From Hellea sp. (GTDB taxonomy: Bacteria; Pseudomonadota; Alphaproteobacteria; Caulobacterales; Maricaulaceae): a DNA stretch of 64,000 nt. Both the position numbers and the translations under genes were made by a program. The notes below the pieces were generated by a model. The model had not been told where the DNA came from and did not search any database. It saw nothing but the letters and a program-made list of their open reading frames with translations. Positions 1-64,000 of this stretch are shown one piece after another (within the stretch, counting starts at the first letter, position 1; each line of letters begins with the position of its first letter). The stretch covers positions 1,641 to 65,640 of the forward strand of contig JAQXEH010000018.1 in the NCBI GenBank assembly GCA_029250925.1, read 5' to 3'.

Positions 1-419
1 GCTGTGGTCATCCATTTTAAGCTGTTCATTTCTTTCTGATAACCATTCTTGCATAAACTTAATTTCATCACCCTGAGATGCTTTTATTCGGCCCGCTAGC
101 GCAATTATTTCTTCTTTATTTGTACGGGCCGCTACCAAATCAGACATTTCAACAGCTTGACTGTGATGTGGTATCATATTCCGCATGAAAGAAGCATCAT
201 CGAATGAATAACTATTATTTGCTACTTTTATTGCTTCCTTGGCATCTAAAGTCTGTGAAGTCTGCCCAGGTGCACCTGGCAAAATAATTTGAGGGGCTTC
301 ACTTAATTTTGCAGTATCAGACTTACCGAAATCTACTTGAGAATTCTGTATCTCTGCAACATCATTGGATTGCTGACAGGAGGCTATAAAGAAGACGGAC
401 GCGAGAAGAATTTTTTTCA
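1..419 (-). CDS. DUF305-family lipoprotein (partial; C-terminus lies beyond window start)
   Basis: Absent from the ORF track because it is truncated. Minus strand from ATG (419-417) reads MKKILLASVFFIASCQQSND... (lipobox IAS|C) ...DASFMRNMIPHHSQAVEMSDLV..., the paired-His helix typical of DUF305. Confidence 0.65.
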
Positions 420-498
420 TTTCGCTTTATTACTAAATGATTATGTATATTCAAGACATAATTAGCTTAGCAATTTAATAATTATTTGAACTTGGTAA

Positions 499-1254
499 TT
501 ATTTCTCTTGTAACCATTTGATTGAATTCCTTAAAATTTTATCAAAAATTGGGAGCTCCCAAGCACCCAACTCTTCTTTTTTGTAATAATTCGTCAGCGG
601 CTCCATATCCCAATGTCCTCTTCTATGCCCAAGGGAACAATAAAGTATTGCTCCATTTTCAATTGTTTTCTCATAAAGAACTGGGTGGGTGATGCCAGAG
701 CTCCATTTGCGTTCTGCAAATCCACGGGCCTCGCCTTGAGTAACAGCCTCCATCAAAACACGGAAGTCACCAAACATATGCATATAATAAAGCTCATCTC
801 CCCCTACTACTTCAAAGTCATCACATCCTTTAGAGACAATGTGATCATCATCAATAACACTAACTGCATAGGGTTCAATTGGCGGATGGGCTGCAAATTG
901 CGAACCAATCAGCTCAAAGTACTCTTCATGGCCAGCTGGGGTAAACCACTCTTTATTTTCATTTAAGGCTAACCAAGAATTAGTTCCGTGTAGGGCCAGC
1001 CATCGTTTTCCAGATATTAGAAAATTTCGTAAATGAGGAACTTGTTCAGGTCTAGGGACGACATTGCAGGTATATGTTATAAGATAATCTGAATTACAAA
1101 TACCTTCAATATCATCAAAGTTCTCAAAACAACGTGTTCGTAAATTCGGCACCTCAAGAAGAAAGCCTAATAATCTGTGACGAACGTAATCTAAATCATG
1201 ATAATCTCCACCAACTATCAAACTTACGCTAAGCTTTTTTTTACTCTCGGCCAT
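499..1254 (-). CDS. ThuA-like domain protein
   Basis: Track ORF is 499..1302. ATG at 1254 (MAESKKKLSVSLIVGGDYHD...) is the likelier start. The GG-x-YHD motif near the N-terminus and the ~250 aa size fit ThuA-like proteins. Assignment is by eye only. Confidence 0.5.
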   Translation of the reverse strand: MAESKKKLSVSLIVGGDYHDLDYVRHRLLGFLLEVPNLRTRCFENFDDIEGICNSDYLITYTCNVVPRPEQVPHLRNFLISGKRWLALHGTNSWLALNENKEWFTPAGHEEYFELIGSQFAAHPPIEPYAVSVIDDDHIVSKGCDDFEVVGGDELYYMHMFGDFRVLMEAVTQGEARGFAERKWSSGITHPVLYEKTIENGAILYCSLGHRRGHWDMEPLTNYYKKEELGAWELPIFDKILRNSIKWLQEK

Positions 1255-1391
1255 GGACACACTCTGGTTTATTATAAAAAGACTTAAATACCTCAAATTC
1301 AAATTTATAAAAAAATCTGAAACTAATTCAACATTTGTTTACTGCTTGATTGCGATAGTAAGTACAAACCAATTAGAAGCTATATATAAAT

Positions 1392-2576
1392 CTATAAGTT
1401 TTCAGGACTCTCTAAAGCCTCACGAAAAGCCTGAAGCCATTTAGCTCCTAAAACTCCGTCAATAGCCCTATGATCACATGATAATGTCACGTTCATTAAT
1501 TTAGTACACTCTCCATTGGGAAGTACAGTTTCTTCTAATGATCCAACAGCTAATATAGCGGCCATAGGCGGATTAACAACGGCATCAAAACTTGATATTC
1601 CCATCATGCCTAAATTTGATAAACTGAAAGTACCGCCTTGATAGTCAGATGGCTGCAATGTTTCATTTTTAGCTTTATGGCCTAATTCTTTCATTTCACT
1701 TGATATTTCTGATATTGTCTTGTCATCTGCTGAACGAATTATAGGGGTAATTAAGCCTCTATCAGTGGCCACAGCCACACTTATATCTGCATGCTTAAAG
1801 CGATGAATGGTTTCACCCATAAAATTAACATTGACATCTGGCTCAGCCTTCAATGCTATAGCGCATGCTTTCAATACATAATCATTTATTGAACCTTGTT
1901 TATTTGTCTCGCGGCTTTTAATCAAATTATCCATATTAATTTTACATCGTAAATAAAAGTGAGGTATATCTCTGTTTGCCTCTGTTAGTCGTTTTGCAAT
2001 AGTCTTTCGCATTGATGTAAGTTTTATGACTTCGTGGGGGTTATTTTCATCACTGTTATCAATAGAATACAGGCCTTGCGCTTTTGCTGCTTGCTCTACA
2101 TCTTGCAAAGAAACTCGACCTTTTCGGCCGCTGCCTTCAACTGAAGTTAAATCAACTCCTAAGTTTTCAGCAAGTTCTTTTGCCATAGGTGAAATAGAAA
2201 GGTTAAGAGGAACTTTGGTATTCTCTGTGGAAGTATTTATAGACCCTTCACTCTCTTTGGAATTTGCAAAGCTAGCATCTACAGCTTCAAAGCTATTTCG
2301 AAAAACCTCAACCTCTTCATCAGTGACAGACTCTTCTGCAAAAATAGAAATAAGAGCACCAACTGGATAGGCATCACCTTCACCGTCTATCCTCCACCTG
2401 AGAGTGGATGAAAACTCAAGCTCAACATCATTAGCAATTTTATCAGTCTCAATAACTACAAAAATATCACCTTCATTTACTTTATCACCAACTTTAGCAT
2501 GCCATTCACGAATAACACCCTCTTCCATTTCAATACCCCACTTTGGCATTGTAAAAGCTCTAATATTTTTAGTCAT
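1392..2576 (-). CDS. acoC: Dihydrolipoamide acyltransferase (E2) of an acetoin/2-oxoacid dehydrogenase complex
   Basis: N-terminal lipoyl domain with ETDKIAN lipoyl-lysine motif, a peripheral subunit-binding segment (SPMAKELAENLGVDL), and a C-terminal catalytic DHRAIDG motif. Lies directly downstream of the E1 alpha/beta genes. Confidence 0.85.
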   Translation of the reverse strand: MTKNIRAFTMPKWGIEMEEGVIREWHAKVGDKVNEGDIFVVIETDKIANDVELEFSSTLRWRIDGEGDAYPVGALISIFAEESVTDEEVEVFRNSFEAVDASFANSKESEGSINTSTENTKVPLNLSISPMAKELAENLGVDLTSVEGSGRKGRVSLQDVEQAAKAQGLYSIDNSDENNPHEVIKLTSMRKTIAKRLTEANRDIPHFYLRCKINMDNLIKSRETNKQGSINDYVLKACAIALKAEPDVNVNFMGETIHRFKHADISVAVATDRGLITPIIRSADDKTISEISSEMKELGHKAKNETLQPSDYQGGTFSLSNLGMMGISSFDAVVNPPMAAILAVGSLEETVLPNGECTKLMNVTLSCDHRAIDGVLGAKWLQAFREALESPENL

Positions 2577-2584
2577 AATTCAGC

Positions 2585-3598
2585 CTATTTATAATTCATT
2601 ACTCTTCTAACTGCAGTAGAGATATTCTCGGGACTTGGAACATACGCACGCTCTAACTCACGCGCAAAAGGTACAGGGGCATGAGGTGAAGTTACTTGTT
2701 GAACAGGGGCTTTTAATGACGAAAACCCATGGCTCACTATAAATCCTGCTATATCTGATGCAAGGGAACATCTGGGTGTCGACTCATCAACTATTACAAC
2801 ACGACCTGTTTTTTCAACACTATCAAGAATAGCATTTTCGTCTAAAGGACTTGTAGTTCTTAAATCTATTAAGTCGCAATTAATTCCTTCTGCCTTTAAT
2901 TTTTTAATACTTTCCTTTGCAAATAGTACCATTCTGCCCATAGCAATGATAGAAACATCATCACCTTCATTAAGAACTGCTGCTTGACCGAAGGGTATTA
3001 TGTATTCACCATCAGGCACTTCACCTTTACTTCCATACATAGCTTTGTGTTCGAAAAATACAACAGGGTCGTCATCGCGAATAGCTGCGGTTAGTAAACC
3101 CTTTGCATCAGCGGGACTCGTTGGCATTACGCACTTCAAACCTGGTACAGATGTAACTATATTGTACATAGTCTGTGAATGTTGCGCACCCATATTCATA
3201 CCTGCGCCGTATGGAACTCTTATAACTACAGGGCACTTAGCTTTTCCCCCAGACATATAACGGAATTTAGCTGCTTGATTCATCATTTGGTCCAATGCCA
3301 GAGTTACAAAGTCCGCAAACATTATTTCAGCTACGCCCCTTTTTCCAGCTAATGAAGCCCCCACAGCCATACCAACTATAGTATTTTCTGATATTGGAGT
3401 ATCAATAACTCTATCTTCACCAAACCTAGGCAATAATCCAGCAGTTACACCGAAAATACCTCCACTAGCCTCTCTTTCTCCTGAGGTTCCACCTGCCCCC
3501 CCGGATATATCTTCGCCGCAAACGAAGACATTAGAATCACGCTCCATTTCAGAATGCATAACTTCATTTAAAGCTTCTCTGTAAGTCTTTATAGCCAT
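2585..3598 (-). CDS. acoB: TPP-dependent E1 component, beta subunit (acetoin dehydrogenase type)
   Basis: 337 aa. Has transketolase-like Pyr and C-terminal domains (EDISGGAGG...VIDTPISE...FRYMSGG...HSQ). 9-nt spacer to E1 alpha and 8-nt spacer to E2. Confidence 0.85.
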   Translation of the reverse strand: MAIKTYREALNEVMHSEMERDSNVFVCGEDISGGAGGTSGEREASGGIFGVTAGLLPRFGEDRVIDTPISENTIVGMAVGASLAGKRGVAEIMFADFVTLALDQMMNQAAKFRYMSGGKAKCPVVIRVPYGAGMNMGAQHSQTMYNIVTSVPGLKCVMPTSPADAKGLLTAAIRDDDPVVFFEHKAMYGSKGEVPDGEYIIPFGQAAVLNEGDDVSIIAMGRMVLFAKESIKKLKAEGINCDLIDLRTTSPLDENAILDSVEKTGRVVIVDESTPRCSLASDIAGFIVSHGFSSLKAPVQQVTSPHAPVPFARELERAYVPSPENISTAVRRVMNYK

Positions 3599-3607
3599 CC
3601 TGAACTC

Positions 3608-4585
3608 CTATTCGTAAGAGATGTAAACATCAGCTTCCATTTCTTCCATTGGTGTTGGGGGCGCATTGCGTGCCTCTGTTACTGCCTCATCAATTAGGCC
3701 CATAACACTCGCATCGATTTCATCTAACTCTGATTGTGTAACAATTCCGCTGGGTAAATTATCTTTACAGAATTTTTTTAAACAGTCTCTGGTAGATCGA
3801 TGATCTTTAACTTCATTTTTTTCCCTGTAATTTTGAGGATCTCCTTCATAATGACCGAAAAAACGTGTTGTATTAAATACTGCAGCACTAGGTCCATTCC
3901 CTGACCGAGAGTAATCTAATAACTCTGCCATAGCATCGTAAACTGCGTGATAATCGCACCCGTCAGCCTCGATAGTCTTTAATCCAAAACCTTCAGTTCG
4001 TTTTGCAATATCAACACCGCCAACGGAATAACTAGCACCTGTATGCTCAGAGTATCCATTTATTTCAATTATAAAAATTGCAGGTGCGTTAATAACTTTT
4101 GCCATATTCATTGCCTCAAAGACTGCTCCTTGGTTAATTGAGCCCTCCCCAGAAAAGCATATTCCAACCTTGCCCTTGCCATCAAGCTTAGCAGAAAGCG
4201 CAGCTCCAACAGCCAAAGGACCGCCAGCGCCCACAATACCATTTGCACCCAACATGCCTTTATCAAAATCAGCAATGTGCATTGATCCGCCCTTACCCTT
4301 TCCTAAACCGGTTGAACGGCCATAAATTTCAGCCATCATTCCTTTCACATTACAACCTTTAGCAATACAATGACCATGTCCGCGGTGAGTAGAAACTATC
4401 AAGTCTTCAGTGTCTAGATGCTGACAAACCCCGACAGCTACTGCCTCTTGACCGGAGTATAAATGAGTGAATCCAGCTATTTCCCCCGTCATTATCTCTT
4501 TATGTAGGCGCTCCTCAAATTCACGTATAGTCTTCATCTGACGATAAGCACCCAACAACTGGTCTCTGCTTTGTTGCAAGCTCAT
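3608..4585 (-). CDS. acoA: TPP-dependent E1 component, alpha subunit (acetoin:acceptor oxidoreductase type)
   Basis: GFTHLYSGQEAVAVG, STHRGHGHCIAKG, GKGGSMHIAD and GMLGANGIVG strings match the AcoA-type E1 alpha signature rather than the PdhA/BkdA type. Confidence 0.85.
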   Translation of the reverse strand: MSLQQSRDQLLGAYRQMKTIREFEERLHKEIMTGEIAGFTHLYSGQEAVAVGVCQHLDTEDLIVSTHRGHGHCIAKGCNVKGMMAEIYGRSTGLGKGKGGSMHIADFDKGMLGANGIVGAGGPLAVGAALSAKLDGKGKVGICFSGEGSINQGAVFEAMNMAKVINAPAIFIIEINGYSEHTGASYSVGGVDIAKRTEGFGLKTIEADGCDYHAVYDAMAELLDYSRSGNGPSAAVFNTTRFFGHYEGDPQNYREKNEVKDHRSTRDCLKKFCKDNLPSGIVTQSELDEIDASVMGLIDEAVTEARNAPPTPMEEMEADVYISYE

Positions 4586-4717
4586 AAATATCCTTGTACT
4601 TAAAATTTTGTTTTACAGTTTAATTTTATTAGATGTACCTATGTTTCAAGATAGTCTTTTAATACTTTATAGAGATGATTTTTCTAAACTCTTAATAATT
4701 TAGCGATAAACTAGTAA

Positions 4718-4731
4718 AACTGTTAACAGTT
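4718..4731. promoter_or_regulatory. Perfect 14-bp palindrome AACTGTTAACAGTT in the promoter region of the acoABC-like operon (candidate operator)
   Basis: Read directly from the sequence. It is its own reverse complement, lies 133 nt upstream of the acoA-like start (4585), and sits in a 265-bp AT-rich intergenic region. Confidence 0.3.
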
Positions 4732-4850
4732 GCTATTTTTGTACTCAAATGGTTTTATTAGAAACTTGATTGAAAATAATTATCAATGCTTTTCATCTAA
4801 TTTAATTATATAATTTTTAATGAAAGATTTAATACTTTTAACCTTAATTA

Positions 4851-5615
4851 TTAAAATTGAACTCTCTTGGTATAACCACCATCAACAACCAAATTAACTC
4901 CCGTTATCCAACTGGACACGGAGCTTGATAAAAATACAACAGCATTGGCAACCTCCTCAGGGGTACCCAGTCTTCCAAGTGCATGAGTTTTTTCTGTTTG
5001 CTCATAAAATATTTCATTTGAAGTTTTAATTTTATCCCAAGCCCCACCATCGAAATAGATGGGTCCTGGAGAAACGCTATTAATTCGTATCCCTTTGTCA
5101 CCATGAGCTTGTGATAATTGCTTTGCATAGGTAATTAATGCAGCTTTCATTGCATTATAGGACTGCGGGGCTACAAATGTTTCAATTGCTGCTGTTGTAC
5201 TTATCATAACAATTGACCCACCCTGACCCTGTTCCATAAGAGGTACAACAGCTTCGACACCACGCACAGTACCAAGAATATCGATTTCAAAATTTTCCCA
5301 CCAGTTCTTTTCACTACCCGTACCGCCACCTGCTGATACGTTTGGGATAAAAATATCCACACCTCCTAGTTCATTAGCCATATCATTTATCCAGGAAACA
5401 TAGTCTTCTTTATTTTTTATATCACATGAAGAACCAATAATTTTTCCATCCCCAATGAGACTTATTTCGCTTACAGCTTTATTGACGCTCTCGGGTGATC
5501 GAGAACAAATTGCTACATTAGCCCCCTCTTTAGCAAACAAGTTTGCAATTCGGCGGCCTATTCCTTGAGTCGACCCGGTAATTAAAACATTTTTTTTTCT
5601 TAAATTTAAATCCAT
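4851..5615 (-). CDS. Short-chain dehydrogenase/reductase (SDR)
   Basis: TGSTQGIG cofactor motif and YNAMK catalytic Y-x3-K. C-terminus ...VVDGGYTKRVQF is shared with the paralog at 39062-39820. Confidence 0.9.
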   Translation of the reverse strand: MDLNLRKKNVLITGSTQGIGRRIANLFAKEGANVAICSRSPESVNKAVSEISLIGDGKIIGSSCDIKNKEDYVSWINDMANELGGVDIFIPNVSAGGGTGSEKNWWENFEIDILGTVRGVEAVVPLMEQGQGGSIVMISTTAAIETFVAPQSYNAMKAALITYAKQLSQAHGDKGIRINSVSPGPIYFDGGAWDKIKTSNEIFYEQTEKTHALGRLGTPEEVANAVVFLSSSVSSWITGVNLVVDGGYTKRVQF

Positions 5616-5624
5616 TGAAATTCC

Positions 5625-6389
5625 TTAATATGCTGGACTAACTACAAGCCCATTATCAATCAGAAATTCAGCACCTGTAACAAATCGTGATTCATCAGAA
5701 GCCAAATATAAAATCATACTAGCTACATCTTTTGGTGTTCCAAGTGATCCCGCTGATAATACTCCTTGAGCCGGAACATCAATAGGTGCTTCACCAACTC
5801 TTCCTTGTGCAAACTGAACCATTGGTGTTTCAATGCCGCCAGCATGAACAGAATTACAACGTACAGGTAAAGACTCGGCTTTGCAGTAGATAGCCATAGA
5901 TTTTGTCATGGATCTCACAGCTCCTTTTGCAGCTGAATATGCGATCATAGGGTATCCCAAATGAGACGCAGTTGATGACATATTAACAATAGAACCACCG
6001 CTATTTTTTTGCAGCAGAGGCATAGAATATTTCATACCAAGAAATACACCTTCAGACATAATACTGTTAGAGATACGAAATTCTTTTAAAGTACAATTAA
6101 CAGGGTCTGACATAAAAACAATACCAGCATTATTTATCAAAATATCAAGGTTGCCATGTAACTCATCAATTTTATTTATAACGTCTATCCAATCTTGCTC
6201 AGAACTAACATCATGTTTGATGAATGTAGCAGATGGTCCTATCTCTGATACTGCTAATTTACCTTTTGCTACATCTACATCAGTAAGAATAACTTTCGCA
6301 CCCTCTTCGACTAAAATTTTTGCATCTGCAAAACCAAGACCCGATGCCCCTCCCGTGACTAAAGCAATTTTACCGGCTACTCTTCCCAT
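5625..6389 (-). CDS. Short-chain dehydrogenase/reductase (SDR)
   Basis: TGGASGLG, NNAG and YSAAK motifs. 9-nt spacer to the downstream SDR. Confidence 0.9.
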   Translation of the reverse strand: MGRVAGKIALVTGGASGLGFADAKILVEEGAKVILTDVDVAKGKLAVSEIGPSATFIKHDVSSEQDWIDVINKIDELHGNLDILINNAGIVFMSDPVNCTLKEFRISNSIMSEGVFLGMKYSMPLLQKNSGGSIVNMSSTASHLGYPMIAYSAAKGAVRSMTKSMAIYCKAESLPVRCNSVHAGGIETPMVQFAQGRVGEAPIDVPAQGVLSAGSLGTPKDVASMILYLASDESRFVTGAEFLIDNGLVVSPAY

Positions 6390-6697
6390 GAAATACCTCC
6401 AATGTTAACGAATTAGATATTCAACTCTACATATTAGTTTTTTATAACTAAATTACCACTTTTCATATATTTATAAAAATTAAATCACACTACTATTTTT
6501 AGGGCCTAATCAATGAGAAGCAAGACCTTAACAGAAAAAGCCACGAGAAGTTTTAACTAAGGTATAAAATTCATAGTAGTTGACCATCTCATTAATAACT
6601 CGCATGTATTTAAAAACTCTGTCTGACAGGAAAGATATTATAAATTAGCCATTTTTATACAGAGTTTGATCAATAAACAAATTAGGAAATACAAAAG

Positions 6698-7660
6698 ATG
6701 TCATCAAAAAGCCTTCACTTAGTTGCCAATGATCTAAAACCATTAGTCACCTCGATACAAGAGATGGATTTAAAGCTCGAAAACCAACTAACCTTAAACG
6801 CATACAGAGATGTAGTGAAAAGCCTTTCAATGCTTCAGAAACTAGTGCCAAATAATGTTACGCGAAACGAAATAAAAATTTTACTTAGAGATGGAAGCCA
6901 GTCAAAAGCAATTTTATATAAAAATAATGAACCTAATAATACTAACACATCAGCTGGTTTAGTGCATATCCATGGCGGTGGTCTTGTAATGGGATTGCCC
7001 GAGAGTAATGATTCAAGACATCTAAATTTGTGTTCAAAATTAGGAATAACAATTCTCGCGATAAGTTACAGGAAAGCACCCGAACACCCTTACCCTACCC
7101 CTTTAAATGATTGCGAGGATGGCTTCGACTGGTTTTATGAAAATGCAGAAAGTCTTAAAGTTAACATCAACAGAATAGCCTTAAGCGGTGACAGTGCTGG
7201 AGGATGCCTCGCAGCCGCACTCTCGCAATTAAAGTTAAATGATAAAACAAATAAAATAGCACACTTACTTCTGTTGTACCCAATGCTTGATGCCAGCACG
7301 GGATCTAAAGCAAATGAAAAAGATCCACTATTAGGTGAGTTCATTTGGACTGCAGAGATGAACCAGTTTAGTTGGTCAGCATATTTAAATGATCAACCTC
7401 GTACATCACCAGCTGTACCTGCAGCATTAAAATCTCACACAGGACTGCCATCTTGCTGGATAGGGGTAGGCGCCTTGGATTTATTTTTGGATGAGAATAT
7501 TGAGTATGCACGAAAATTGATAAAGGCTGGTGTAAAAACAGAATTTGATATTTATCCAGCAGCAATTCATGGTTTTCCCATGATTGAAGAAGCTGAGTCT
7601 ACCCTCGCTTTTATAAATGACTTTACGAATAGCTTAATCAAAGCTTTGAAGTTAACTTAA
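6698..7660 (+). CDS. Alpha/beta hydrolase, hormone-sensitive-lipase (family IV) type esterase
   Basis: HGGG oxyanion motif (VHIHGGGLVMG), GDSAGG nucleophile elbow, and downstream Asp/His (LDLFLDE...IHGF). Confidence 0.85.
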   Translation: MSSKSLHLVANDLKPLVTSIQEMDLKLENQLTLNAYRDVVKSLSMLQKLVPNNVTRNEIKILLRDGSQSKAILYKNNEPNNTNTSAGLVHIHGGGLVMGLPESNDSRHLNLCSKLGITILAISYRKAPEHPYPTPLNDCEDGFDWFYENAESLKVNINRIALSGDSAGGCLAAALSQLKLNDKTNKIAHLLLLYPMLDASTGSKANEKDPLLGEFIWTAEMNQFSWSAYLNDQPRTSPAVPAALKSHTGLPSCWIGVGALDLFLDENIEYARKLIKAGVKTEFDIYPAAIHGFPMIEEAESTLAFINDFTNSLIKALKLT

Positions 7661-7681
7661 TTAGAAATTATATCTTTTAAT

Positions 7682-8545
7682 TTAAAGATAAGGTTTTAAA
7701 ATACCCTCTAGGGCATCCGTGATAGCTAACATATATTCATATTTTGGGTGGTAAGGCAGCGTAGTCATACTCCATTCAGCACTCTTATAATCTCTTATCC
7801 ACGGCTCTTCAGAACAAACATTATGATCCCTCGTAATTTCCGAAGCTTTAATTAATAGAGTCCTGTTTCTATTGGACACACGTTCTAGCATATCTTCTAT
7901 CTGAACTTTAATATAATTTGATTCAATTGCATATTTCGTATCCATCGGCGTAAGAGCACACAAAGGTGTTGATGGCAAAACAGTAGCATAGTCTATTAGC
8001 ACGATTACTGATTTTGGAGCTTTTTCTTTAATTATATTAATAATTAAGTTTAAGTGGTATTCTGTATTTTCATAATCAGCTATAGAAGGAAACTCTGGCA
8101 TTTCTAGGCATGGTATTGTCTCGTGGACTTTACCTTGTTTCACCAAGCTCTCGCAAGAAGCAGTCATTAACCTAGCTAAATAACCTAAATCATTTCCTCC
8201 AGCTAAAAGTGTAACTAATCCAACGTCTGATTGTATATTTTCTATTTGAGAATATATGCTTATTGGGCTTACTCTATCCGATAATTCAGCTCCGATACAA
8301 CTCGCATCAATAAGGTGCAGATTAAGTCTCTTGGATAATTTTCGTGCATAATTTTGATCTGATTGCCAACAATTATCTGGAGAATTATCTGCTACATCCT
8401 TAACACCAGGGCCAGCTGCAAAAGAGCTTCCTAAAGATACATACTTAACTCTTTTACTTTCTTTTGCATCATTATCTGAAATATTTAAACGGCATGCAGA
8501 TAAAATAAATAATATAGAAATTAGAGATAATAAGTATTTATGCAT
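7682..8545 (-). CDS. SGNH/GDSL-type hydrolase lipoprotein
   Basis: Signal peptide with lipobox (ILS|AC), block I YVSLGSSFAAGPG, block III LAGGNDLG. Confidence 0.7.
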   Translation of the reverse strand: MHKYLLSLISILFILSACRLNISDNDAKESKRVKYVSLGSSFAAGPGVKDVADNSPDNCWQSDQNYARKLSKRLNLHLIDASCIGAELSDRVSPISIYSQIENIQSDVGLVTLLAGGNDLGYLARLMTASCESLVKQGKVHETIPCLEMPEFPSIADYENTEYHLNLIINIIKEKAPKSVIVLIDYATVLPSTPLCALTPMDTKYAIESNYIKVQIEDMLERVSNRNRTLLIKASEITRDHNVCSEEPWIRDYKSAEWSMTTLPYHPKYEYMLAITDALEGILKPYL

Positions 8546-8557
8546 TGCATTTTTTCA

Positions 8558-8590
8558 TAAAAAAAGCGCCCAAGTGTTACCTGGGCGCTT
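8558..8590 (-). terminator. Rho-independent terminator downstream of the TonB-dependent receptor gene
   Basis: Minus-strand transcript reads AGCGCCCA-ggtaacact-TGGGCGCT followed by TTTTTTT. An 8-bp GC-rich stem (8565-8572 / 8582-8589) is followed by a T-run. Confidence 0.8.
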
Positions 8591-8609
8591 AATAATTATT
8601 TAAAGGTCC

Positions 8610-10826
8610 CTAGAAAGAGTAACCTAATGTAACTCCAACTTCACGTCCTGCGACTAGCTCTTGCCAAGCAAACGCTCCAGCATCAAAAGCTCGTGAGACA
8701 CGACCATCTTTGTCTAATATATCAGTTCCATAAACAACAAGCTTAAGTTTATTTCCTGTATCCATTTCTTTGATGTAAGTCATGGATAAATCAAACTGTG
8801 TATGCGCCCCAATTGTGATATCAGGACCAGTTTGGAAACTATAAGTCTCAAAGCCTGCATTACCAAATTGCTCGCCGCGGTGGCTAAGTGTACCACTAAA
8901 GGTTAAATCACCACCAAAACTTGCAGAGTTGTGCTCTACTGTAAGACTTCCCATTTCGCTAGGAGCATAAATGATCTTAGCATCATCAGCAATATCACGG
9001 CCATCGAAGAGATACTCATCGAAATCAGCATCAAGGATGGAGAATGAGCCCCTGAATGTTAATGCATCCGTTGGCGTCCAAACACTTTCGATCTCAAGTC
9101 CATTATTGCTTGTCTTGGCAGCGTTTCTAACAAATGTGCAAGTAGCAGTATTTGCTAATCCGCATTCTGTACCATTTGTAACGACAAATTGCTGCTTGTC
9201 ATCATAGTTAGACATAAATGCAGTAACGTTAAGTTGCAAGTTATCTGATGGACGCGAACGTAACCCAAGCTCAAAGTTTTCAACTGTTTCTGAGTCGTAA
9301 GGTCCCGCTGTCAAAGGGTCACTACCACGGTTGTTGAAACCACCACTACGGTAACCTGTTGAATAAGATGCATAAACCATACCACCCTCAAATTTTCGCT
9401 TAGCAGAAAGTCTATAAGACAAGTTGTCATCACTATATTCCGGCGTAAGGTTTAATATGGCACCAGTGGCTGGAGTAGCTGTACGACCTGCACTATCAGC
9501 GAAACGAGTTAAATCTAACTCTTTAGACTCATCTGTATAACGGGCACCAGCTGAAATTGACCAGTTTTCACCGATATCATATGTGGCCTCACCAAATAAA
9601 GCCGTAGCTTCAGCGTCTTGAAGGGTTGTGAAGTTTGAACCAGGCCCAGAAGTTAAGTATGAGTCTGTCGACAGGTAGTATAATCCTGCAACAAAATTAA
9701 GCGGACCATCTAGATCAGAAATAAACTGCAGTTCATGAGATGACTGACTATATTCTTGCTCTCTTGTAACTGGATACAGTGGAGCTGGTGCTCCCCATGA
9801 ACTGAAAAAAGCATATTCTTCAAAATCCATGTGCCCAAATATATATTTAAGAGCAAACTTATCTTCAGTGTGATCAACATTTAATGTTATGTTTTCACCC
9901 TTAATTGTGCTTACTATTTGCTCACTTGCATTAGAAACGCGGTTACCACCAGCTCTTGAAATTGCACCGGAGTCGGCGTCACAACCTAGTGAGAAGAAAG
10001 CACAGAAAATACTGTCACCAGTACCAGTTGCTATTACATCAGCAGGCTGAGTATTGTGATCATACCAATCATACGAAAGAGTAGCAGTAGTTTTGTCTGT
10101 GAAGTCATATTTTAACGCAGCTGAAGCTGTTTGACTATCTCTCATTTTTGGGCGTTCATTATTAGTAACATTGAAGAGATGTGAATCTTGCTGTAGATTA
10201 CGATAGCTAACTTTTAAGCCTCCGTTTTCCCCTAAAGGCATATTTACTAAACCTTTAAGGTCAATACGGTCATGGCTTGCATAAGTGCCTTCAACCTTGC
10301 CTCCGAACTCACCCGTTGGAGCTGTTCGCTTTATGTTAATAACACCCGCAATTGTGTTACGTCCGTATAATGTACCTTGAGGTCCACGAAGAACTTCAAC
10401 GCTTTCTATGTCAAAAAAGTCGACGACAGCACCACTATTAGATGCCATAAATACGCCATCAACTGAAACACCTACAGTAGGTTCAAATGTTTTTTCTAAA
10501 TCATCAAAACCAATACCTCTGATAGAAGCTCCAAGTGCAGCACCTGATTGAGTAACTGTATGCAATTCAACATTTGGAATATGCTTTGCTACATCAAGTA
10601 TTGTTTGAACAGAACCTCGCTCTAGCTGTCCCTGGCTTAATGCTGAAACTGCAACTGGCACATCTTGTAATGATTCAGTACGTTTTCTTGCTGTAACGAC
10701 TATTTCATCAAGTCTTCCAGCTGTTTCAGTTGTTTCTTGTGCATAAACTCCTGTACTCATACCTGCTAAAGGTAAAGCAGATGCTAGTAAAAGAGCTTTT
10801 GCGCTTTTATTAATATTAAAATTCAT
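8610..10826 (-). CDS. TonB-dependent outer-membrane receptor
   Basis: Signal peptide MNFNINKSAKALLLASALPLAGMSTGVYA|QE, a plug domain with TonB-box-like DEIVVTARKR, a long beta-barrel, and a C-terminal aromatic residue (..TLGYSF). ATG at 10826 is preceded by GGGGAG. The track's start at 10886 looks like an over-extension. Confidence 0.9.
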   Translation of the reverse strand: MNFNINKSAKALLLASALPLAGMSTGVYAQETTETAGRLDEIVVTARKRTESLQDVPVAVSALSQGQLERGSVQTILDVAKHIPNVELHTVTQSGAALGASIRGIGFDDLEKTFEPTVGVSVDGVFMASNSGAVVDFFDIESVEVLRGPQGTLYGRNTIAGVINIKRTAPTGEFGGKVEGTYASHDRIDLKGLVNMPLGENGGLKVSYRNLQQDSHLFNVTNNERPKMRDSQTASAALKYDFTDKTTATLSYDWYDHNTQPADVIATGTGDSIFCAFFSLGCDADSGAISRAGGNRVSNASEQIVSTIKGENITLNVDHTEDKFALKYIFGHMDFEEYAFFSSWGAPAPLYPVTREQEYSQSSHELQFISDLDGPLNFVAGLYYLSTDSYLTSGPGSNFTTLQDAEATALFGEATYDIGENWSISAGARYTDESKELDLTRFADSAGRTATPATGAILNLTPEYSDDNLSYRLSAKRKFEGGMVYASYSTGYRSGGFNNRGSDPLTAGPYDSETVENFELGLRSRPSDNLQLNVTAFMSNYDDKQQFVVTNGTECGLANTATCTFVRNAAKTSNNGLEIESVWTPTDALTFRGSFSILDADFDEYLFDGRDIADDAKIIYAPSEMGSLTVEHNSASFGGDLTFSGTLSHRGEQFGNAGFETYSFQTGPDITIGAHTQFDLSMTYIKEMDTGNKLKLVVYGTDILDKDGRVSRAFDAGAFAWQELVAGREVGVTLGYSF

Positions 10827-10887
10827 TTTTATAGACTCCCCAATTGAATTAACCAATGTAATCCACCCAAGTGCCCCCAGTAACAAC

Positions 10888-10939
10888 TGACTTTTTAGAT
10901 AGTAATCAAAAATTAGGTAATTCTATGACTAAAAAGTCA
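10888..10939 (-). promoter_or_regulatory. 11-bp-arm inverted repeat (TGACTTTTTAG...CTAAAAAGTCA) in the leader of the TonB receptor gene
   Basis: Arms at 10888-10898 and 10929-10939 with a 30-nt spacer. A perfect TTGACA hexamer on the minus strand (10951-10956) lies just upstream. Confidence 0.3.
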
Positions 10940-10979
10940 CAATAGACTTTTGTCAAACAACCTTTCATATCGAGTGCTA

Positions 10980-12860
10980 TTAATTTTTAGAGGAGAAAAC
11001 TATTAAAGCATTACCAGGCATCATAGAGCCAAATGAATAACCAGAATTTACTATAACGTGACCATCATAGATAACAGGTCCATCAGACTCAATTGCTCCG
11101 CCCTTAGCAATTTCACCGTTTACAGAGACAAATTCTTTGTTTGTATTAAAATCCCAAATAATATCACCATTTAATGAATCATACGCTCGTAAATGTCCGT
11201 CGAAAGCCCCAGCGAATACCATGTCTTTTGTTGCAGTAACAGCAGCTGATAAGCCAGGATCACAAGCAGGTTCATCCTTGTCTTCACACACATCCACAGC
11301 TTCAGTTGCCCATAGGGTCTCACCAGATATAGGGTCCAATGCATATAAACCCGCACGACTTAATGCTTTATCAGACTCGCTATAGGCGGTATCAGCAATA
11401 GGTACAAAAATAGCCTTATTATCAGTCGCAATACCCCAATGAACCCCGCCACTAAAGCCTCCTCTACCCATTTTCTCACGCCACAAAAGGGCTCCATTAT
11501 TGTCAGGGTCTAATGCAAAAACATCGCCAGACTTCTGCCCTACTGCAATAATTTCTTTTCCACTTTTAGTTTTGATTAAAATAGGTGGTGCGCCAATATC
11601 AAGATCAGGTCCGTTCTCCTCAGGGCAATTTGGACCGCCACCTATAAAACAAGCCATATTCCATGCATCGCCGCTCAAAGCTTGATAATGCCACTTAATT
11701 TCTCCATCATCTAAACCAATTGCAAGAACAGAATCACTTGTTGATACTGCTGGCGAGGTATATGACTCCCCTGTACCGACATAAAGAACACCCCGTTTTT
11801 CATCAATAGTAGGACTATTCCATATAGGTACTCCGGCCGGATGAAAACGGCGCGCTCCCATTTCATTATAATCACCCGTGAATTTCGACTCCTCGGCTAT
11901 AGTATGAGTAGTCCATTTCGTATCGCCGTTTTTTATGTCCAGCTTAACAACACCGCCTTGAAAAGTGCAACATTCATATCCTGGATCTGCTGCAGAAGCC
12001 CACTCTTTAGAAGAGAGCGGCACATAAAGAAATTCTTTATATAATCTCGGCGATCCAGTCAGGGTAACGTCAGGGTGCTCACTCACAGATTTTCGCCAGA
12101 TTAACTCACCAGTTAAAGCATCTATTGAATAAACATTCCCCTTTATATCACCAAAGAGAGCAACTGTTTTACCCATACTCTCTGTTATATTTACGGCATT
12201 TCTGACTTCAGCATCAGCCTGAAAGGTCCATGTTGCGCAGCCAGTATCAAAATCAAGAGCAAAAACGCGACCATCCTGGCCACCTACTATGATATGGTTA
12301 GCAAAAATTACAGGCTGACTTCTTGCTCTTGAAGCATCTGGGTATGCAAAAGCCCACTTAAATGATAAATTTTCAATATTTTCTTTAGGTAGTTTAGCTA
12401 TTTTCTCAGAAATAAAGCGCGATCCATCTAACTTTAACCCCCAACCTTCAAAGACAGATTTTTTTTCCTTCGTCTTAATCATATTGGAGCTACACATTTT
12501 TACAGGTTTAGAGCTTTTGCGTGACCCTGCTAAATACATTGATAGGCTGTCAATTTCATTTTCCGTAAGATGCGCAGCTTGCTGTTTCATAACGCCAGAC
12601 ATTAGTGCCTGCTTTATATAGTCTGTATTATACAATTGAAATTCAATTAAATGAGGCGCTTTTGGAACTCCTCCTAAATGACAACTGGAACAATTTTCGT
12701 TAAATAATGTTTCCCCATCAATAGGTACCGTTTCTTCAATGAAAGCTACATCTGTTTTAGGTTCAACATTTAGCTCACTAGGCTGACATCCAAATAAAAT
12801 AGAAATAATCAAAATGAAAAAAATTTTAAAGAAACCAGGATACATATTTATACTACTCAA
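10980..12860 (-). CDS. PQQ-dependent dehydrogenase with N-terminal cytochrome c domain (quinohaemoprotein, PVA-dehydrogenase-like architecture), lipoprotein
   Basis: Lipobox ..ISILFG|CQPS, haem-c motif CSSCH about 30 aa later, then a ~480-aa beta-propeller with repeated PQQ-type W/G-rich blades. ATG at 12845 (MYPGFFK...) is the likelier start than TTG at 12860. Confidence 0.75.
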   Translation of the reverse strand: MSSINMYPGFFKIFFILIISILFGCQPSELNVEPKTDVAFIEETVPIDGETLFNENCSSCHLGGVPKAPHLIEFQLYNTDYIKQALMSGVMKQQAAHLTENEIDSLSMYLAGSRKSSKPVKMCSSNMIKTKEKKSVFEGWGLKLDGSRFISEKIAKLPKENIENLSFKWAFAYPDASRARSQPVIFANHIIVGGQDGRVFALDFDTGCATWTFQADAEVRNAVNITESMGKTVALFGDIKGNVYSIDALTGELIWRKSVSEHPDVTLTGSPRLYKEFLYVPLSSKEWASAADPGYECCTFQGGVVKLDIKNGDTKWTTHTIAEESKFTGDYNEMGARRFHPAGVPIWNSPTIDEKRGVLYVGTGESYTSPAVSTSDSVLAIGLDDGEIKWHYQALSGDAWNMACFIGGGPNCPEENGPDLDIGAPPILIKTKSGKEIIAVGQKSGDVFALDPDNNGALLWREKMGRGGFSGGVHWGIATDNKAIFVPIADTAYSESDKALSRAGLYALDPISGETLWATEAVDVCEDKDEPACDPGLSAAVTATKDMVFAGAFDGHLRAYDSLNGDIIWDFNTNKEFVSVNGEIAKGGAIESDGPVIYDGHVIVNSGYSFGSMMPGNALIVFSSKN

Positions 12861-12865
12861 TTGAA

Positions 12866-13888
12866 CTATATTTTACTTTTATAATTTGAAATTTTTCTGA
12901 CTTCGGCAACAATTCTTTCAACAGAAGGGACATAAGCCGCTTCCAAATTAGGAGCAGCTGGCACGGGAGTGTGCGGGGCTGTAATTTTACAAATCGGAGC
13001 TCTCAAGGAAGAAAAGGCTTCCGATGCTGCGATACTCGCTATTTCTGATGCATATGAGCATATAGGCGTTGATTCATCCACTACAGCAAGTCTGCCAGTT
13101 TTTTCTATACTATCCAATACTGTGTCCATATCAAAAGGCGAGAGAGTTCTTGGGTCAATAACCTCAACAGAGATACCCTCTTTTGATAATATTACCGCTG
13201 CTTTTTCGGCCAGAAGCGCCATTCTTCCAATTCCTACTACAGTTACATCATTACCCTCACAAACAACTCTAGCTTTGCCAAATTCTATTGTATATGCCTC
13301 ATCAGGAACTTCTCCTTCCTCAGCAAAAAGCATTTTATGCTCACAAAAAATTACTGGGTCATTATCTCGTATAGCCTGTATCAATAAACCTTTAGCATCA
13401 TATGGCGTTGTAGGGACCACAACCTTCAAACCGGGTATGTGCGCAAATATAGGGTAAACTGCTTGTGAGTGCTGCGGCCCAGCACCAACTCCAGCACCAA
13501 TCATAGTTCTTATAACCATTGGAGCTCCTTTTTGGTTTCCGAACATATAACGAAACTTTGCAGCTTGATTATAAATTTGATCAAAACAAACTCCAAAAAA
13601 ATCAGCGAACATAAGCTCCGCAATTGGCCGCAACCCAGTGAGTGAAGCCCCTGCAGCAGCACCCATGATTGCGGACTCAGAAATTGGCGTATCAATTATT
13701 CGTTCTGCTCCAAATTCAGTGTATAATCCAGCAGTGAGTCCCATAACACCGCCAGATTTCTCTCCCTCGCCTCCTGACCCCCCTCGGCCGCCAGCTACAT
13801 CTTCTCCCAATAAAATTACATTTGGGTCTAACCGCATTTCAACTCTCATGGCGTCCGTAATAGCTTCACGTAAAGTCATTTTTGTCAT
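12866..13888 (-). CDS. TPP-dependent E1 component, beta subunit (second copy)
   Basis: Paralog of 2585-3598 (EDVAGGRGG...IIDTPISE...FRYMFGN...HSQ). 5-nt spacer to the PQQ/cytochrome c gene. Confidence 0.85.
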   Translation of the reverse strand: MTKMTLREAITDAMRVEMRLDPNVILLGEDVAGGRGGSGGEGEKSGGVMGLTAGLYTEFGAERIIDTPISESAIMGAAAGASLTGLRPIAELMFADFFGVCFDQIYNQAAKFRYMFGNQKGAPMVIRTMIGAGVGAGPQHSQAVYPIFAHIPGLKVVVPTTPYDAKGLLIQAIRDNDPVIFCEHKMLFAEEGEVPDEAYTIEFGKARVVCEGNDVTVVGIGRMALLAEKAAVILSKEGISVEVIDPRTLSPFDMDTVLDSIEKTGRLAVVDESTPICSYASEIASIAASEAFSSLRAPICKITAPHTPVPAAPNLEAAYVPSVERIVAEVRKISNYKSKI

Positions 13889-13899
13889 TCCAAATTACC

Positions 13900-14868
13900 T
13901 CAATAACTTTCGTAAACATTTTCTTCTAAGGATGATAAGGGTGGCAAAGGCGAATTAAGTGCTAATTTAATTGCATCATCAACCTCTTTTTCAATCAAAG
14001 AGTTAATTTCTTCGAATTCAACATTTTCCATTAATTCCTTTTCAAGTACTTTTTGTTTGAATATCTCTAATGGGTCCTTATTAGCTTTTATTTCCTTAAC
14101 CTCAGTTTTGCTCCGATAAGCTTGAGGATCACCTTCATAATGCCCATACCAACGTAACGCTTCACATTCTATGCTAGTAGGCCCATCACCTGACCTTGCG
14201 CGCTCAACTGCCTCTCTCATAACATCATGAACTGCAAAAAAATCTGTGCCATCAACCTTAACAGCAGGCATACCAAAGCCGCTAGATCTGGTTGTTATGT
14301 CCACAGCACCGCAATGATAATCTATACCTGTAAATTCCGCATATCCATTATTTTCATATACAAATATAACTGGAAGCTTTAATACAACTGCAAGGTTCAT
14401 TGCTTCAAATACAGTGCCCTGATTAGAAGCACCGTCACCTATGAATGCTACTGCAACAGCTTTATTTTTTAAAGTTTTTGCTGCTAAGGCAGCACCCACT
14501 GCGAGTGGCGGCGAACCTCCGACTATAGCATTTGCCCCTAACATGCCTTTCGACAAATCAGCAATATGCATTGAGCCGCCCTTACCCTTGCAAAGGCCGT
14601 CTTCTCTGCAATAGATTTCGAGGGCCATGTCTTTTACATCACAACCTTTAGCTATACAGTGACCATGACCCCTATGGGTACTACCTATGTTGTCCGTATT
14701 ACTTAAATGCATACATACGCCAGTAGCTATTGCTTCTTGTCCGCAATATAAATGCACGAAACCAGGCATTTCTCCTTTTTGAAATTCTGTTCGCATTCGT
14801 TCTTCGAACACGCGTATTCTTTTCATAGTTGTGTATGCTTCTCGTAAATCATCTCTACTTAGCTGCAT
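13900..14868 (-). CDS. TPP-dependent E1 component, alpha subunit (second copy, AcoA type)
   Basis: GFVHLYCGQEAIATG, STHRGHGHCIAKGCD, GKGGSMHIAD and GMLGANAIVG match the signature of 3608-4585. Confidence 0.85.
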   Translation of the reverse strand: MQLSRDDLREAYTTMKRIRVFEERMRTEFQKGEMPGFVHLYCGQEAIATGVCMHLSNTDNIGSTHRGHGHCIAKGCDVKDMALEIYCREDGLCKGKGGSMHIADLSKGMLGANAIVGGSPPLAVGAALAAKTLKNKAVAVAFIGDGASNQGTVFEAMNLAVVLKLPVIFVYENNGYAEFTGIDYHCGAVDITTRSSGFGMPAVKVDGTDFFAVHDVMREAVERARSGDGPTSIECEALRWYGHYEGDPQAYRSKTEVKEIKANKDPLEIFKQKVLEKELMENVEFEEINSLIEKEVDDAIKLALNSPLPPLSSLEENVYESY

Positions 14869-14940
14869 ATTTTCCTCCCATGAAAGAATTAGTGCTAATG
14901 CTTTTACTTTATAGCTGTCTAAATTGTCAGGTTTTTTAAA

Positions 14941-16893
14941 TTAATTATCTAAATTTAAATCATCAGGTAAGGCATAGGCCACAACATAATCACCGGGAGG
15001 CGTTTGAAACCATAGGTGCTGCCCAGAGGTGATAACTACATGTTGCTTTCCGCCGGCCATATAAGTCATCGGAGTAGTTTGTCCACCAGCAGGAAGCTTG
15101 TCCTTCCATAACTCCTTACCATTGGATGCATCGAATGCCCTTAAGTAATTGTCCTGCGCAGCGGCAATGAAAATAAGACCAGACCTGGTTGCAATTGGAC
15201 CCCCAATATTAGGGGTTCCCAAGTTTGTATTTATCGGCAATGGAATTGGCAATTTATCCCTAATTGAACCTAGAGGAACATCCCAAACAATCTCACCGCT
15301 ATCAACATTTATTGCAGTTAATCCTCCCCAAGGAGGGGGCGAACAGGGAGCTCCAAACGGTGATAATAACCACTCTCTTTTTACCGTATAGGGCGTTCCG
15401 TTTTGAGGTGAAATATCATCTTTACTTGTTAAAGACACAGTCTGAGTTGAATCTTTATCAGCCTTAGGGATCATAGTGATTACTTGAGCAACTCTAGATG
15501 TATTAACAAATAGCATTCGGCGCTTATGGTCAAAACTGTTTCCACCCCAGTTAGCTCCACCAGCAGTAGAGGGATAGAAAATAGTTCCCTGTTCGCTTAT
15601 TGGCGTGAACGTTCCCTCTGACCTGTATTTCGAAATTTTGCGCCTACAAGCGATATAGTCTATAGGTGTAAAACCAAACGCGTCCTTAGGGTTTAATCTA
15701 TCGGGTACTAACTGAGGCGGCTTAGAAGGTATAGGTTGTGTTTTTACGGAATTATCATCGCTTATGGAAGTAACCGGTATATCGATTTCATTTAAAGGAA
15801 ATATAGGTTCTCCTGTTTCTCTATTAAAGGTGAAAACATATCCCTGCTTAGTCGTTTGGATTACCGCAGGTATTTGAATGCCATTCACATTAACTTCCAG
15901 CAGAGTAGGCTGTGAAGGCAGGTCATAATCCCATATATCATGCCTGACCAATTGCTGTGCCCAAACTAATTCACCAGATGAGGCCTTAAGAGCTACCAGA
16001 GAGTTAGCCCATCGATTGTCGCCTGGTCGAAGCCCCCCATAAAAATCTGGAGATGGCGACGAGGTCGGGAGGTAGACAAGGTCACGCCGCTCATCAACAG
16101 CCATCGCAGTCCATACATTACCACCTCCGACATTTAATTCTTTTGGTATTGGATCAAATTCCCACACTTTATTTCCAGTTTTCGCGTCAAAAGCCTTTAC
16201 CGTTCCAAAAGGAGCATCTGCGCGATAACCGTCTACAATTGTGGATCCAACAACAATGACATTATTAACAACAGCAACTGGTGAATTTAGTCTTATTTCA
16301 CCTTCGAAAGCCGCAGGCCTGGACTGCTCTATATGTACTGCTCCATTGTCACCAAAGTCCTTGCACAACTTTCCGTCGCCTGCATCAATTGCGATAACCC
16401 TCAAGTCATTAACGGGTATAAATAAACGATGTTTACAATGCGTTTCCTCGATACCCTTTTTGTCAACCCACTGACTAATTCCCCGGCATACATATTGAAA
16501 CGGAAGCTTTAAACCAGTTGATACATTAGGATCAAATACCCACTTTTCCTCACCTGTTACAGGATTTAACGCTATGATCCTATTAAATGGAGTACACACA
16601 ATTAATTTTCCATCTGCAATTATTGGAGTGTTTTCATTGGAGCTATTAATGTTCATTTCGGCAGAACGGCGATCAAGCTCGCCTGTTCTATAAGTCCAAG
16701 CAACTTCAAGGCTTTTTATATTTTTTAGGTTAATTTGGCTATGATTAGAATATCTAGTACCCGAGTCAGAGCCCCCGTATTGAGGCCAATCTGAAGCTCC
16801 ATCATGGGCTTGTGAAATTGTGTTTAAAAGGAATAATAAAACACAAAAAAATAAAATTCTAGAAACAATAAAACTTTTAGCTAGAAAGCGCAT
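14941..16893 (-). CDS. Periplasmic PQQ-dependent dehydrogenase (glucose/quinate/polyol dehydrogenase-like propeller)
   Basis: Sec signal peptide (..NTISQA|HD), DWPQYGGSDSGTRYS start typical of quinoprotein dehydrogenases, 8-blade-length propeller. No vicinal Cys-Cys and no N-terminal TM bundle. Confidence 0.8.
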   Translation of the reverse strand: MRFLAKSFIVSRILFFCVLLFLLNTISQAHDGASDWPQYGGSDSGTRYSNHSQINLKNIKSLEVAWTYRTGELDRRSAEMNINSSNENTPIIADGKLIVCTPFNRIIALNPVTGEEKWVFDPNVSTGLKLPFQYVCRGISQWVDKKGIEETHCKHRLFIPVNDLRVIAIDAGDGKLCKDFGDNGAVHIEQSRPAAFEGEIRLNSPVAVVNNVIVVGSTIVDGYRADAPFGTVKAFDAKTGNKVWEFDPIPKELNVGGGNVWTAMAVDERRDLVYLPTSSPSPDFYGGLRPGDNRWANSLVALKASSGELVWAQQLVRHDIWDYDLPSQPTLLEVNVNGIQIPAVIQTTKQGYVFTFNRETGEPIFPLNEIDIPVTSISDDNSVKTQPIPSKPPQLVPDRLNPKDAFGFTPIDYIACRRKISKYRSEGTFTPISEQGTIFYPSTAGGANWGGNSFDHKRRMLFVNTSRVAQVITMIPKADKDSTQTVSLTSKDDISPQNGTPYTVKREWLLSPFGAPCSPPPWGGLTAINVDSGEIVWDVPLGSIRDKLPIPLPINTNLGTPNIGGPIATRSGLIFIAAAQDNYLRAFDASNGKELWKDKLPAGGQTTPMTYMAGGKQHVVITSGQHLWFQTPPGDYVVAYALPDDLNLDN

Positions 16894-17423
16894 TACGAAG
16901 CTCTTTCATAACCAGCATTCCACATGTGCCTGAGAACCTTCCATTGACCATCAGCACCTCTTACAACTAAATCATTGTATTTTAGGTTATTTGATAGTTT
17001 ACTCAATGCAGCTTTAGAGTCTGTTATTAACTTAGTTTCACTTTTGAGTGTAATTTCTATTATGTAATCATATCTTACTTGTGCAATATCATTGCCGATA
17101 AACTCTATGTCCCAATCAGATAGATTTATAATTTTATAGGAAGCATTGTTAAACACTGGAATTAGAAATTCACCATATGCCTCTAGTCCAACGATGTCAG
17201 GTGCTGATTGCGGAACCATTCTAATCTTATTGTGAAGTACTGAGAGGTACCCCTCCCTATCACCAGCCTCAACCGCTTCATTCCAAGTGCTATAAACATT
17301 TAATATTGCCTCTTTATCAACAGCCCTAGTATCCATTTTAGTTGGCGCCTGTATTTCTGGACTGCACGCGTAACAAAACACCAAAAATAATATCAAAATA
17401 TATTTCTTTAATATATTAGTCAT
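16893..17423 (-). CDS. NTF2-like (SnoaL/DUF4440-type) lipoprotein
   Basis: Lipobox FCY|ACS. A ~150-aa alpha+beta cone-like sequence (ILNVYSTWNEAVEAGDREGYLSVL...). The stop overlaps the ATG of the downstream PQQ dehydrogenase (TAATG at 16891-16895). Confidence 0.6.
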   Translation of the reverse strand: MTNILKKYILILFLVFCYACSPEIQAPTKMDTRAVDKEAILNVYSTWNEAVEAGDREGYLSVLHNKIRMVPQSAPDIVGLEAYGEFLIPVFNNASYKIINLSDWDIEFIGNDIAQVRYDYIIEITLKSETKLITDSKAALSKLSNNLKYNDLVVRGADGQWKVLRHMWNAGYERAS

Positions 17424-17532
17424 GGCCTAACCTTTCGTGCGAAATGAAAGCATAGTTTTTTTTACATATATTTTAACAGACTAGCACTATCATTAAAGGG
17501 AGTTTGGTGTTTAGGTTGAAATGCTAGAATAA

Positions 17533-19482
17533 ATGAAAAATGAGATACAATCAATGTCATTAAAAAAATTATCATTAAAAAGTTTCACATTACTTTTTTT
17601 ACTTATATGTTTTTTTTCTTACCCACTCACAAGCTACAGTCAGACAATTGAAAAAAAACCATACTCTCCTGCTTTAAACAATAAGCACCCAGACAAGGTT
17701 TTATGGGGTGATCTTCATTTACATTCAAATATTTCAATGGATGCGTTTAACTTAGGCAATGAGTCTTTAACACCAGGTGATGCATATAAATTTGCCCGAG
17801 GAGAAAGTATTGATAGCACTTCAGGGGGGCCTGCAAAACTAGCAAGACCATTAGACTTTCTGTCGGTAACAGACCATGCAGAATATCTCGGCGTAATGGC
17901 TGGCTTAACAGACCCGAAAGTATCAAATTGGAACGTATCTAATGGTTCAGAAAAGAGTTCCCTCAAAGAAGCATTGTTAAACTCTCAGGTGGGGTACAAA
18001 TGGAATGAATATATAAAAAACTCAGAGCAATCTAAGATTCTTGATGAATTTATTGCTGCAGTAAATAAATCTGGGGAAGCAGAGCTTATCCCCGAAAAGT
18101 TACAAAAGTCAGTTTGGGAAAAAATTGCAAGCATCGCAGACGAGTATAATGATCCAGGGAAATTTACAGCACTTATCGGATATGAGTGGACTACAATATA
18201 TAAAGGAAACAATCTTCATAGAGTTGTTTTATTTAAAGATGGTAAAGAAAAAGCATCTCAAATACGTCCATTTTCTGCGATAGATAGTCAAAATCCCGAA
18301 GATCTATGGAAGTCTCTGGAACAATATGAGTTAGTAACTGGAGGTGAAGTTTTAGCAATACCTCACAATGGAAACCTCAGTAATGGTGCTATGTTTGCAG
18401 AGATGGATTTAGACGGTAATCCCATTGATCTAAATTATGCAGAAATGCGGTCAAAGTGGGAACCTATCTACGAAGTAACTCAAGTTAAAGGGGATGGTGA
18501 AACACATCCAAAAATTTCTCCTAATGATGAATTTTCCGACTTTGAAACATGGGATACTGGAAATATTGCAATGTCTGAAGAAAAAGAAGATTACATGCTT
18601 AAGTATGAATATGCTAGATCAGCATTAAACATAGGCCTGAAAATTAAAAACAACATAGGAGTTAACCCTTTTAAATTTGGGATGATTGGAAGTACCGATT
18701 CTCATACGGCACTTGCAACTTCAGATAACGATAACTTTTTTGGGAAGTTTCCTGGGTCAGAACCAACAATTGCAAGGTTTACAAATCAAATGGCTTCAAA
18801 CCTGTGGCCGAATATAACAATCAGCTCCTCTGGCTATACAGCTGTTTGGGCCAAGGAAAATACACGTGAAGAAATATTCAACGCACTCAAAAGAAAAGAA
18901 GTGTATGCAAGCACAGGCCCTAGAATTGCACTAAGATTATTCGGCGGTTGGGATTTAGATAATGAGGATCTGCATGCCTCTAATTTTGCTGAAAGGTCCT
19001 ATGGAAAAGGAGTGCCCATGGGAGGCACTTTAATAAAATCAAAAATGAAAAATGATGCACCCACATTTCTCGTAAGAGCTATGCGGGATCCAATAGGAGC
19101 AAATCTTGATCGTGTTCAAATTATTAAGGGTTGGTTAGATGAAAACAACATGATGCATGAAAAAATATACAACGTATCTTTATCAGATAATCGTAAAGTT
19201 AGTAATAGCGATATCGTCGAACCTGTAGGGAATACTGTAAACTTAGAGGATGCAACATATTTAAATAATATTGGCTCCGCTGAACTAACAGCGGAATGGA
19301 AAGATCCAAATTTTAATAAACAAATTGATGCTTTCTACTATGTTAGAGTCCTTGAAATACCTACCCCTAGATGGTCTACATATGATGCCGTTAGGTTTGG
19401 AATCGATAGACCAGAGAGCGTCCCATCAACATTACAGGAAAGAGCGTATAGCTCACCGATATGGTACGATTCTACAAAATAA
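17533..19482 (+). CDS. Secreted DUF3604-family protein (PHP-like metal-dependent hydrolase fold, function unknown)
   Basis: Signal peptide, then LWGDLHLHSNISMDAF, IGYEWT, AIPHNGNLSNG, GSTDSHT and C-terminal ERAYSSPIWY. These strings are characteristic of DUF3604. Confidence 0.75.
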   Translation: MKNEIQSMSLKKLSLKSFTLLFLLICFFSYPLTSYSQTIEKKPYSPALNNKHPDKVLWGDLHLHSNISMDAFNLGNESLTPGDAYKFARGESIDSTSGGPAKLARPLDFLSVTDHAEYLGVMAGLTDPKVSNWNVSNGSEKSSLKEALLNSQVGYKWNEYIKNSEQSKILDEFIAAVNKSGEAELIPEKLQKSVWEKIASIADEYNDPGKFTALIGYEWTTIYKGNNLHRVVLFKDGKEKASQIRPFSAIDSQNPEDLWKSLEQYELVTGGEVLAIPHNGNLSNGAMFAEMDLDGNPIDLNYAEMRSKWEPIYEVTQVKGDGETHPKISPNDEFSDFETWDTGNIAMSEEKEDYMLKYEYARSALNIGLKIKNNIGVNPFKFGMIGSTDSHTALATSDNDNFFGKFPGSEPTIARFTNQMASNLWPNITISSSGYTAVWAKENTREEIFNALKRKEVYASTGPRIALRLFGGWDLDNEDLHASNFAERSYGKGVPMGGTLIKSKMKNDAPTFLVRAMRDPIGANLDRVQIIKGWLDENNMMHEKIYNVSLSDNRKVSNSDIVEPVGNTVNLEDATYLNNIGSAELTAEWKDPNFNKQIDAFYYVRVLEIPTPRWSTYDAVRFGIDRPESVPSTLQERAYSSPIWYDSTK

Positions 19483-19542
19483 CTGAGATTTTTATGATTA
19501 AAAAAATTTTACAGGTGCGGAAAGTAAATTTAGGAGAAGCTA

Positions 19543-20079
19543 ATGAATAGTATGAGTGATCGAGAAGCAATACATGACATATTATGTCTATACACACATG
19601 CCATAGATCGCAGGCGTTGGGATATAATGTCAAAATTATTTCACCCCGATGCCGTTTTTCTCTTTGGAGAAGTATCTGGTGATTGGCAAGGTTTTGTCGA
19701 GCAAGCAAAGGCTATAATAGACCCAATGCCATCAACACATCATCAATTAGGAAACACAATTTATCACTTTGATGGGAATTCAGCAATTACGGAAACATAT
19801 TGCACAGCCACACATATTATTCCTGCTGACTATCCTGATGGATTCCCTATGAAACCAACAGGAAAAAGGTATTTATGTACAGTTGGGCTGCGCTATATCG
19901 ACAAATTTGAAAAAAGAGGTCATGAGTGGAGGATAGCAAGTCGCAATGGAGTTTTTGATTGGAGAAACGATGAGGACTTCAATGATGGCGGTGTTTTAGA
20001 TGGCCCGCCTGAAATGCTTGGAAAGCATGATGACTCAGATCCTTCTACAATCATAACAAAAAAATGGAGAACCAATTAA
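19543..20079 (+). CDS. NTF2-like protein (SnoaL_4 / ring-hydroxylating dioxygenase beta-subunit-like fold)
   Basis: REAIHDILCLYTHAIDRRRWDIMSKLFHPDAVF is the typical N-terminal helix pattern of SnoaL_4 proteins. 178 aa. Confidence 0.65.
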   Translation: MNSMSDREAIHDILCLYTHAIDRRRWDIMSKLFHPDAVFLFGEVSGDWQGFVEQAKAIIDPMPSTHHQLGNTIYHFDGNSAITETYCTATHIIPADYPDGFPMKPTGKRYLCTVGLRYIDKFEKRGHEWRIASRNGVFDWRNDEDFNDGGVLDGPPEMLGKHDDSDPSTIITKKWRTN

Positions 20080-22286
20080 TTCAATTTCGAGAGTTTAACG
20101 GGTATTGCACTCATAATCGGGATTCCAGTTATTGGGTCAAAATTCTTATCATTAAAAGATAATCGGCCAGTATTACCACCTGAATTAATTGGATCATCTT
20201 CTTCATCAGGGTTTGTTCCCCATCCGTGAGGAACTGCTAAACAACCTACTTTTACATCTGCCGCAGAATAACTCTTGCATTTTATAGAAGAACGTTCAGA
20301 TATTATTTCAACTAAGTCACCATCATTAATACCTAACTTCAGCATATCACTTGGATTTATATATGCTGGATGATGAGGCAACCTTTTCTTAAGGCTTGAT
20401 GATTCATGCCATGCAGAATTTAAAGCATCTTTTAAACGCCTTGAAATCAGTCGAAAAGGAAATGCGTCAGCAATAGGACTACCTTCAAATGTTAAAGCTA
20501 TTTCCTTAAGTTTTGAAATCATAATTGGATGACCAATATTTAAATATCCTGGCCAATCATCAGGCCTTTTCTGTATTGTGTCAGGCTCACGGTCAAATCT
20601 TTTACCCTTAAAAGAATTTAAGTCTTTTCGTGCCTCCGTATAAGAAACTGGTGAGCCTTTTAATATAGCTTCCCAAACAGATATTGGGTCTGGAAAAGGT
20701 TCATCCGTTTTAATAATTGTTTGATTTTGAGAGGCTTCATTCGGATCAACAAAAGCCATTGAATTTATTGTTAAATTTAAACCTAGCTCTTTTGCCATTT
20801 CATAAAAAAACTCTTGTTCTTCGCAAAGATTTGAACCCTCAGGCACATCTAATATAGGATCGCAAATCTGCCCATAAGTATCTTCGTAGCCCCAACCATT
20901 TCCAAAGTTACCAAGTAATTCATTCGGAGCAGAAGTAGAGTATCTCTCATAGTGTATCTTCGGAGCAATTATATAGTCTGATAAAATTCCTGTCTTTGTT
21001 TTTCGCGGGTCAAAACAAGCAAGAAGTTCAAGTTTTTTCATTGCTTTAAATGTTTTTATCTGATCTGGCCATGCTAACATAGGATTTCCACCAAGTACTA
21101 AAAGAGCTTTTACTTGCCCTTTTCCTGGGGTTAATATTTCATCCGCCAGAGCTCCAGTTGGTAAACCAGCAGTAGATTCTTCTAGGTCCCTTACCCTAAG
21201 TTTTTTACCAAACCCAGTGGCGGGAGTAGATCCAGATCCTGCCGCAATAGGAGGAAAACCATTTACAAATACACCTACATTTTCTTTTAATTCACCTTCT
21301 CGTCTCCAATGCCCCATAAGCGACATAATTACCTTACCAAGGTATTCAGATAGATTTCCTGCGCCTGACATATTTGGACCGGTGCCAAGGCTTATATCAG
21401 CCTTTTTAAAAGAACCATAAAGTCTAGCAGCTTCGACAAGTTCCTCTTCAGTAACTCCAGCAAATTCGGCTACCTTTTTAGGCGTAAAAGGCTGAACCGC
21501 TTTAACAAGATCAGAAAAACCTTTGGTCTCTTTTTTTATAAAGTCTTTATCATGATAATCTTCCTGGATTATTGTTCTGATAATACAGGCCAATATTTCT
21601 CCATCGTAGCCAGGGTTGCACTGCAAATGAAGATCAGCCTGTTTTGCCGTTTCAGTAACACGAGGATCAATGACAATTAATTTCATACCTCTTTTTTTAG
21701 CTTCATGTAAATTTTTTGCTGGATTTGCCCCAACTCCGCCAAGCATTGAAACAAGAGGGTTAGAACCCATGACTAAGAGGCCATCCCATTCTTTATGTCG
21801 ATAGCCACCAGCCAACCATATACCATGAAAGGCTGCTGTTATTGCTTTTCCTGGCTGGTCTATGGTAACACTTGTGAAGATCATCTGGCTTTTTATGGCT
21901 TTCATAAAGGCCAAAGCAAACGCATGAGAAGGAAAAGTGTTATATCCAAATGTTCCTATATATAATGCTACACTATCTGGACCATGTTCGCTTATAATCA
22001 ACTCAATTTTTTTTGCCATTTCCTTAGCAGCAGTTTTCCACTCATAATCAACATATTCGCCTGAAGATTTTTTAAGTGAGTGCTTCAAGCGAGAAGGATA
22101 ACTATGGTAATTTTGTAAATCTCTGCCTTTAGAGCAAGAAAATCCTGCATATGCTGGATTATCTTTATTGCCGTGGGTGGCGACAGGTTTACCATCTTTA
22201 AAATCAACGATTAATCCACACTGCGCATGACAAGCCCTGCAAATTACATGTTTTTGCTCTAAAGACAAAATCTTATACCTTCTCAA
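20076..22286 (-). CDS. Molybdopterin (bis-MGD) oxidoreductase family protein, cytoplasmic, with N-terminal 4Fe-4S domain
   Basis: C-x2-C-x3-C-x26-C (CRACHAQC...FSC) at residues 17-51. ~700-aa molybdopterin and C-terminal dinucleotide-binding regions. No h-region or Tat signal. Confidence 0.8.
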   Translation of the reverse strand: MRRYKILSLEQKHVICRACHAQCGLIVDFKDGKPVATHGNKDNPAYAGFSCSKGRDLQNYHSYPSRLKHSLKKSSGEYVDYEWKTAAKEMAKKIELIISEHGPDSVALYIGTFGYNTFPSHAFALAFMKAIKSQMIFTSVTIDQPGKAITAAFHGIWLAGGYRHKEWDGLLVMGSNPLVSMLGGVGANPAKNLHEAKKRGMKLIVIDPRVTETAKQADLHLQCNPGYDGEILACIIRTIIQEDYHDKDFIKKETKGFSDLVKAVQPFTPKKVAEFAGVTEEELVEAARLYGSFKKADISLGTGPNMSGAGNLSEYLGKVIMSLMGHWRREGELKENVGVFVNGFPPIAAGSGSTPATGFGKKLRVRDLEESTAGLPTGALADEILTPGKGQVKALLVLGGNPMLAWPDQIKTFKAMKKLELLACFDPRKTKTGILSDYIIAPKIHYERYSTSAPNELLGNFGNGWGYEDTYGQICDPILDVPEGSNLCEEQEFFYEMAKELGLNLTINSMAFVDPNEASQNQTIIKTDEPFPDPISVWEAILKGSPVSYTEARKDLNSFKGKRFDREPDTIQKRPDDWPGYLNIGHPIMISKLKEIALTFEGSPIADAFPFRLISRRLKDALNSAWHESSSLKKRLPHHPAYINPSDMLKLGINDGDLVEIISERSSIKCKSYSAADVKVGCLAVPHGWGTNPDEEDDPINSGGNTGRLSFNDKNFDPITGIPIMSAIPVKLSKLN

Positions 22287-22309
22287 TTTTATTTATTAGC
22301 TCATTATAT

Positions 22310-23461
22310 TTAAGAGCTAAGTTGCTTTTTTTTGATTTTTTTTGCTAAGGACCACTTATGAACTTCAGTAGGTCCATCATAAATTCTAAAAGCTCTTATC
22401 TCTCTAAAGAACTGCTCTACAATTGTATCGCCGCTAACACCCATTCCGCCCATTACTTGAACGCATCTATCAGCAACTCTAAATAAAGCCTCAGAAACAG
22501 CGACTTTTGCCATTGAACTCTCAACATTTCCATGTTCTCCGCGATCTAATGCATCAGCGCACCAGTCAATTATTAGTTCACTTTGAGTTAAGTCTATCTT
22601 GTTCTCTGCCAACATGAAGCCTACTCCCTCATGGTCTACCAAAAGTTTGCCAAATGCTTCACGCTTGCATGCATACTCTATAGCAATCTCTTGTGCTCTA
22701 TGACCTAAACCTGTCCATCTCATACAATGAGATAACCTAGCAGGAGCAAGTCTTATTTGAGCGAGACGAAAACCTTCACCAGGTTCTCCAAGCATATTAT
22801 CAGAAGATACCCTAAGGTCCTTAATAAGAACTTCCGAATGCCCACCAGGCATTGAACTATCAATTGTATCTAATACTCTTTCTATTCGAACAGATGAGTT
22901 TGGTAAATCAACAAGAAACAAGCACGCTCCCTCATTAGAATTAGCCATAATGATTCCAACTTTTGCTCCATTAGCTCCTGTAATAAAAGTTTTCCGACCA
23001 TTTATAACCCAATGATTACCATCAAGAACGGCAGTGGTTTTCATCATTGACGGATCAGATCCTGCTCCACTTATTTTTGATGGTTCAGTCATGAAAAAAG
23101 CTGACCGAGCAATTCCTTTTTTTAATGGGTCTAAGAAATGTTTCTTCTGTTGCGCACTAGCTGCCTTACCCAAGAGAAACATGTTTCCTTCATCAGGAGC
23201 AAATGTATTACAAGCAACTGAACCCAAGGGTGACAAGCCCGTAATTTTTAATAATGAAGCGGTGTCTCTTTGTGAGCGGTGGTCACCATTTTTTAATATA
23301 TGCGGAGTCATAAAACCAGCAAGACGAGCTTTATCCCTTAATTCGTTGACCAGGTCTTCATCAGGACCATGGCCACCATTTCTGGGGTCCTTCTCATAAG
23401 GAACCACTTCATTTCTTATGAAGAATTCAATATCATTTAATAATTGGGAAAAATCAGACAT
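22310..23461 (-). CDS. Acyl-CoA dehydrogenase, FadE2/ACAD10-ACAD11-like
   Basis: ACAD three-domain length. C-terminal ...FRIYDGPTEVHKWSLAK resembles the DGP(D)EVH signature of the FadE2/ACAD10/11 branch (recognised from memory, not searched). Confidence 0.75.
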   Translation of the reverse strand: MSDFSQLLNDIEFFIRNEVVPYEKDPRNGGHGPDEDLVNELRDKARLAGFMTPHILKNGDHRSQRDTASLLKITGLSPLGSVACNTFAPDEGNMFLLGKAASAQQKKHFLDPLKKGIARSAFFMTEPSKISGAGSDPSMMKTTAVLDGNHWVINGRKTFITGANGAKVGIIMANSNEGACLFLVDLPNSSVRIERVLDTIDSSMPGGHSEVLIKDLRVSSDNMLGEPGEGFRLAQIRLAPARLSHCMRWTGLGHRAQEIAIEYACKREAFGKLLVDHEGVGFMLAENKIDLTQSELIIDWCADALDRGEHGNVESSMAKVAVSEALFRVADRCVQVMGGMGVSGDTIVEQFFREIRAFRIYDGPTEVHKWSLAKKIKKKQLSS

Positions 23462-24562
23462 CTAAAATCCATTACTTGTTGCAACATTGTCTACATGATA
23501 ATTTGTATTACCAAACATTTTTTCGGATATCGAAACACGTTTTAAGTATAACCCGACATCATATTCATCTGTCATTCCTATACCACCATGGAGCTGTATC
23601 GAATCATTAGTCACCAATCTAGAGACTTGCCCTGACTTTGCTTTTGCCATTGAACAGAACTTTTGAGCGTCAGCATGATTTTCCTCTAATAAAATCGCTG
23701 CTTTAAAGTTTAGCGCTTCCGAGGTTTTAAGTTCAGTGTATAATTTGGCCATCCTGTGATGAAGTGATTGAAATGTTCCAATTATTTTTCCAAATTGCTC
23801 TCTCTGCTTTAAATATTCTAGCGTTAAATCAAAAGCTGCTGCTGCACTTCCATATTGTTCAGAGGCATATATTAAAGACCCAAATGCATTTATTTTAGCA
23901 TTTGCATCAAATGACATTGGAGAAAGTCCAATAATGTTTTCTTCTAATATTTCATGATTAGAAAAACTTAACTTAGAAAATTTACGCCCATCGATTGTAG
24001 TAGAGATTTTTTGTTCGATACTTTTACTGTTTGTGTCGACAATAATTAAGTAAACTTCATCCGAGCCTTCCTTTTGCACCTTAACAAGAACGTTATCAGC
24101 ATTCTCGGAATTAACCACATCAGGTGCTATACCAGATATAATTAACTTAGAGTTTTCCTGTATTAATGTTGGAAAATTATTATTACTAAAGCTACCAAAG
24201 GAGGATGTCAAAATGGTTTTTCCAGAAGCAATTGAACTTAGCCAATAATTTTTTTGATTATGTGTCCCTAACAGATTGATGGTAAAACTTGATAATAACG
24301 CCGAGGAAATAATCGGCGATAACAACAATGATCGTCCAATATTTTCTGCCATTAAACAAGCTGATACTAAGCCTAAATTAGACCCCCCAAACTCCTCATC
24401 TATCAGTAATCCAGTCCACCCCATTTCAGATAAACTTTTCCATGTGTCTGCTTGCATACTAACACCCGATGAAAGCATTTCACGTAAACTTTTTATTGTT
24501 TTGAGTTGCGATAAAAACCCACTCATTGATTCACGCAACATTATGTGATCTTCAGTCAACAT
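23462..24562 (-). CDS. Acyl-CoA dehydrogenase family protein
   Basis: ACAD fold strings (..LHGGIGMTDEYDVGLYLKR..). Its stop directly abuts the next ACAD start (23462/23461). Confidence 0.8.
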   Translation of the reverse strand: MLTEDHIMLRESMSGFLSQLKTIKSLREMLSSGVSMQADTWKSLSEMGWTGLLIDEEFGGSNLGLVSACLMAENIGRSLLLSPIISSALLSSFTINLLGTHNQKNYWLSSIASGKTILTSSFGSFSNNNFPTLIQENSKLIISGIAPDVVNSENADNVLVKVQKEGSDEVYLIIVDTNSKSIEQKISTTIDGRKFSKLSFSNHEILEENIIGLSPMSFDANAKINAFGSLIYASEQYGSAAAAFDLTLEYLKQREQFGKIIGTFQSLHHRMAKLYTELKTSEALNFKAAILLEENHADAQKFCSMAKAKSGQVSRLVTNDSIQLHGGIGMTDEYDVGLYLKRVSISEKMFGNTNYHVDNVATSNGF

Positions 24563-24564
24563 AT

Positions 24565-25797
24565 TTATTTACTCGGTAAGTTTAAAAGTCGTTTGGCAAT
24601 GATATTTAATTGAATTTCTGATGTGCCACCTAAGATAGTATAGGCCCTTGAATATAGCCAATTTGAAGCCATCGTTCCTGGCTGTCCATCTTCACCAAGC
24701 TTTAAGTCTTCTAAATCAGATACTGCGACTCTAAGCTCATATCCACGTTTAATAATTTGAGTAGAGGCATACTTTACAATTGAGGATTGCGAACCAATTT
24801 CTATTCCTGAATTTGATTGTGAGTCTAGTAATTCTGCAAGTGCCGTGCATGCTGCATCATCTATTAATGCGGTTGATAGGTTCACCCTTGCAACAGGATC
24901 ATTTAATTTATTACTCCCATTTAATCCTAGTTGATTAATCGTAGTTTCAATTATTGGCAACTCGTACCCTCGACCATTTAGTGTGTATCCGCCTAAGCTT
25001 CCCCTCTCATGAGTAAGTAAATACATACCCACTTCCCAACCTTGACCAAGACTTCCTACCATCGAGGGATTATCAGGACCGTAATATTTTGGAACTTTTA
25101 CCTCGTCAAAGAACACCTCACAAAAGACTGATTTACCAGAGATAAGTTCAATTGGCCTTACTGTAATGGCTTCATCAGCCAAATCCATGAGTATGAATGA
25201 GATTCCCTCATGCTTTTTTACTTCAGTATTTGTTCTAACCATAGCAAATATCCAATCACTTTCATCAGCATTGGATGTCCATACTTTTTGTCCGCTTACT
25301 AACCAGTCATTTCCTGCGTCAATACATTTTGTTTTTAATGCAGCCAAATCAGAGCCAGCATTTGGCTCAGAGTAGCCCTGACACCATCTAATTTCACCAC
25401 GTGCAATAGGAGGCAGATGTTTCAATTTTTGCTGTTGAGTTCCATACTTTAAAAGAGCAGGCCCAAGCATAGAAATACCATAACTATAGAGAGGCGCCCG
25501 TATACCGAGAGAACTCATTTCTTCTTTCAGAATATCAGCATTTAAAGCCGACATACCAGCGCCACCAAATTCTTTCGGCCATGTGGGTACCGTCCAACCC
25601 TTTTCAATGCATTTATTTAACCATTGTTTTTGGGATTTAGATTCAAATTGCCACTTTTTTCCTCCCCAACAACGTCCTTCTGAACCAGTTTTTCCATCAC
25701 GCATTTCTTGGGGGCAATTCTCAACAAGCCACTCTCTACATTTAAGCCTAAAGGCTTGTGATGACTTTTCGCTTGGTTTGAACAATATAGCTTCCAT
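24565..25797 (-). CDS. Acyl-CoA dehydrogenase family protein (long N-terminal type)
   Basis: WPKEFGGAG, CQGYSEPNAGSDLA, ILGGTSEIQLNIIAKR. 2-nt spacer to the next ACAD. Confidence 0.85.
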   Translation of the reverse strand: MEAILFKPSEKSSQAFRLKCREWLVENCPQEMRDGKTGSEGRCWGGKKWQFESKSQKQWLNKCIEKGWTVPTWPKEFGGAGMSALNADILKEEMSSLGIRAPLYSYGISMLGPALLKYGTQQQKLKHLPPIARGEIRWCQGYSEPNAGSDLAALKTKCIDAGNDWLVSGQKVWTSNADESDWIFAMVRTNTEVKKHEGISFILMDLADEAITVRPIELISGKSVFCEVFFDEVKVPKYYGPDNPSMVGSLGQGWEVGMYLLTHERGSLGGYTLNGRGYELPIIETTINQLGLNGSNKLNDPVARVNLSTALIDDAACTALAELLDSQSNSGIEIGSQSSIVKYASTQIIKRGYELRVAVSDLEDLKLGEDGQPGTMASNWLYSRAYTILGGTSEIQLNIIAKRLLNLPSK

Positions 25798-25906
25798 TTC
25801 TATATCATGAACAACTTTATGTTAAATAAATAGCTAACATTCCTATCAGGATAAACATTGAAAAAGCCTAGTAATTAACCTCACTAAATAAAAAAATGTA
25901 TAAATA

Positions 25907-26350
25907 TCAGTTTCGACCAGCTGCTTCGAAACCTCCACCAATTATATATGCCTCATGCTGAAGTCTTTGCTCCATTAAGGACCATACTTCTGATGCAAGC
26001 TCCTCACCTAAAGCACTCCCTAGGTCACCCATCAAAGATAAGATATTACTTGCAGACTGATATTTTTTTTCATCGCTTTCATTAGAATTGAAATCTTTCA
26101 GCGCTTTTGAAATTTTATCAGAAGAGTGGTCATTTGAAACAAATTTTTTAGCTACAGAAAGAATAGATGTTACTTCCTTTTTCATCCATTCTTTTTCATT
26201 TTCGCTCCGTACCGCGCAGCTAGAGAGAACACCAATAATAGTATCAATTTGCGCATTTTTAACAGGGTCATTCAAACCTTGTTTGAGAGAAGTTCCCATT
26301 TCATGCGTTACTCCTCTTAAAATTTCAGATATAGAAGGTGAAATCAACAT
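25907..26350 (-). CDS. Hypothetical 147-aa protein translationally coupled to the phosphotransferase (candidate LvaB-like partner)
   Basis: The ATG shares a nucleotide with the kinase stop (26350). No signal peptide or TM segment, and no motif I recognise. Confidence 0.5.
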   Translation of the reverse strand: MLISPSISEILRGVTHEMGTSLKQGLNDPVKNAQIDTIIGVLSSCAVRSENEKEWMKKEVTSILSVAKKFVSNDHSSDKISKALKDFNSNESDEKKYQSASNILSLMGDLGSALGEELASEVWSLMEQRLQHEAYIIGGGFEAAGRN

Positions 26351-27387
26351 TACCGACTCCTTTTCATTTCTTCGACTATTTTAACAGCATTCATCCACAT
26401 TGTGTGCTGATAGCTTGTAATAGACAGATAGTACGCAGCTAAAACTGATTGCGCCTGCTTAGAGTCTTTTGCTAATGCATCGCTAGACTTCATCATCCCT
26501 CGGTGTGTACGAATTGATGAAATAATCAAAAAATAAGCAGATGTTTCTGGGTTTATTATTTCTTTTGAAAGACCTGAGAAAGCACGATACTCATCATAAA
26601 ACCCTTTAGGGTCAGCTGCAAGAATGTCGGGGGGAATTGTATTGCAAACCATGGTTAACCAGCCTAAATCTTCTCGTGGATCGCCAATATGAGCCAGCTC
26701 CCAATCAACCAGCAATGCATCTTTTTCGCTGTTAAGGGAAAGCATATTGCTTACCTGAAAGTCTCCATGAACTAGGCTCAGAGGTGCAGCAGGCGGGCGG
26801 TTCTCATCAAGCCATTTTGCCATGTAACGTAAAAATGGACGAGATTTAGAGGACTCACTTTCTGTTTTCTTAAATAATTCAATTTGAGAAGTTAAATAAT
26901 CCTCCCAGTTTGTAGGCGTATGCATACTTTTGGGCAATTTTTTTATATCCTGACCGTGAACCGAAGCAGCTGAGCGGGCTACTATACGATTTAAAGACCC
27001 TAGTTTATTATCTTGCGTATCTCGACAAACATCTACAAATGGCCTCCCTGGTTCGGCTTTATAAATAAATGCCGCATTATCAAAAAAGTTACCCTTAACA
27101 TCAGATGCAATAAGTTTTGGAGAGTTCACGCCCTCATTTTCAGATAAGTGAACTAAAATATCATTTTCAACCATGCGATCAATACGAACTATTCCAGTAG
27201 CGCCTAACGGGACATACTGCAAAACAATGTCTTCATCTCCGTTCTTAGTTCTTATTGAATATCTAAAGGTAAGGCGACTATAGCCTCCAGAAATTGGAGA
27301 GATCTCCAACACTTTTGCCCCAACATAAATTTCACTAGCGGCAGCAAGACAAGCAATAGTTGCTTCTGGCAGTGCACTAATATCCAT
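26350..27387 (-). CDS. Phosphotransferase (APH/choline-kinase fold) family protein
   Basis: Brenner-type catalytic loop HGDFQVSNML and metal-binding VDWELAHIGDPREDLGW. Confidence 0.85.
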   Translation of the reverse strand: MDISALPEATIACLAAASEIYVGAKVLEISPISGGYSRLTFRYSIRTKNGDEDIVLQYVPLGATGIVRIDRMVENDILVHLSENEGVNSPKLIASDVKGNFFDNAAFIYKAEPGRPFVDVCRDTQDNKLGSLNRIVARSAASVHGQDIKKLPKSMHTPTNWEDYLTSQIELFKKTESESSKSRPFLRYMAKWLDENRPPAAPLSLVHGDFQVSNMLSLNSEKDALLVDWELAHIGDPREDLGWLTMVCNTIPPDILAADPKGFYDEYRAFSGLSKEIINPETSAYFLIISSIRTHRGMMKSSDALAKDSKQAQSVLAAYYLSITSYQHTMWMNAVKIVEEMKRSR

Positions 27388-27445
27388 AATAGTCCTCCTT
27401 AAATATTATTTCTAGTTTACGGTTAAAAGTATTTTAAGTCTGCAA

Positions 27446-28222
27446 CTAACGAGCCGTCCACCCACCATCTATTACAAGCTCAGATCCTACCATGTAACTA
27501 GACTCATCAGATGCAAGAAAAAGAACTGCATTTGCAATCTCATTAGGTTTAGCCATGCGCCCAATCGGCGTCATTTCTGAAAGCGTATCTAATAAAACAT
27601 CTACACTATCAGCAATACCCTCATTTACTAAATTCTGCATTCCTTGTTGCAGCAAAGGGGTATGAACGAAGCCTGGGTGAACAGAATTTGATCGTATTGA
27701 GATATTTTTTGACGCAAATTCAACTGCAATAGCTTTGGTAAAAGAAGAAATGGCACCTTTTGAAGCATTGTAACCTGATGTATCAATATAACCAACCTTA
27801 CTTAGCATTGAGCTTATATTTACAATTGAAGCACCACCGTTTCTTTTTTCGCTAGCCTTAGCTAATATATCATAACAATGCTTAACGCCAAGGAATGCGC
27901 CATCAACATTTATAGACATAACACGACGCCAGTTCTTTAAGCTTGTTTTTTGCACTGGGCCTACACAATCAACACCAGCATTGTTAACCAGTATGTCAAG
28001 CGATCCACGCTCATCGTCAATTAGCTGTGCAACCCTTTTCCAATCTAATTCATTTGTTACATCAGCGTTAATATAATTTATATTCGCATTCAAATCTTCA
28101 CTGGGTTTATCTATATCTGTTATAAATACAGTTGAACCTTCTTCTGCTAGCCTGTTTGCAATAGCTAACCCAATGCCCTTGAGCCCCCCAGTAACTAGGG
28201 CTGTTGTATCCTTACACCTCAT
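27446..28222 (-). CDS. Short-chain dehydrogenase/reductase (SDR)
   Basis: TGGLKGIG, NNAG and YNASK motifs. Confidence 0.9.
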   Translation of the reverse strand: MRCKDTTALVTGGLKGIGLAIANRLAEEGSTVFITDIDKPSEDLNANINYINADVTNELDWKRVAQLIDDERGSLDILVNNAGVDCVGPVQKTSLKNWRRVMSINVDGAFLGVKHCYDILAKASEKRNGGASIVNISSMLSKVGYIDTSGYNASKGAISSFTKAIAVEFASKNISIRSNSVHPGFVHTPLLQQGMQNLVNEGIADSVDVLLDTLSEMTPIGRMAKPNEIANAVLFLASDESSYMVGSELVIDGGWTAR

Positions 28223-28998
28223 ACCCCCATCATCCCTGCTGTAGTTGCACCATCGATATTATAGGAGGCACCAGAAATAAATGCTGCCTCATCACTACCT
28301 AAATAAACAACCAGACCGGCAATCTCATCTACATGCGCCATACGCTTCATGGGGGCCATGCCTTCAAACATAGCCCGAGCCGCATCAGCGTCTGGAGCAC
28401 CCGCGATAACTCCCTTAATCATGTCTGTTTCAACGACTCCTGGGTGAATTACGTTGCACCTAACTTTTAATCCTTGGCCTGCACAATGAACAGCTGTCGA
28501 TTTTGCAAGAGCAATATGAGCGCCTTTAGTAGTGGAATAAGTTACAAAATTACCCAAGGGTATATGAGCATTCATAGAACTATTTAGTATAATAGAGCCA
28601 TTAGGACCATCAGGGTTTTCTCTCATTAAACGTACTGCCATTTGCGCTGTAAGCATGGCACCTGTTAGGTTGATCGCAACCAACTTATTCCATACTTCGA
28701 TCGTTATATTTTCTATATCACTATCACCCATCTCTGTCCCGGCATTAGCGAATGCAATATCTAAACGCCCATATTGCGTTTTAATAATCTCTGATATTTT
28801 TTCATATCCCGAGGAGTCTGTGACATCATGATTAATAAAATGAGAGCCAGTTTCTTTCGAAATAACCTCACCTGCAGTATCATTTCGGCCAGTAAAAATT
28901 ACTTTTGCTCCCTCGGCGATTAACCGGTACACAGTAGCTTTGCCAATACCGGAAGTTCCTCCAGTTATGAAAGCCACTTTATTCGCAAGACGTGACAT
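28219..28998 (-). CDS. Short-chain dehydrogenase/reductase (SDR)
   Basis: TGGTSGIG and YSTTK motifs. 4-nt overlap with the downstream SDR. Confidence 0.9.
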   Translation of the reverse strand: MSRLANKVAFITGGTSGIGKATVYRLIAEGAKVIFTGRNDTAGEVISKETGSHFINHDVTDSSGYEKISEIIKTQYGRLDIAFANAGTEMGDSDIENITIEVWNKLVAINLTGAMLTAQMAVRLMRENPDGPNGSIILNSSMNAHIPLGNFVTYSTTKGAHIALAKSTAVHCAGQGLKVRCNVIHPGVVETDMIKGVIAGAPDADAARAMFEGMAPMKRMAHVDEIAGLVVYLGSDEAAFISGASYNIDGATTAGMMGV

Positions 28999-29162
28999 TT
29001 ATTCCTCCCTTTTAGCCTACTTTTACACAGCTTAAATATTATAGTAACTATGCAATAGATAAGGTATCTTAAATTTAATTTCTAATTAAATACAACAGCA
29101 GAGTTGCTAGATATAGATTTTAAACTTATAGAGAAATTGAAAGCTTATTAAAAGTAGACCTG

Positions 29163-29933
29163 ATGAACCTGATAGAAAATATTAAAAAGATACGAATAAA
29201 TAATGTTGATGACATTAAACCTTCTGCCGAGCACTTTCGTGACATAGTTCAATCTCTTTGCGGTTTAAAAATAGCAGCAAGTCATAATATCGCTAGATCA
29301 AATACACCAATTGATAAGTCAGGAGAGCTACTTGCAACCTCAGTCTTTGGGTGGGAGGGGACTAATAAAGACTGGTGGAAAACAGAGAGCCTTGCCCTAA
29401 ATTCACCCATTGTCACTGCTTGCAGATACGAAAATGAACCCTTCTGGATAAACGATCAAGGTATTCATTCAAGAATAGAGAATAATTTTTTAAAAGAAAT
29501 AGATTTAGTTAAGTTCTCTCAAAGAGCAATGACGCATGCAGCAATCGTTGTTCCAGTCCATATGCCTTTCGGGCAGATAGGGGCAGTGAGCTTCAATCCA
29601 CTATCAAGAGATCACCATGACTTAACCGAATTCTATAACAAATACTCTGAAGAGCTCGGCATTTATAGTCACTCATTCATTAATAGTTATGTCAATGTAT
29701 CAGCTCGAACTCCACTGCTCCCTATAAAATCTAAATTATCTCGCAGAGAGGTGGAGTGTCTTCGCTGGGCAGCTTTAGGTAAAACAGATCATGAAATAAG
29801 TCTTATTCTAGAGCGAAGTAGAGCTACAGTGAGATTCCACATTCACAATGCCACAACAAAACTTGATGCAGTAAATAAAAGCCAAGCAGTTTTTAAAGCG
29901 ACTCAACTCGGTTACATATCAATTAAAAGGTAA
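29163..29933 (+). CDS. LuxR-family transcriptional regulator (QS-type LuxR solo)
   Basis: C-terminal HTH LSRREVECLRWAALGKTDHEISLILERSRATVRFHIHNATTKLDAVNKSQAV follows the E-x-L-x-W...GK...TV-x-FH...N...KL pattern of the LuxR/LasR/TraR subfamily. ~180-aa N-terminal ligand-type domain. No luxI-type gene in the window. Confidence 0.8.
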   Translation: MNLIENIKKIRINNVDDIKPSAEHFRDIVQSLCGLKIAASHNIARSNTPIDKSGELLATSVFGWEGTNKDWWKTESLALNSPIVTACRYENEPFWINDQGIHSRIENNFLKEIDLVKFSQRAMTHAAIVVPVHMPFGQIGAVSFNPLSRDHHDLTEFYNKYSEELGIYSHSFINSYVNVSARTPLLPIKSKLSRREVECLRWAALGKTDHEISLILERSRATVRFHIHNATTKLDAVNKSQAVFKATQLGYISIKR

Positions 29934-29936
29934 TAT

Positions 29937-30338
29937 TTATTTATTTGCCTTTGACTGAGCTTCGCAGGCTCTTATTGCTTGCTTTGGATTAAAATAATAT
30001 GGACGAATTTCACACACCTTATCCCCTTTAAATAAGGTGACTTCCATCATTTCAATAGGCTCTAAATTATCATCACTGAGAAGCAAAGTTACTTTATTTG
30101 CAACAGAATTTTTACCCACCAGCATTTCTCCCCTTTCCATACCAACAACACCCATTGTTTCCATGACTATTGGAAATAGTTTTCTTAGACATTGTTTGCC
30201 AGTGTATAATCCTGCGAAAGGTAAAAGCTCAGCTTCCTCTACTCGGAAGTCATCCGTCAAAAAAGATTCTACTTTTTCAAAATCACCTACAGCCGAGGCG
30301 TTATACATGGCTTCAACGATTGCTTTTAAGTCTGTCAT
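29937..30338 (-). CDS. NTF2-like (SnoaL/ketosteroid-isomerase-like) protein
   Basis: 133 aa. AIVEAMYNASAVGDFEKVESFLTDDF is a typical SnoaL-like N-terminus. Confidence 0.6.
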   Translation of the reverse strand: MTDLKAIVEAMYNASAVGDFEKVESFLTDDFRVEEAELLPFAGLYTGKQCLRKLFPIVMETMGVVGMERGEMLVGKNSVANKVTLLLSDDNLEPIEMMEVTLFKGDKVCEIRPYYFNPKQAIRACEAQSKANK

Positions 30339-30452
30339 AAAAATTCTCCCTAAAACTTATTGACTTAATTTTCTTTTTTTGTGCACCTATCGAAATTGTT
30401 AGCTAATGCAAAGTTAAAGGTTAATGCACATTACCCATAAAAGGAAACAAAA

Positions 30453-30755
30453 ATGATTACAATTATAGGACGTCTAAATATTGAACCTGCAGTCATGGAA
30501 AATTACGACAGAGATGTTAAAGAGCTTAGCTCAAAAGTCATAAAAGAAGATGGATGCCATTTTTATTCATTGGTTGTAGAAGACAAAGAAAATGGAGTGG
30601 TAACTATCGCAGAAATTTGGCGCGATGAACCAGCACTATTCGTTCACTGGGGACAGCCATGGGTAACAGATTTCATGGAAAAATATGGTGCGAAAGTAAC
30701 TGGCTCAACATTAAAAATGTATGATACAACAAATGAACGAGACCTACCAAGCTAG
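30453..30755 (+). CDS. ABM-domain (antibiotic-biosynthesis/quinol monooxygenase-like) protein
   Basis: 100 aa with a ferredoxin-like beta-alpha-beta pattern (IIGRLNIEP...DGCHFYSLVVED...IAEIWRDEPAL..H). Confidence 0.6.
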   Translation: MITIIGRLNIEPAVMENYDRDVKELSSKVIKEDGCHFYSLVVEDKENGVVTIAEIWRDEPALFVHWGQPWVTDFMEKYGAKVTGSTLKMYDTTNERDLPS

Positions 30756-30775
30756 AATTTATTAGGAAAAAAAAC

Positions 30776-31774
30776 ATGGAAAACAGATACTGGCAATTAA
30801 ATAATCACCCACAGGGAATAGACTTTGCTTCTGCTCTTACACTAGAAATTCAAAAAAAACCAAATCCGCAAGATGGCCAAATACTCATTAAAAATGAATA
30901 TTTATCTCTGGATGCAGGAACTAGACTGTGGATGACATCTAGAACAGATGGTTACCAGCCACCTTTACCTTTAGGTTCCATGATGGTTGGCTTATGCCTA
31001 GGAGAAGTTATTGAAAGTAAACATCCTGATTTCAAGACAGGAGATTATGTAAGAGCATTCGGAAATTGGGCTGACTATTCATGCGTTGACCCAATTATGA
31101 CTGGAGCAATAATAGTTGATAGAAATATTTCAGATATACGTCAGCATTTTGGCGTGCTGGGTATGAATGGGTGGACTGCTTTGTGGGGTTTAACAGAAAC
31201 AGCAAAAATTAAAAAAGGTGACAATGTACTAATATCGGCCGCTGCTGGCTCAACAGGAATTCTGGCGTGCCAAATTGCTGCCAATGCAGGTTGTAATGTT
31301 TACGCTCTAAGCGGCAAAGATAGCAAATGCAGATATTTAGAGAAAAATATGGGGGTTAAGCGTGCTTTCAATTATAAAACTGAAGATTTAGGTAACGAAT
31401 TTTCAAAAATTCCAAATGGCATAGATGTCTATTTTGATAATGTTGGAGGCCCAATACTTGATAATGCTCTACCTAATATGGCATTATACGGTCGCATAGC
31501 AATAAGTGGCCTAATTTCTGACTATGAAAAAGACAAACCAACCGCACCGCAAAGATTTGACCAAATATTGATGAAAAGACTCACTATCACAGGTTTTTTC
31601 TCTCCAGACTTCATGGATCAAGGGCCAAGGTTAACTAAAAAATTGTCATTAATGCTAAAAAATGAAAGCATTAAAATGCCTTTTGATCAAACAGATGGAC
31701 TTGAAAATATGCTAACAGCATATAGCAAACTGTTTACGGGTGAAAATATAGGTAAAGTTTTGCTTCAACTGTAA
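30776..31774 (+). CDS. NADP-dependent oxidoreductase, MDR family (YncB/CurA/PTGR1-like alkenal/enone reductase), copy 1
   Basis: ~335 aa. N-terminal GroES-like region, SAAAGSTG Rossmann motif, C-terminal GENIGKVLLQL. Confidence 0.8.
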   Translation: MENRYWQLNNHPQGIDFASALTLEIQKKPNPQDGQILIKNEYLSLDAGTRLWMTSRTDGYQPPLPLGSMMVGLCLGEVIESKHPDFKTGDYVRAFGNWADYSCVDPIMTGAIIVDRNISDIRQHFGVLGMNGWTALWGLTETAKIKKGDNVLISAAAGSTGILACQIAANAGCNVYALSGKDSKCRYLEKNMGVKRAFNYKTEDLGNEFSKIPNGIDVYFDNVGGPILDNALPNMALYGRIAISGLISDYEKDKPTAPQRFDQILMKRLTITGFFSPDFMDQGPRLTKKLSLMLKNESIKMPFDQTDGLENMLTAYSKLFTGENIGKVLLQL

Positions 31775-31777
31775 TTA

Positions 31778-32548
31778 TTATGCAGTCATTCCGCCATCAA
31801 TTACAAACTCACCGCCAGTAATATACACCGCTTCATCAGAAGCTAAGAAAAGAACCAAATTGGCGACCTCATCAGCTGTACCAAACCTTCCCATTGGTAC
31901 AGATGCCGCAACAGCTTCATAAAATTCTGCATTATCACGTTTAGCATCATTTTGTATATTGGTGTCAATCATACCAGGATGCACAGTATTAATTCGAATA
32001 TTGTCCTTAGCAGTTTCAAGAGCTGCTGTCTTTTGCATCAGCCTCACACCCCCTTTGGAGGCAGCATATGCATAGCAACCTGCAAAACCTTTCAAACCCA
32101 CAATGGAGGACATAGACACAATTGCTCCACCTTCACCTATCTCGCGCATAAGCGATACAGCTCTTTGAGTTCCATAATAAACACTATTCATATTAATGTC
32201 TATTTGCTTATGATATGCGGCAGGAGTTAACTCATCTAGAGTTCCTAGCATTGCTATTCCAGCATTATTTATGAGAATATCAATTCTTCCATGATCTTTT
32301 TTTATTTGGTTAAAAACTGTGTCCCAATCTCCCTCTGATGCAACATCATGAATAACACCAATAGCATTTCCTCCGGCTGAATTTATTTTTTTAACTGCTT
32401 CATCTAAACCTTCTTTGTTGATGTCGGTAAGATATACAGTAGCGCCTTCTTTCGCTAGTCTTTCTGCACACGAATAACCTATACCAGGTCTTGATGCAGC
32501 TCCTGTTACGAGAGCTATTTTTCCTTTTACACGGTTAGTCATCTTCAT
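31778..32548 (-). CDS. Short-chain dehydrogenase/reductase (SDR)
   Basis: TGAASRPGIG, NNAG and YAASK motifs. Confidence 0.9.
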   Translation of the reverse strand: MKMTNRVKGKIALVTGAASRPGIGYSCAERLAKEGATVYLTDINKEGLDEAVKKINSAGGNAIGVIHDVASEGDWDTVFNQIKKDHGRIDILINNAGIAMLGTLDELTPAAYHKQIDINMNSVYYGTQRAVSLMREIGEGGAIVSMSSIVGLKGFAGCYAYAASKGGVRLMQKTAALETAKDNIRINTVHPGMIDTNIQNDAKRDNAEFYEAVAASVPMGRFGTADEVANLVLFLASDEAVYITGGEFVIDGGMTA

Positions 32549-32665
32549 CCCCTTAAATATTTTCTTGCCATATTATGTTAAATAGTACTTATTAATACCC
32601 CGCAAAAAAGTTAGTTGTAAAATTTTAAATAAAATAGAGTTTTACTGTAAATACAGGGCAATCTA

Positions 32666-33679
32666 ATGACATTTAATCGTAAATTTATTTTAAAAAAAAG
32701 ACCACAAGGAACGCCTAAACCAGAAGACTTTGAATTGGTTAGTGAAAAGATCCCAGAATTAAAGAATGGTTCCATATTAATACGTAACCATTTTATATCT
32801 TTAGACCCGGCAATAAGAGGCTGGCTGGACGATACACCATCCTATCTGCCACCCGTAGTGCTAGGGGACTCTGTTAGAGCTACGGCAATAGGACAAGTAG
32901 AAGCTTCAAAAAATAATAACTTTAAGCCAGGAGAATGGGTCTTGGGCTTAAATGGAATAGAAGAATTTTCTGTTGTTGAAGAAGGTGGTTTTACAGCTCA
33001 CATAGATAATAGTATAGTTCCATCGCCCACAAATTATTTATCAATTCTTGGAGCCGTAGGAATGACAGCATACTTTGGCTTGCTTGACGCTGGTAAACCT
33101 AAAAAGGGAGAGACAGTTCTTGTTTCTGGTGCCGCTGGGGCAGTTGGTTCAGCTGTCGGTCAAATTGCAAAAATAAAAGGTTGCAAAACTATTGGTATAG
33201 CAGGCGGCGCCAAAAAATGTGAAAGATTAATCAAGGATTATGGTTTCGATATTGCTATCGATTATCGAGATAAAGATACGAATAGTCTCGAAAAAGAAAT
33301 ATCTGAAGCAGCACCTAATGGAATAGATATCATATTTGAAAATGTAGGTGGTGAGATTCTTGATGCCAGTTTATTGTCAATTAATGAGCACGCTAGAGTT
33401 GTTTTGTGCGGACTCATCTCTGAATACAATACCGATCACAAAGGTTCAAAAAACTTGTGGCAACTGATTGTAAAACAGGCTGTCATGAAAGGCTTCTTAA
33501 TTCGCGATTACGCGCCTAGATTTTCTGAGGGTGGAGTTGAAATGGCTAAATGGATAACTGATGGAAAAATTAATTTTGATGAGCACATAGAAAAGGGTAT
33601 AGAAAACACATATGATGCTTTTATGCTTTTGTTTTCTGGCGGAAACAATGGAAAACTCATCCTAGATATTAGGTCATAA
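32666..33679 (+). CDS. NADP-dependent oxidoreductase, MDR family (YncB/PTGR1-like), copy 2
   Basis: VLVSGAAGAVGSAVGQIAKIKGC, FENVGGE and GGNNGKLILDI motifs. Confidence 0.85.
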   Translation: MTFNRKFILKKRPQGTPKPEDFELVSEKIPELKNGSILIRNHFISLDPAIRGWLDDTPSYLPPVVLGDSVRATAIGQVEASKNNNFKPGEWVLGLNGIEEFSVVEEGGFTAHIDNSIVPSPTNYLSILGAVGMTAYFGLLDAGKPKKGETVLVSGAAGAVGSAVGQIAKIKGCKTIGIAGGAKKCERLIKDYGFDIAIDYRDKDTNSLEKEISEAAPNGIDIIFENVGGEILDASLLSINEHARVVLCGLISEYNTDHKGSKNLWQLIVKQAVMKGFLIRDYAPRFSEGGVEMAKWITDGKINFDEHIEKGIENTYDAFMLLFSGGNNGKLILDIRS

Positions 33680-33696
33680 TAACAGTGAGATAAAAA

Positions 33697-34875
33697 ATGA
33701 AAAATGAAAAAGCCTTGCAAAATGTGGCGGAAAAACTAGTAGAATATGCATCCAATAGAACAACCTTCAAAACTGACAAAATTACAACAGTGCCTTACAG
33801 CACCTATACTGATGAAGGTGTTTGGCAAAAAGAAGTAGATAATGTCTTCAAAAAATTACCCTTGTGCCTAGCTACAACTGCTGAACTAAAAGAAATTAAT
33901 TCATACAAAGCTATGGAAGCAGTTGGGCTGCCAATCCTAATAACACGTGGTAAAGATAGCAAAGTTAGAGCCTTTCTTAATGTATGTGCCCATAGGGGTG
34001 CACCCTTAGCAGATAAAGGATGCGGTAAACAATCAAGATTCACATGTAAATATCACGGCTGGACATATACAAATACAGGGGCTCTCATGGGTGTTTCTGA
34101 GCAAAAAACCTTTGGTGAAATTAACAAAGAGACTCGTGGGCTTCGTGAATTACCTTGTGAAGAGAAAGCAGGATTAATTTTTGTTATACTAACACCTGAG
34201 CAGCCTATGCTACTTGATGATTTCATGGCTGGAATGCTTGAAGATTTGGAAAATGCTAACTTTAAAGATTGGGCCTACCTTGGAAGCAGGGAAATTGAAG
34301 GTGCAAATTGGAAAATAGCATTTGATGGATATTTAGAAGGTTATCACTTTTCGCAATTACACCCAGAAACAATACACCCTCGCACTATATCAAACTTAAC
34401 CCACTATGAAGCTTTTGGCCCTCACATGCGTATTGGGTTTGCGCAAACCGACATAAAAGAAAAACTAGAAAAACACCCTAAGGAAAGTTGGGGTAAAATG
34501 GAGAATGTTGGTTTTGATTTCGTAAGAATTTTATTTCCAAACGTTTCAATATTTTTAGCTCCAGAAATAACACAAATCGCACAACTATTCCCAGGAGAAA
34601 CACCTGATAAAAACAAAACGATTTTAAACTTTTATAGAAAATCTCCTCCAAAAGATGATGAAGACAAAGAGGGTCTCGAAGGAATGATGGATTTCCTGAA
34701 AATGGTTGTTCTAGAGGAAGACTATATGATTGGTGACCTAATACAAAAAGGCCTTGAGTCTGGAGCGCACGAATCTATTATTCTAGGTCAAAACGAGAGA
34801 GGCAACCAATTCTTTCATGAGTGCCTAGCTTGGTACATTGGGGGTGATAAAAATATTCCCAAGCCAACCCTCTAA
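33697..34875 (+). CDS. Rieske [2Fe-2S] non-haem-iron oxygenase, alpha subunit (beta-less type)
   Basis: Rieske motif CAHRGAPL...(17)...CKYHGW. Mononuclear iron motif EGYHFSQLH. Confidence 0.85.
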   Translation: MKNEKALQNVAEKLVEYASNRTTFKTDKITTVPYSTYTDEGVWQKEVDNVFKKLPLCLATTAELKEINSYKAMEAVGLPILITRGKDSKVRAFLNVCAHRGAPLADKGCGKQSRFTCKYHGWTYTNTGALMGVSEQKTFGEINKETRGLRELPCEEKAGLIFVILTPEQPMLLDDFMAGMLEDLENANFKDWAYLGSREIEGANWKIAFDGYLEGYHFSQLHPETIHPRTISNLTHYEAFGPHMRIGFAQTDIKEKLEKHPKESWGKMENVGFDFVRILFPNVSIFLAPEITQIAQLFPGETPDKNKTILNFYRKSPPKDDEDKEGLEGMMDFLKMVVLEEDYMIGDLIQKGLESGAHESIILGQNERGNQFFHECLAWYIGGDKNIPKPTL

Positions 34876-34881
34876 CGGTAG

Positions 34882-36030
34882 TTACGAAGCAGACAAAATA
34901 TTCACAGCACTAACTCCTGGTGACCCATACACATGGGTGTAACCTACTTTAGGGGAATTTAGCACTTGTCGTAACCCAGCTTGACCTCTTAATTGAAGAC
35001 AAATTTCATAGACTTGCCGTAATCCTGAGGCTCCGATAGGCTCACCATTGGCTATGCAGCCTCCGTCGGTGTTTACCGGAATTCTTCCCGAAATTAAAGT
35101 CTCACCACTTTGTATTAAATTCTCTTGTTCGCCATGTTCGCAAAAACCATTCTCTGCAAGGTGCATGATCTCCGCTCCGACTTCAGTATCTTGGATTTGC
35201 AACACATCTATATCATCAGGACCTATTCCAGCACTCTCAAATGCTGCTTTGGCAGCATTTGAAGTTGCCGTTGGTTTTATGTTAACTGCTAAACAAGTAT
35301 CATAAACTTCAAAACTACCATAACTCTTGGTTCGCATCTCTGTTGCCTCCAGAAACACTGCCTTAGCCCCCATTTTTCTAACTTCAGTTTCTGATGTTAA
35401 TATTAATGCAGCACCACCTTCAGCAGGACTGCAAAACATGTATTTTCGCAAAGGGTCATTAATCATTTTTGATTCAGCAATTTCTTTATATGGCACTATA
35501 TTTTTACGCCATGCATTAGGGTTAAGTGAACCGTTTTGAAAAGCTTTTTCAGCAACCTTAACAAGGGTATCATGTGAAATATTATAATCATGCATGTATC
35601 GCTGCAATTTAAGTGCAAAAAATTGAGTTGTTACCATCAAACCTGTTTCAGAAACCCATGGGGGTATATCGTTATTTTTAGCACTAGGCGAAAAAGCACC
35701 ACGTTCATGTTTATCAAAACCGATTGCCATGGCATATTTTGCTGCCCCAGACTTAATAGCATTAGCTGCAGCGAATAACGAACTACCGCCCGTGGCACAA
35801 CCTGTGTATAAATTTATGAATGGAAGTCCTGTTAATCCAAGCTGGTTTGTTGCTGCCATAGCGTGACCAGAAGAGCGAGAGCCTCCAAATGCAATTCCGA
35901 TATCACTCCACTCAAGTTCAGCATCTTCAAGTGCTTTTCGTGCCGCAAATACACCTTGATCAAGACCTGAAAAACCAGGAGATCGGCCAAATGGATGCAA
36001 CCCAATTCCTATAATTGCTACACGTTCCAT
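34882..36030 (-). CDS. Thiolase-fold protein, SCP-x/lipid-transfer (Ltp) type
   Basis: MERVAIIGIGLHPFGR start, active-site Cys region (YTGCATGGS), C-terminal GGCIANGEPIGASG. Paired with a DUF35 gene. Confidence 0.85.
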   Translation of the reverse strand: MERVAIIGIGLHPFGRSPGFSGLDQGVFAARKALEDAELEWSDIGIAFGGSRSSGHAMAATNQLGLTGLPFINLYTGCATGGSSLFAAANAIKSGAAKYAMAIGFDKHERGAFSPSAKNNDIPPWVSETGLMVTTQFFALKLQRYMHDYNISHDTLVKVAEKAFQNGSLNPNAWRKNIVPYKEIAESKMINDPLRKYMFCSPAEGGAALILTSETEVRKMGAKAVFLEATEMRTKSYGSFEVYDTCLAVNIKPTATSNAAKAAFESAGIGPDDIDVLQIQDTEVGAEIMHLAENGFCEHGEQENLIQSGETLISGRIPVNTDGGCIANGEPIGASGLRQVYEICLQLRGQAGLRQVLNSPKVGYTHVYGSPGVSAVNILSAS

Positions 36031-36435
36031 TTACTCTTTTCCTACCCGAAATTCGAAAATAGGAAGAGTATCACCATCAGGTTTCTCAAGAATTGAAGTT
36101 TTTAATTCCATTTTCTGATTAATTTTAAATTTTGTATCGCTTACCTGAAGTCTAGACTTTACTTTAATCCCGCATGGCATTTCAATGAAACCTACACCAT
36201 ATATCTCAAAATTTTCTTTGTTCTCATGCAAAAAATATGGCGCTTTGGGTGAGATATTTTGTGTTGTCCATGACCATAACCTTCCTGTAGTTCCAAAATT
36301 TTTATTCTCTATTTCAACTGATGCGCAGTTGGAGCAAGATTTTACCTTAGGAAAAAAATATTCCTTACAGTTACTACACTGTGACCCCATTAGGCCATTA
36401 TCACCAAAAACTAGATCTTCATATACTTTGTCCAT
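36031..36435 (-). CDS. DUF35 zinc-ribbon/OB-fold protein (thiolase partner)
   Basis: CSNC...(13)...CSNC rubredoxin-like ribbon followed by an OB-fold-length C-terminus. Its stop abuts the thiolase start (36031/36030). Confidence 0.8.
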   Translation of the reverse strand: MDKVYEDLVFGDNGLMGSQCSNCKEYFFPKVKSCSNCASVEIENKNFGTTGRLWSWTTQNISPKAPYFLHENKENFEIYGVGFIEMPCGIKVKSRLQVSDTKFKINQKMELKTSILEKPDGDTLPIFEFRVGKE

Positions 36436-36539
36436 GACCGAGTTCTAGCACCTTTTGATAATAAGTCGCCCCCTTCAAAAAGTCAGTATAATAGATTATC
36501 AAGATGTGGTTGATGCTAATATAAAGGGTGGTTGATATA

Positions 36540-37547
36540 ATGACTGAAATAAATCGTCAGTGGCTTATAAACGGTAATCCGGCAGGAAGAAGTGTTAAAT
36601 TATTAGACTTTAAGCGCTTAGACCAAGAGTTAGTTAAGCTCAAAGACGAGGAGCTGAGAATAAAGGTTGAGTATCTTGAGTTTACTCCCTCCCTTAAGGG
36701 ACAGATGGAAAATCAGCTAGATTATGCAGCCCCAACCACGCATGGGCAAGTAATGCGCGGAAGGGGAATAGGTGAGGTAATAGAGAGCAAAAGTCCAAAA
36801 GTAAAAGTTGGTTCTAAAGTTAAGGCTTACTTAGGTTGGCAAGATTTTGCTACGCTTAAGTCAAGTCAGGTCAATGTGGTTGATAATGATAAATTTTTGC
36901 TAGCCCATCTTGGTCCTTTAGGATCATCAGGAATGACAGCATATTTTGGTTTTCTAAAAGCTGGAAAACCTCATGAGGGGAATACAGTATTAATATCTGG
37001 AGCGGCCGGAGCAGTAGGGTCAATGGTAGGACAAATTGCTAAAATCAAGGGCTGTTATGTCGTTGGAACGGCTGGAACAGACGAAAAGTGTAATTGGTTA
37101 ATAAAAAAAGCTAAAATTGATGCCGCAATCAACTATAAAACTGTTGATCTTACTGATAAAATATCAAGAAATTGTCCTGATGGAGCAAACATTATTTTTG
37201 ATAATGTAGGTGGAGAATTTCTGAATTCAGCCTTAGAGTTAAAAAATTTGGCAATAGGGGCGAGAGTTGTTCTATGCGGAGCTATTTCTAGATATGAGAC
37301 ATTTCCATACCCTCCGGGTCCAACAAATTATTTTAATTTGATATTAAGAAGAGCAAATATGCAAGGCATACTGTCTCCAGATTATGCATCGGAGTTTCCA
37401 CAGGCAGTTGAAGACATAAAAGGCTGGATAGATGATGGAAAATTTATATATAGAGAAGATATACAAAATGGTTTCGAAAATATTCCCTCAGCTTTTTTGA
37501 GACTTTTTTCAGGTCAAAATAAAGGCAAGCAACTTATTAAACTTTAA
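36540..37547 (+). CDS. NADP-dependent oxidoreductase, MDR family (YncB/PTGR1-like), copy 3
   Basis: VLISGAAGAVGSMVGQIAKIKGC, FDNVGGE and GQNKGKQLIKL motifs. The track starts at GTG 36528, but ATG 36540 has AGGGTGG about 9 nt upstream. Confidence 0.85.
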   Translation: MTEINRQWLINGNPAGRSVKLLDFKRLDQELVKLKDEELRIKVEYLEFTPSLKGQMENQLDYAAPTTHGQVMRGRGIGEVIESKSPKVKVGSKVKAYLGWQDFATLKSSQVNVVDNDKFLLAHLGPLGSSGMTAYFGFLKAGKPHEGNTVLISGAAGAVGSMVGQIAKIKGCYVVGTAGTDEKCNWLIKKAKIDAAINYKTVDLTDKISRNCPDGANIIFDNVGGEFLNSALELKNLAIGARVVLCGAISRYETFPYPPGPTNYFNLILRRANMQGILSPDYASEFPQAVEDIKGWIDDGKFIYREDIQNGFENIPSAFLRLFSGQNKGKQLIKL

Positions 37548-38950
37548 AGCTCTAATTTAGCATTTGGAATGGCCTCTTGGGCACGGCCAGTTTCTATAAA
37601 CCGGTCAATAAACTGATGCATATATCTAATACGAGACTCTGTATATTTACTGAAGTTAAGTTTTCCTGACTTTAAAGACTTCATACCTGTTTGAATATGA
37701 GGAATATTTCCGAAATCTTGATCAAGTACAATCTTCAAAGATGATGGCCCTTGTTTGCAAGATGAAACCTTATCATCATACCCCAATATAACTTTTCTTG
37801 CGGGCTCTGGCTTTTTTTCTCCTAAAGGAATTGGCGACATCATAATTATATCCATTATTGAGCCTTCAGGGTTTCCGGGCTCAGGCCGCCAGCGGTATAC
37901 AAGTTTTGAGCCATATCCCGCCCAAAATGTCATATGGGGGAAAATTCCGTATAAGATATAATCAAGTAATTCAGAATCCTTAGCCTCAGAGTAATCCTTT
38001 CCAGTGGTAGCTTTTAATCTTTCGCGCGCATGTTTACCCAAAAATGTACGAGCCCTGAATTCATCAGGAAGAACATCCAACTCTACCCCATCAACCCTTG
38101 CATCACCTCTTTTTTTCATTAATGCTAACTTCTCTTGTTCGCTAGGTTGTGGATCCATAGCAGGGGAAGCTGTTGCGCCTGCAGATATTTGTCTTGAAAT
38201 ATACGCATTCGGGAAATCATATTGTGAGTTAATATCTCCGATTGCCGGCACTAATTGGGGGTGAGTAGTTTGTGAATGATGGCTTTCCATAAAAGGTTCA
38301 GCTAAAGTCTTCCAATTAGCTTTAACGTGTTTTTCAAACCAAAACTCTCTATATCTATTTTCCCAGTCAAATGGCTCCAAGTCTTGAATCATTGGTTCAG
38401 CTATACAATGAAAATCGGGAGCATTCTCATCCATATTGATGAAAATAAAACCAGCCCACATAGCAACTTTAACAGAAGGTAAATTTGAATTTTCCTTATT
38501 CCATTGAGGCATATCCCAGGCTATGGGATTCCGGACTACTTTACCGCCCAAGGACCAGGTAATTGCATGAAAAGGGCATTCAAATTCTGATTTCCGGCAA
38601 TGACCTGTAATCAATTTTCTACCTCTGTGAAGACAAGCATTATGATATGCTTTAACTCCATCAGCAGTATTCACTATTATAAATGACTTGTCAGCAATCT
38701 CATAATGAAAGCAGTCACCCTCGTTGGGGATGTCTTCAATTTGACATGCCATTTGCCAAACTCGGTTCCATAAATATTGATTTTCTAGTTCATAAAACTC
38801 TTGAGTCCAGTATCTGTTAGCATCAATACCTTCTATTCCTGTGTCAACACTTGCTGCTGGCTCAAGAAACTTTGGCGAACCCGTGGCGTCTTTAGAAATA
38901 ATATCCTGATAAGATTTTTCAGGTTTTGAACTTAGTTTATTTTTACTCAT
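37544..38950 (-). CDS. Rieske [2Fe-2S] non-haem-iron oxygenase, alpha subunit
   Basis: CLHRGRKL...(16)...CPFHAITW Rieske motif. ESHHSQTTH iron-binding motif. 468 aa. Confidence 0.85.
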   Translation of the reverse strand: MSKNKLSSKPEKSYQDIISKDATGSPKFLEPAASVDTGIEGIDANRYWTQEFYELENQYLWNRVWQMACQIEDIPNEGDCFHYEIADKSFIIVNTADGVKAYHNACLHRGRKLITGHCRKSEFECPFHAITWSLGGKVVRNPIAWDMPQWNKENSNLPSVKVAMWAGFIFINMDENAPDFHCIAEPMIQDLEPFDWENRYREFWFEKHVKANWKTLAEPFMESHHSQTTHPQLVPAIGDINSQYDFPNAYISRQISAGATASPAMDPQPSEQEKLALMKKRGDARVDGVELDVLPDEFRARTFLGKHARERLKATTGKDYSEAKDSELLDYILYGIFPHMTFWAGYGSKLVYRWRPEPGNPEGSIMDIIMMSPIPLGEKKPEPARKVILGYDDKVSSCKQGPSSLKIVLDQDFGNIPHIQTGMKSLKSGKLNFSKYTESRIRYMHQFIDRFIETGRAQEAIPNAKLEL

Positions 38951-39061
38951 ACGCTATACTTGCTCCATTATTGAATATATTACTCCCACCAAAAAGAATA
39001 GGTGTTTTATTAAAAAATGCTGATGTAATAAACTACCATAGTTATTTTACAGGGACAAATC

Positions 39062-39820
39062 ATGGAATTAGGTTTAAAAGGAAAAAAAGTAATACTTACA
39101 GGGGGAAGTAGAGGCTTAGGTAGAGCCGCGCTTGAACTCTACGCCTCCGAAGGAGCAGATATTGCTTTTTTTTCAAGAAATCCCGAGGGAGTACAAGAAG
39201 CAAAAGAAAGTCTAGAAAAACATGGGGGTAAAGTTTTTGCTGAGCCCTTTGAAGTAAAAGACATGGATAGTTATTCCGCTTGGCTAGAAAAGGCAGCGGG
39301 AGAACTCGGAGGTTGCGATATATTCGTCCATAATATTAGTTCTTCCGGCGCAGGTGGATCAGGGGATTGGGATATGACCTTCAATCTCGACATAAAAGCA
39401 GCCGTGACTTCAGTCACAGCTTTGGAACCTTTTCTTGAAAAGTCACAGGACGGTTCCGTAATTTTTATGGCTTCAACTGCAGCAATTGAGACATTCATAA
39501 GGCCTCAAGCCTTTAATGCCTTAAAAGCAGCGCTGATTACTTATGGGAAGCAACTTTCACAATCTTTGGGGCCGAAGGGAATAAGAGTGAATATGATATC
39601 CCCAGGGCCAATAGTTTTTCCGGGAGGAAACTGGTCTAAGGTCAAAGAAGCAAAACCAGACTTTTATGATATGACTGAAGCTCAAATGGTTCTTGGGCGT
39701 TTTGGTACTCCGGATGATGTTGCTAAGACAGTTGTATTTATTTCAAGTCCAGCTTCAAATTATACAACAGGGACTAATGTGATTATTGATGGTGGTTATA
39801 CGAAACGCGTTCAGTTTTAA
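39062..39820 (+). CDS. SDR-family protein with catalytic Tyr replaced by Phe (FNALK)
   Basis: TGGSRGLG cofactor motif. Paralog of 4851-5615 with the same C-terminus DGGYTKRVQF. Codon TTT sits at the Y-x3-K tyrosine position (39511-39513 region: gcc ttt aat gcc tta aaa). Confidence 0.85.
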   Translation: MELGLKGKKVILTGGSRGLGRAALELYASEGADIAFFSRNPEGVQEAKESLEKHGGKVFAEPFEVKDMDSYSAWLEKAAGELGGCDIFVHNISSSGAGGSGDWDMTFNLDIKAAVTSVTALEPFLEKSQDGSVIFMASTAAIETFIRPQAFNALKAALITYGKQLSQSLGPKGIRVNMISPGPIVFPGGNWSKVKEAKPDFYDMTEAQMVLGRFGTPDDVAKTVVFISSPASNYTTGTNVIIDGGYTKRVQF

Positions 39821-39828
39821 CTTTTGTC

Positions 39829-41391
39829 GTGACAAGACTGGAACAATCAACATCAATTGGAGATATAAGCCGTTTCCAAGCGATTCATAGAGCTGAAAAC
39901 ACAGCACTCATATTTAATGATGAGCATTTGAGTTATAAAGCATTAGACACATTAGCTTCGCAATCAGCAAATGGGTTAATGGCTGCCGGCGTGAAGAAAA
40001 ATGATCGTATTTGTTATTTAGGTACTAACTCAGCTCATTATTTCGAGTTAATTTTTGCTGCATCAAAAATTGCAGCTGTTATGTGTCCCATAAATTGGCG
40101 ACTCTCAACAACTGAGATTTTATATATTTTGGAAGATACGGAAGCTAAAATAATATTTATAACAAACGAATTTTCAGAAACAGTTAATAAAGTACTCGCA
40201 AAAACATCTAGAAATATAACTGTAGTCAATATTGATAACTACAGTGATTGGAGAAAGAAAAACAAAGCATCGGACCCAAAAGTTGAATGCGGTTTAAAAG
40301 ATGACGTTATTCAACTTTATACTTCGGGAACTACTGGTTACCCGAAAGGGGTAAGACTATCAAACCAATCACTACTACTTACGAGAGAGCGCGAGTCAAA
40401 AAAATCAAGTCCTGAATGGAGCAGGTGGCATCATAATGATGTAAGCTTAATTTCTATGCCCTGTTTCCATATGGGAGGAACAAATTATGGACTTTCAACA
40501 CTGTATGCCGGTGCCACTGGGGTAATTACGTCTCAGTTTGACCCCTTAAACCAAATTAATTTTATAAAAAAATATGGTATTACAAAGCAGTTTATAGTTC
40601 CTACTGCGTTACGCATTATGCTTAAAGAACAATCTTTAAGTAATACTGAGTTAGAATCTCTAAAATACATATCCTATGGCTCATCCCCAATCCCATTGGA
40701 CTTAATGGAATCCGCAATAGAAAAATTTGGATGTAAATTTATACAAAAATATGGCATGACCGAAACTGGCGGCAGCTGTACGGCTTTAGCGCCAGAGGAC
40801 CATACAATTCCACCTAATCCACGAATGAATTCTGTAGGAAAGCCATTGAATGGGGTAAGATTAAAAATAATTAATCCGAGTGGCTTGGAGCAAAAAATCG
40901 GTGATAAAGGTGAAATAGTTATTCAAAGTACCGGAAATATGAATGGTTATTGGAAGAACATTCAAGAAACTAAAAAATCAATACTTGATGGTAATTGGTT
41001 CAAGACTGGTGATGTTGGATATTTGGATCAAGAAGGTTATTTGTATATACTTGATAGAGTTAAAGACATGATATTAAGCGGTGGAGAAAATATTTATTCC
41101 GCTGAGGTTGAAAGAGCACTGAAGCAAAACCCTACAATAGATCAGGTTGCCGTAATAGGTGTTCCGGATAAGAAATGGGGAGAATCGGTGAAAGCATGTA
41201 TAGTATTAAAACCAAACACAATTAAAAATGAAACTAAAATCATATCTGAATGTAAAAAAATACTGGCAAGTTACAAGTGCCCAAAAAGTATAGATTTTCT
41301 GACGGAGCTTCCTAGAAGCACGAGTGGAAAAGTATTAAAAAGGCAATTAAGGAAGCCATATTGGGTGGCTAGCAACAAGCAGGTAAATTAA
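39829..41391 (+). CDS. AMP-dependent acyl-CoA synthetase/ligase
   Basis: YTSGTTGYPKGV AMP-binding motif, GYLDQEGYLYILDR, and C-terminal SGKVLKRQL. GTG start 8 nt after the SDR stop. Confidence 0.9.
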   Translation: MTRLEQSTSIGDISRFQAIHRAENTALIFNDEHLSYKALDTLASQSANGLMAAGVKKNDRICYLGTNSAHYFELIFAASKIAAVMCPINWRLSTTEILYILEDTEAKIIFITNEFSETVNKVLAKTSRNITVVNIDNYSDWRKKNKASDPKVECGLKDDVIQLYTSGTTGYPKGVRLSNQSLLLTRERESKKSSPEWSRWHHNDVSLISMPCFHMGGTNYGLSTLYAGATGVITSQFDPLNQINFIKKYGITKQFIVPTALRIMLKEQSLSNTELESLKYISYGSSPIPLDLMESAIEKFGCKFIQKYGMTETGGSCTALAPEDHTIPPNPRMNSVGKPLNGVRLKIINPSGLEQKIGDKGEIVIQSTGNMNGYWKNIQETKKSILDGNWFKTGDVGYLDQEGYLYILDRVKDMILSGGENIYSAEVERALKQNPTIDQVAVIGVPDKKWGESVKACIVLKPNTIKNETKIISECKKILASYKCPKSIDFLTELPRSTSGKVLKRQLRKPYWVASNKQVN

Positions 41392-41474
41392 CTTTATAGG
41401 CTAGACTTTTTATCAGTATTTATCATGGAAAAAACACTTAAATTTAATTTAACAGCACATAAGGCGACAAAACA

Positions 41475-41819
41475 ATGAGTACAAACTGGACCGAGAAATT
41501 ACAGAATTTAAAAAAAACTACTGGAGCACTAGCTTCTAGCTCACCGGAAACCATGAAAATGTTTGGGGGTTTGGCATTAACTGTTACCAAAGACGGAGCT
41601 TTATCTAAAAAGAACAAAGAGCTAATGGCAATAGCAATATCAATATGTATCCGCTGTGAAGATTGTATTGCTTACCACATGCAAAATGCCATTAAAGCTC
41701 AGGCATCACGAGAAGAAGTTATTGAGTCAATTAATGTTGCCATAGAGATGGGAGGCGGTCCATCCACTGTTTATGGAGGTAAAGCTATTGCTGCATATGA
41801 AGAATTTACTCGTAGCTAA
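41475..41819 (+). CDS. Carboxymuconolactone decarboxylase (AhpD-like) family protein
   Basis: 114 aa. CEDCIAYH is the C-x2-C-x3-H AhpD-core motif. Confidence 0.7.
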   Translation: MSTNWTEKLQNLKKTTGALASSSPETMKMFGGLALTVTKDGALSKKNKELMAIAISICIRCEDCIAYHMQNAIKAQASREEVIESINVAIEMGGGPSTVYGGKAIAAYEEFTRS

Positions 41820-41843
41820 CAAATATATGGGTTTATTTTTCTT

Positions 41844-43115
41844 ATGAGTGGCAAGAGTCCTAAAGATAAAACTACTGCTGATACTTTATCAGATTTGAAT
41901 ATCTATGATCCCAATTTTAGTATTAATCCCTTTTCCACATATGAAGAACTACACTTAAATAATCCGATTATATACTTAAATAATTCTGATTCTTGGCTGG
42001 TTACAAGTGCTGATTTAATCACTGAGATATGTAGCCAACCACATTTATTTTCTAATGATATTTCAGTATTACTAGCTGGTCTTCATTCTGAAAAACCTAA
42101 AGTGAGAAAAATACTTGAACAAGGACTTCCACAAGTACCTGTACTTCTTATGTCAGACCCACCTGATCACAGCCGGTTCAGAAGACTCGTTGGGATGGCT
42201 TTCAGTGGCCCAAGAATAAACATTATCGAGTCTGAAATACGTAAAATTTCCAGTAACCTTTTAGATAATTTAAAAGCTAATAAATCTTGGGACTTTATTT
42301 CGGAATATGCAATCCCAATGCCTGTTAATGTAATAGGAGGACAATTAGGTTTGAGCCAAAATGACATAAAAAAAATAAGACCCTGGTCTGATGCTTTTAC
42401 CGATCGTTTAAGCGGTATGATTGATGAAGAACGTGAAGAGGCATGCGCTCATGCCGTAGTAGACTTTCAAAAAACTATGGAACATCAAATTACATTGCGC
42501 CGGAATTATAAGTATAATGACTTACTAGGCGATTTAGTGTCAGCAAGCTCAGATGGTGATAAGCCTCTTTCAAATGCGGAAATTGTATCTGTCATACAGC
42601 AGATTATGGTTGCGGGAAATGAAACCTCTACTAGCGCAATGGCAGAGGGTATTAAGCTATTGATAGAAAATCCAACTCAGATGAAATTATTGAGACAAGA
42701 CACCTCTTTGTTAAAAAATACGGTTGAAGAAATATTAAGATTAGCAAGTCCAGTTGCTGGAAGCTGGAGAATAGCAACTCGTAATATAACTATTTTAGGA
42801 AAAAATATCAAAAAAGGTGATAAAGTAATGCTTCGCTTTGCGGCTGGAAGTAGGGACTCAGAAATGTTCAATCAACCAAATAAAATGGATATTACCCGTC
42901 AAAACTCCAAGACGCATTATGCATTTGGCCGAGGCATCCACACTTGTGTTGGTAACATGCTAGCACGTAGGGAAATCAGTATTTGCCTTGAACACATGAT
43001 TAATAAATTTGAAACAATTGAACTAGCTGATTACGATAAAGCACACGCTTATAATCCTAATGTTATGCTGAGAGGTCTAAAAGTTTTAAATATAGAAACT
43101 AAAGTTAAAAATTAA
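41844..43115 (+). CDS. Cytochrome P450
   Basis: Haem-ligand loop FGRGIHTCVGNMLAR, I-helix AGNETS, and EILRL (ExxR). Confidence 0.95.
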   Translation: MSGKSPKDKTTADTLSDLNIYDPNFSINPFSTYEELHLNNPIIYLNNSDSWLVTSADLITEICSQPHLFSNDISVLLAGLHSEKPKVRKILEQGLPQVPVLLMSDPPDHSRFRRLVGMAFSGPRINIIESEIRKISSNLLDNLKANKSWDFISEYAIPMPVNVIGGQLGLSQNDIKKIRPWSDAFTDRLSGMIDEEREEACAHAVVDFQKTMEHQITLRRNYKYNDLLGDLVSASSDGDKPLSNAEIVSVIQQIMVAGNETSTSAMAEGIKLLIENPTQMKLLRQDTSLLKNTVEEILRLASPVAGSWRIATRNITILGKNIKKGDKVMLRFAAGSRDSEMFNQPNKMDITRQNSKTHYAFGRGIHTCVGNMLARREISICLEHMINKFETIELADYDKAHAYNPNVMLRGLKVLNIETKVKN

Positions 43116-43623
43116 AGTTACCAATATCATTCCAATCTGACAGTCTATCAGGCCAGCTATCAAGCTCATTATGCAAAGCAGAAAATAATAAGCCCCTGCC
43201 CTCAAAATTTTCAAAGTTATGAATATGATCATCTATAAGGTAATCAGCAGAAATTATACTTTTATCACCGCAAAAGACTATTCTTTTAGGCTCGAAGAAA
43301 GGCAGGTATTTTTTAATCCATTCGTATTTGGCTCCAAAAGAATTGGGCACGAACATTGCTGCTGTGGTTATGAAAACTTCATGATTCCTCTGTAATAATT
43401 CAAGCGTTTCAATTGAAGATTCTAAAGGCTTTAAATTAAAGAAAAACTCTGCTGTTTCCAGCCTTGCTGAAAGAGCAGCATATTGGTCGGCGTTCAAAAC
43501 ATCTCTAAATCTTTGTCCAGGCGTCATAGATGGCTTGACAGAATAAGATCTCTCCAACCAATCGAGTAAACCATTATGTGCATCAGCTATAACGTGATCC
43601 ATATCAATTGCTATTCTTGCCAT
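43105..43623 (-). CDS. 5'(3')-deoxyribonucleotidase (NT5C/HAD family)
   Basis: N-terminal IAIDMDHVIAD (DxD HAD motif I). 172 aa, typical of the NT5C type. Confidence 0.7.
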   Translation of the reverse strand: MARIAIDMDHVIADAHNGLLDWLERSYSVKPSMTPGQRFRDVLNADQYAALSARLETAEFFFNLKPLESSIETLELLQRNHEVFITTAAMFVPNSFGAKYEWIKKYLPFFEPKRIVFCGDKSIISADYLIDDHIHNFENFEGRGLLFSALHNELDSWPDRLSDWNDIGNFNF

Positions 43624-43808
43624 TATATTTTCCTAATTTTAGTATGCTTAAAAATAAATTTAAATGAAAATCATACCTTTTAAGGTTTACGATTTATTAT
43701 TATAATTGTTTTTTTATATAATGCATGTAGAGTGTAAAGATATTATCAAAAGGAATAGTCATTAATAATTGGCAAAAATTTATATGGGTCTCTGAAAGAT
43801 CGATTTTA

Positions 43809-44162
43809 ATGATAATAGCAGTTGCAACATTATATGCCACTGGGATAGAAATTTTCAGGCTTATCCAATCTCAAGTTGTCAATCTAAGTGATCTGTTCTT
43901 ACTCTTTATCTACGCGGAAGTTCTTGGAATGGTGGGCTCGTTTTATGCAAGTAGTAGGCTACCCGTAACCCTACCTATAATCATAGCCATGACGGCATTA
44001 ACTAGAATGATTATATTGCAAAGCAAAGAAATTGATGCCGTTAATATTATATATGAAGCTTCAGGAATACTCATATTAGCTGCCGCTGCTTATATCATGA
44101 CTCTTAAAGATAAACTTAGCCTAGAGAAACTTCAGTACAGAAAAGATTCTGCCAATAAATGA
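43809..44162 (+). CDS. PsiE-like (phosphate-starvation-inducible) membrane protein
   Basis: Four hydrophobic segments. The LFLLFIYAEVLGMV...LPVTLPIIIAMTALTRMIIL pattern parallels E. coli PsiE (FLYFEFIALIV...YIGITAIVRLIIV). Confidence 0.55.
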   Translation: MIIAVATLYATGIEIFRLIQSQVVNLSDLFLLFIYAEVLGMVGSFYASSRLPVTLPIIIAMTALTRMIILQSKEIDAVNIIYEASGILILAAAAYIMTLKDKLSLEKLQYRKDSANK

Positions 44163-44209
44163 TTGCCTGTTATTAAACAAAACTCCTAATGAATAACGCC
44201 CTGACATAA

Positions 44210-45397
<1,188 letters not shown>

Positions 45398-45419
45398 ACT
45401 ATATAAAATTTTTAAAACT

Positions 45420-46475
45420 TTATTTCATTGATATTTTAAAAGCTTTTAACATTACTGTTGGTAAAGCATAACTACCTATATCATTTATATCTGCCCAAAC
45501 TCCTTGATTATCATCTAGTTTTCCTTGAGATCTGTAAACCTCAAGTTCTAATTTAAAGTGACTAAATGTATGGGAAACTATCTCAGGACATTTTTCCCAA
45601 TTTTTTACAGCAGGTGCATTGTTTATTGATTGGGGTTTATTTTCACTCCATAAAGTGCCTGGAAACTCCATCATGCCACCCAGTAATCCACTGTCAGGTC
45701 GTTGCCTTAAGAATACTGAGTCATCGTTAATTAAAATAAAAACAGCACCATATCTGATTGGTAATTTCTTTTTTTTTATTTTCTTAGGATATTGGATTTG
45801 TGATCCATCTTTTTGAGCTGCGCATGCACTTAGCCAGGGACAATCAGAACATTTAGGGGATTTGGGAGTGCAAATAACTGAACCTAAATCCATCAAGGCC
45901 TGTCCATAATCGCCTGGTCTATCAATAGAAGCTAAATCTCCTGCTTTGATTCGATAAATATTGCGATATTTAGGCAATGGATCTTCAATTTTGAAAATTC
46001 GGCTGATTACCCTCTCAACATTACTATCAACTATGTTCGTAGGCTCATCAAAGCAAATAGCAGCTATTGCTGCTGCCGCATATGGTCCTATACCTGGTAA
46101 TTTTAATAATTCAGATTCATGTTTTGGAAAAAAACCACCATACTGATCTCTTATTAATTGGGCGCATTTATGTAAGTTCCTTGCCCTAGCATAATAACCA
46201 AGGCCGGACCACATTGCCATTATTCTTTCTCGATTTGAATTAGCTAAATCATTCACAGTTGGAAATTTAGAAATAAATCTTTCCCAATATGGGGTTGCAT
46301 GAGCAATTGTTGTTTGCTGTAACATAATTTCAGAAAGCCACACTGAATACGGGTCTGCTTGTTTACCCGCAAGTTTATCCTGAGGCCTTAAACGCCACGG
46401 CAATGTGCGCGCATTGAGGTCATACCAAGCAAGCAATTTACTTTGCATTTTGAGAACTTTTTTATTTTTTTTCAT
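45420..46475 (-). CDS. mutY: A/G-specific adenine DNA glycosylase
   Basis: LPWR..DPY.VW.SEIMLQQT HhH-GPD region, 4Cys cluster (C..C..C..C: CTPKSPKCSDCPWLSAC), and a C-terminal NUDIX-like domain. Confidence 0.9.
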   Translation of the reverse strand: MKKNKKVLKMQSKLLAWYDLNARTLPWRLRPQDKLAGKQADPYSVWLSEIMLQQTTIAHATPYWERFISKFPTVNDLANSNRERIMAMWSGLGYYARARNLHKCAQLIRDQYGGFFPKHESELLKLPGIGPYAAAAIAAICFDEPTNIVDSNVERVISRIFKIEDPLPKYRNIYRIKAGDLASIDRPGDYGQALMDLGSVICTPKSPKCSDCPWLSACAAQKDGSQIQYPKKIKKKKLPIRYGAVFILINDDSVFLRQRPDSGLLGGMMEFPGTLWSENKPQSINNAPAVKNWEKCPEIVSHTFSHFKLELEVYRSQGKLDDNQGVWADINDIGSYALPTVMLKAFKISMK

Positions 46476-46530
46476 GCTTTTAACAAACTGAACACTTTAC
46501 GTTATCAGTGCAATAGGCCAAATAAGGTAT

Positions 46531-47061
46531 GTGGATAATTCATTCAGAAAAAAACAAAGTATTAGTGATTGGCTCAATCAAAAAAGAGGCAAGGCTCAAT
46601 ATAGACCTGCCCCCACAGCTGCGGTTGCAGTAAGTAAGGTAATAAAACCATTTTCAAAGAAATTTGGTAAGGGAGGGTCATCTGCGTCAACACTTACAAG
46701 ATATTGGCCTGAAATCGTTGGGGAAAGATGGGCAAAAATTTCGAAACCTGTTAAATTTACTGGAAATCATAACAGAAGAACACTGGTAATTTCAGCACCC
46801 GGCGCAGCAGCAACATTAATAACATCTGCAAATCAAACTATAATTGAAAGGCTAAATGCTCACTTCGGTGAAAAATATATTCATAAAATACGGGTATTAC
46901 AAACAAAATTAATAAAATCTGATAAACAAACATCCATACCAAAACGGGGATTGACACCAAACGAAGAATACAAATTAGTTGAAGGCCTTAAAAATATACA
47001 AAGCAATGAGTTAAAGTTAGCCTTGGAAAAGCTAGGAAGAGGAGTAATATCAGATGATTAA
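46531..47061 (+). CDS. DUF721 domain protein (DciA-like)
   Basis: YWPEIVGERWAKISKPVKF...RTLVISAPGAAATLI...IIERLNAHFG fits the DUF721 pattern. GTG start with AAGG upstream. Divergent from mutY, as is common in Alphaproteobacteria. Confidence 0.65.
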   Translation: MDNSFRKKQSISDWLNQKRGKAQYRPAPTAAVAVSKVIKPFSKKFGKGGSSASTLTRYWPEIVGERWAKISKPVKFTGNHNRRTLVISAPGAAATLITSANQTIIERLNAHFGEKYIHKIRVLQTKLIKSDKQTSIPKRGLTPNEEYKLVEGLKNIQSNELKLALEKLGRGVISDD

Positions 47062-47755
47062 ATTTTGTTTAGCACTTTTACTATCATTAATATTCATAAT
47101 TAACGCTTCGGAAGCTAGAGATAATCGCGATACACATAACCATCATATTAATTCACCAAGCATTTCAACTAATGACGCATTCATCTTGAATGAAGCACCA
47201 GATGATCATGTTGTAGGTTCAAATAAAGCTCCTATTACCTTTATTGTTTGGGCATCAGTAACTTGCCCTCATTGTTCGGATTGGTTTAGTAACGAATGGC
47301 CAATATTTAATAGTATGCTTGTTAAAACAGGAAAGGTTAGATTTATTTTCCGCGAATTACCTACTCAACCTGCTCAATTGGCTATGCTTGGTTTCATGAT
47401 GGCTGAATGCGCTCCATCTGAAAAATATTTTGATCTAATAGAGTTCCAAATGTTAAATCAAAAAGAAATGTTTGAAATGGCAAGTAAAGGGGAGGCTCTT
47501 TCGTATTATAAGAAAATTGGAAAAATGTCAGGCCTTAAAGATGATAATGATATAAATGTTTGCATGCAAACCAAAGAAAAGTTTGATCACATAATTAATA
47601 ATGGCAAAAGAGCTCAAAATGCAGGAGTATCCGGCGTACCATCATTTTATATAAATGGCAGAAACTATAACAATGAATTGGATGCAATCAGTTTAGTAAA
47701 ATTAGTAGAAAAGATGATTGAAAGGGGCTTATCTGACTTTACCGATTTAAACTAA
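47054..47755 (+). CDS. DsbA-family thiol:disulfide oxidoreductase
   Basis: Signal peptide, CPHC active site, and GVPSFYING near the C-terminus. Confidence 0.85.
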   Translation: MIKFCLALLLSLIFIINASEARDNRDTHNHHINSPSISTNDAFILNEAPDDHVVGSNKAPITFIVWASVTCPHCSDWFSNEWPIFNSMLVKTGKVRFIFRELPTQPAQLAMLGFMMAECAPSEKYFDLIEFQMLNQKEMFEMASKGEALSYYKKIGKMSGLKDDNDINVCMQTKEKFDHIINNGKRAQNAGVSGVPSFYINGRNYNNELDAISLVKLVEKMIERGLSDFTDLN

Positions 47756-47827
47756 GTAAACTTGAACCCCCAACTCAAAGGTTATTTAAATAATCATTAA
47801 AATATAAAGTTTAAAGGCTTATAACCA

Positions 47828-48910
47828 ATGAAGCATGGTCAAAATATCCTTTCTAATCATATTAATGGAAAGAAAGTCTACAAACGTATTTACAAAAAAC
47901 TCGATGGTCGTAACCTTATCTTATATGGCTATAAACAGCATAACGAAAATCCTTTAAAAGAGGAGAATTTTAAACAAGCTAAAGCTGGCGAACTTCGTTG
48001 GCACCCCCTCAGGCGTGAGCATAATATATATTCGCCAAACCGCCAAAACCGTACATTTAAACCGTCTGTTTCAAGTGATCCATTAAATCCATCCATTAAA
48101 GGTAAAAAACCCACTGAGATTCCTTTCGAAAGTTTCGAACTTGCAATATTTGATAATAAATTTTCTAGCCTACACTCGGATGCACCCGAACCATCTCATT
48201 TGTCTGGTGTAAATTCTAGTAGAGCACAGGGACATTGTGATGTCGTAGTATATGGGACAGAGCCAACGGGCAACTTATACACTATAGGTCAATCGAAAAG
48301 ACGGTTGCTTATTGAAGCTTGGATTGATCGCTATGAACACCTTTTTAATGAGGGTTATGAATTTGTTTTACCCTTTGAAAATAGAGGTGATGCAGTTGGC
48401 ACAACATTGAGTCACCCGCATGGCCAGATATATGCTTTTCCGTTTATTCCCAGAGTTCAAAGCGATGCTCTAAAGTCATTCAATGAAGGTTATGATTTAT
48501 CTTATTACATAAACAACAATAAATCGGAATTTGGAGTAACAGAAATGAATGGAATTGAAGCATTCTGTCCCTCTTTTTCACGTTTTCCATATGAAGTATG
48601 GTTAGCCCCAAATGTTAAAAAAGCTGGATTATGGGATTTGACAGAAAAAGAAAAAGAAGGTTTTGCTTACCTACTTGGAGAAATAACACGTAAATACGAT
48701 ATGCTATTTGGTGAACCAATGGCCTATATGTTATCCCTTCACTCGGCTCCTCTAAATAAAAATGATAACTGGCATTTTACCGCCCAATTTTATCCAATAA
48801 TGAGGGCAAAGGATAAAATTAAATATCTCGCTGCAGTAGAGCAGTCATCTGGTACATTTACAGTTGATATTATGCCCGAAATCTCCTCCAAGGTTTTAAG
48901 TAAATTATAA
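47828..48910 (+). CDS. galT: Galactose-1-phosphate uridylyltransferase
   Basis: HPHGQIYAFPF (His-Pro-His active site). Position upstream of galK. Confidence 0.85.
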   Translation: MKHGQNILSNHINGKKVYKRIYKKLDGRNLILYGYKQHNENPLKEENFKQAKAGELRWHPLRREHNIYSPNRQNRTFKPSVSSDPLNPSIKGKKPTEIPFESFELAIFDNKFSSLHSDAPEPSHLSGVNSSRAQGHCDVVVYGTEPTGNLYTIGQSKRRLLIEAWIDRYEHLFNEGYEFVLPFENRGDAVGTTLSHPHGQIYAFPFIPRVQSDALKSFNEGYDLSYYINNNKSEFGVTEMNGIEAFCPSFSRFPYEVWLAPNVKKAGLWDLTEKEKEGFAYLLGEITRKYDMLFGEPMAYMLSLHSAPLNKNDNWHFTAQFYPIMRAKDKIKYLAAVEQSSGTFTVDIMPEISSKVLSKL

Positions 48911-49977
48911 TGTCATCGAACTTAGCATTTAAAAAGACCTATAACTCCATGCCAGAAGTTACCTCCTTTACACCGGGTAGGGTTAATTTAATCGGGGAAC
49001 ATATCGACTATAACGGTGGTATGGTTTTACCGGCAGCATTAGAGAAAGGTATTTTCATTAGCTTAACACCTAGAAATGATAATAATATTAGGATTTACTC
49101 AGACCAATTTGATGAAATTATTGAATTAAATATTAATAATACCGCTACTTCTAAATGGTCCGATTATGCATTAGGAAGTATTGTTTATGCTAATAAAGTT
49201 GGCTTTCTAAATGGTGGGGCAGATATTGCTATAACAACTACTTTACCGTTAGGAGCAGGACTTTCATCATCCTCAGCATTAATTGTTGGAATATTAAAAC
49301 TAACAGCAAGTTTATCAAAAAAAACCTTTGATAACATAAGTATCGCAATTTTAGCTAAACGTGTTGAAAATGAATTCATCGGAATGCCATGTGGAATAAT
49401 GGATCAAATGGCTATATCATGTACAGACCCAGGAAAAGCTATAGCTTTAGATACTAAAAACTTATCTTTTGAAGTAATATCATTACCAAAATACCACCAC
49501 ATGGCAATTATACACTCAGGGGAATATAGATTAAATACAGACGGTAATTTTAAAAAACGTAAAGAGGAATGTGATATAATAAAGGAAATTATAGGTCACA
49601 ATGACATATGCAGTATGTCTGATAATGAATTTATTTTATTAAAAAATATTTCAACTGACTTGAATCAACGAGCACGTCATTGTGTCTCAGAGCATCAAAG
49701 AACATTGAGGGCCATTAAAGCAATAAAAGAGGGTAATATTCCTAAATTCGGCCTTTTAATGACAGAAAGCCACAATTCGATGCGAGATGACTTTAAGATG
49801 AGCCTACCTAGTATAGACAATTTAGTAAACGACGCTATTCATTTAGGTGCCGTTGGTGCAAGGTTAACAGGGGGAGGATTTGGGGGTTGCATTGTTGCTT
49901 GTATTTTAAAAGAAAACCTAGAGTCCTGGAGACAAAAATTATTATCACTCCACCCAAAAGCTTTTAATGTGATCTAA
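48910..49977 (+). CDS. galK: Galactokinase
   Basis: GRVNLIGEHIDYNGG galactokinase signature and GHMP motif PLGAGLSSSSAL. Confidence 0.95.
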   Translation: MSSNLAFKKTYNSMPEVTSFTPGRVNLIGEHIDYNGGMVLPAALEKGIFISLTPRNDNNIRIYSDQFDEIIELNINNTATSKWSDYALGSIVYANKVGFLNGGADIAITTTLPLGAGLSSSSALIVGILKLTASLSKKTFDNISIAILAKRVENEFIGMPCGIMDQMAISCTDPGKAIALDTKNLSFEVISLPKYHHMAIIHSGEYRLNTDGNFKKRKEECDIIKEIIGHNDICSMSDNEFILLKNISTDLNQRARHCVSEHQRTLRAIKAIKEGNIPKFGLLMTESHNSMRDDFKMSLPSIDNLVNDAIHLGAVGARLTGGGFGGCIVACILKENLESWRQKLLSLHPKAFNVI

Positions 49978-49985
49978 GGACATTC

Positions 49986-51002
49986 ATGAGACTAAAAAAC
50001 TTAAACGGAAGACCCATAATTGTAGTCGGAGGAGCAGGTTATATTGGCTCACATGTCTGTAAAACAATTTCTTCTAAAGGGGGAATTCCTATAGTTTTTG
50101 ATAACTTTAGTGCTGGTCACGAGCATTCTATAAAATGGGGGCCTAATGAATTAGTGGATTTAAGAGATAGTCAAGCTACATTAAATGCCTTTGAAAAGTA
50201 CAAATCAGTAGAAACAGTTATCCACCTAGCGAGTTCCATTGAAGTTAGTCACGGAGAAAATTTTCCCTCGGAATTTTATACTAATAATGTACTCGGTACC
50301 TTAAATTTACTAAATGCAATGAAAAATACAAATGCGAAAAAAATAATATTTTCATCTACTTGTGCTACTTACGGGGAAATTGATGATGTCCCAATCATGG
50401 AGACAGTTACACAAAATCCTTCCAGTGTTTATGGTAAAACGAAATTAGCAATAGAACATATGATTGAAAGTTTTCATAAAGCCTATAGTCTCGATTATAT
50501 TATTCTTAGGTATTTCAATGCTGCAGGCGCAGATCCTGAAGGTGATATTGGTGAAGAACATGATCCTGAAACTCATTTAATCCCAAATGCTCTAGAAGCT
50601 GCAGCAAATGGAAAATTAATGGAAATCTTCGGTGATGATTATGATACAATTGATGGAACCTGTATGAGAGATTATATTCATGTTAATGACATAGCAGCGG
50701 CCCATATAAACTCCATTAAAGCTCAGGAAAATGGCCTAGTTTCAGCTGATATTAACATCGGCACAGGAACGGCTTACAGTGTTTTTCAAATAATAAATAT
50801 GATTGAAAAAGTAACAGGTTACAATGTTAAATATAAAATATGCAAAAGAAGAGCAGGCGATTTGTCCAAACTATATGCCGATACAAGTAAAGCTGAAATG
50901 ATTTTAGGCTTTAAAACAAAATATTCAGATTTGGAAAATATTATACAAACTGCTTGGAATTTTTATAAAAATAAAAATGAGCGCTTTAACCCAAAAAAAT
51001 AG
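49986..51002 (+). CDS. galE: UDP-glucose 4-epimerase
   Basis: GGAGYIGSH Rossmann motif, YGKTK catalytic Y-x3-K, RYFNAAGA. Confidence 0.95.
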   Translation: MRLKNLNGRPIIVVGGAGYIGSHVCKTISSKGGIPIVFDNFSAGHEHSIKWGPNELVDLRDSQATLNAFEKYKSVETVIHLASSIEVSHGENFPSEFYTNNVLGTLNLLNAMKNTNAKKIIFSSTCATYGEIDDVPIMETVTQNPSSVYGKTKLAIEHMIESFHKAYSLDYIILRYFNAAGADPEGDIGEEHDPETHLIPNALEAAANGKLMEIFGDDYDTIDGTCMRDYIHVNDIAAAHINSIKAQENGLVSADINIGTGTAYSVFQIINMIEKVTGYNVKYKICKRRAGDLSKLYADTSKAEMILGFKTKYSDLENIIQTAWNFYKNKNERFNPKK

Positions 51003-51085
51003 CCCATAAAAGAGTCACCATATAGGCATGCTTGAAGTTCCTATTAATAATTATTTTGTGAGTTCCAGTTTTCCATTACGAATAA

Positions 51086-51162
<77 letters not shown>

Positions 51163-51244
51163 TAAGATGTTTGCGGGGTGTACCATATAAAAGGCGCACG
51201 TCAATCAGAAATAAGCTTAAATTTGAACTAAATGAGAATTAAAT

Positions 51245-51320
51245 TGGTGGGCGGTAACGGGTTCGAACCGCTGACCCTCTCGGTGTAAACGAGATGCTCT
51301 ACCAGCTGAGCTAACCGCCC
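51245..51320 (-). tRNA. tRNA-Val (anticodon TAC), CCA encoded
   Basis: Reverse complement is GGGCGGTTAGCTCAGCTGGTAGAGCATCTCGTTTACACCGAGAGGGTCAGCGGTTCGAACCCGTTACCGCCCACCA. The acceptor stem is perfect and the anticodon loop is TTTACAC. Confidence 0.95.
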
Positions 51321-51403
51321 CACTTAATTGTTGCTTAATGCGCAGAAAAACGTCAAAGGTCAACACTTGTCTCCAAATAATAACCTGTTTCTAGTAAAAT
51401 ACT

Positions 51404-53806
51404 TTAATGAGTTGAGGCTTCACCTGTTAAAGAGTTATTTTGTGAGGATAATACACTTGAGAGTGCTGCTTCATCGCTCATTGACCATTCTATTTTTTTA
51501 GGCATTTCTACAAGCGCGTTAGCCAATACCTCGTCAATATTACAAACAGGTATAATGTTTAGAGCGTTTTTGACATTGTTGGGAATGTCCGCTAGGTCTT
51601 TTTCATTATCTTTAGGAATAAGAACAGTCTCGATTCCCGACCGCAATGCAGCTAATAATTTTTCTTTCAAACCACCAATTGGTAGGACTCTACCTCTCAA
51701 CGTTATTTCTCCAGTCATAGCAACTTCTTTTTTAACAGGAGTTGATGTTAATACGGAAACAATAGCTGTAACCATGCCTACGCCGGCACTAGGGCCATCC
51801 TTGGGTGTTGCCCCCTCCGGAACATGAATGTGTATGTCTCTACTTCTAAATTGAATAGGGCTTATTCCTAAATCTGGGGCTTTAGATTGAACATAACTAT
51901 TGGCAGCAGATATAGACTCTTTCATAACCTCTTTGAGGTTCCCTGTTACTGACATTTTACCCTTACCTGACATAGCCACCGCTTCAATAGTAAGGGTTTC
52001 ACCACCTACTGGTGTCCAAGCTAAACCGGTCACAACACCTATTTGATTTTTATCTTCAATTTCGCCAAATCTATATTTCCTAACCCCGAGGAAATCATGT
52101 ATATTTTTTGTTGTGACTATTATTTTAGAAGATTTTTTTGATATGATATTAGTTAGAGACTTCCGTGCAAGAGTAGCTAATTCTTTTTTTAGCCCACGTA
52201 CACCAGCTTCACGTGTATAGTACCTAATTACATCTTTTAGAGCTTCATCCTCAATAAAAAATTCATTGTTTTTTAGACCATGCTCTTTAATTTGAGCAGG
52301 GATTAAATGAAGTTTGGCTATCTCAATTTTTTCTGACTCAGTATAGCCAGGGATCCGAATAATCTCCATTCTGTCAAGTAAAGGCTGCTGCATGTTAAGA
52401 GAGTTTGCAGTTGTCAAGAACATTACATCTGAAAGGTCAAAATCAACATCAAGATAATGATCGTTGAAAGTATTGTTCTGTTCAGGGTCTAATACTTCTA
52501 ACAAAGCAGATGATGGATCACCGCGATGATCAGAACCTAACTTATCAATTTCATCAAATAAAAACAGAGGGTTGTTATACTTTGCTTTTTTCATTGATTG
52601 AATAATACGACCAGGCATCGAACCTATATAAGTTCTTCTATGACCTCTAATTTCGGACTCATCACTGACACCCCCTAACGAGACACGCACAAATTCCCTT
52701 CCAGTTGCTCTTGCAACAGACTTTCCTAGTGAAGTTTTACCTACACCTGGTGGCCCTACTAAACAAATAATTGGCCCCTTAACTCTTTTGGTTCTCGTTT
52801 GCACTGCAAGGTGCTCGATAATTCTTTCCTTAATTTTTACTAATCCGTAGTGGTCTTCATCCAAAATGTTTTGAGCTTTTTTTAAGTCTCTCTGTAATCG
52901 TTTCTTTTTATTCCAAGGCACTGATAACATCCAGTCTAGGTAATTTCTTGAAACGTTTGCTTCAGCTGACATAGGGCTCATCTGACGTAATTTTTTAATT
53001 TCTACATCAACTTTTTCCTTAGCTTCTTTGCTCAATTTTACACTTGAAACTCGTTCCTGAAGTTCTGAAAACTCATCATTACCTTCGGTACCCCCCAATT
53101 CATTTTGGATGGCCTTCATTTGTTCGTTTAGATAATAATCCTTCTGTGTCTTTTCCATCTGACGCTTTACGCGACCTCTGATTTTCTTTTCAACCTCTAA
53201 AAGAGCTAGTTCATCGCTTAAAAGCTTGATTATGTTTTCAAGGCGTGAAGTTACTGATATAGTGTCAAGGAGACCCTGCTTCTGGACAATATCCGCGTTT
53301 AGATGCACCGAAATCAGATCAGTTAACTTTGATGGGTCCTTAGTCTCAACAACAGAATTTATAATATCTTCGGAGATTTTCTTATTTAATTTTCCGAAAG
53401 ACTCGAACAGAGTCCTAGCTTCACCAGTTATGGTAACTATATCATCTTCAGGCTCAATTGTTGAGTGAGACGGGGATACATTTGCTTCCATATACTCGGT
53501 ATTCTTAGTAAATTCTTTAACCTCAGCTCTGCTCTCGCCCTCTACCAAGACCCTTACCGTGCCATCAGGTAATTTTAAAAGCTGCAATATCTTGGCTATT
53601 ATTCCTTGATGAAATACATCTGAATATTCTGGGTCATCACAATCAGGATTCTTTTGTGTGAGAAGCATTATCTTCTTGTTATTAGACATTACGTCTTCGA
53701 GAGCTTTTATTGACCTACTTCTACCTACAAACAAGGGGACCACCATGTATGGAAATACCACAATATCCCTCAGAGGTAACACAGGTAATATAAGCTCTTT
53801 AGTCAT
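51404..53806 (-). CDS. lon: ATP-dependent Lon protease
   Basis: LPVLPLRDIVVFPYMV N-domain, Walker A GPPGVGKTS, and protease site PKDGPSAGV. ATG 53806 (MTKELILPVLPLRD) with GAGAG upstream is preferred over the track start at 53818. Confidence 0.95.
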   Translation of the reverse strand: MTKELILPVLPLRDIVVFPYMVVPLFVGRSRSIKALEDVMSNNKKIMLLTQKNPDCDDPEYSDVFHQGIIAKILQLLKLPDGTVRVLVEGESRAEVKEFTKNTEYMEANVSPSHSTIEPEDDIVTITGEARTLFESFGKLNKKISEDIINSVVETKDPSKLTDLISVHLNADIVQKQGLLDTISVTSRLENIIKLLSDELALLEVEKKIRGRVKRQMEKTQKDYYLNEQMKAIQNELGGTEGNDEFSELQERVSSVKLSKEAKEKVDVEIKKLRQMSPMSAEANVSRNYLDWMLSVPWNKKKRLQRDLKKAQNILDEDHYGLVKIKERIIEHLAVQTRTKRVKGPIICLVGPPGVGKTSLGKSVARATGREFVRVSLGGVSDESEIRGHRRTYIGSMPGRIIQSMKKAKYNNPLFLFDEIDKLGSDHRGDPSSALLEVLDPEQNNTFNDHYLDVDFDLSDVMFLTTANSLNMQQPLLDRMEIIRIPGYTESEKIEIAKLHLIPAQIKEHGLKNNEFFIEDEALKDVIRYYTREAGVRGLKKELATLARKSLTNIISKKSSKIIVTTKNIHDFLGVRKYRFGEIEDKNQIGVVTGLAWTPVGGETLTIEAVAMSGKGKMSVTGNLKEVMKESISAANSYVQSKAPDLGISPIQFRSRDIHIHVPEGATPKDGPSAGVGMVTAIVSVLTSTPVKKEVAMTGEITLRGRVLPIGGLKEKLLAALRSGIETVLIPKDNEKDLADIPNNVKNALNIIPVCNIDEVLANALVEMPKKIEWSMSDEAALSSVLSSQNNSLTGEASTH

Positions 53807-53845
53807 AAACACTCTCATCTTTCATGTGTATATACGTACGAGACT

Positions 53846-53877
53846 ATAAAGTGGGATGCTAAACCATGTGTTTCAAG
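53846..53877 (-). promoter_or_regulatory. Candidate sigma-32 (RpoH)-type heat-shock promoter of lon
   Basis: Minus strand reads CTTGAAA-N15-CCCACTTTAT, against the E. coli-type consensus CTTGAA-N13-17-CCCCATNTA. Lies 28-40 nt upstream of the lon start. Confidence 0.35.
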
Positions 53878-53900
53878 TAGGAATTATTAATAAAGTAAAT

Positions 53901-55166
53901 TTAGGATGCTTTTTCTTTAGTTTGGCTTTTCTCTGAATATATTAATAGGGGTTTTGCTTCGCCATTGACTACTTCAGCATTTATAACAACTTCTTCAACA
54001 AATTCATAACTCGGTAGGTCGTACATGCTATCAAGTAGAATTCCTTCCATAATTGATCGTAAACCCCTTGCCCCAGTCTTTCTTTTTAATGCTTTTTTAG
54101 CAATTGCTTTTAATGCATCATCTGAAAAAGATAAACGCACACTCTCCATATCAAATAAAGTTTGATATTGCTTAACTAATGCGTTTCGGGGATTGGTAAG
54201 AATTGTAACCAATGCTTCTTCATCAAGATCAGTCAAAGTTGCTATTACTGGCAATCGACCAACAAATTCAGGTATAAGCCCAAAACTAGTAAGGTCTTCA
54301 GGCTCAACACCTTGGAGTATATCACCTACTCTTCTATCATCGAGCTCTTTAACTTTTCCACCAAACCCTATTGAGGCATTATCGCCTCGATTTGATATCA
54401 CTTTATCCAAGCCTGAAAATGCTCCGCCCACAACAAATAATATATTGGTTGTATCAACTTGTAAAAACTCTTGTTGAGGATGCTTACGCCCGCCCTGAGG
54501 AGGTACAGAAGCAACTGTACCTTCCATAATTTTTAAAAGTGCCTGCTGAACACCTTCACCCGAGACATCTCTGGTAATGGATGGATTATCCGACTTTCTG
54601 CTAATTTTATCTACTTCATCGATATACACTATACCTCTCTGGGCTCTTTCTACATTATAGTCAGCTGATTGAAGTAGTTTTAGAATAATATTTTCAACAT
54701 CCTCACCAACGTAGCCTGCTTCTGTAAGTGTTGTCGCATCAGCCATGGTGAAGGGAACATCTAGAATTCTTGCTAAAGTTTGGGCTAAAAGTGTTTTGCC
54801 ACAACCTGTTGGGCCGACCAATAAAATATTAGACTTTGCTAGCTCAACATCAGGGTTTTCAGAAGCATGGTTAAGACGCTTATAATGATTATGAACGGCA
54901 ACCGAAAGAACTCTCTTTGCATGGCTTTGTCCAATTACGTAATCATCCAATGTATTGCATATCTCTTGAGGAGTTGGAACGCCTTCTTGGGCTTTAGAGA
55001 CAGATCCTTTTCCCTCCTCCTTAATTATGTCCATGCACAACTCAACACATTCATCGCAAATAAATACGGTAGGTCCAGCAATTAGCTTCCTCACTTCATG
55101 CTGGCTTTTACCGCAAAAAGAGCAATAAAGAGTGTTCTTACCTTCTGTTTCTGAAGATTTTGTCAT
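53901..55166 (-). CDS. clpX: ATP-dependent Clp protease ATP-binding subunit ClpX
   Basis: N-terminal zinc ribbon CSFCGK...CDEC, Walker A GPTGCGKT, and IGFG loop. Confidence 0.97.
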
Positions 55167-55280
55167 ATTTTTTCCCGTTTAATAACCCCACAGAATACAT
55201 TCTTGATATAAAAGAAAAGTCAAATACGAAAAGATACTACTAATTAGTATTTGTCAATTAATATAGAGTTTAGTCTATTG

Positions 55281-55901
55281 TTATTTATCATCCCCGCGCT
55301 TATCGTAAACGTGGTCAACTATACCGAAATCTTTAGCTTCTTGAGCAGTCATAAAATGATCTCTATCTAATGTGGTCTCAATTTCTTCGTAACTTTTCCC
55401 AGTATGATGAACATAAATTTCGTTAAGCCGCTTTTTCATTGCAAGAATGTCATTGGCATGGCGCTGAATATCCGAGGCTTGACCGCGAAAGCCACCAGAC
55501 GGCTGATGAACCATAACTCTAGCATTTGGGAGAGCGACCCTCTGACCTGCTTGACCCGCTGATAATAGCAAGGAGCCCATCGAGCATGCCTGCCCCATAC
55601 AAACTGTAGATACTGGTGATTTGATATATTGCATAGTATCATAGATTGCCATTCCTGAGGTTACTACTCCTCCAGGAGAATTTATATACATAGATATTTC
55701 CTTTTTTGGATTCTCAGATTCAAGAAATAACAGCTGAGCAGTTATTGACGCAGCCATCCCATCCTCTACTGTTCCAGATAGAAAAATTATACGATCACGT
55801 AGTAGTCTTGAGTATATATCAAAAGCACGTTCACCGCGGCTAGACTGCTCTACAACTGTTGGAATCAAGTAACTTGTTAATACATCTTGTGGATCTTGCA
55901 T
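55281..55901 (-). CDS. clpP: ATP-dependent Clp protease proteolytic subunit
   Basis: RIIFL...INSPGG...[11 protein letters not shown] is the Ser-His-Asp ClpP pattern. Confidence 0.97.
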
Positions 55902-56016
55902 TTAAATATCCTTTGTGGGCTCGAGTAATAATTATCTTTAACTACATATTTGTATTCTTGGTCTATTATTCAAGTTCTTTTTCAATCTAATTTTAAAATC
56001 GAATTAAGTAAATAAA

Positions 56017-56045
56017 CAAAAAAAAACCCAGCAGTATGTGCTGGG
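56017..56045 (-). terminator. Rho-independent terminator downstream of tig
   Basis: Minus-strand transcript reads CCCAGCA-catac-TGCTGGG followed by a T10 run. Stem at 56027-56033 / 56039-45, T-run at 56017-26. Confidence 0.8.
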
Positions 56046-56067
56046 TAATTTCATTTTTTCTTCGAAA

Positions 56068-57408
56068 TTAAATCATACCGTCTTCTTCAAATAATATTTC
56101 CTTGCTAACTTTTTTATCAGTAAGCGTTGATTTTTCTATAATCAGGTCAACTACTTTTTCCTCATAAATAGGCGCCCTTAACTGCGCAATCGCTTGAGGA
56201 TTTTTTTGGTAAAATTCAATTACCTGTTGCTCCTGACCCGGATATTGGCGAGCTTCCGCTACCATTGCTTGTTGTAATTCATCGTTAGTTATTTGAATTT
56301 CGTTCTTTTGACCCATTTCGGCAAGAACTAGACCCAGCCGCACGCGTCTTTGAGCAATTTTTCGATAGTCCTTTTCTAACTGTTTGTCAGTTTTTTTAGA
56401 GTCATCCTCATCAAGCTTACCAGCTTCTTTTTCAGACTGGACTTGTGTCCATATATTTGAAAATTCTGCTTCAACCATTTGCGGAGGGAGATCAAACTTA
56501 TGTTTTTTATCGAGTTCATCCAGAATTGCTCGTTTAAGCTTCATTCTAGATTGATTATCAAGCTGAGATTTATATTGTTCCTCAACTGCTACCTTCAACG
56601 CGTCTAGGTCAGCTAACCCAAACTTTTGAGCAAACTCATCATCAATTATAGCCTCTTTCTCAGCTTGAACCTCAATCACTTTAGTAGAAAATACTGCATC
56701 TTTACCTGCTAGATTTTCTGCTTGATAAGGTTCAGGGAAAGTTACATTCACTTCTAATTCATCACCAGCTTTTGAACCAATAAGCTGATCCTCGAATCCT
56801 GGTATAAAGGTTCCAGACCCTAGAACTAACTGATGGCCGTCCATAGTGCCACCATCAAAAGCTTCTCCGTCGACAGTTCCAATGAAGTCGATCAATACTG
56901 CGTCACCTTTTTTAGCTTTAGCAGTTTTTGCTTTCTTTTTATATGATTTCTGCCCTTCACCCAACTTTGCAACTTCAGCAGCCAAATCCTCAGCAGCTGG
57001 CTCGTGCTTTAAACGTGTGAATTTAAGTTTTTCTGGGTCAACTGGTGTAAAGTCAGGAATAGATTCAACTGAAAGTTCATATTCTAAATCAGATGTACCG
57101 CTTGTGACTTTATCACCATCAGCTTTCAAATCAACTTTTGGCTGTCCTGCTGGCCGTATACTATTGTCATTTATAGCTTTTTGAGTTGTTTCATTTATTG
57201 TTTCTTCAACAACGTCTTTCATTATTCCTTGACCATACATCTTCCTAATGTGCGATACAGGAACCTTACCCGGACGAAACCCTTTTAAAGAAACTTGAGG
57301 TTGCATTTCTTTAATTTTAGCCTCTAGTTTATCTGCCAAGTCCTCTTTGCTAACTGTTATAGCATAGGTATGATTTAAGCCTTCGGCCTTTAGTTCTTTT
57401 ATTAGCAT
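56068..57408 (-). CDS. tig: Trigger factor
   Basis: N-terminal ribosome-binding GFRPGKVP motif, a central FKBP-type PPIase region, and position upstream of clpP-clpX-lon. Confidence 0.95.
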   Translation of the reverse strand: MLIKELKAEGLNHTYAITVSKEDLADKLEAKIKEMQPQVSLKGFRPGKVPVSHIRKMYGQGIMKDVVEETINETTQKAINDNSIRPAGQPKVDLKADGDKVTSGTSDLEYELSVESIPDFTPVDPEKLKFTRLKHEPAAEDLAAEVAKLGEGQKSYKKKAKTAKAKKGDAVLIDFIGTVDGEAFDGGTMDGHQLVLGSGTFIPGFEDQLIGSKAGDELEVNVTFPEPYQAENLAGKDAVFSTKVIEVQAEKEAIIDDEFAQKFGLADLDALKVAVEEQYKSQLDNQSRMKLKRAILDELDKKHKFDLPPQMVEAEFSNIWTQVQSEKEAGKLDEDDSKKTDKQLEKDYRKIAQRRVRLGLVLAEMGQKNEIQITNDELQQAMVAEARQYPGQEQQVIEFYQKNPQAIAQLRAPIYEEKVVDLIIEKSTLTDKKVSKEILFEEDGMI

Positions 57409-57626
57409 GACTTACGCCTATAATAATTAATAGAATAAGCATCGAAGACAGAGCAAGATACCATTATCTATGAGTTAAATTTTGCGCCTTATGTCACGGA
57501 CATAATTGTAAGGCAACGCCTGTTGCACACTGTTTTAGAAAAAAATTAATAGTTTAATAGCCAATCTTGTATAATTATTCATATTAATTGAATAAATTTG
57601 ATAACAAACTAAAAAATGAGTAATTT

Positions 57627-58175
57627 ATGAGTTCCTTCTCAGAATCGTCTATAGTACTCTATTTTGCTGTATTTGTTGGGCCATTTATTCAAGAGGACGG
57701 AGCTGTATTTATTGCAGCGAGCTTATTTTCTCAAAATCCAGAACGTTATCCGTTAATGTTTTTAATTATTCTATTTGGTTTAATATTATCGGATATTTGG
57801 AAATATTGGATAGGATGGTACGCCTTAAAAAATGCAAAAGTCTATTCAATTATTAATACAGATAAGATAACAAAGTTAGAAAAAAAAGTTCAAGAGCACA
57901 CCCTCACGACCCTTTTTCTTGCTAGATTTCTACCCCTAGCGCGCGTTCCCATTTACATAGCATGTGGGTTATTCCGTATCCCCTACGCCAAATTTTGTAT
58001 GACGATAGCTTTCACAGCCACTATATATAGCGTTATAGTTTTTGCATTGGTATATTTTTTAGAGAGTTTTCTGGGTAAAGATTTAAAATGGGTATTACTT
58101 ATCATAGGCTTTACTATAATTTTAATTATTATCAGCACCCAATTAACTAAGAAATACTTATCAGCCAGAAATTAA
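57627..58175 (+). CDS. DedA/VTT-domain membrane protein
   Basis: Multi-TM, 182 aa. FLARFLPLARVPIYIACG resembles the DedA re-entrant motif. Confidence 0.6.
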   Translation: MSSFSESSIVLYFAVFVGPFIQEDGAVFIAASLFSQNPERYPLMFLIILFGLILSDIWKYWIGWYALKNAKVYSIINTDKITKLEKKVQEHTLTTLFLARFLPLARVPIYIACGLFRIPYAKFCMTIAFTATIYSVIVFALVYFLESFLGKDLKWVLLIIGFTIILIIISTQLTKKYLSARN

Positions 58176-58790
58176 TTTCTTAGATATTTCAGGCCCATTT
58201 AACCAATCAATTATTTCACTGATTGCCTCAGTATTGCCTTTATTTATAGACTGAACAATTGAAGAAACCTTAATGTCTTTTGACCTTTCTACCTTCATGG
58301 TATCATGTGTACCAATAAAAGATCTGTCTGAGGCATTTGATAAAGTAGAACTGAGATGAACAATTATTAAAGGAGCATTAGACTTACCATTATCAAAATA
58401 AGCTTCAAATCTTTTAATAGTAATACTAATTCTAATGTCAGAACGTACACCTGAGCTTGGCAACACTCCTATTAACCCTTCTCTGTTACTCAATAAATTT
58501 ACAAAAGTATTTTGTACCATGTCGGGAATACTTTCTTCCCATTGCGCCTGCTTAACAGAAGCTAATCTTTGGTCACTCAATGATACAATCAAATCTTTAC
58601 CTTGCAGAAACCTAGAGGCCTTAGGCCGGTCGACTCTAATAATTACTGCACTATCACTTTTAGGTATAGATTGCTGTGTTACTCCTAGCCTGTAAATTTG
58701 ATTAGCAGGGGCTGGTTCAGGTAAAAGAAAAGATGTACATCCAATCGAAAATATTACCATGATGAGAGATAGAAACTTTAAAGCTTTCAT
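58161..58790 (-). CDS. ABC-transport auxiliary lipoprotein (PqiC/DUF330-like)
   Basis: Lipobox FSIG|C, ~200 aa. 4-nt overlap with the upstream MlaD-like gene. This is the usual last gene of Mla/Pqi-like operons. Confidence 0.6.
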   Translation of the reverse strand: MKALKFLSLIMVIFSIGCTSFLLPEPAPANQIYRLGVTQQSIPKSDSAVIIRVDRPKASRFLQGKDLIVSLSDQRLASVKQAQWEESIPDMVQNTFVNLLSNREGLIGVLPSSGVRSDIRISITIKRFEAYFDNGKSNAPLIIVHLSSTLSNASDRSFIGTHDTMKVERSKDIKVSSIVQSINKGNTEAISEIIDWLNGPEISKKLISG

Positions 58791-59764
58791 TGTGGCAACT
58801 CCACCTTTTCTTCACTAACGCCGACTATAAATGCAGTTGGGTTTTGCTCAAAATTAATGAGAATACTCTCAAGCCCCAACACTGCACGTCTGATACTATC
58901 GATTGTTTCTTCTAGATCTGTAAGTCCAGAATTTGATAGACGGTTTATGGCATCACGGCCATCCGTTATCAATTGATTTGAGTCTTTTGATAGCGCCTCT
59001 ATTGCGACTAAAGTTTTATCTAGCTTTTCCATTGAAATTTTTGATCTGTCCAATACTGTTCTTACGTCAGTTTCAATTAATACATCAAAATCTTTTGCTG
59101 CTAAATCAACCGCATCAGCAGCTAGAGAGACATCGCTGGAAGCCTGCTCAATAGATTGCATTGTTCTGTTAAAGATTTCAGGGTCTACTTTAAGGTCAAC
59201 GAAATTATTTGTTATAACTTTTAAATTATTCAAAATTTCGTGAAAGTCCATTATAGCCTCTGGAGTCATTACGGCATTTATTCTGGCAAGAGCAGCTTGT
59301 GATGACTCCATCACAGTACCACCGCTGCCAAGCAATAAATCAATCCGACTAGCTTCTCCTTTCAATCTAAATGGATCTTTATCTGTGGAGTTTTTAATTA
59401 ATCGTGAATTTGGCCCACCCGGAATAATTTGAATATAATTCAACCCAGTCAATCCAAGCGGTTCCATTCTTCCAACACTCTCAAAATCTACAGGTGTATT
59501 AGACTCGACCTGTATGTCGACTATAACAGAGTTATTATCATTGGGGTCAATCCGTAATTCGTTAATATCACCGACTTTTAGGCCGTTAAAACGGACCTCT
59601 GTTCCTTCCGAGAGTCCTTGGACACCTCCTCTGAAAGAAATTTCATAATTATCAAATTTTTTGTCGAATTGCGCATTAGAAAGCCACGCCGTGAAAGCTA
59701 GAAGGGCAGCCAAAGAAACTAGAACAAATGTTCCTATTAAGGCGTAATGAGCTTTTCTTTCCAT
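58787..59764 (-). CDS. MCE/MlaD-family substrate-binding protein
   Basis: N-terminal TM anchor, then an MCE domain (EVRFNGLKVGDINELRIDP...), then a long helical C-terminus. Confidence 0.8.
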   Translation of the reverse strand: MERKAHYALIGTFVLVSLAALLAFTAWLSNAQFDKKFDNYEISFRGGVQGLSEGTEVRFNGLKVGDINELRIDPNDNNSVIVDIQVESNTPVDFESVGRMEPLGLTGLNYIQIIPGGPNSRLIKNSTDKDPFRLKGEASRIDLLLGSGGTVMESSQAALARINAVMTPEAIMDFHEILNNLKVITNNFVDLKVDPEIFNRTMQSIEQASSDVSLAADAVDLAAKDFDVLIETDVRTVLDRSKISMEKLDKTLVAIEALSKDSNQLITDGRDAINRLSNSGLTDLEETIDSIRRAVLGLESILINFEQNPTAFIVGVSEEKVELPQ

Positions 59765-59779
59765 ACAAATAATCGACCT

Positions 59780-60535
59780 TTAATTGAATCGTGACCTAGG
59801 GCCATTGAAGTATTCTTTAACCCATGGATTATCATATTGAGCCACTTTATGCAGACTATCCATAATGGCAATCTGTTTATTTATTAAAACTGCTACTTTA
59901 TCGCAGGTATTTAGTAGACTGTCTAAATCATGGGTTACCATTATAACTGTAAGATCCATAGAGGTTTTCAAACTCAAAATTAATTCATCAAATGCATGAG
60001 CAGCTATAGGGTCAAGGCCTGCTGTAGGCTCATCTAAAAATAACAATTTGGGGTCTAAAGCTAAAGCACGGGCTAATCCCGCTCTTTTTCTCATACCGCC
60101 AGACAACTCAGAGGGATATAAATCTAGAGCTTCAGATGATAAACCAACCATTTGTATTTTCATGGCAGCAATGCCTCGCAATAATTGCTCGCTCAAATTT
60201 GTATGCTCTCTCAAAGGAACAAGAATATTATCCAATATAGTCAATGATGAAAATAGGGCCCCACCTTGGAATAATACACCTATAGAATTATTTAATTCTC
60301 TTATATTATTTCTTTTGAGTTTTTTTCGACTGAGGCCATTAAAAAAAACTTCTCCGCATTGAGGCTCTATTAAGCCAAGCATTGTATTCATTAAAACTGA
60401 TTTTCCAGAACCAGACCCTCCTACTATACCTGTTATTTTACCTTCCTCAGCATGGAAGTTAAGATCTTTATGTACAAATTTTCTCCCAAATTTAGTGGTT
60501 ATACCCTTCGCATCTACGGGATGATATCTTTTCAT
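59780..60535 (-). CDS. ABC transporter ATP-binding protein (MlaF-like)
   Basis: Walker A GGSGSGKS, signature LSGGMRKR, Walker B LLFLDEP. Confidence 0.9.
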   Translation of the reverse strand: MKRYHPVDAKGITTKFGRKFVHKDLNFHAEEGKITGIVGGSGSGKSVLMNTMLGLIEPQCGEVFFNGLSRKKLKRNNIRELNNSIGVLFQGGALFSSLTILDNILVPLREHTNLSEQLLRGIAAMKIQMVGLSSEALDLYPSELSGGMRKRAGLARALALDPKLLFLDEPTAGLDPIAAHAFDELILSLKTSMDLTVIMVTHDLDSLLNTCDKVAVLINKQIAIMDSLHKVAQYDNPWVKEYFNGPRSRFN

Positions 60536-61677
60536 TACACCCCCATTTGATAAAATAGAATCGCAAAAATTGCATTCAACGCAATAACAGCAAAAATTGA
60601 TTGAACTACACTCTGCGTTGTTCTTGATCCCAATGACTCAACGCTTCCACTAACTGCAAGTCCTTGCCTACAGCCAATAATTGCAATCACAATAGCAAAA
60701 AACGGCGTTTTCACCAAACCAACCCAAAAACTCTCGATCCCAACGGCTTCATTTAGTCGAGCTAAAAATAATATCGGGGAAATATCCGTAGTCATCCAGG
60801 CAATTAACATACCAGAGAAAATACCGCTCATCATTCCTAAAAATGTCAAAATTGGTAATGCAATAATGCATGCTAGTGCCCTTGGGAAAACCAAAGTTTC
60901 ATAAGCATCTAATCCTATCACTTTTAAAGCATCAATTTCTTGACGCATTTTCATTGCACCAATTTGAGCAGTAAAGGATGAATTGGATCGACCAGCTACC
61001 AGAACAGCTACTATAATAGGCGCTAGCTCTCTCAATACGGATATACCAACGAGGTCCACCATAAAGATTGAAGCTCCAAAGGCAGCCAAAAGGTTTACCC
61101 CCATATAAGCAATAACGGCACCGATAAAAAAACAAAGAGTCATAACTATTGGAACCGCATTGACACCTACCTCTTCAATCAACGAAACCACAGATTTCCA
61201 TCGCACTTTATGCGGCCGAAAAATAAAATATATGAAAACCATAAAAAATTGCCCTAAAAAAGCTAGGGTCTCAACAAGCTCGTAAAAAAATCTATCAGTT
61301 CCTTTGCCAATATTAGTTAAAATATCGTACCATCTTCTTTTTTTATCACTCGCAGAGTAACTAGTTGAGGATATTACAAGTTTCATCAATGTTGAATAGC
61401 CCTCATCACTATTACAAATCATCCACTCACATTTATCTTTGAAACTTACCCTCAGTGCCTGACTAAGTATGAAAGCGCCTGCAGTATCTAAATTATTTAA
61501 TTTTGAGAAATTATATTGAACAGAGCCATATTCGTAAGAACCAATATCGGCTATAAACTTGGAGGCATCATTATCAAAATCTTTAATTGTCCAAGACCCA
61601 GTTACATCGACAAGTAAAACCTTATCCTTCACAGACAGTTTATACTTATCATAAATCATATTGAAGTTTGAAGGCAT
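60535..61677 (-). CDS. MlaE-family ABC permease with N-terminal STAS-like domain
   Basis: The C-terminal ~260 aa is a multi-TM MlaE-like permease (..REL.PI..A..VAGRS.S...A.IG.MK..QEIDAL..). The N-terminal ~120 aa is soluble and has an LDTAGAFIL STAS/MlaB-like pattern. Confidence 0.75.
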   Translation of the reverse strand: MPSNFNMIYDKYKLSVKDKVLLVDVTGSWTIKDFDNDASKFIADIGSYEYGSVQYNFSKLNNLDTAGAFILSQALRVSFKDKCEWMICNSDEGYSTLMKLVISSTSYSASDKKRRWYDILTNIGKGTDRFFYELVETLAFLGQFFMVFIYFIFRPHKVRWKSVVSLIEEVGVNAVPIVMTLCFFIGAVIAYMGVNLLAAFGASIFMVDLVGISVLRELAPIIVAVLVAGRSNSSFTAQIGAMKMRQEIDALKVIGLDAYETLVFPRALACIIALPILTFLGMMSGIFSGMLIAWMTTDISPILFLARLNEAVGIESFWVGLVKTPFFAIVIAIIGCRQGLAVSGSVESLGSRTTQSVVQSIFAVIALNAIFAILFYQMGV

Positions 61678-61720
61678 ATGGGTAACGATAAAAGTACTGC
61701 GCTAGAGGTCAAGGCTGTTT

Positions 61721-62710
61721 ATGAAAAGAAAATTAATAGTAACAAAAGAAAAATGGCCGATCAAAGGGTCTTTCAGAATATCTCGAAGTAGTATTACTGA
61801 AATTACAGTTGTCAAAGTAAGTATAACTGAAAATGGTTTTCAAGGTTATGGTGAATGCCGACCCTACTCAAGGTATAATGAAACACCTGAAAGCGTTTTA
61901 AGGCTTATTGAATCAGTAAGAACCAATATAGAAAAGGGTGCAAGAAATATAGAATTGCAATCTTTGCTACCCGCTGGTGCTGCGCGCAATGCAATCGATT
62001 GCGCACTCTGGGACTTAGAGGCAAAAATACAAAATAAATCAATATCTGAACTTTTGAGTATTCCAGTTGCTAAACCAAGAAGAACAGCTTTCACATTATC
62101 AATTGATACATCTGCAAATATTAAAAAAGCCGCTGAGAAAGCTATTTCTTTTTCAATATTAAAAATTAAAATAAATGGTTTTTTAGGCCTAGAATCATGC
62201 TTAGCGGTATTAGAAACTCGTCCAGATGCAAAACTAATAATTGACGCTAACGAGTCCTTAAATGTCAAAAATATAGATAAATTTCTTAATGCACTCAAAA
62301 ATTTTCCAGTTGCTATCATAGAGCAACCATTGCCTGACAAAGACTATAACCTAATTCCTAAACACTCAAATAAGTTACCGATAATCTGCGCCGATGAGTC
62401 ACTTCACACAATCAATGACTTAAATAAGCTTTGGGATGCTGGCTATAGGGCAGTCAATATTAAACTAGATAAATGCGGAGGACTTACAGCAGCGCTTAAA
62501 TTAATACATGCCGCAAAGAAAAAGGGCTTCATCATAATGAATGGCTGTATGGTTGGAACCTCATTGGCGATGGCACCTATAATGTCTCTAGAATACTTTG
62601 CTGATTATATTGATTTAGACGGACCATTACTATTATTAAAAGATCGTAAACCAGGTATGAATTATGAAAAGGGCATAATACATCCCGCTAAAAGAAGTTT
62701 ATGGGGTTAA
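61721..62710 (+). CDS. Dipeptide epimerase (L-Ala-D/L-Glu epimerase type, enolase superfamily)
   Basis: KIKING, IIDANESL, IIEQPLP, CADESL and NIKLDKCGGLT give the metal-ligand and catalytic Lys pattern of MLE-subgroup dipeptide epimerases. Confidence 0.75.
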   Translation: MKRKLIVTKEKWPIKGSFRISRSSITEITVVKVSITENGFQGYGECRPYSRYNETPESVLRLIESVRTNIEKGARNIELQSLLPAGAARNAIDCALWDLEAKIQNKSISELLSIPVAKPRRTAFTLSIDTSANIKKAAEKAISFSILKIKINGFLGLESCLAVLETRPDAKLIIDANESLNVKNIDKFLNALKNFPVAIIEQPLPDKDYNLIPKHSNKLPIICADESLHTINDLNKLWDAGYRAVNIKLDKCGGLTAALKLIHAAKKKGFIIMNGCMVGTSLAMAPIMSLEYFADYIDLDGPLLLLKDRKPGMNYEKGIIHPAKRSLWG

Positions 62711-62734
62711 TTCAGTTAAACTAGAAATATAATT

Positions 62735-63319
62735 CTAATTCGTTTCAGCACGGTTACTAAAGCTATTAGTTACATCACGTAATCCATCAACTAAATCATT
62801 GTATATTGTAAACTCATCAAAATTAGTATTTCCCGAAATTTTTAGAAGTGCATCTTCAAAGACTTGTAGTGCCATACGCGAGGCAATTAATGCTTGTTCA
62901 AGGTTAGTTATTTCCTCTTGATAGGATTTTTTTGGGGGTGCGGTGTTTAAATACATTTTAGCAGAATCAACTGTTTTCTCGACGTGCGTTGAGGCAATTC
63001 GAATATCCGATAAGGTACTTTCTAAATTATTAGCTGTCTGAACATAACTCTGATCAGCTTCATTTATTACTTCATTATCCGATAAACCCTTTAGAAGCAC
63101 TTTCGCAGCAAACTCCATTTGTTTTCTATTATTTTTGACAGCAAATCTTCTTTTGGAAAAGACCGCAGCTAATCGAGAGGTGGCTTTTTTAACAATACTA
63201 TCTTCTTCTAAATTATTTCCCATCTCTGATGGAATCTCTGGGGAATTACTAATATCAACTGTTGCGCAAGCATAAATGAACATTAAGGAAACTATGATTA
63301 AAAACCTTAATCTAAACAT
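62735..63319 (-). CDS. Hypothetical lipoprotein
   Basis: Lipobox MFIY|ACAT. The remainder is predicted helical, with no motif I recognise. Confidence 0.5.
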   Translation of the reverse strand: MFRLRFLIIVSLMFIYACATVDISNSPEIPSEMGNNLEEDSIVKKATSRLAAVFSKRRFAVKNNRKQMEFAAKVLLKGLSDNEVINEADQSYVQTANNLESTLSDIRIASTHVEKTVDSAKMYLNTAPPKKSYQEEITNLEQALIASRMALQVFEDALLKISGNTNFDEFTIYNDLVDGLRDVTNSFSNRAETN

Positions 63320-63364
63320 ATTGAATCCAATTTATATTTTATATTTCTTAAAAATAAACGCTTA

Positions 63365-64000
63365 TTAAGTTTTATTTAATTTATGGAACAGAGCTAATAA
63401 AATATAAATAATTACCATGAGGATAATTAAACTTATTCCACCTGAAATTTTGGAGTAAAGTTGTGGAAGGAATTTTTGAAGTACTCCAAGTATTAAGACC
63501 ATACTCATGAAAACTGGAGCAATCCATTTCACAAAAAACATCACAAACCTCCCTAACTTCTCGCCTTCCCCTGATATCTCTTCAGAAACAATACCTCTAT
63601 TTAATCTTGCTCCTGTAAATAAAACTATCAGCAACGCAGATAGGGGTGCTAAAATTGGACCCGCCAGACCAGTGTCTATGAACTCAAAAAACTCCTGAGA
63701 GTAAAGCGAACCAAAGCCGAGGGCAGTAATTGCAAACCCTGTAATCCACGCTGCTTTCTTTTTTGTTAAGTTGTATTTTTCAGCTACATAAGCAACTGAA
63801 GGCTCCAATAAAGATACTGATGAAGTAATTGCAGCAAAGAAAGCTAAAAAGAAAAATGCAGCACCAATATACCAATAATTGGCCAGTGCTGTGGGTAGTG
63901 TTATAAAGAATATTCCAGCCCCTGCATTAAAACTCAGATTATTAGCAAAAACAATTGGAAAAATAGCAAGGCCCGCAGTTAAAGCTACGATCGTATCAGC
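63365..64000 (-). CDS. Sodium-dependent (NSS/SNF family) transporter, partial (N-terminus beyond window end)
   Basis: The track begins at TTG 63808, but the frame stays open to 64000. It reads ...GIFFITLPTALANYWYIGAAFFFLAFFAAITSSVSLLEPSVAYVAEK..., typical of NSS TM6-TM8. Confidence 0.8.
   Translation of the reverse strand, partial: ADTIVALTAGLAIFPIVFANNLSFNAGAGIFFITLPTALANYWYIGAAFFFLAFFAAITSSVSLLEPSVAYVAEKYNLTKKKAAWITGFAITALGFGSLYSQEFFEFIDTGLAGPILAPLSALLIVLFTGARLNRGIVSEEISGEGEKLGRFVMFFVKWIAPVFMSMVLILGVLQKFLPQLYSKISGGISLIILMVIIYILLALFHKLNKT

Follow-up and report, generated by a model that had tools for sequence, protein, structure and literature searches.

The closest experimental precedent for the locus described here is the 2,3-butanediol route of P. 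putida KT2440, in which PedE/PedH turn (2S,3S)-2,3-butanediol into acetoin and an acetoin dehydrogenase system then cleaves the acetoin (PMC8427195). The ped and aco genes of that organism are unlinked, and its quinoproteins are of the ethanol-dehydrogenase type (Ca/lanthanide). Acetoin dehydrogenase systems are built from a heterotetramer-type TPP E1 (AcoA/AcoB), an E2 (AcoC) and an E3 (AcoL/Lpd), and in the Acinetobacter aco/2,3-butanediol operon the genes run lipA-E1a-E1b-E2-lpdA-acetoin reductase-2,3-butanediol dehydrogenase. For the quinoproteins, the reference systems are PvaA (EC 1.1.2.6, PQQ-dependent polyvinyl alcohol dehydrogenase (cytochrome)) and the membrane-bound Gcd of E. coli (TIGR03074 family). 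The products that enzymes of the PVADH family make from 1,3-diol arrays are beta-diketones, and it is hydrolases, not TPP enzymes, that cleave these (PMC11644497).

Gene order and extent of the operon

The window is a 64,000-nt stretch of DNA from Hellea sp. (Alphaproteobacteria), and the genes of interest lie on its minus strand in the order NTF2-like lipoprotein, PQQ dehydrogenase, E1alpha, E1beta, haem-c/PQQ lipoprotein, TonB-dependent receptor (TBDR) and terminator. The first gene (17423..16893) encodes a DUF4440/SnoaL-like protein, a putative lipoprotein, and its stop overlaps the start of the PQQ dehydrogenase gene (16893..14941; PF01011) as TAATG. E1alpha (14868..13900; PF00676, 288 bits) follows after 72 nt and E1beta (13888..12866; Transket_pyr and Transketolase_C) after another 11 nt. 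The cytochrome-c/PQQ_2 propeller gene (12860..10980; Pfam PQQ_2/PQQ/Cytochrome_CBB3) begins 5 nt later when TTG is taken as its start, with an alternative ATG 15 nt inward. The ORFs are placed exactly as a preliminary description of this DNA had given their order, strands and gaps. That description stopped short of the operon end, because the TBDR gene (8610..10886, minus strand; plug and barrel domains) is likely the final gene of the operon and the hairpin behind it belongs there too. We found no terminator-like site in the gap between the quinohaemoprotein gene and the TBDR gene, and the sole strong terminator in the operon stretch is an intrinsic-terminator-like hairpin on the minus strand (8564..8590; 12 bp, 7 GC, T-run) directly 3' of the TBDR stop.

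Transcript data agree with the co-transcription that the preliminary description had proposed to check. Contigs assembled from metatranscriptomes, two runs of which are presumed to be RNA and which may include DNA carry-over, bridge the PQQ/E1alpha junction (13268-15051), the E1alpha/E1beta junction (12864-14878) and the E1beta/quinohaemoprotein junction (12776-13048 and 12773-13499). As one part of the joint reading that we set out at the end, and which as a whole we favor modestly, 17423-8564 would form a single operon.

The N-terminus of the first gene product, MTNILKKYILILFLVFCYAC, reads as a lipoprotein signal. Its Pfam match is DUF4440/SnoaL_3, its AF2 model (pLDDT 88.6) matches only generic NTF2/ketosteroid-isomerase-like folds, and about 40 residues are invariant in its family. 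Many relatives likewise have TBDRs flanking the cluster; the one here was ruled out as a PqqU equivalog (29.7 bits, for a cut-off of 1200). Divergently transcribed from the operon is a gene for an exported DUF3604 protein (17533..19482, plus strand; PF12228, 794 bits) with a signal peptide and an HxH motif, which recurs at the same position in a relative (L173, below) and upstream of Luminiphilus clusters.

The E1 pair

By identity, motifs and tree position, the E1 pair is of the Aco type. E1alpha is 57% identical to E1alpha of the Acinetobacter operon, which matches the identity among canonical aco E1alphas themselves, and 51% identical to E1alpha of a sigma54-regulated operon of E. faecalis; its identity to pdhA is 35%. 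In a tree it nests within the aco-operon E1alpha clade. The preliminary description had called the pair acetoin-dehydrogenase-type, lacking signal peptides and carrying STHRGHGHCIAKG and GSMHIAD, and all of this stands: neither subunit has a signal peptide, and STHRGHGHCIAKG (14682-14644) and GKGGSMHIAD are the same in canonical aco E1alpha, whereas pdhA differs there. Positions 14439-14341 encode the TPP motif GDG...NN. Like the described acetoin dehydrogenases, the pair keeps its lipoyl-directed histidines, that of E1alpha in the motif WYGHYEGD and the catalytic His of E1beta in QHSQ. The pair is predicted to be cytoplasmic and both PQQ enzymes exported.

It is also conceivable that the E1 pairs belong to pyruvate- or branched-chain-like 2-oxoacid dehydrogenases, with the PQQ enzymes taking primary alcohols or 1,2-diols to 2-hydroxy/2-oxo acids in an alpha-oxidation-like route rather than one of acyloin cleavage. 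The top-scoring NCBIfam families are indeed PDH E1alpha/beta, E1beta exceeds the cut-off of the NF006667 subfamily (331.6 vs 321), and among solved structures human PDH E1alpha comes nearest (1e-61). However, E1alpha stays under the equivalog cut-off of TIGR03182 (PDH E1alpha; 333.9 vs 393.85), and both the identities and the motifs place it with the aco-operon proteins and apart from pdhA, so we consider this very improbable.

A second Aco-type pair, which we call cluster 1, is encoded on the minus strand 8 kb away (Pfam; E1alpha 3608-4585, E1beta 2585-3598). With 52% (alpha) and 55% (beta) identity, the two pairs do not stem from a recent duplication.

The two quinoproteins

The product of 10980..12860 is, judged from its domains, a PVA-dehydrogenase-like quinohaemoprotein lipoprotein with a cytochrome c and a PQQ_2-type propeller. 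It has a lipobox (LFGC25), an N-terminal cytochrome c with the haem motif C57-S-S-C60-H61 (CSSCH, 12692-12678) and a conserved vicinal Cys297-Cys298. JGI labels its 50-56% identical homologues "polyvinyl alcohol dehydrogenase (cytochrome)". It resembles PvaA as an exported protein with haem c and a PQQ propeller, but is a distant relative only, with 31% end-to-end identity to the PQQ/haem gene of a PVA-type locus on a plasmid of Sphingopyxis sp. 113P3. We do not equate that plasmid gene with the characterized pvaA, because the pva operon has been located on the chromosome (PMC4611681). Unlike PvaA, the Hellea protein has no adjoining oxidized-PVA hydrolase or separate cytochrome c gene, and its partner is a TPP E1 and not a beta-diketone hydrolase. 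Its natural substrate is surely not PVA. The chemistry of the family also counts against the pathway that we propose below, as the product may not need to be an acyloin.

The product of 14941..16893 appears from its sequence to be a soluble PQQ dehydrogenase of the glucose/quinate/shikimate (mGDH) family that lacks the five-TM domain. PF01011 spans its full length (719 bits), and the whole periplasmic propeller aligns with E. coli Gcd (39% identity to residues 167-795). In place of the N-terminal five-helix membrane domain of Gcd it has a cleavable Sec signal ending in ...ISQA/HDG, and TIGR03074 covers it at model positions 152-783 only, scoring 666.8, below the cut-off of 832.65. The equivalents of catalytic Asp466, Lys493 and Trp404 are retained, while the substrate site is changed (His262 to Tyr, Asn355 to Gly).

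The source of E2

The preliminary description had placed the window's only E2 8 kb off, beside the other E1 pair, and it is there at 1392..2576 (minus strand; lipoyl domain, PSBD and catalytic domain by Pfam), adjoining the cluster 1 pair (2585-4585). None of the island's annotated ORFs was found to encode an E3. The E2 is covered by contigs from the same metatranscriptomes that yielded the E1/PQQ junctions. In a neighbor-joining tree with long branches, it is sister to Halieaceae E2s that lie behind clade-2 E1alpha-beta (168 of 200 bootstraps, 84%). On this evidence, it is most likely the E2 for the quinoprotein-flanked pair.

The term "E2-less", which the preliminary description gave to this pair, fits the operon, which has no E2; it does not fit the wider group, since about half of the related clusters have a linked E2. 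An E2/E3 pair beside comparable clusters would undercut the term, and this is partly what we see. In the nearest gammaproteobacterial relatives, Luminiphilus syltensis and Pseudohaliea rubra, a full E2 follows directly after E1beta, and other Luminiphilus have the order E1a-E1b-PVADH-like-E2, again with a complete E2. It is with just these E2s that the single E2 of the window clusters. Comparison of these loci indicates that the absence of E2 is not a defining or stable trait of the clusters.

E2 is absent within 8 kb in 9 of the 20 E1-containing quinohaemoprotein loci and within 9 kb of E1a-E1b in a 1.45-Mb marine genome, and we therefore keep an E2-independent role in consideration. Sphingomonad pairs (L012, L014, L017, L020, L026 and L042) likewise have no linked E2. 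The E1 pair would then act as a TPP-dependent acyloin lyase/carboligase, releasing or transferring the activated aldehyde, or would reduce another acceptor, and the absence of E2 would be functional. Aco E1 alone does cleave acetoin with artificial acceptors and carries out carboligation in vitro. Against this, both lipoyl-directed histidines are invariant in all E2-less pairs, as in E2-linked ones, the two kinds are interleaved in the tree, a matching-clade E2 lies 8 kb away in the window, and every bacterium has housekeeping lipoyl-E2s. We regard an E2-free mode of action as improbable.

Conservation of the linkage

The linkage of E1 and quinohaemoprotein is real, transcribed and conserved across many marine bacteria. 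An independent contig of a relative (L173) has the identical gene order with proteins 69-90% identical, and L003, whose genome has 65% GC, carries the same set of genes at 60-80% identity. Among 40 loci retrieved with the quinohaemoprotein, E1alpha-beta lies within 5 kb in 20, an mGDH-like PQQ gene is present in 15, and a homologue of the NTF2 lipoprotein directly adjoins the quinohaemoprotein gene in 13. In the paralogous E1 clade, to which the cluster 1 pair belongs, about 35 loci have the order E1a-E1b-E2-PVADH-like, and outside Hellea the clade appears as SDR-SDR-ThuA-(Rieske)-E1a-E1b-E2-PVADH-like. In the streamlined 1.45-Mb marine genome (34% GC), E1a-E1b adjoins a PVADH-like gene.

Could these genes simply have been thrown together by horizontal transfer during assembly of the island, with no pathway in common? 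The closest non-Hellea cluster is in the 65% GC genome, compared with about 39% GC here, and gene order is shuffled between lineages. However, the linkage survives this rearrangement across Alpha- and Gammaproteobacteria, three divergent E1 clades and one streamlined genome, the gaps here are just 5-72 nt, and transcript contigs cross the junctions. With the order repeated in L173 and the linkage in dozens of genomes, the arrangement is not chance, and we give the by-product explanation almost no credence. Our literature search found no paper describing the arrangement, which the preliminary description had likewise not known to be characterized.

The surrounding island and the substrate

Two SDR dehydrogenases are encoded upstream of cluster 1 (4851..6389, minus strand; Pfam). 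They are not recognizable as butanediol or acetoin dehydrogenases, with only 31-34% identity to acetoin reductase and no NCBIfam equivalog cut-off reached, and this also counts against the pathway proposed below. Besides the TBDR, the island has P450, Rieske oxygenase, enone-reductase-like MDR, lipase/esterase and acyl-CoA ligase genes, together with heteromeric acyl-CoA dehydrogenases (ACADs) and an SCPx-thiolase/DUF35 pair.

The simplest use of the locus would be plain catabolism of acetoin/2,3-butanediol, or of another short vicinal diol, with the P. putida scheme fused into one operon: the PQQ enzymes would oxidize butanediol stereoisomers and E1 would be an ordinary acetoin:acceptor oxidoreductase with the nearby E2. 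Apart from the P. putida precedent (PMC8427195), the likeness of E1alpha to that of an operon with acetoin reductase and 2,3-butanediol dehydrogenase speaks for this. The island fits it poorly, as it holds two paralogous Aco-type systems and the gene set just listed, the streamlined marine genome has the same partner set, neither SDR is a BudC/acetoin-reductase equivalog, and we saw no AcoR- or AcoX-type gene. Compared with the Acinetobacter operon, the Hellea operon is without E2, E3, lipA, a regulator and an NAD-dependent butanediol/acetoin dehydrogenase, its E1 has exported PQQ dehydrogenases, an NTF2-like lipoprotein and a TBDR as neighbors, and a second E1 pair, 52-55% identical, sits 8 kb off with the only E2. 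We think that plain acetoin catabolism is unlikely, if still worth weighing. The P450, Rieske, MDR, ACAD and SCPx-thiolase/DUF35 genes suggest instead a hydroxylated lipid-, isoprenoid- or alicyclic-type substrate rather than plain 2,3-butanediol.

Proposed pathway

On balance we lean towards a two-compartment route with a shared E2, in which secondary alcohols or vicinal diols are oxidized to acyloins in the periplasm and the acyloins then undergo TPP/lipoyl-dependent cleavage in the cytoplasm. A substrate with secondary-alcohol or vicinal-diol groups would come in via the TBDR and be oxidized in the periplasm by the PVADH-like quinohaemoprotein lipoprotein and the soluble mGDH-family dehydrogenase, perhaps helped by the NTF2-like lipoprotein as a binder, isomerase or dehydratase. 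The alpha-hydroxyketone (or diketone) would be taken up; against this step, the gene content of the operon includes no inner-membrane transporter for the presumed intermediate. Cleavage in the cytoplasm would fall to the Aco-type E1 alpha2-beta2, which would hand the acyl group to a lipoyl-E2, giving acyl-CoA and an aldehyde. The Hellea E2 at 1392-2576 would be used jointly with the paralogous E1 pair, and genomes without a linked E2 would use one encoded elsewhere.

The preliminary description had proposed such oxidation of diols outside and cleavage of acyloins inside, and this is still the most likely function, but the concept had already been demonstrated experimentally in P. putida KT2440 (PMC8427195). 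In Hellea, a quinoprotein would likewise make an acyloin outside and an Aco-type enzyme would cleave it inside, and this would be achieved with a PVADH-like quinohaemoprotein and a truncated mGDH-like enzyme whose genes are interleaved with those of E1 in one operon. Since outside oxidation and inside cleavage are established in P. putida, it is the arrangement that is new, and not the logic of the pathway.

Operon anatomy

The genes in question lie on the minus strand between 17423 and 8564. A DUF4440/SnoaL-like protein of 176 aa with a lipoprotein-type N-terminus (the NTF2 lipoprotein, 17423-16893) comes first, and the stop of its gene overlaps the start of an mGDH-like PQQ dehydrogenase (16893-14941, 650 aa, Sec signal peptide) as TAATG. 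E1alpha (14868-13900) follows after a gap of 72 nt, E1beta (13888-12866) after 11 nt, and after another 5 nt the quinohaemoprotein (12860-10980, 626 aa), which has an exported-type lipobox (LFGC25), a haem-c site of the CxxCH form (C57SSCH61) and a PQQ_2-type propeller made of PQQ_2/PQQ domains. Each assignment in the operon is backed by Pfam and NCBIfam, and neither E1 subunit has a signal peptide. Our ORF list and translations agree exactly with the preliminary description of this DNA on gene order, coordinates, gaps and the missing E1 signal peptides. However, the limits it set for the block were too short. A TonB-dependent receptor (TBDR, 10886-8610) is next on the same strand and is followed directly by a GC-rich 12-bp hairpin with a T-run (8590-8564, minus strand), and we found no terminator-like site in the gap between quinohaemoprotein and receptor. 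We rejected the receptor as the PQQ importer PqqU (29.7 bits against a cut-off of 1200). An Rfam search of the intergenic gaps gave no credible riboswitch or other RNA element, and a promoter scan was uninformative because its counts equalled the shuffled expectation.

The operon is part of a catabolic island that takes up the first 43 kb of the window, with housekeeping genes from about 45 kb and an N6/N4 DNA methylase fused to a RAMA domain (44252-45397) at the border. The island also holds three acyl-CoA dehydrogenases (ACADs), a molybdopterin oxidoreductase, three enone-reductase-like medium-chain reductases (MDRs), two Rieske oxygenases, a P450, an SCPx-type thiolase with a DUF35/ChsH2 partner, an acyl-CoA ligase, several SDRs and a LuxR regulator.

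Transcription

Near-identical sequence was present in four marine metatranscriptome runs. One contig covers E1beta and E1alpha (12864-14878), another (13268-15051) bridges the 72-nt gap and reaches the mGDH-like gene, and two more (12776-13048 and 12773-13499) cross the junction between E1beta and the quinohaemoprotein. In none of the four runs was the gap between quinohaemoprotein and TBDR covered. The E2 gene (1392-2576) and the second E1 pair of the window (cluster 1, 2585-4585) are covered at similar depth by contigs from these metatranscriptomes. This evidence consists of assembled contigs, two of the runs are only presumed to be RNA, and DNA carry-over is possible. The contig from run X25 matches 12864-14878 and then continues with 27 nt unlike the window (region 14869-14905, upstream of the E1alpha start), while run X26 reads straight through from E1alpha into the PQQ gene. 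Possibly a variant strain carries another gene ahead of E1alpha.

Identity of the E1 pair

By domain content (E1_dh; Transket_pyr plus Transketolase_C) the two subunits make up a TPP E1 of the alpha/beta type, and its GDG...NN TPP motif is intact. An Acinetobacter plasmid carries an aco operon, ordered lipA-E1alpha-E1beta-E2-lpdA-acetoin reductase-2,3-butanediol dehydrogenase, whose E1alpha is 57% identical to the one here; for an Enterococcus faecalis operon that includes a sigma-54 regulator the figure is 51%. Identity to a gene annotated pdhA is only 35%. The motifs STHRGHGHCIAKG and GKGGSMHIAD are the same in E1alpha and in canonical aco E1alphas; their pdhA counterparts, ATYREHGHALARG and GRGGSMHLFS, differ. 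In the E1 tree the protein nests in a clade of E1s from acetoin reductase/2,3-butanediol dehydrogenase operons and not with PDH E1, and it falls below the cut-off of the PDH E1alpha equivalog TIGR03182 (333.9 against 393.85 bits). By sequence, the pair is Aco-type, as had been proposed, and cleavage of acetoin to acetaldehyde and an acetyl group would be a predicted activity.

The histidines directed toward the lipoyl group are kept as GH in the alpha motif WYGHYEGD and as QHSQ in beta; we take their role in reductive acylation of a lipoyl-E2 from PDH and BCKDH E1 structures. The operon pair and cluster 1 are 52% (alpha) and 55% (beta) identical to each other, so we regard them as old paralogues and not as a recent duplication, an origin that the preliminary description had named as telling against its reading. 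We rejected as a gene a 162-aa ORF on the plus strand (12969-13457), antisense to E1beta, that gives tblastn matches in other loci, as these matches are a shadow of E1beta conservation.

Cluster 1 has an oddity of its own. Its E1alpha (3608-4585) has GEG and E-I-N in place of the usual TPP-motif GDG and E-N-N, and a homologue on Paracoccus versutus pTAV3 has GGG and E-L-N. In an alignment with human PDH E1alpha, the cluster-1 protein keeps the Mg-ligand Asn (the second N).

The PQQ enzymes and the NTF2 lipoprotein

The quinohaemoprotein aligns end to end (31% identity over 612 aa, taking in the haem site and a vicinal Cys-Cys) with a PQQ gene on a plasmid of Sphingopyxis sp. 113P3, a degrader of polyvinyl alcohol (PVA). 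That locus has the PVA-type order hypothetical-PQQ-MFS-cytochrome c. The genome paper (PMC4611681) places the pva operon of 113P3 on the chromosome; the plasmid gene is at most a candidate for the characterised pvaA. Homologues with 50-56% identity carry the JGI name "polyvinyl alcohol dehydrogenase (cytochrome)", which is annotation only. By these comparisons the protein belongs to the PVA-dehydrogenase-like (PVADH-like) family. PvaA is found in an operon with an oxidized-PVA hydrolase and a cytochrome c, whereas the neighbours of the Hellea gene are E1beta and a TBDR.

The mGDH-like enzyme and E. coli Gcd share 39% identity over the periplasmic domain of Gcd, with the alignment starting at Gcd residue 167. 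Against TIGR03074 the enzyme scores 666.8 (cut-off 832.65) and matches only model positions 152-783. Gcd and TIGR03074 have an N-terminal multi-helix membrane domain, while this enzyme has a signal peptide instead. Gcd Asp466, Lys493 and Trp404 are kept (D322, the K in TTKQG and the W in NVWT); in the Gcd literature these are the catalytic base and PQQ-site residues. Since Gcd His262 is replaced by Tyr and Asn355 by Gly, glucose seems an unlikely substrate. PDB sequence searches with both PQQ proteins returned only distant ADH/MDH relatives. The NTF2 lipoprotein gave a confident structure model with only generic NTF2/KSI-like fold neighbours, and therefore we assign no function to it.

Conservation of the linkage

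We surveyed the neighbourhood from two directions. For E1alpha, 80 genome loci were searched by tblastn with the window proteins and ordered on a concatenated E1alpha-beta tree. Two Hellea MAG contigs have the same gene order at 93-100% protein identity. Clade 1, which includes the cluster-1 pair, has in about 35 loci (mostly Steroidobacteraceae, Woeseiaceae and unclassified Gammaproteobacteria) the order SDR-SDR-ThuA-(Rieske oxygenase, ferredoxin)-E1alpha-E1beta-E2-PVADH-like quinohaemoprotein. The operon pair is in clade 2. Its nearest relative (L003; 72% and 80% identity, from a genome of 65% GC) has the quinohaemoprotein, the mGDH-like gene and a TBDR but lacks an E2 within 10 kb. After it come the Halieaceae, among which Luminiphilus syltensis and Pseudohaliea rubra have E1alpha-E1beta-E2-quinohaemoprotein with the mGDH-like gene close by. 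Three loci (L007, L010, L054) have E1alpha-E1beta-mGDH-like and then the quinohaemoprotein on the opposite strand, and two (L062, L068) have NTF2 lipoprotein-quinohaemoprotein-E1alpha-E1beta.

For the quinohaemoprotein, we used 40 loci from outside Hellea, each flanked by 5 kb or more on either side. An E1alpha-beta pair was within 5 kb in half of them (20 of 40), an mGDH-like gene was present in 15, a directly adjacent NTF2 lipoprotein gene in 13 and an E2 in 11; nine had E1 and lacked an E2 within 8 kb. Many Luminiphilus genomes show DUF3604-SDR-TBDR-E1alpha-E1beta-quinohaemoprotein-E2, with lipoyl, PSBD and catalytic domains all present in the E2, so here the gene for a periplasmic enzyme lies between E1beta and E2. 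No E1 lies near the plasmid-borne PVADH-like genes of EbN1, PP1Y and Niveispirillum, and thus the linkage is frequent but not universal.

Two further contigs extend the range. A Logan contig (L173) with 69-90% protein identity has exactly the order of the window: Moco, SnoaL4, DUF3604, NTF2 lipoprotein, mGDH-like, E1alpha, E1beta, quinohaemoprotein, TBDR. An E1alpha homologue with 63% identity, listed in 826 blocks of a sequence collection, is on a 1.45-Mb contig of 34% GC (L172, a streamlined marine genome) beside E1beta and a 45% identical quinohaemoprotein. It is surrounded by homologues of the window's thiolase (59%), DUF35 protein, MDR, ACADs, Rieske oxygenase and acyl-CoA ligase, with no E2 within 9 kb of the E1 pair. 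Because the E1-quinohaemoprotein linkage recurs in both surveys and on these two contigs, we judge from gene neighbourhoods that it is deep and far beyond chance, and that gene order is fluid. The block of E1 pair and flanking PQQ genes is thus conserved, in exact order in L173 and the Hellea MAGs and as an E1-quinohaemoprotein linkage in half of the quinohaemoprotein loci.

A third, more divergent E1alpha-beta clade (L088, L102, L103 and L106, Pseudomonadales/'Azophilus' MAGs; 40-46% identity) has the motif RFYDHVGR in place of RWYGHYEGD. It is directly beside a PVADH-like gene, with no E2 in the locus sequences examined.

Source of the E2

AcoA/AcoB systems have a cognate lipoyl-E2 (AcoC) in the same operon, as do the Halieaceae relatives, whereas the Hellea operon does not: we found no E2 between 8564 and 17423, and the nearest is the one at 1392-2576, behind cluster 1. 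That this is the only E2 in the window and sits beside the other E1 pair was correctly described, and "E2-less" holds for the Hellea operon. As a family trait, though, E2-lessness was overstated, given that Halieaceae clusters carry the gene. E2-less and E2-linked pairs interleave in the E1 tree, and the lipoyl-directed histidines (alpha GH, beta QHS) are invariant in all E2-less pairs examined and in canonical aco operons. We built a neighbour-joining tree from 89 E2 sequences. In it, the window's E2 is sister to Halieaceae E2s that follow clade-2 E1 pairs (168 of 200 bootstrap replicates with 37 taxa), and the E2s from clade-1 relatives of the adjoining E1 pair fall elsewhere. It is possible that the operon pair carries out E2-independent chemistry, but we did not find positive sequence support for this. 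The simplest reading is that one E2 (1392-2576) would serve both pairs in Hellea, and that elsewhere the E2 would come from another locus.

Neighbouring island genes

The region 20076-25797 encodes a cytoplasmic-type molybdopterin oxidoreductase (Fe4S4, Molybdopterin and Molydop_binding domains, no equivalog) and then three consecutive ACADs, two of which are without one of the three standard ACAD domains and resemble heteromeric ACADs. The Moco-SnoaL4 pair is kept beside the cluster in L173 and the Hellea MAGs. The three paralogous MDRs (ADH_N_2/ADH_zinc_N, alkenal/enone-reductase type; 30776-31774, 32666-33679 and 36528-37547) have a 46% homologue in the E1/quinohaemoprotein cluster of L172. 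At 34882-36435 are the SCPx-type thiolase and the DUF35/ChsH2 zinc-ribbon/OB protein; this pair may act in the same pathway as E1, because a 59% identical thiolase adjoins the E1 pair in L172. An exported DUF3604 protein (17533-19482) has a signal peptide and an HLH motif near its N-terminus, and no solved structural relative was found by sequence. As its gene recurs upstream of Luminiphilus E1/quinohaemoprotein clusters and in L173, the protein may act in this pathway as a periplasmic hydrolase. The LuxR-family regulator (29163-29933) has an autoinducer-binding-like domain, and on the Novosphingobium sp. PP1Y megaplasmid (L083) a 50% identical homologue and a PVADH-like gene are 13 kb apart.

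Proposed pathway and its significance

Judging from the operon anatomy, the substrate would enter through the TBDR, secondary-alcohol or vicinal-diol groups would be oxidized by the PQQ enzymes in the periplasm, and the resulting acyloin would be imported into the cytoplasm for TPP/lipoyl-dependent cleavage to acyl-CoA and an aldehyde. This coupling of diol oxidation outside to acyloin cleavage inside, suggested in the preliminary description, is plausible and the genes are conserved together, but the concept has a direct precedent shown by experiment. In Pseudomonas putida KT2440, PedE and PedH oxidize (2S,3S)-2,3-butanediol to acetoin, which is cleaved by the acetoin dehydrogenase system (PMC8427195). 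What is new is that both halves are fused in one conserved operon, with different quinoprotein families. We found no literature joining acetoin dehydrogenase, PQQ and a TonB receptor, PVA dehydrogenase and acetoin, or "polyvinylalcohol dehydrogenase" and TonB, and a search on PQQ, acetoin dehydrogenase and Halieaceae gave only the P. putida precedent. In the literature searched the arrangement had not been described, in line with what was first supposed. One caveat to the acyloin scheme comes from PVADH chemistry: its products are beta-diketones, and hydrolases, not TPP enzymes, cleave them (PMC11644497).

A larger substrate of the hydroxylated lipid, isoprenoid or alicyclic kind, and not butanediol, is suggested by the company of P450, Rieske oxygenases, enone-reductase-like MDRs, heteromeric ACADs, esterases and the thiolase/DUF35 pair. 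A role of the cluster-1 SDRs as butanediol or acetoin dehydrogenases was not supported (31-34% identity, no equivalog cut-off reached). The window has no recognizable steroid ring-cleavage genes, which counts against a steroid. We also rejected a place for sphingomonad E2-less pairs in the bile-salt side-chain route of Sphingobium sp. Chol11, since two preprints on it contain nothing on TPP, acetoin, PQQ or 2-oxo.

Carriers include kelp- and plankton-associated Hellea, Halieaceae/Luminiphilus, Steroidobacteraceae, Woeseiaceae and a very widespread small-genome marine bacterium. With this range and the 826 blocks listing the E1alpha of that small-genome bacterium, the substrate could be a class of organic matter that is quantitatively relevant in the sea. 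Because there are cultured carriers (Luminiphilus syltensis NOR5-1B, Pseudohaliea rubra DSM 19751 and Luminiphilus sp. nBUS_07), the question is directly testable. If the coupling is right, this would be a compact cross-phylum module of periplasmic quinoprotein oxidation and cytoplasmic thiamine-dependent C-C cleavage, whose quinoprotein half would supply electrons to the respiratory chain. It would also give a natural role to many proteins annotated "polyvinyl alcohol dehydrogenase", and it could serve as a test case for E1 components with a shared or borrowed E2 core. The broadest claim, which we think improbable, is that Aco-type E1alpha-beta and a PVADH-like quinohaemoprotein, often with no dedicated E2, form the core of a widespread and so far uncharacterized marine pathway, present even in a 1.45-Mb bacterioplankton genome. 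Its E1 would plug into the housekeeping PDH E2 core or be an E2-independent TPP C-C lyase, and its substrates would be periplasmically oxidized polyols, isoprenoids or lipid-derived dissolved organic matter. If this were true, oxygenated dissolved organic matter would enter catabolism at a new point through this pathway.
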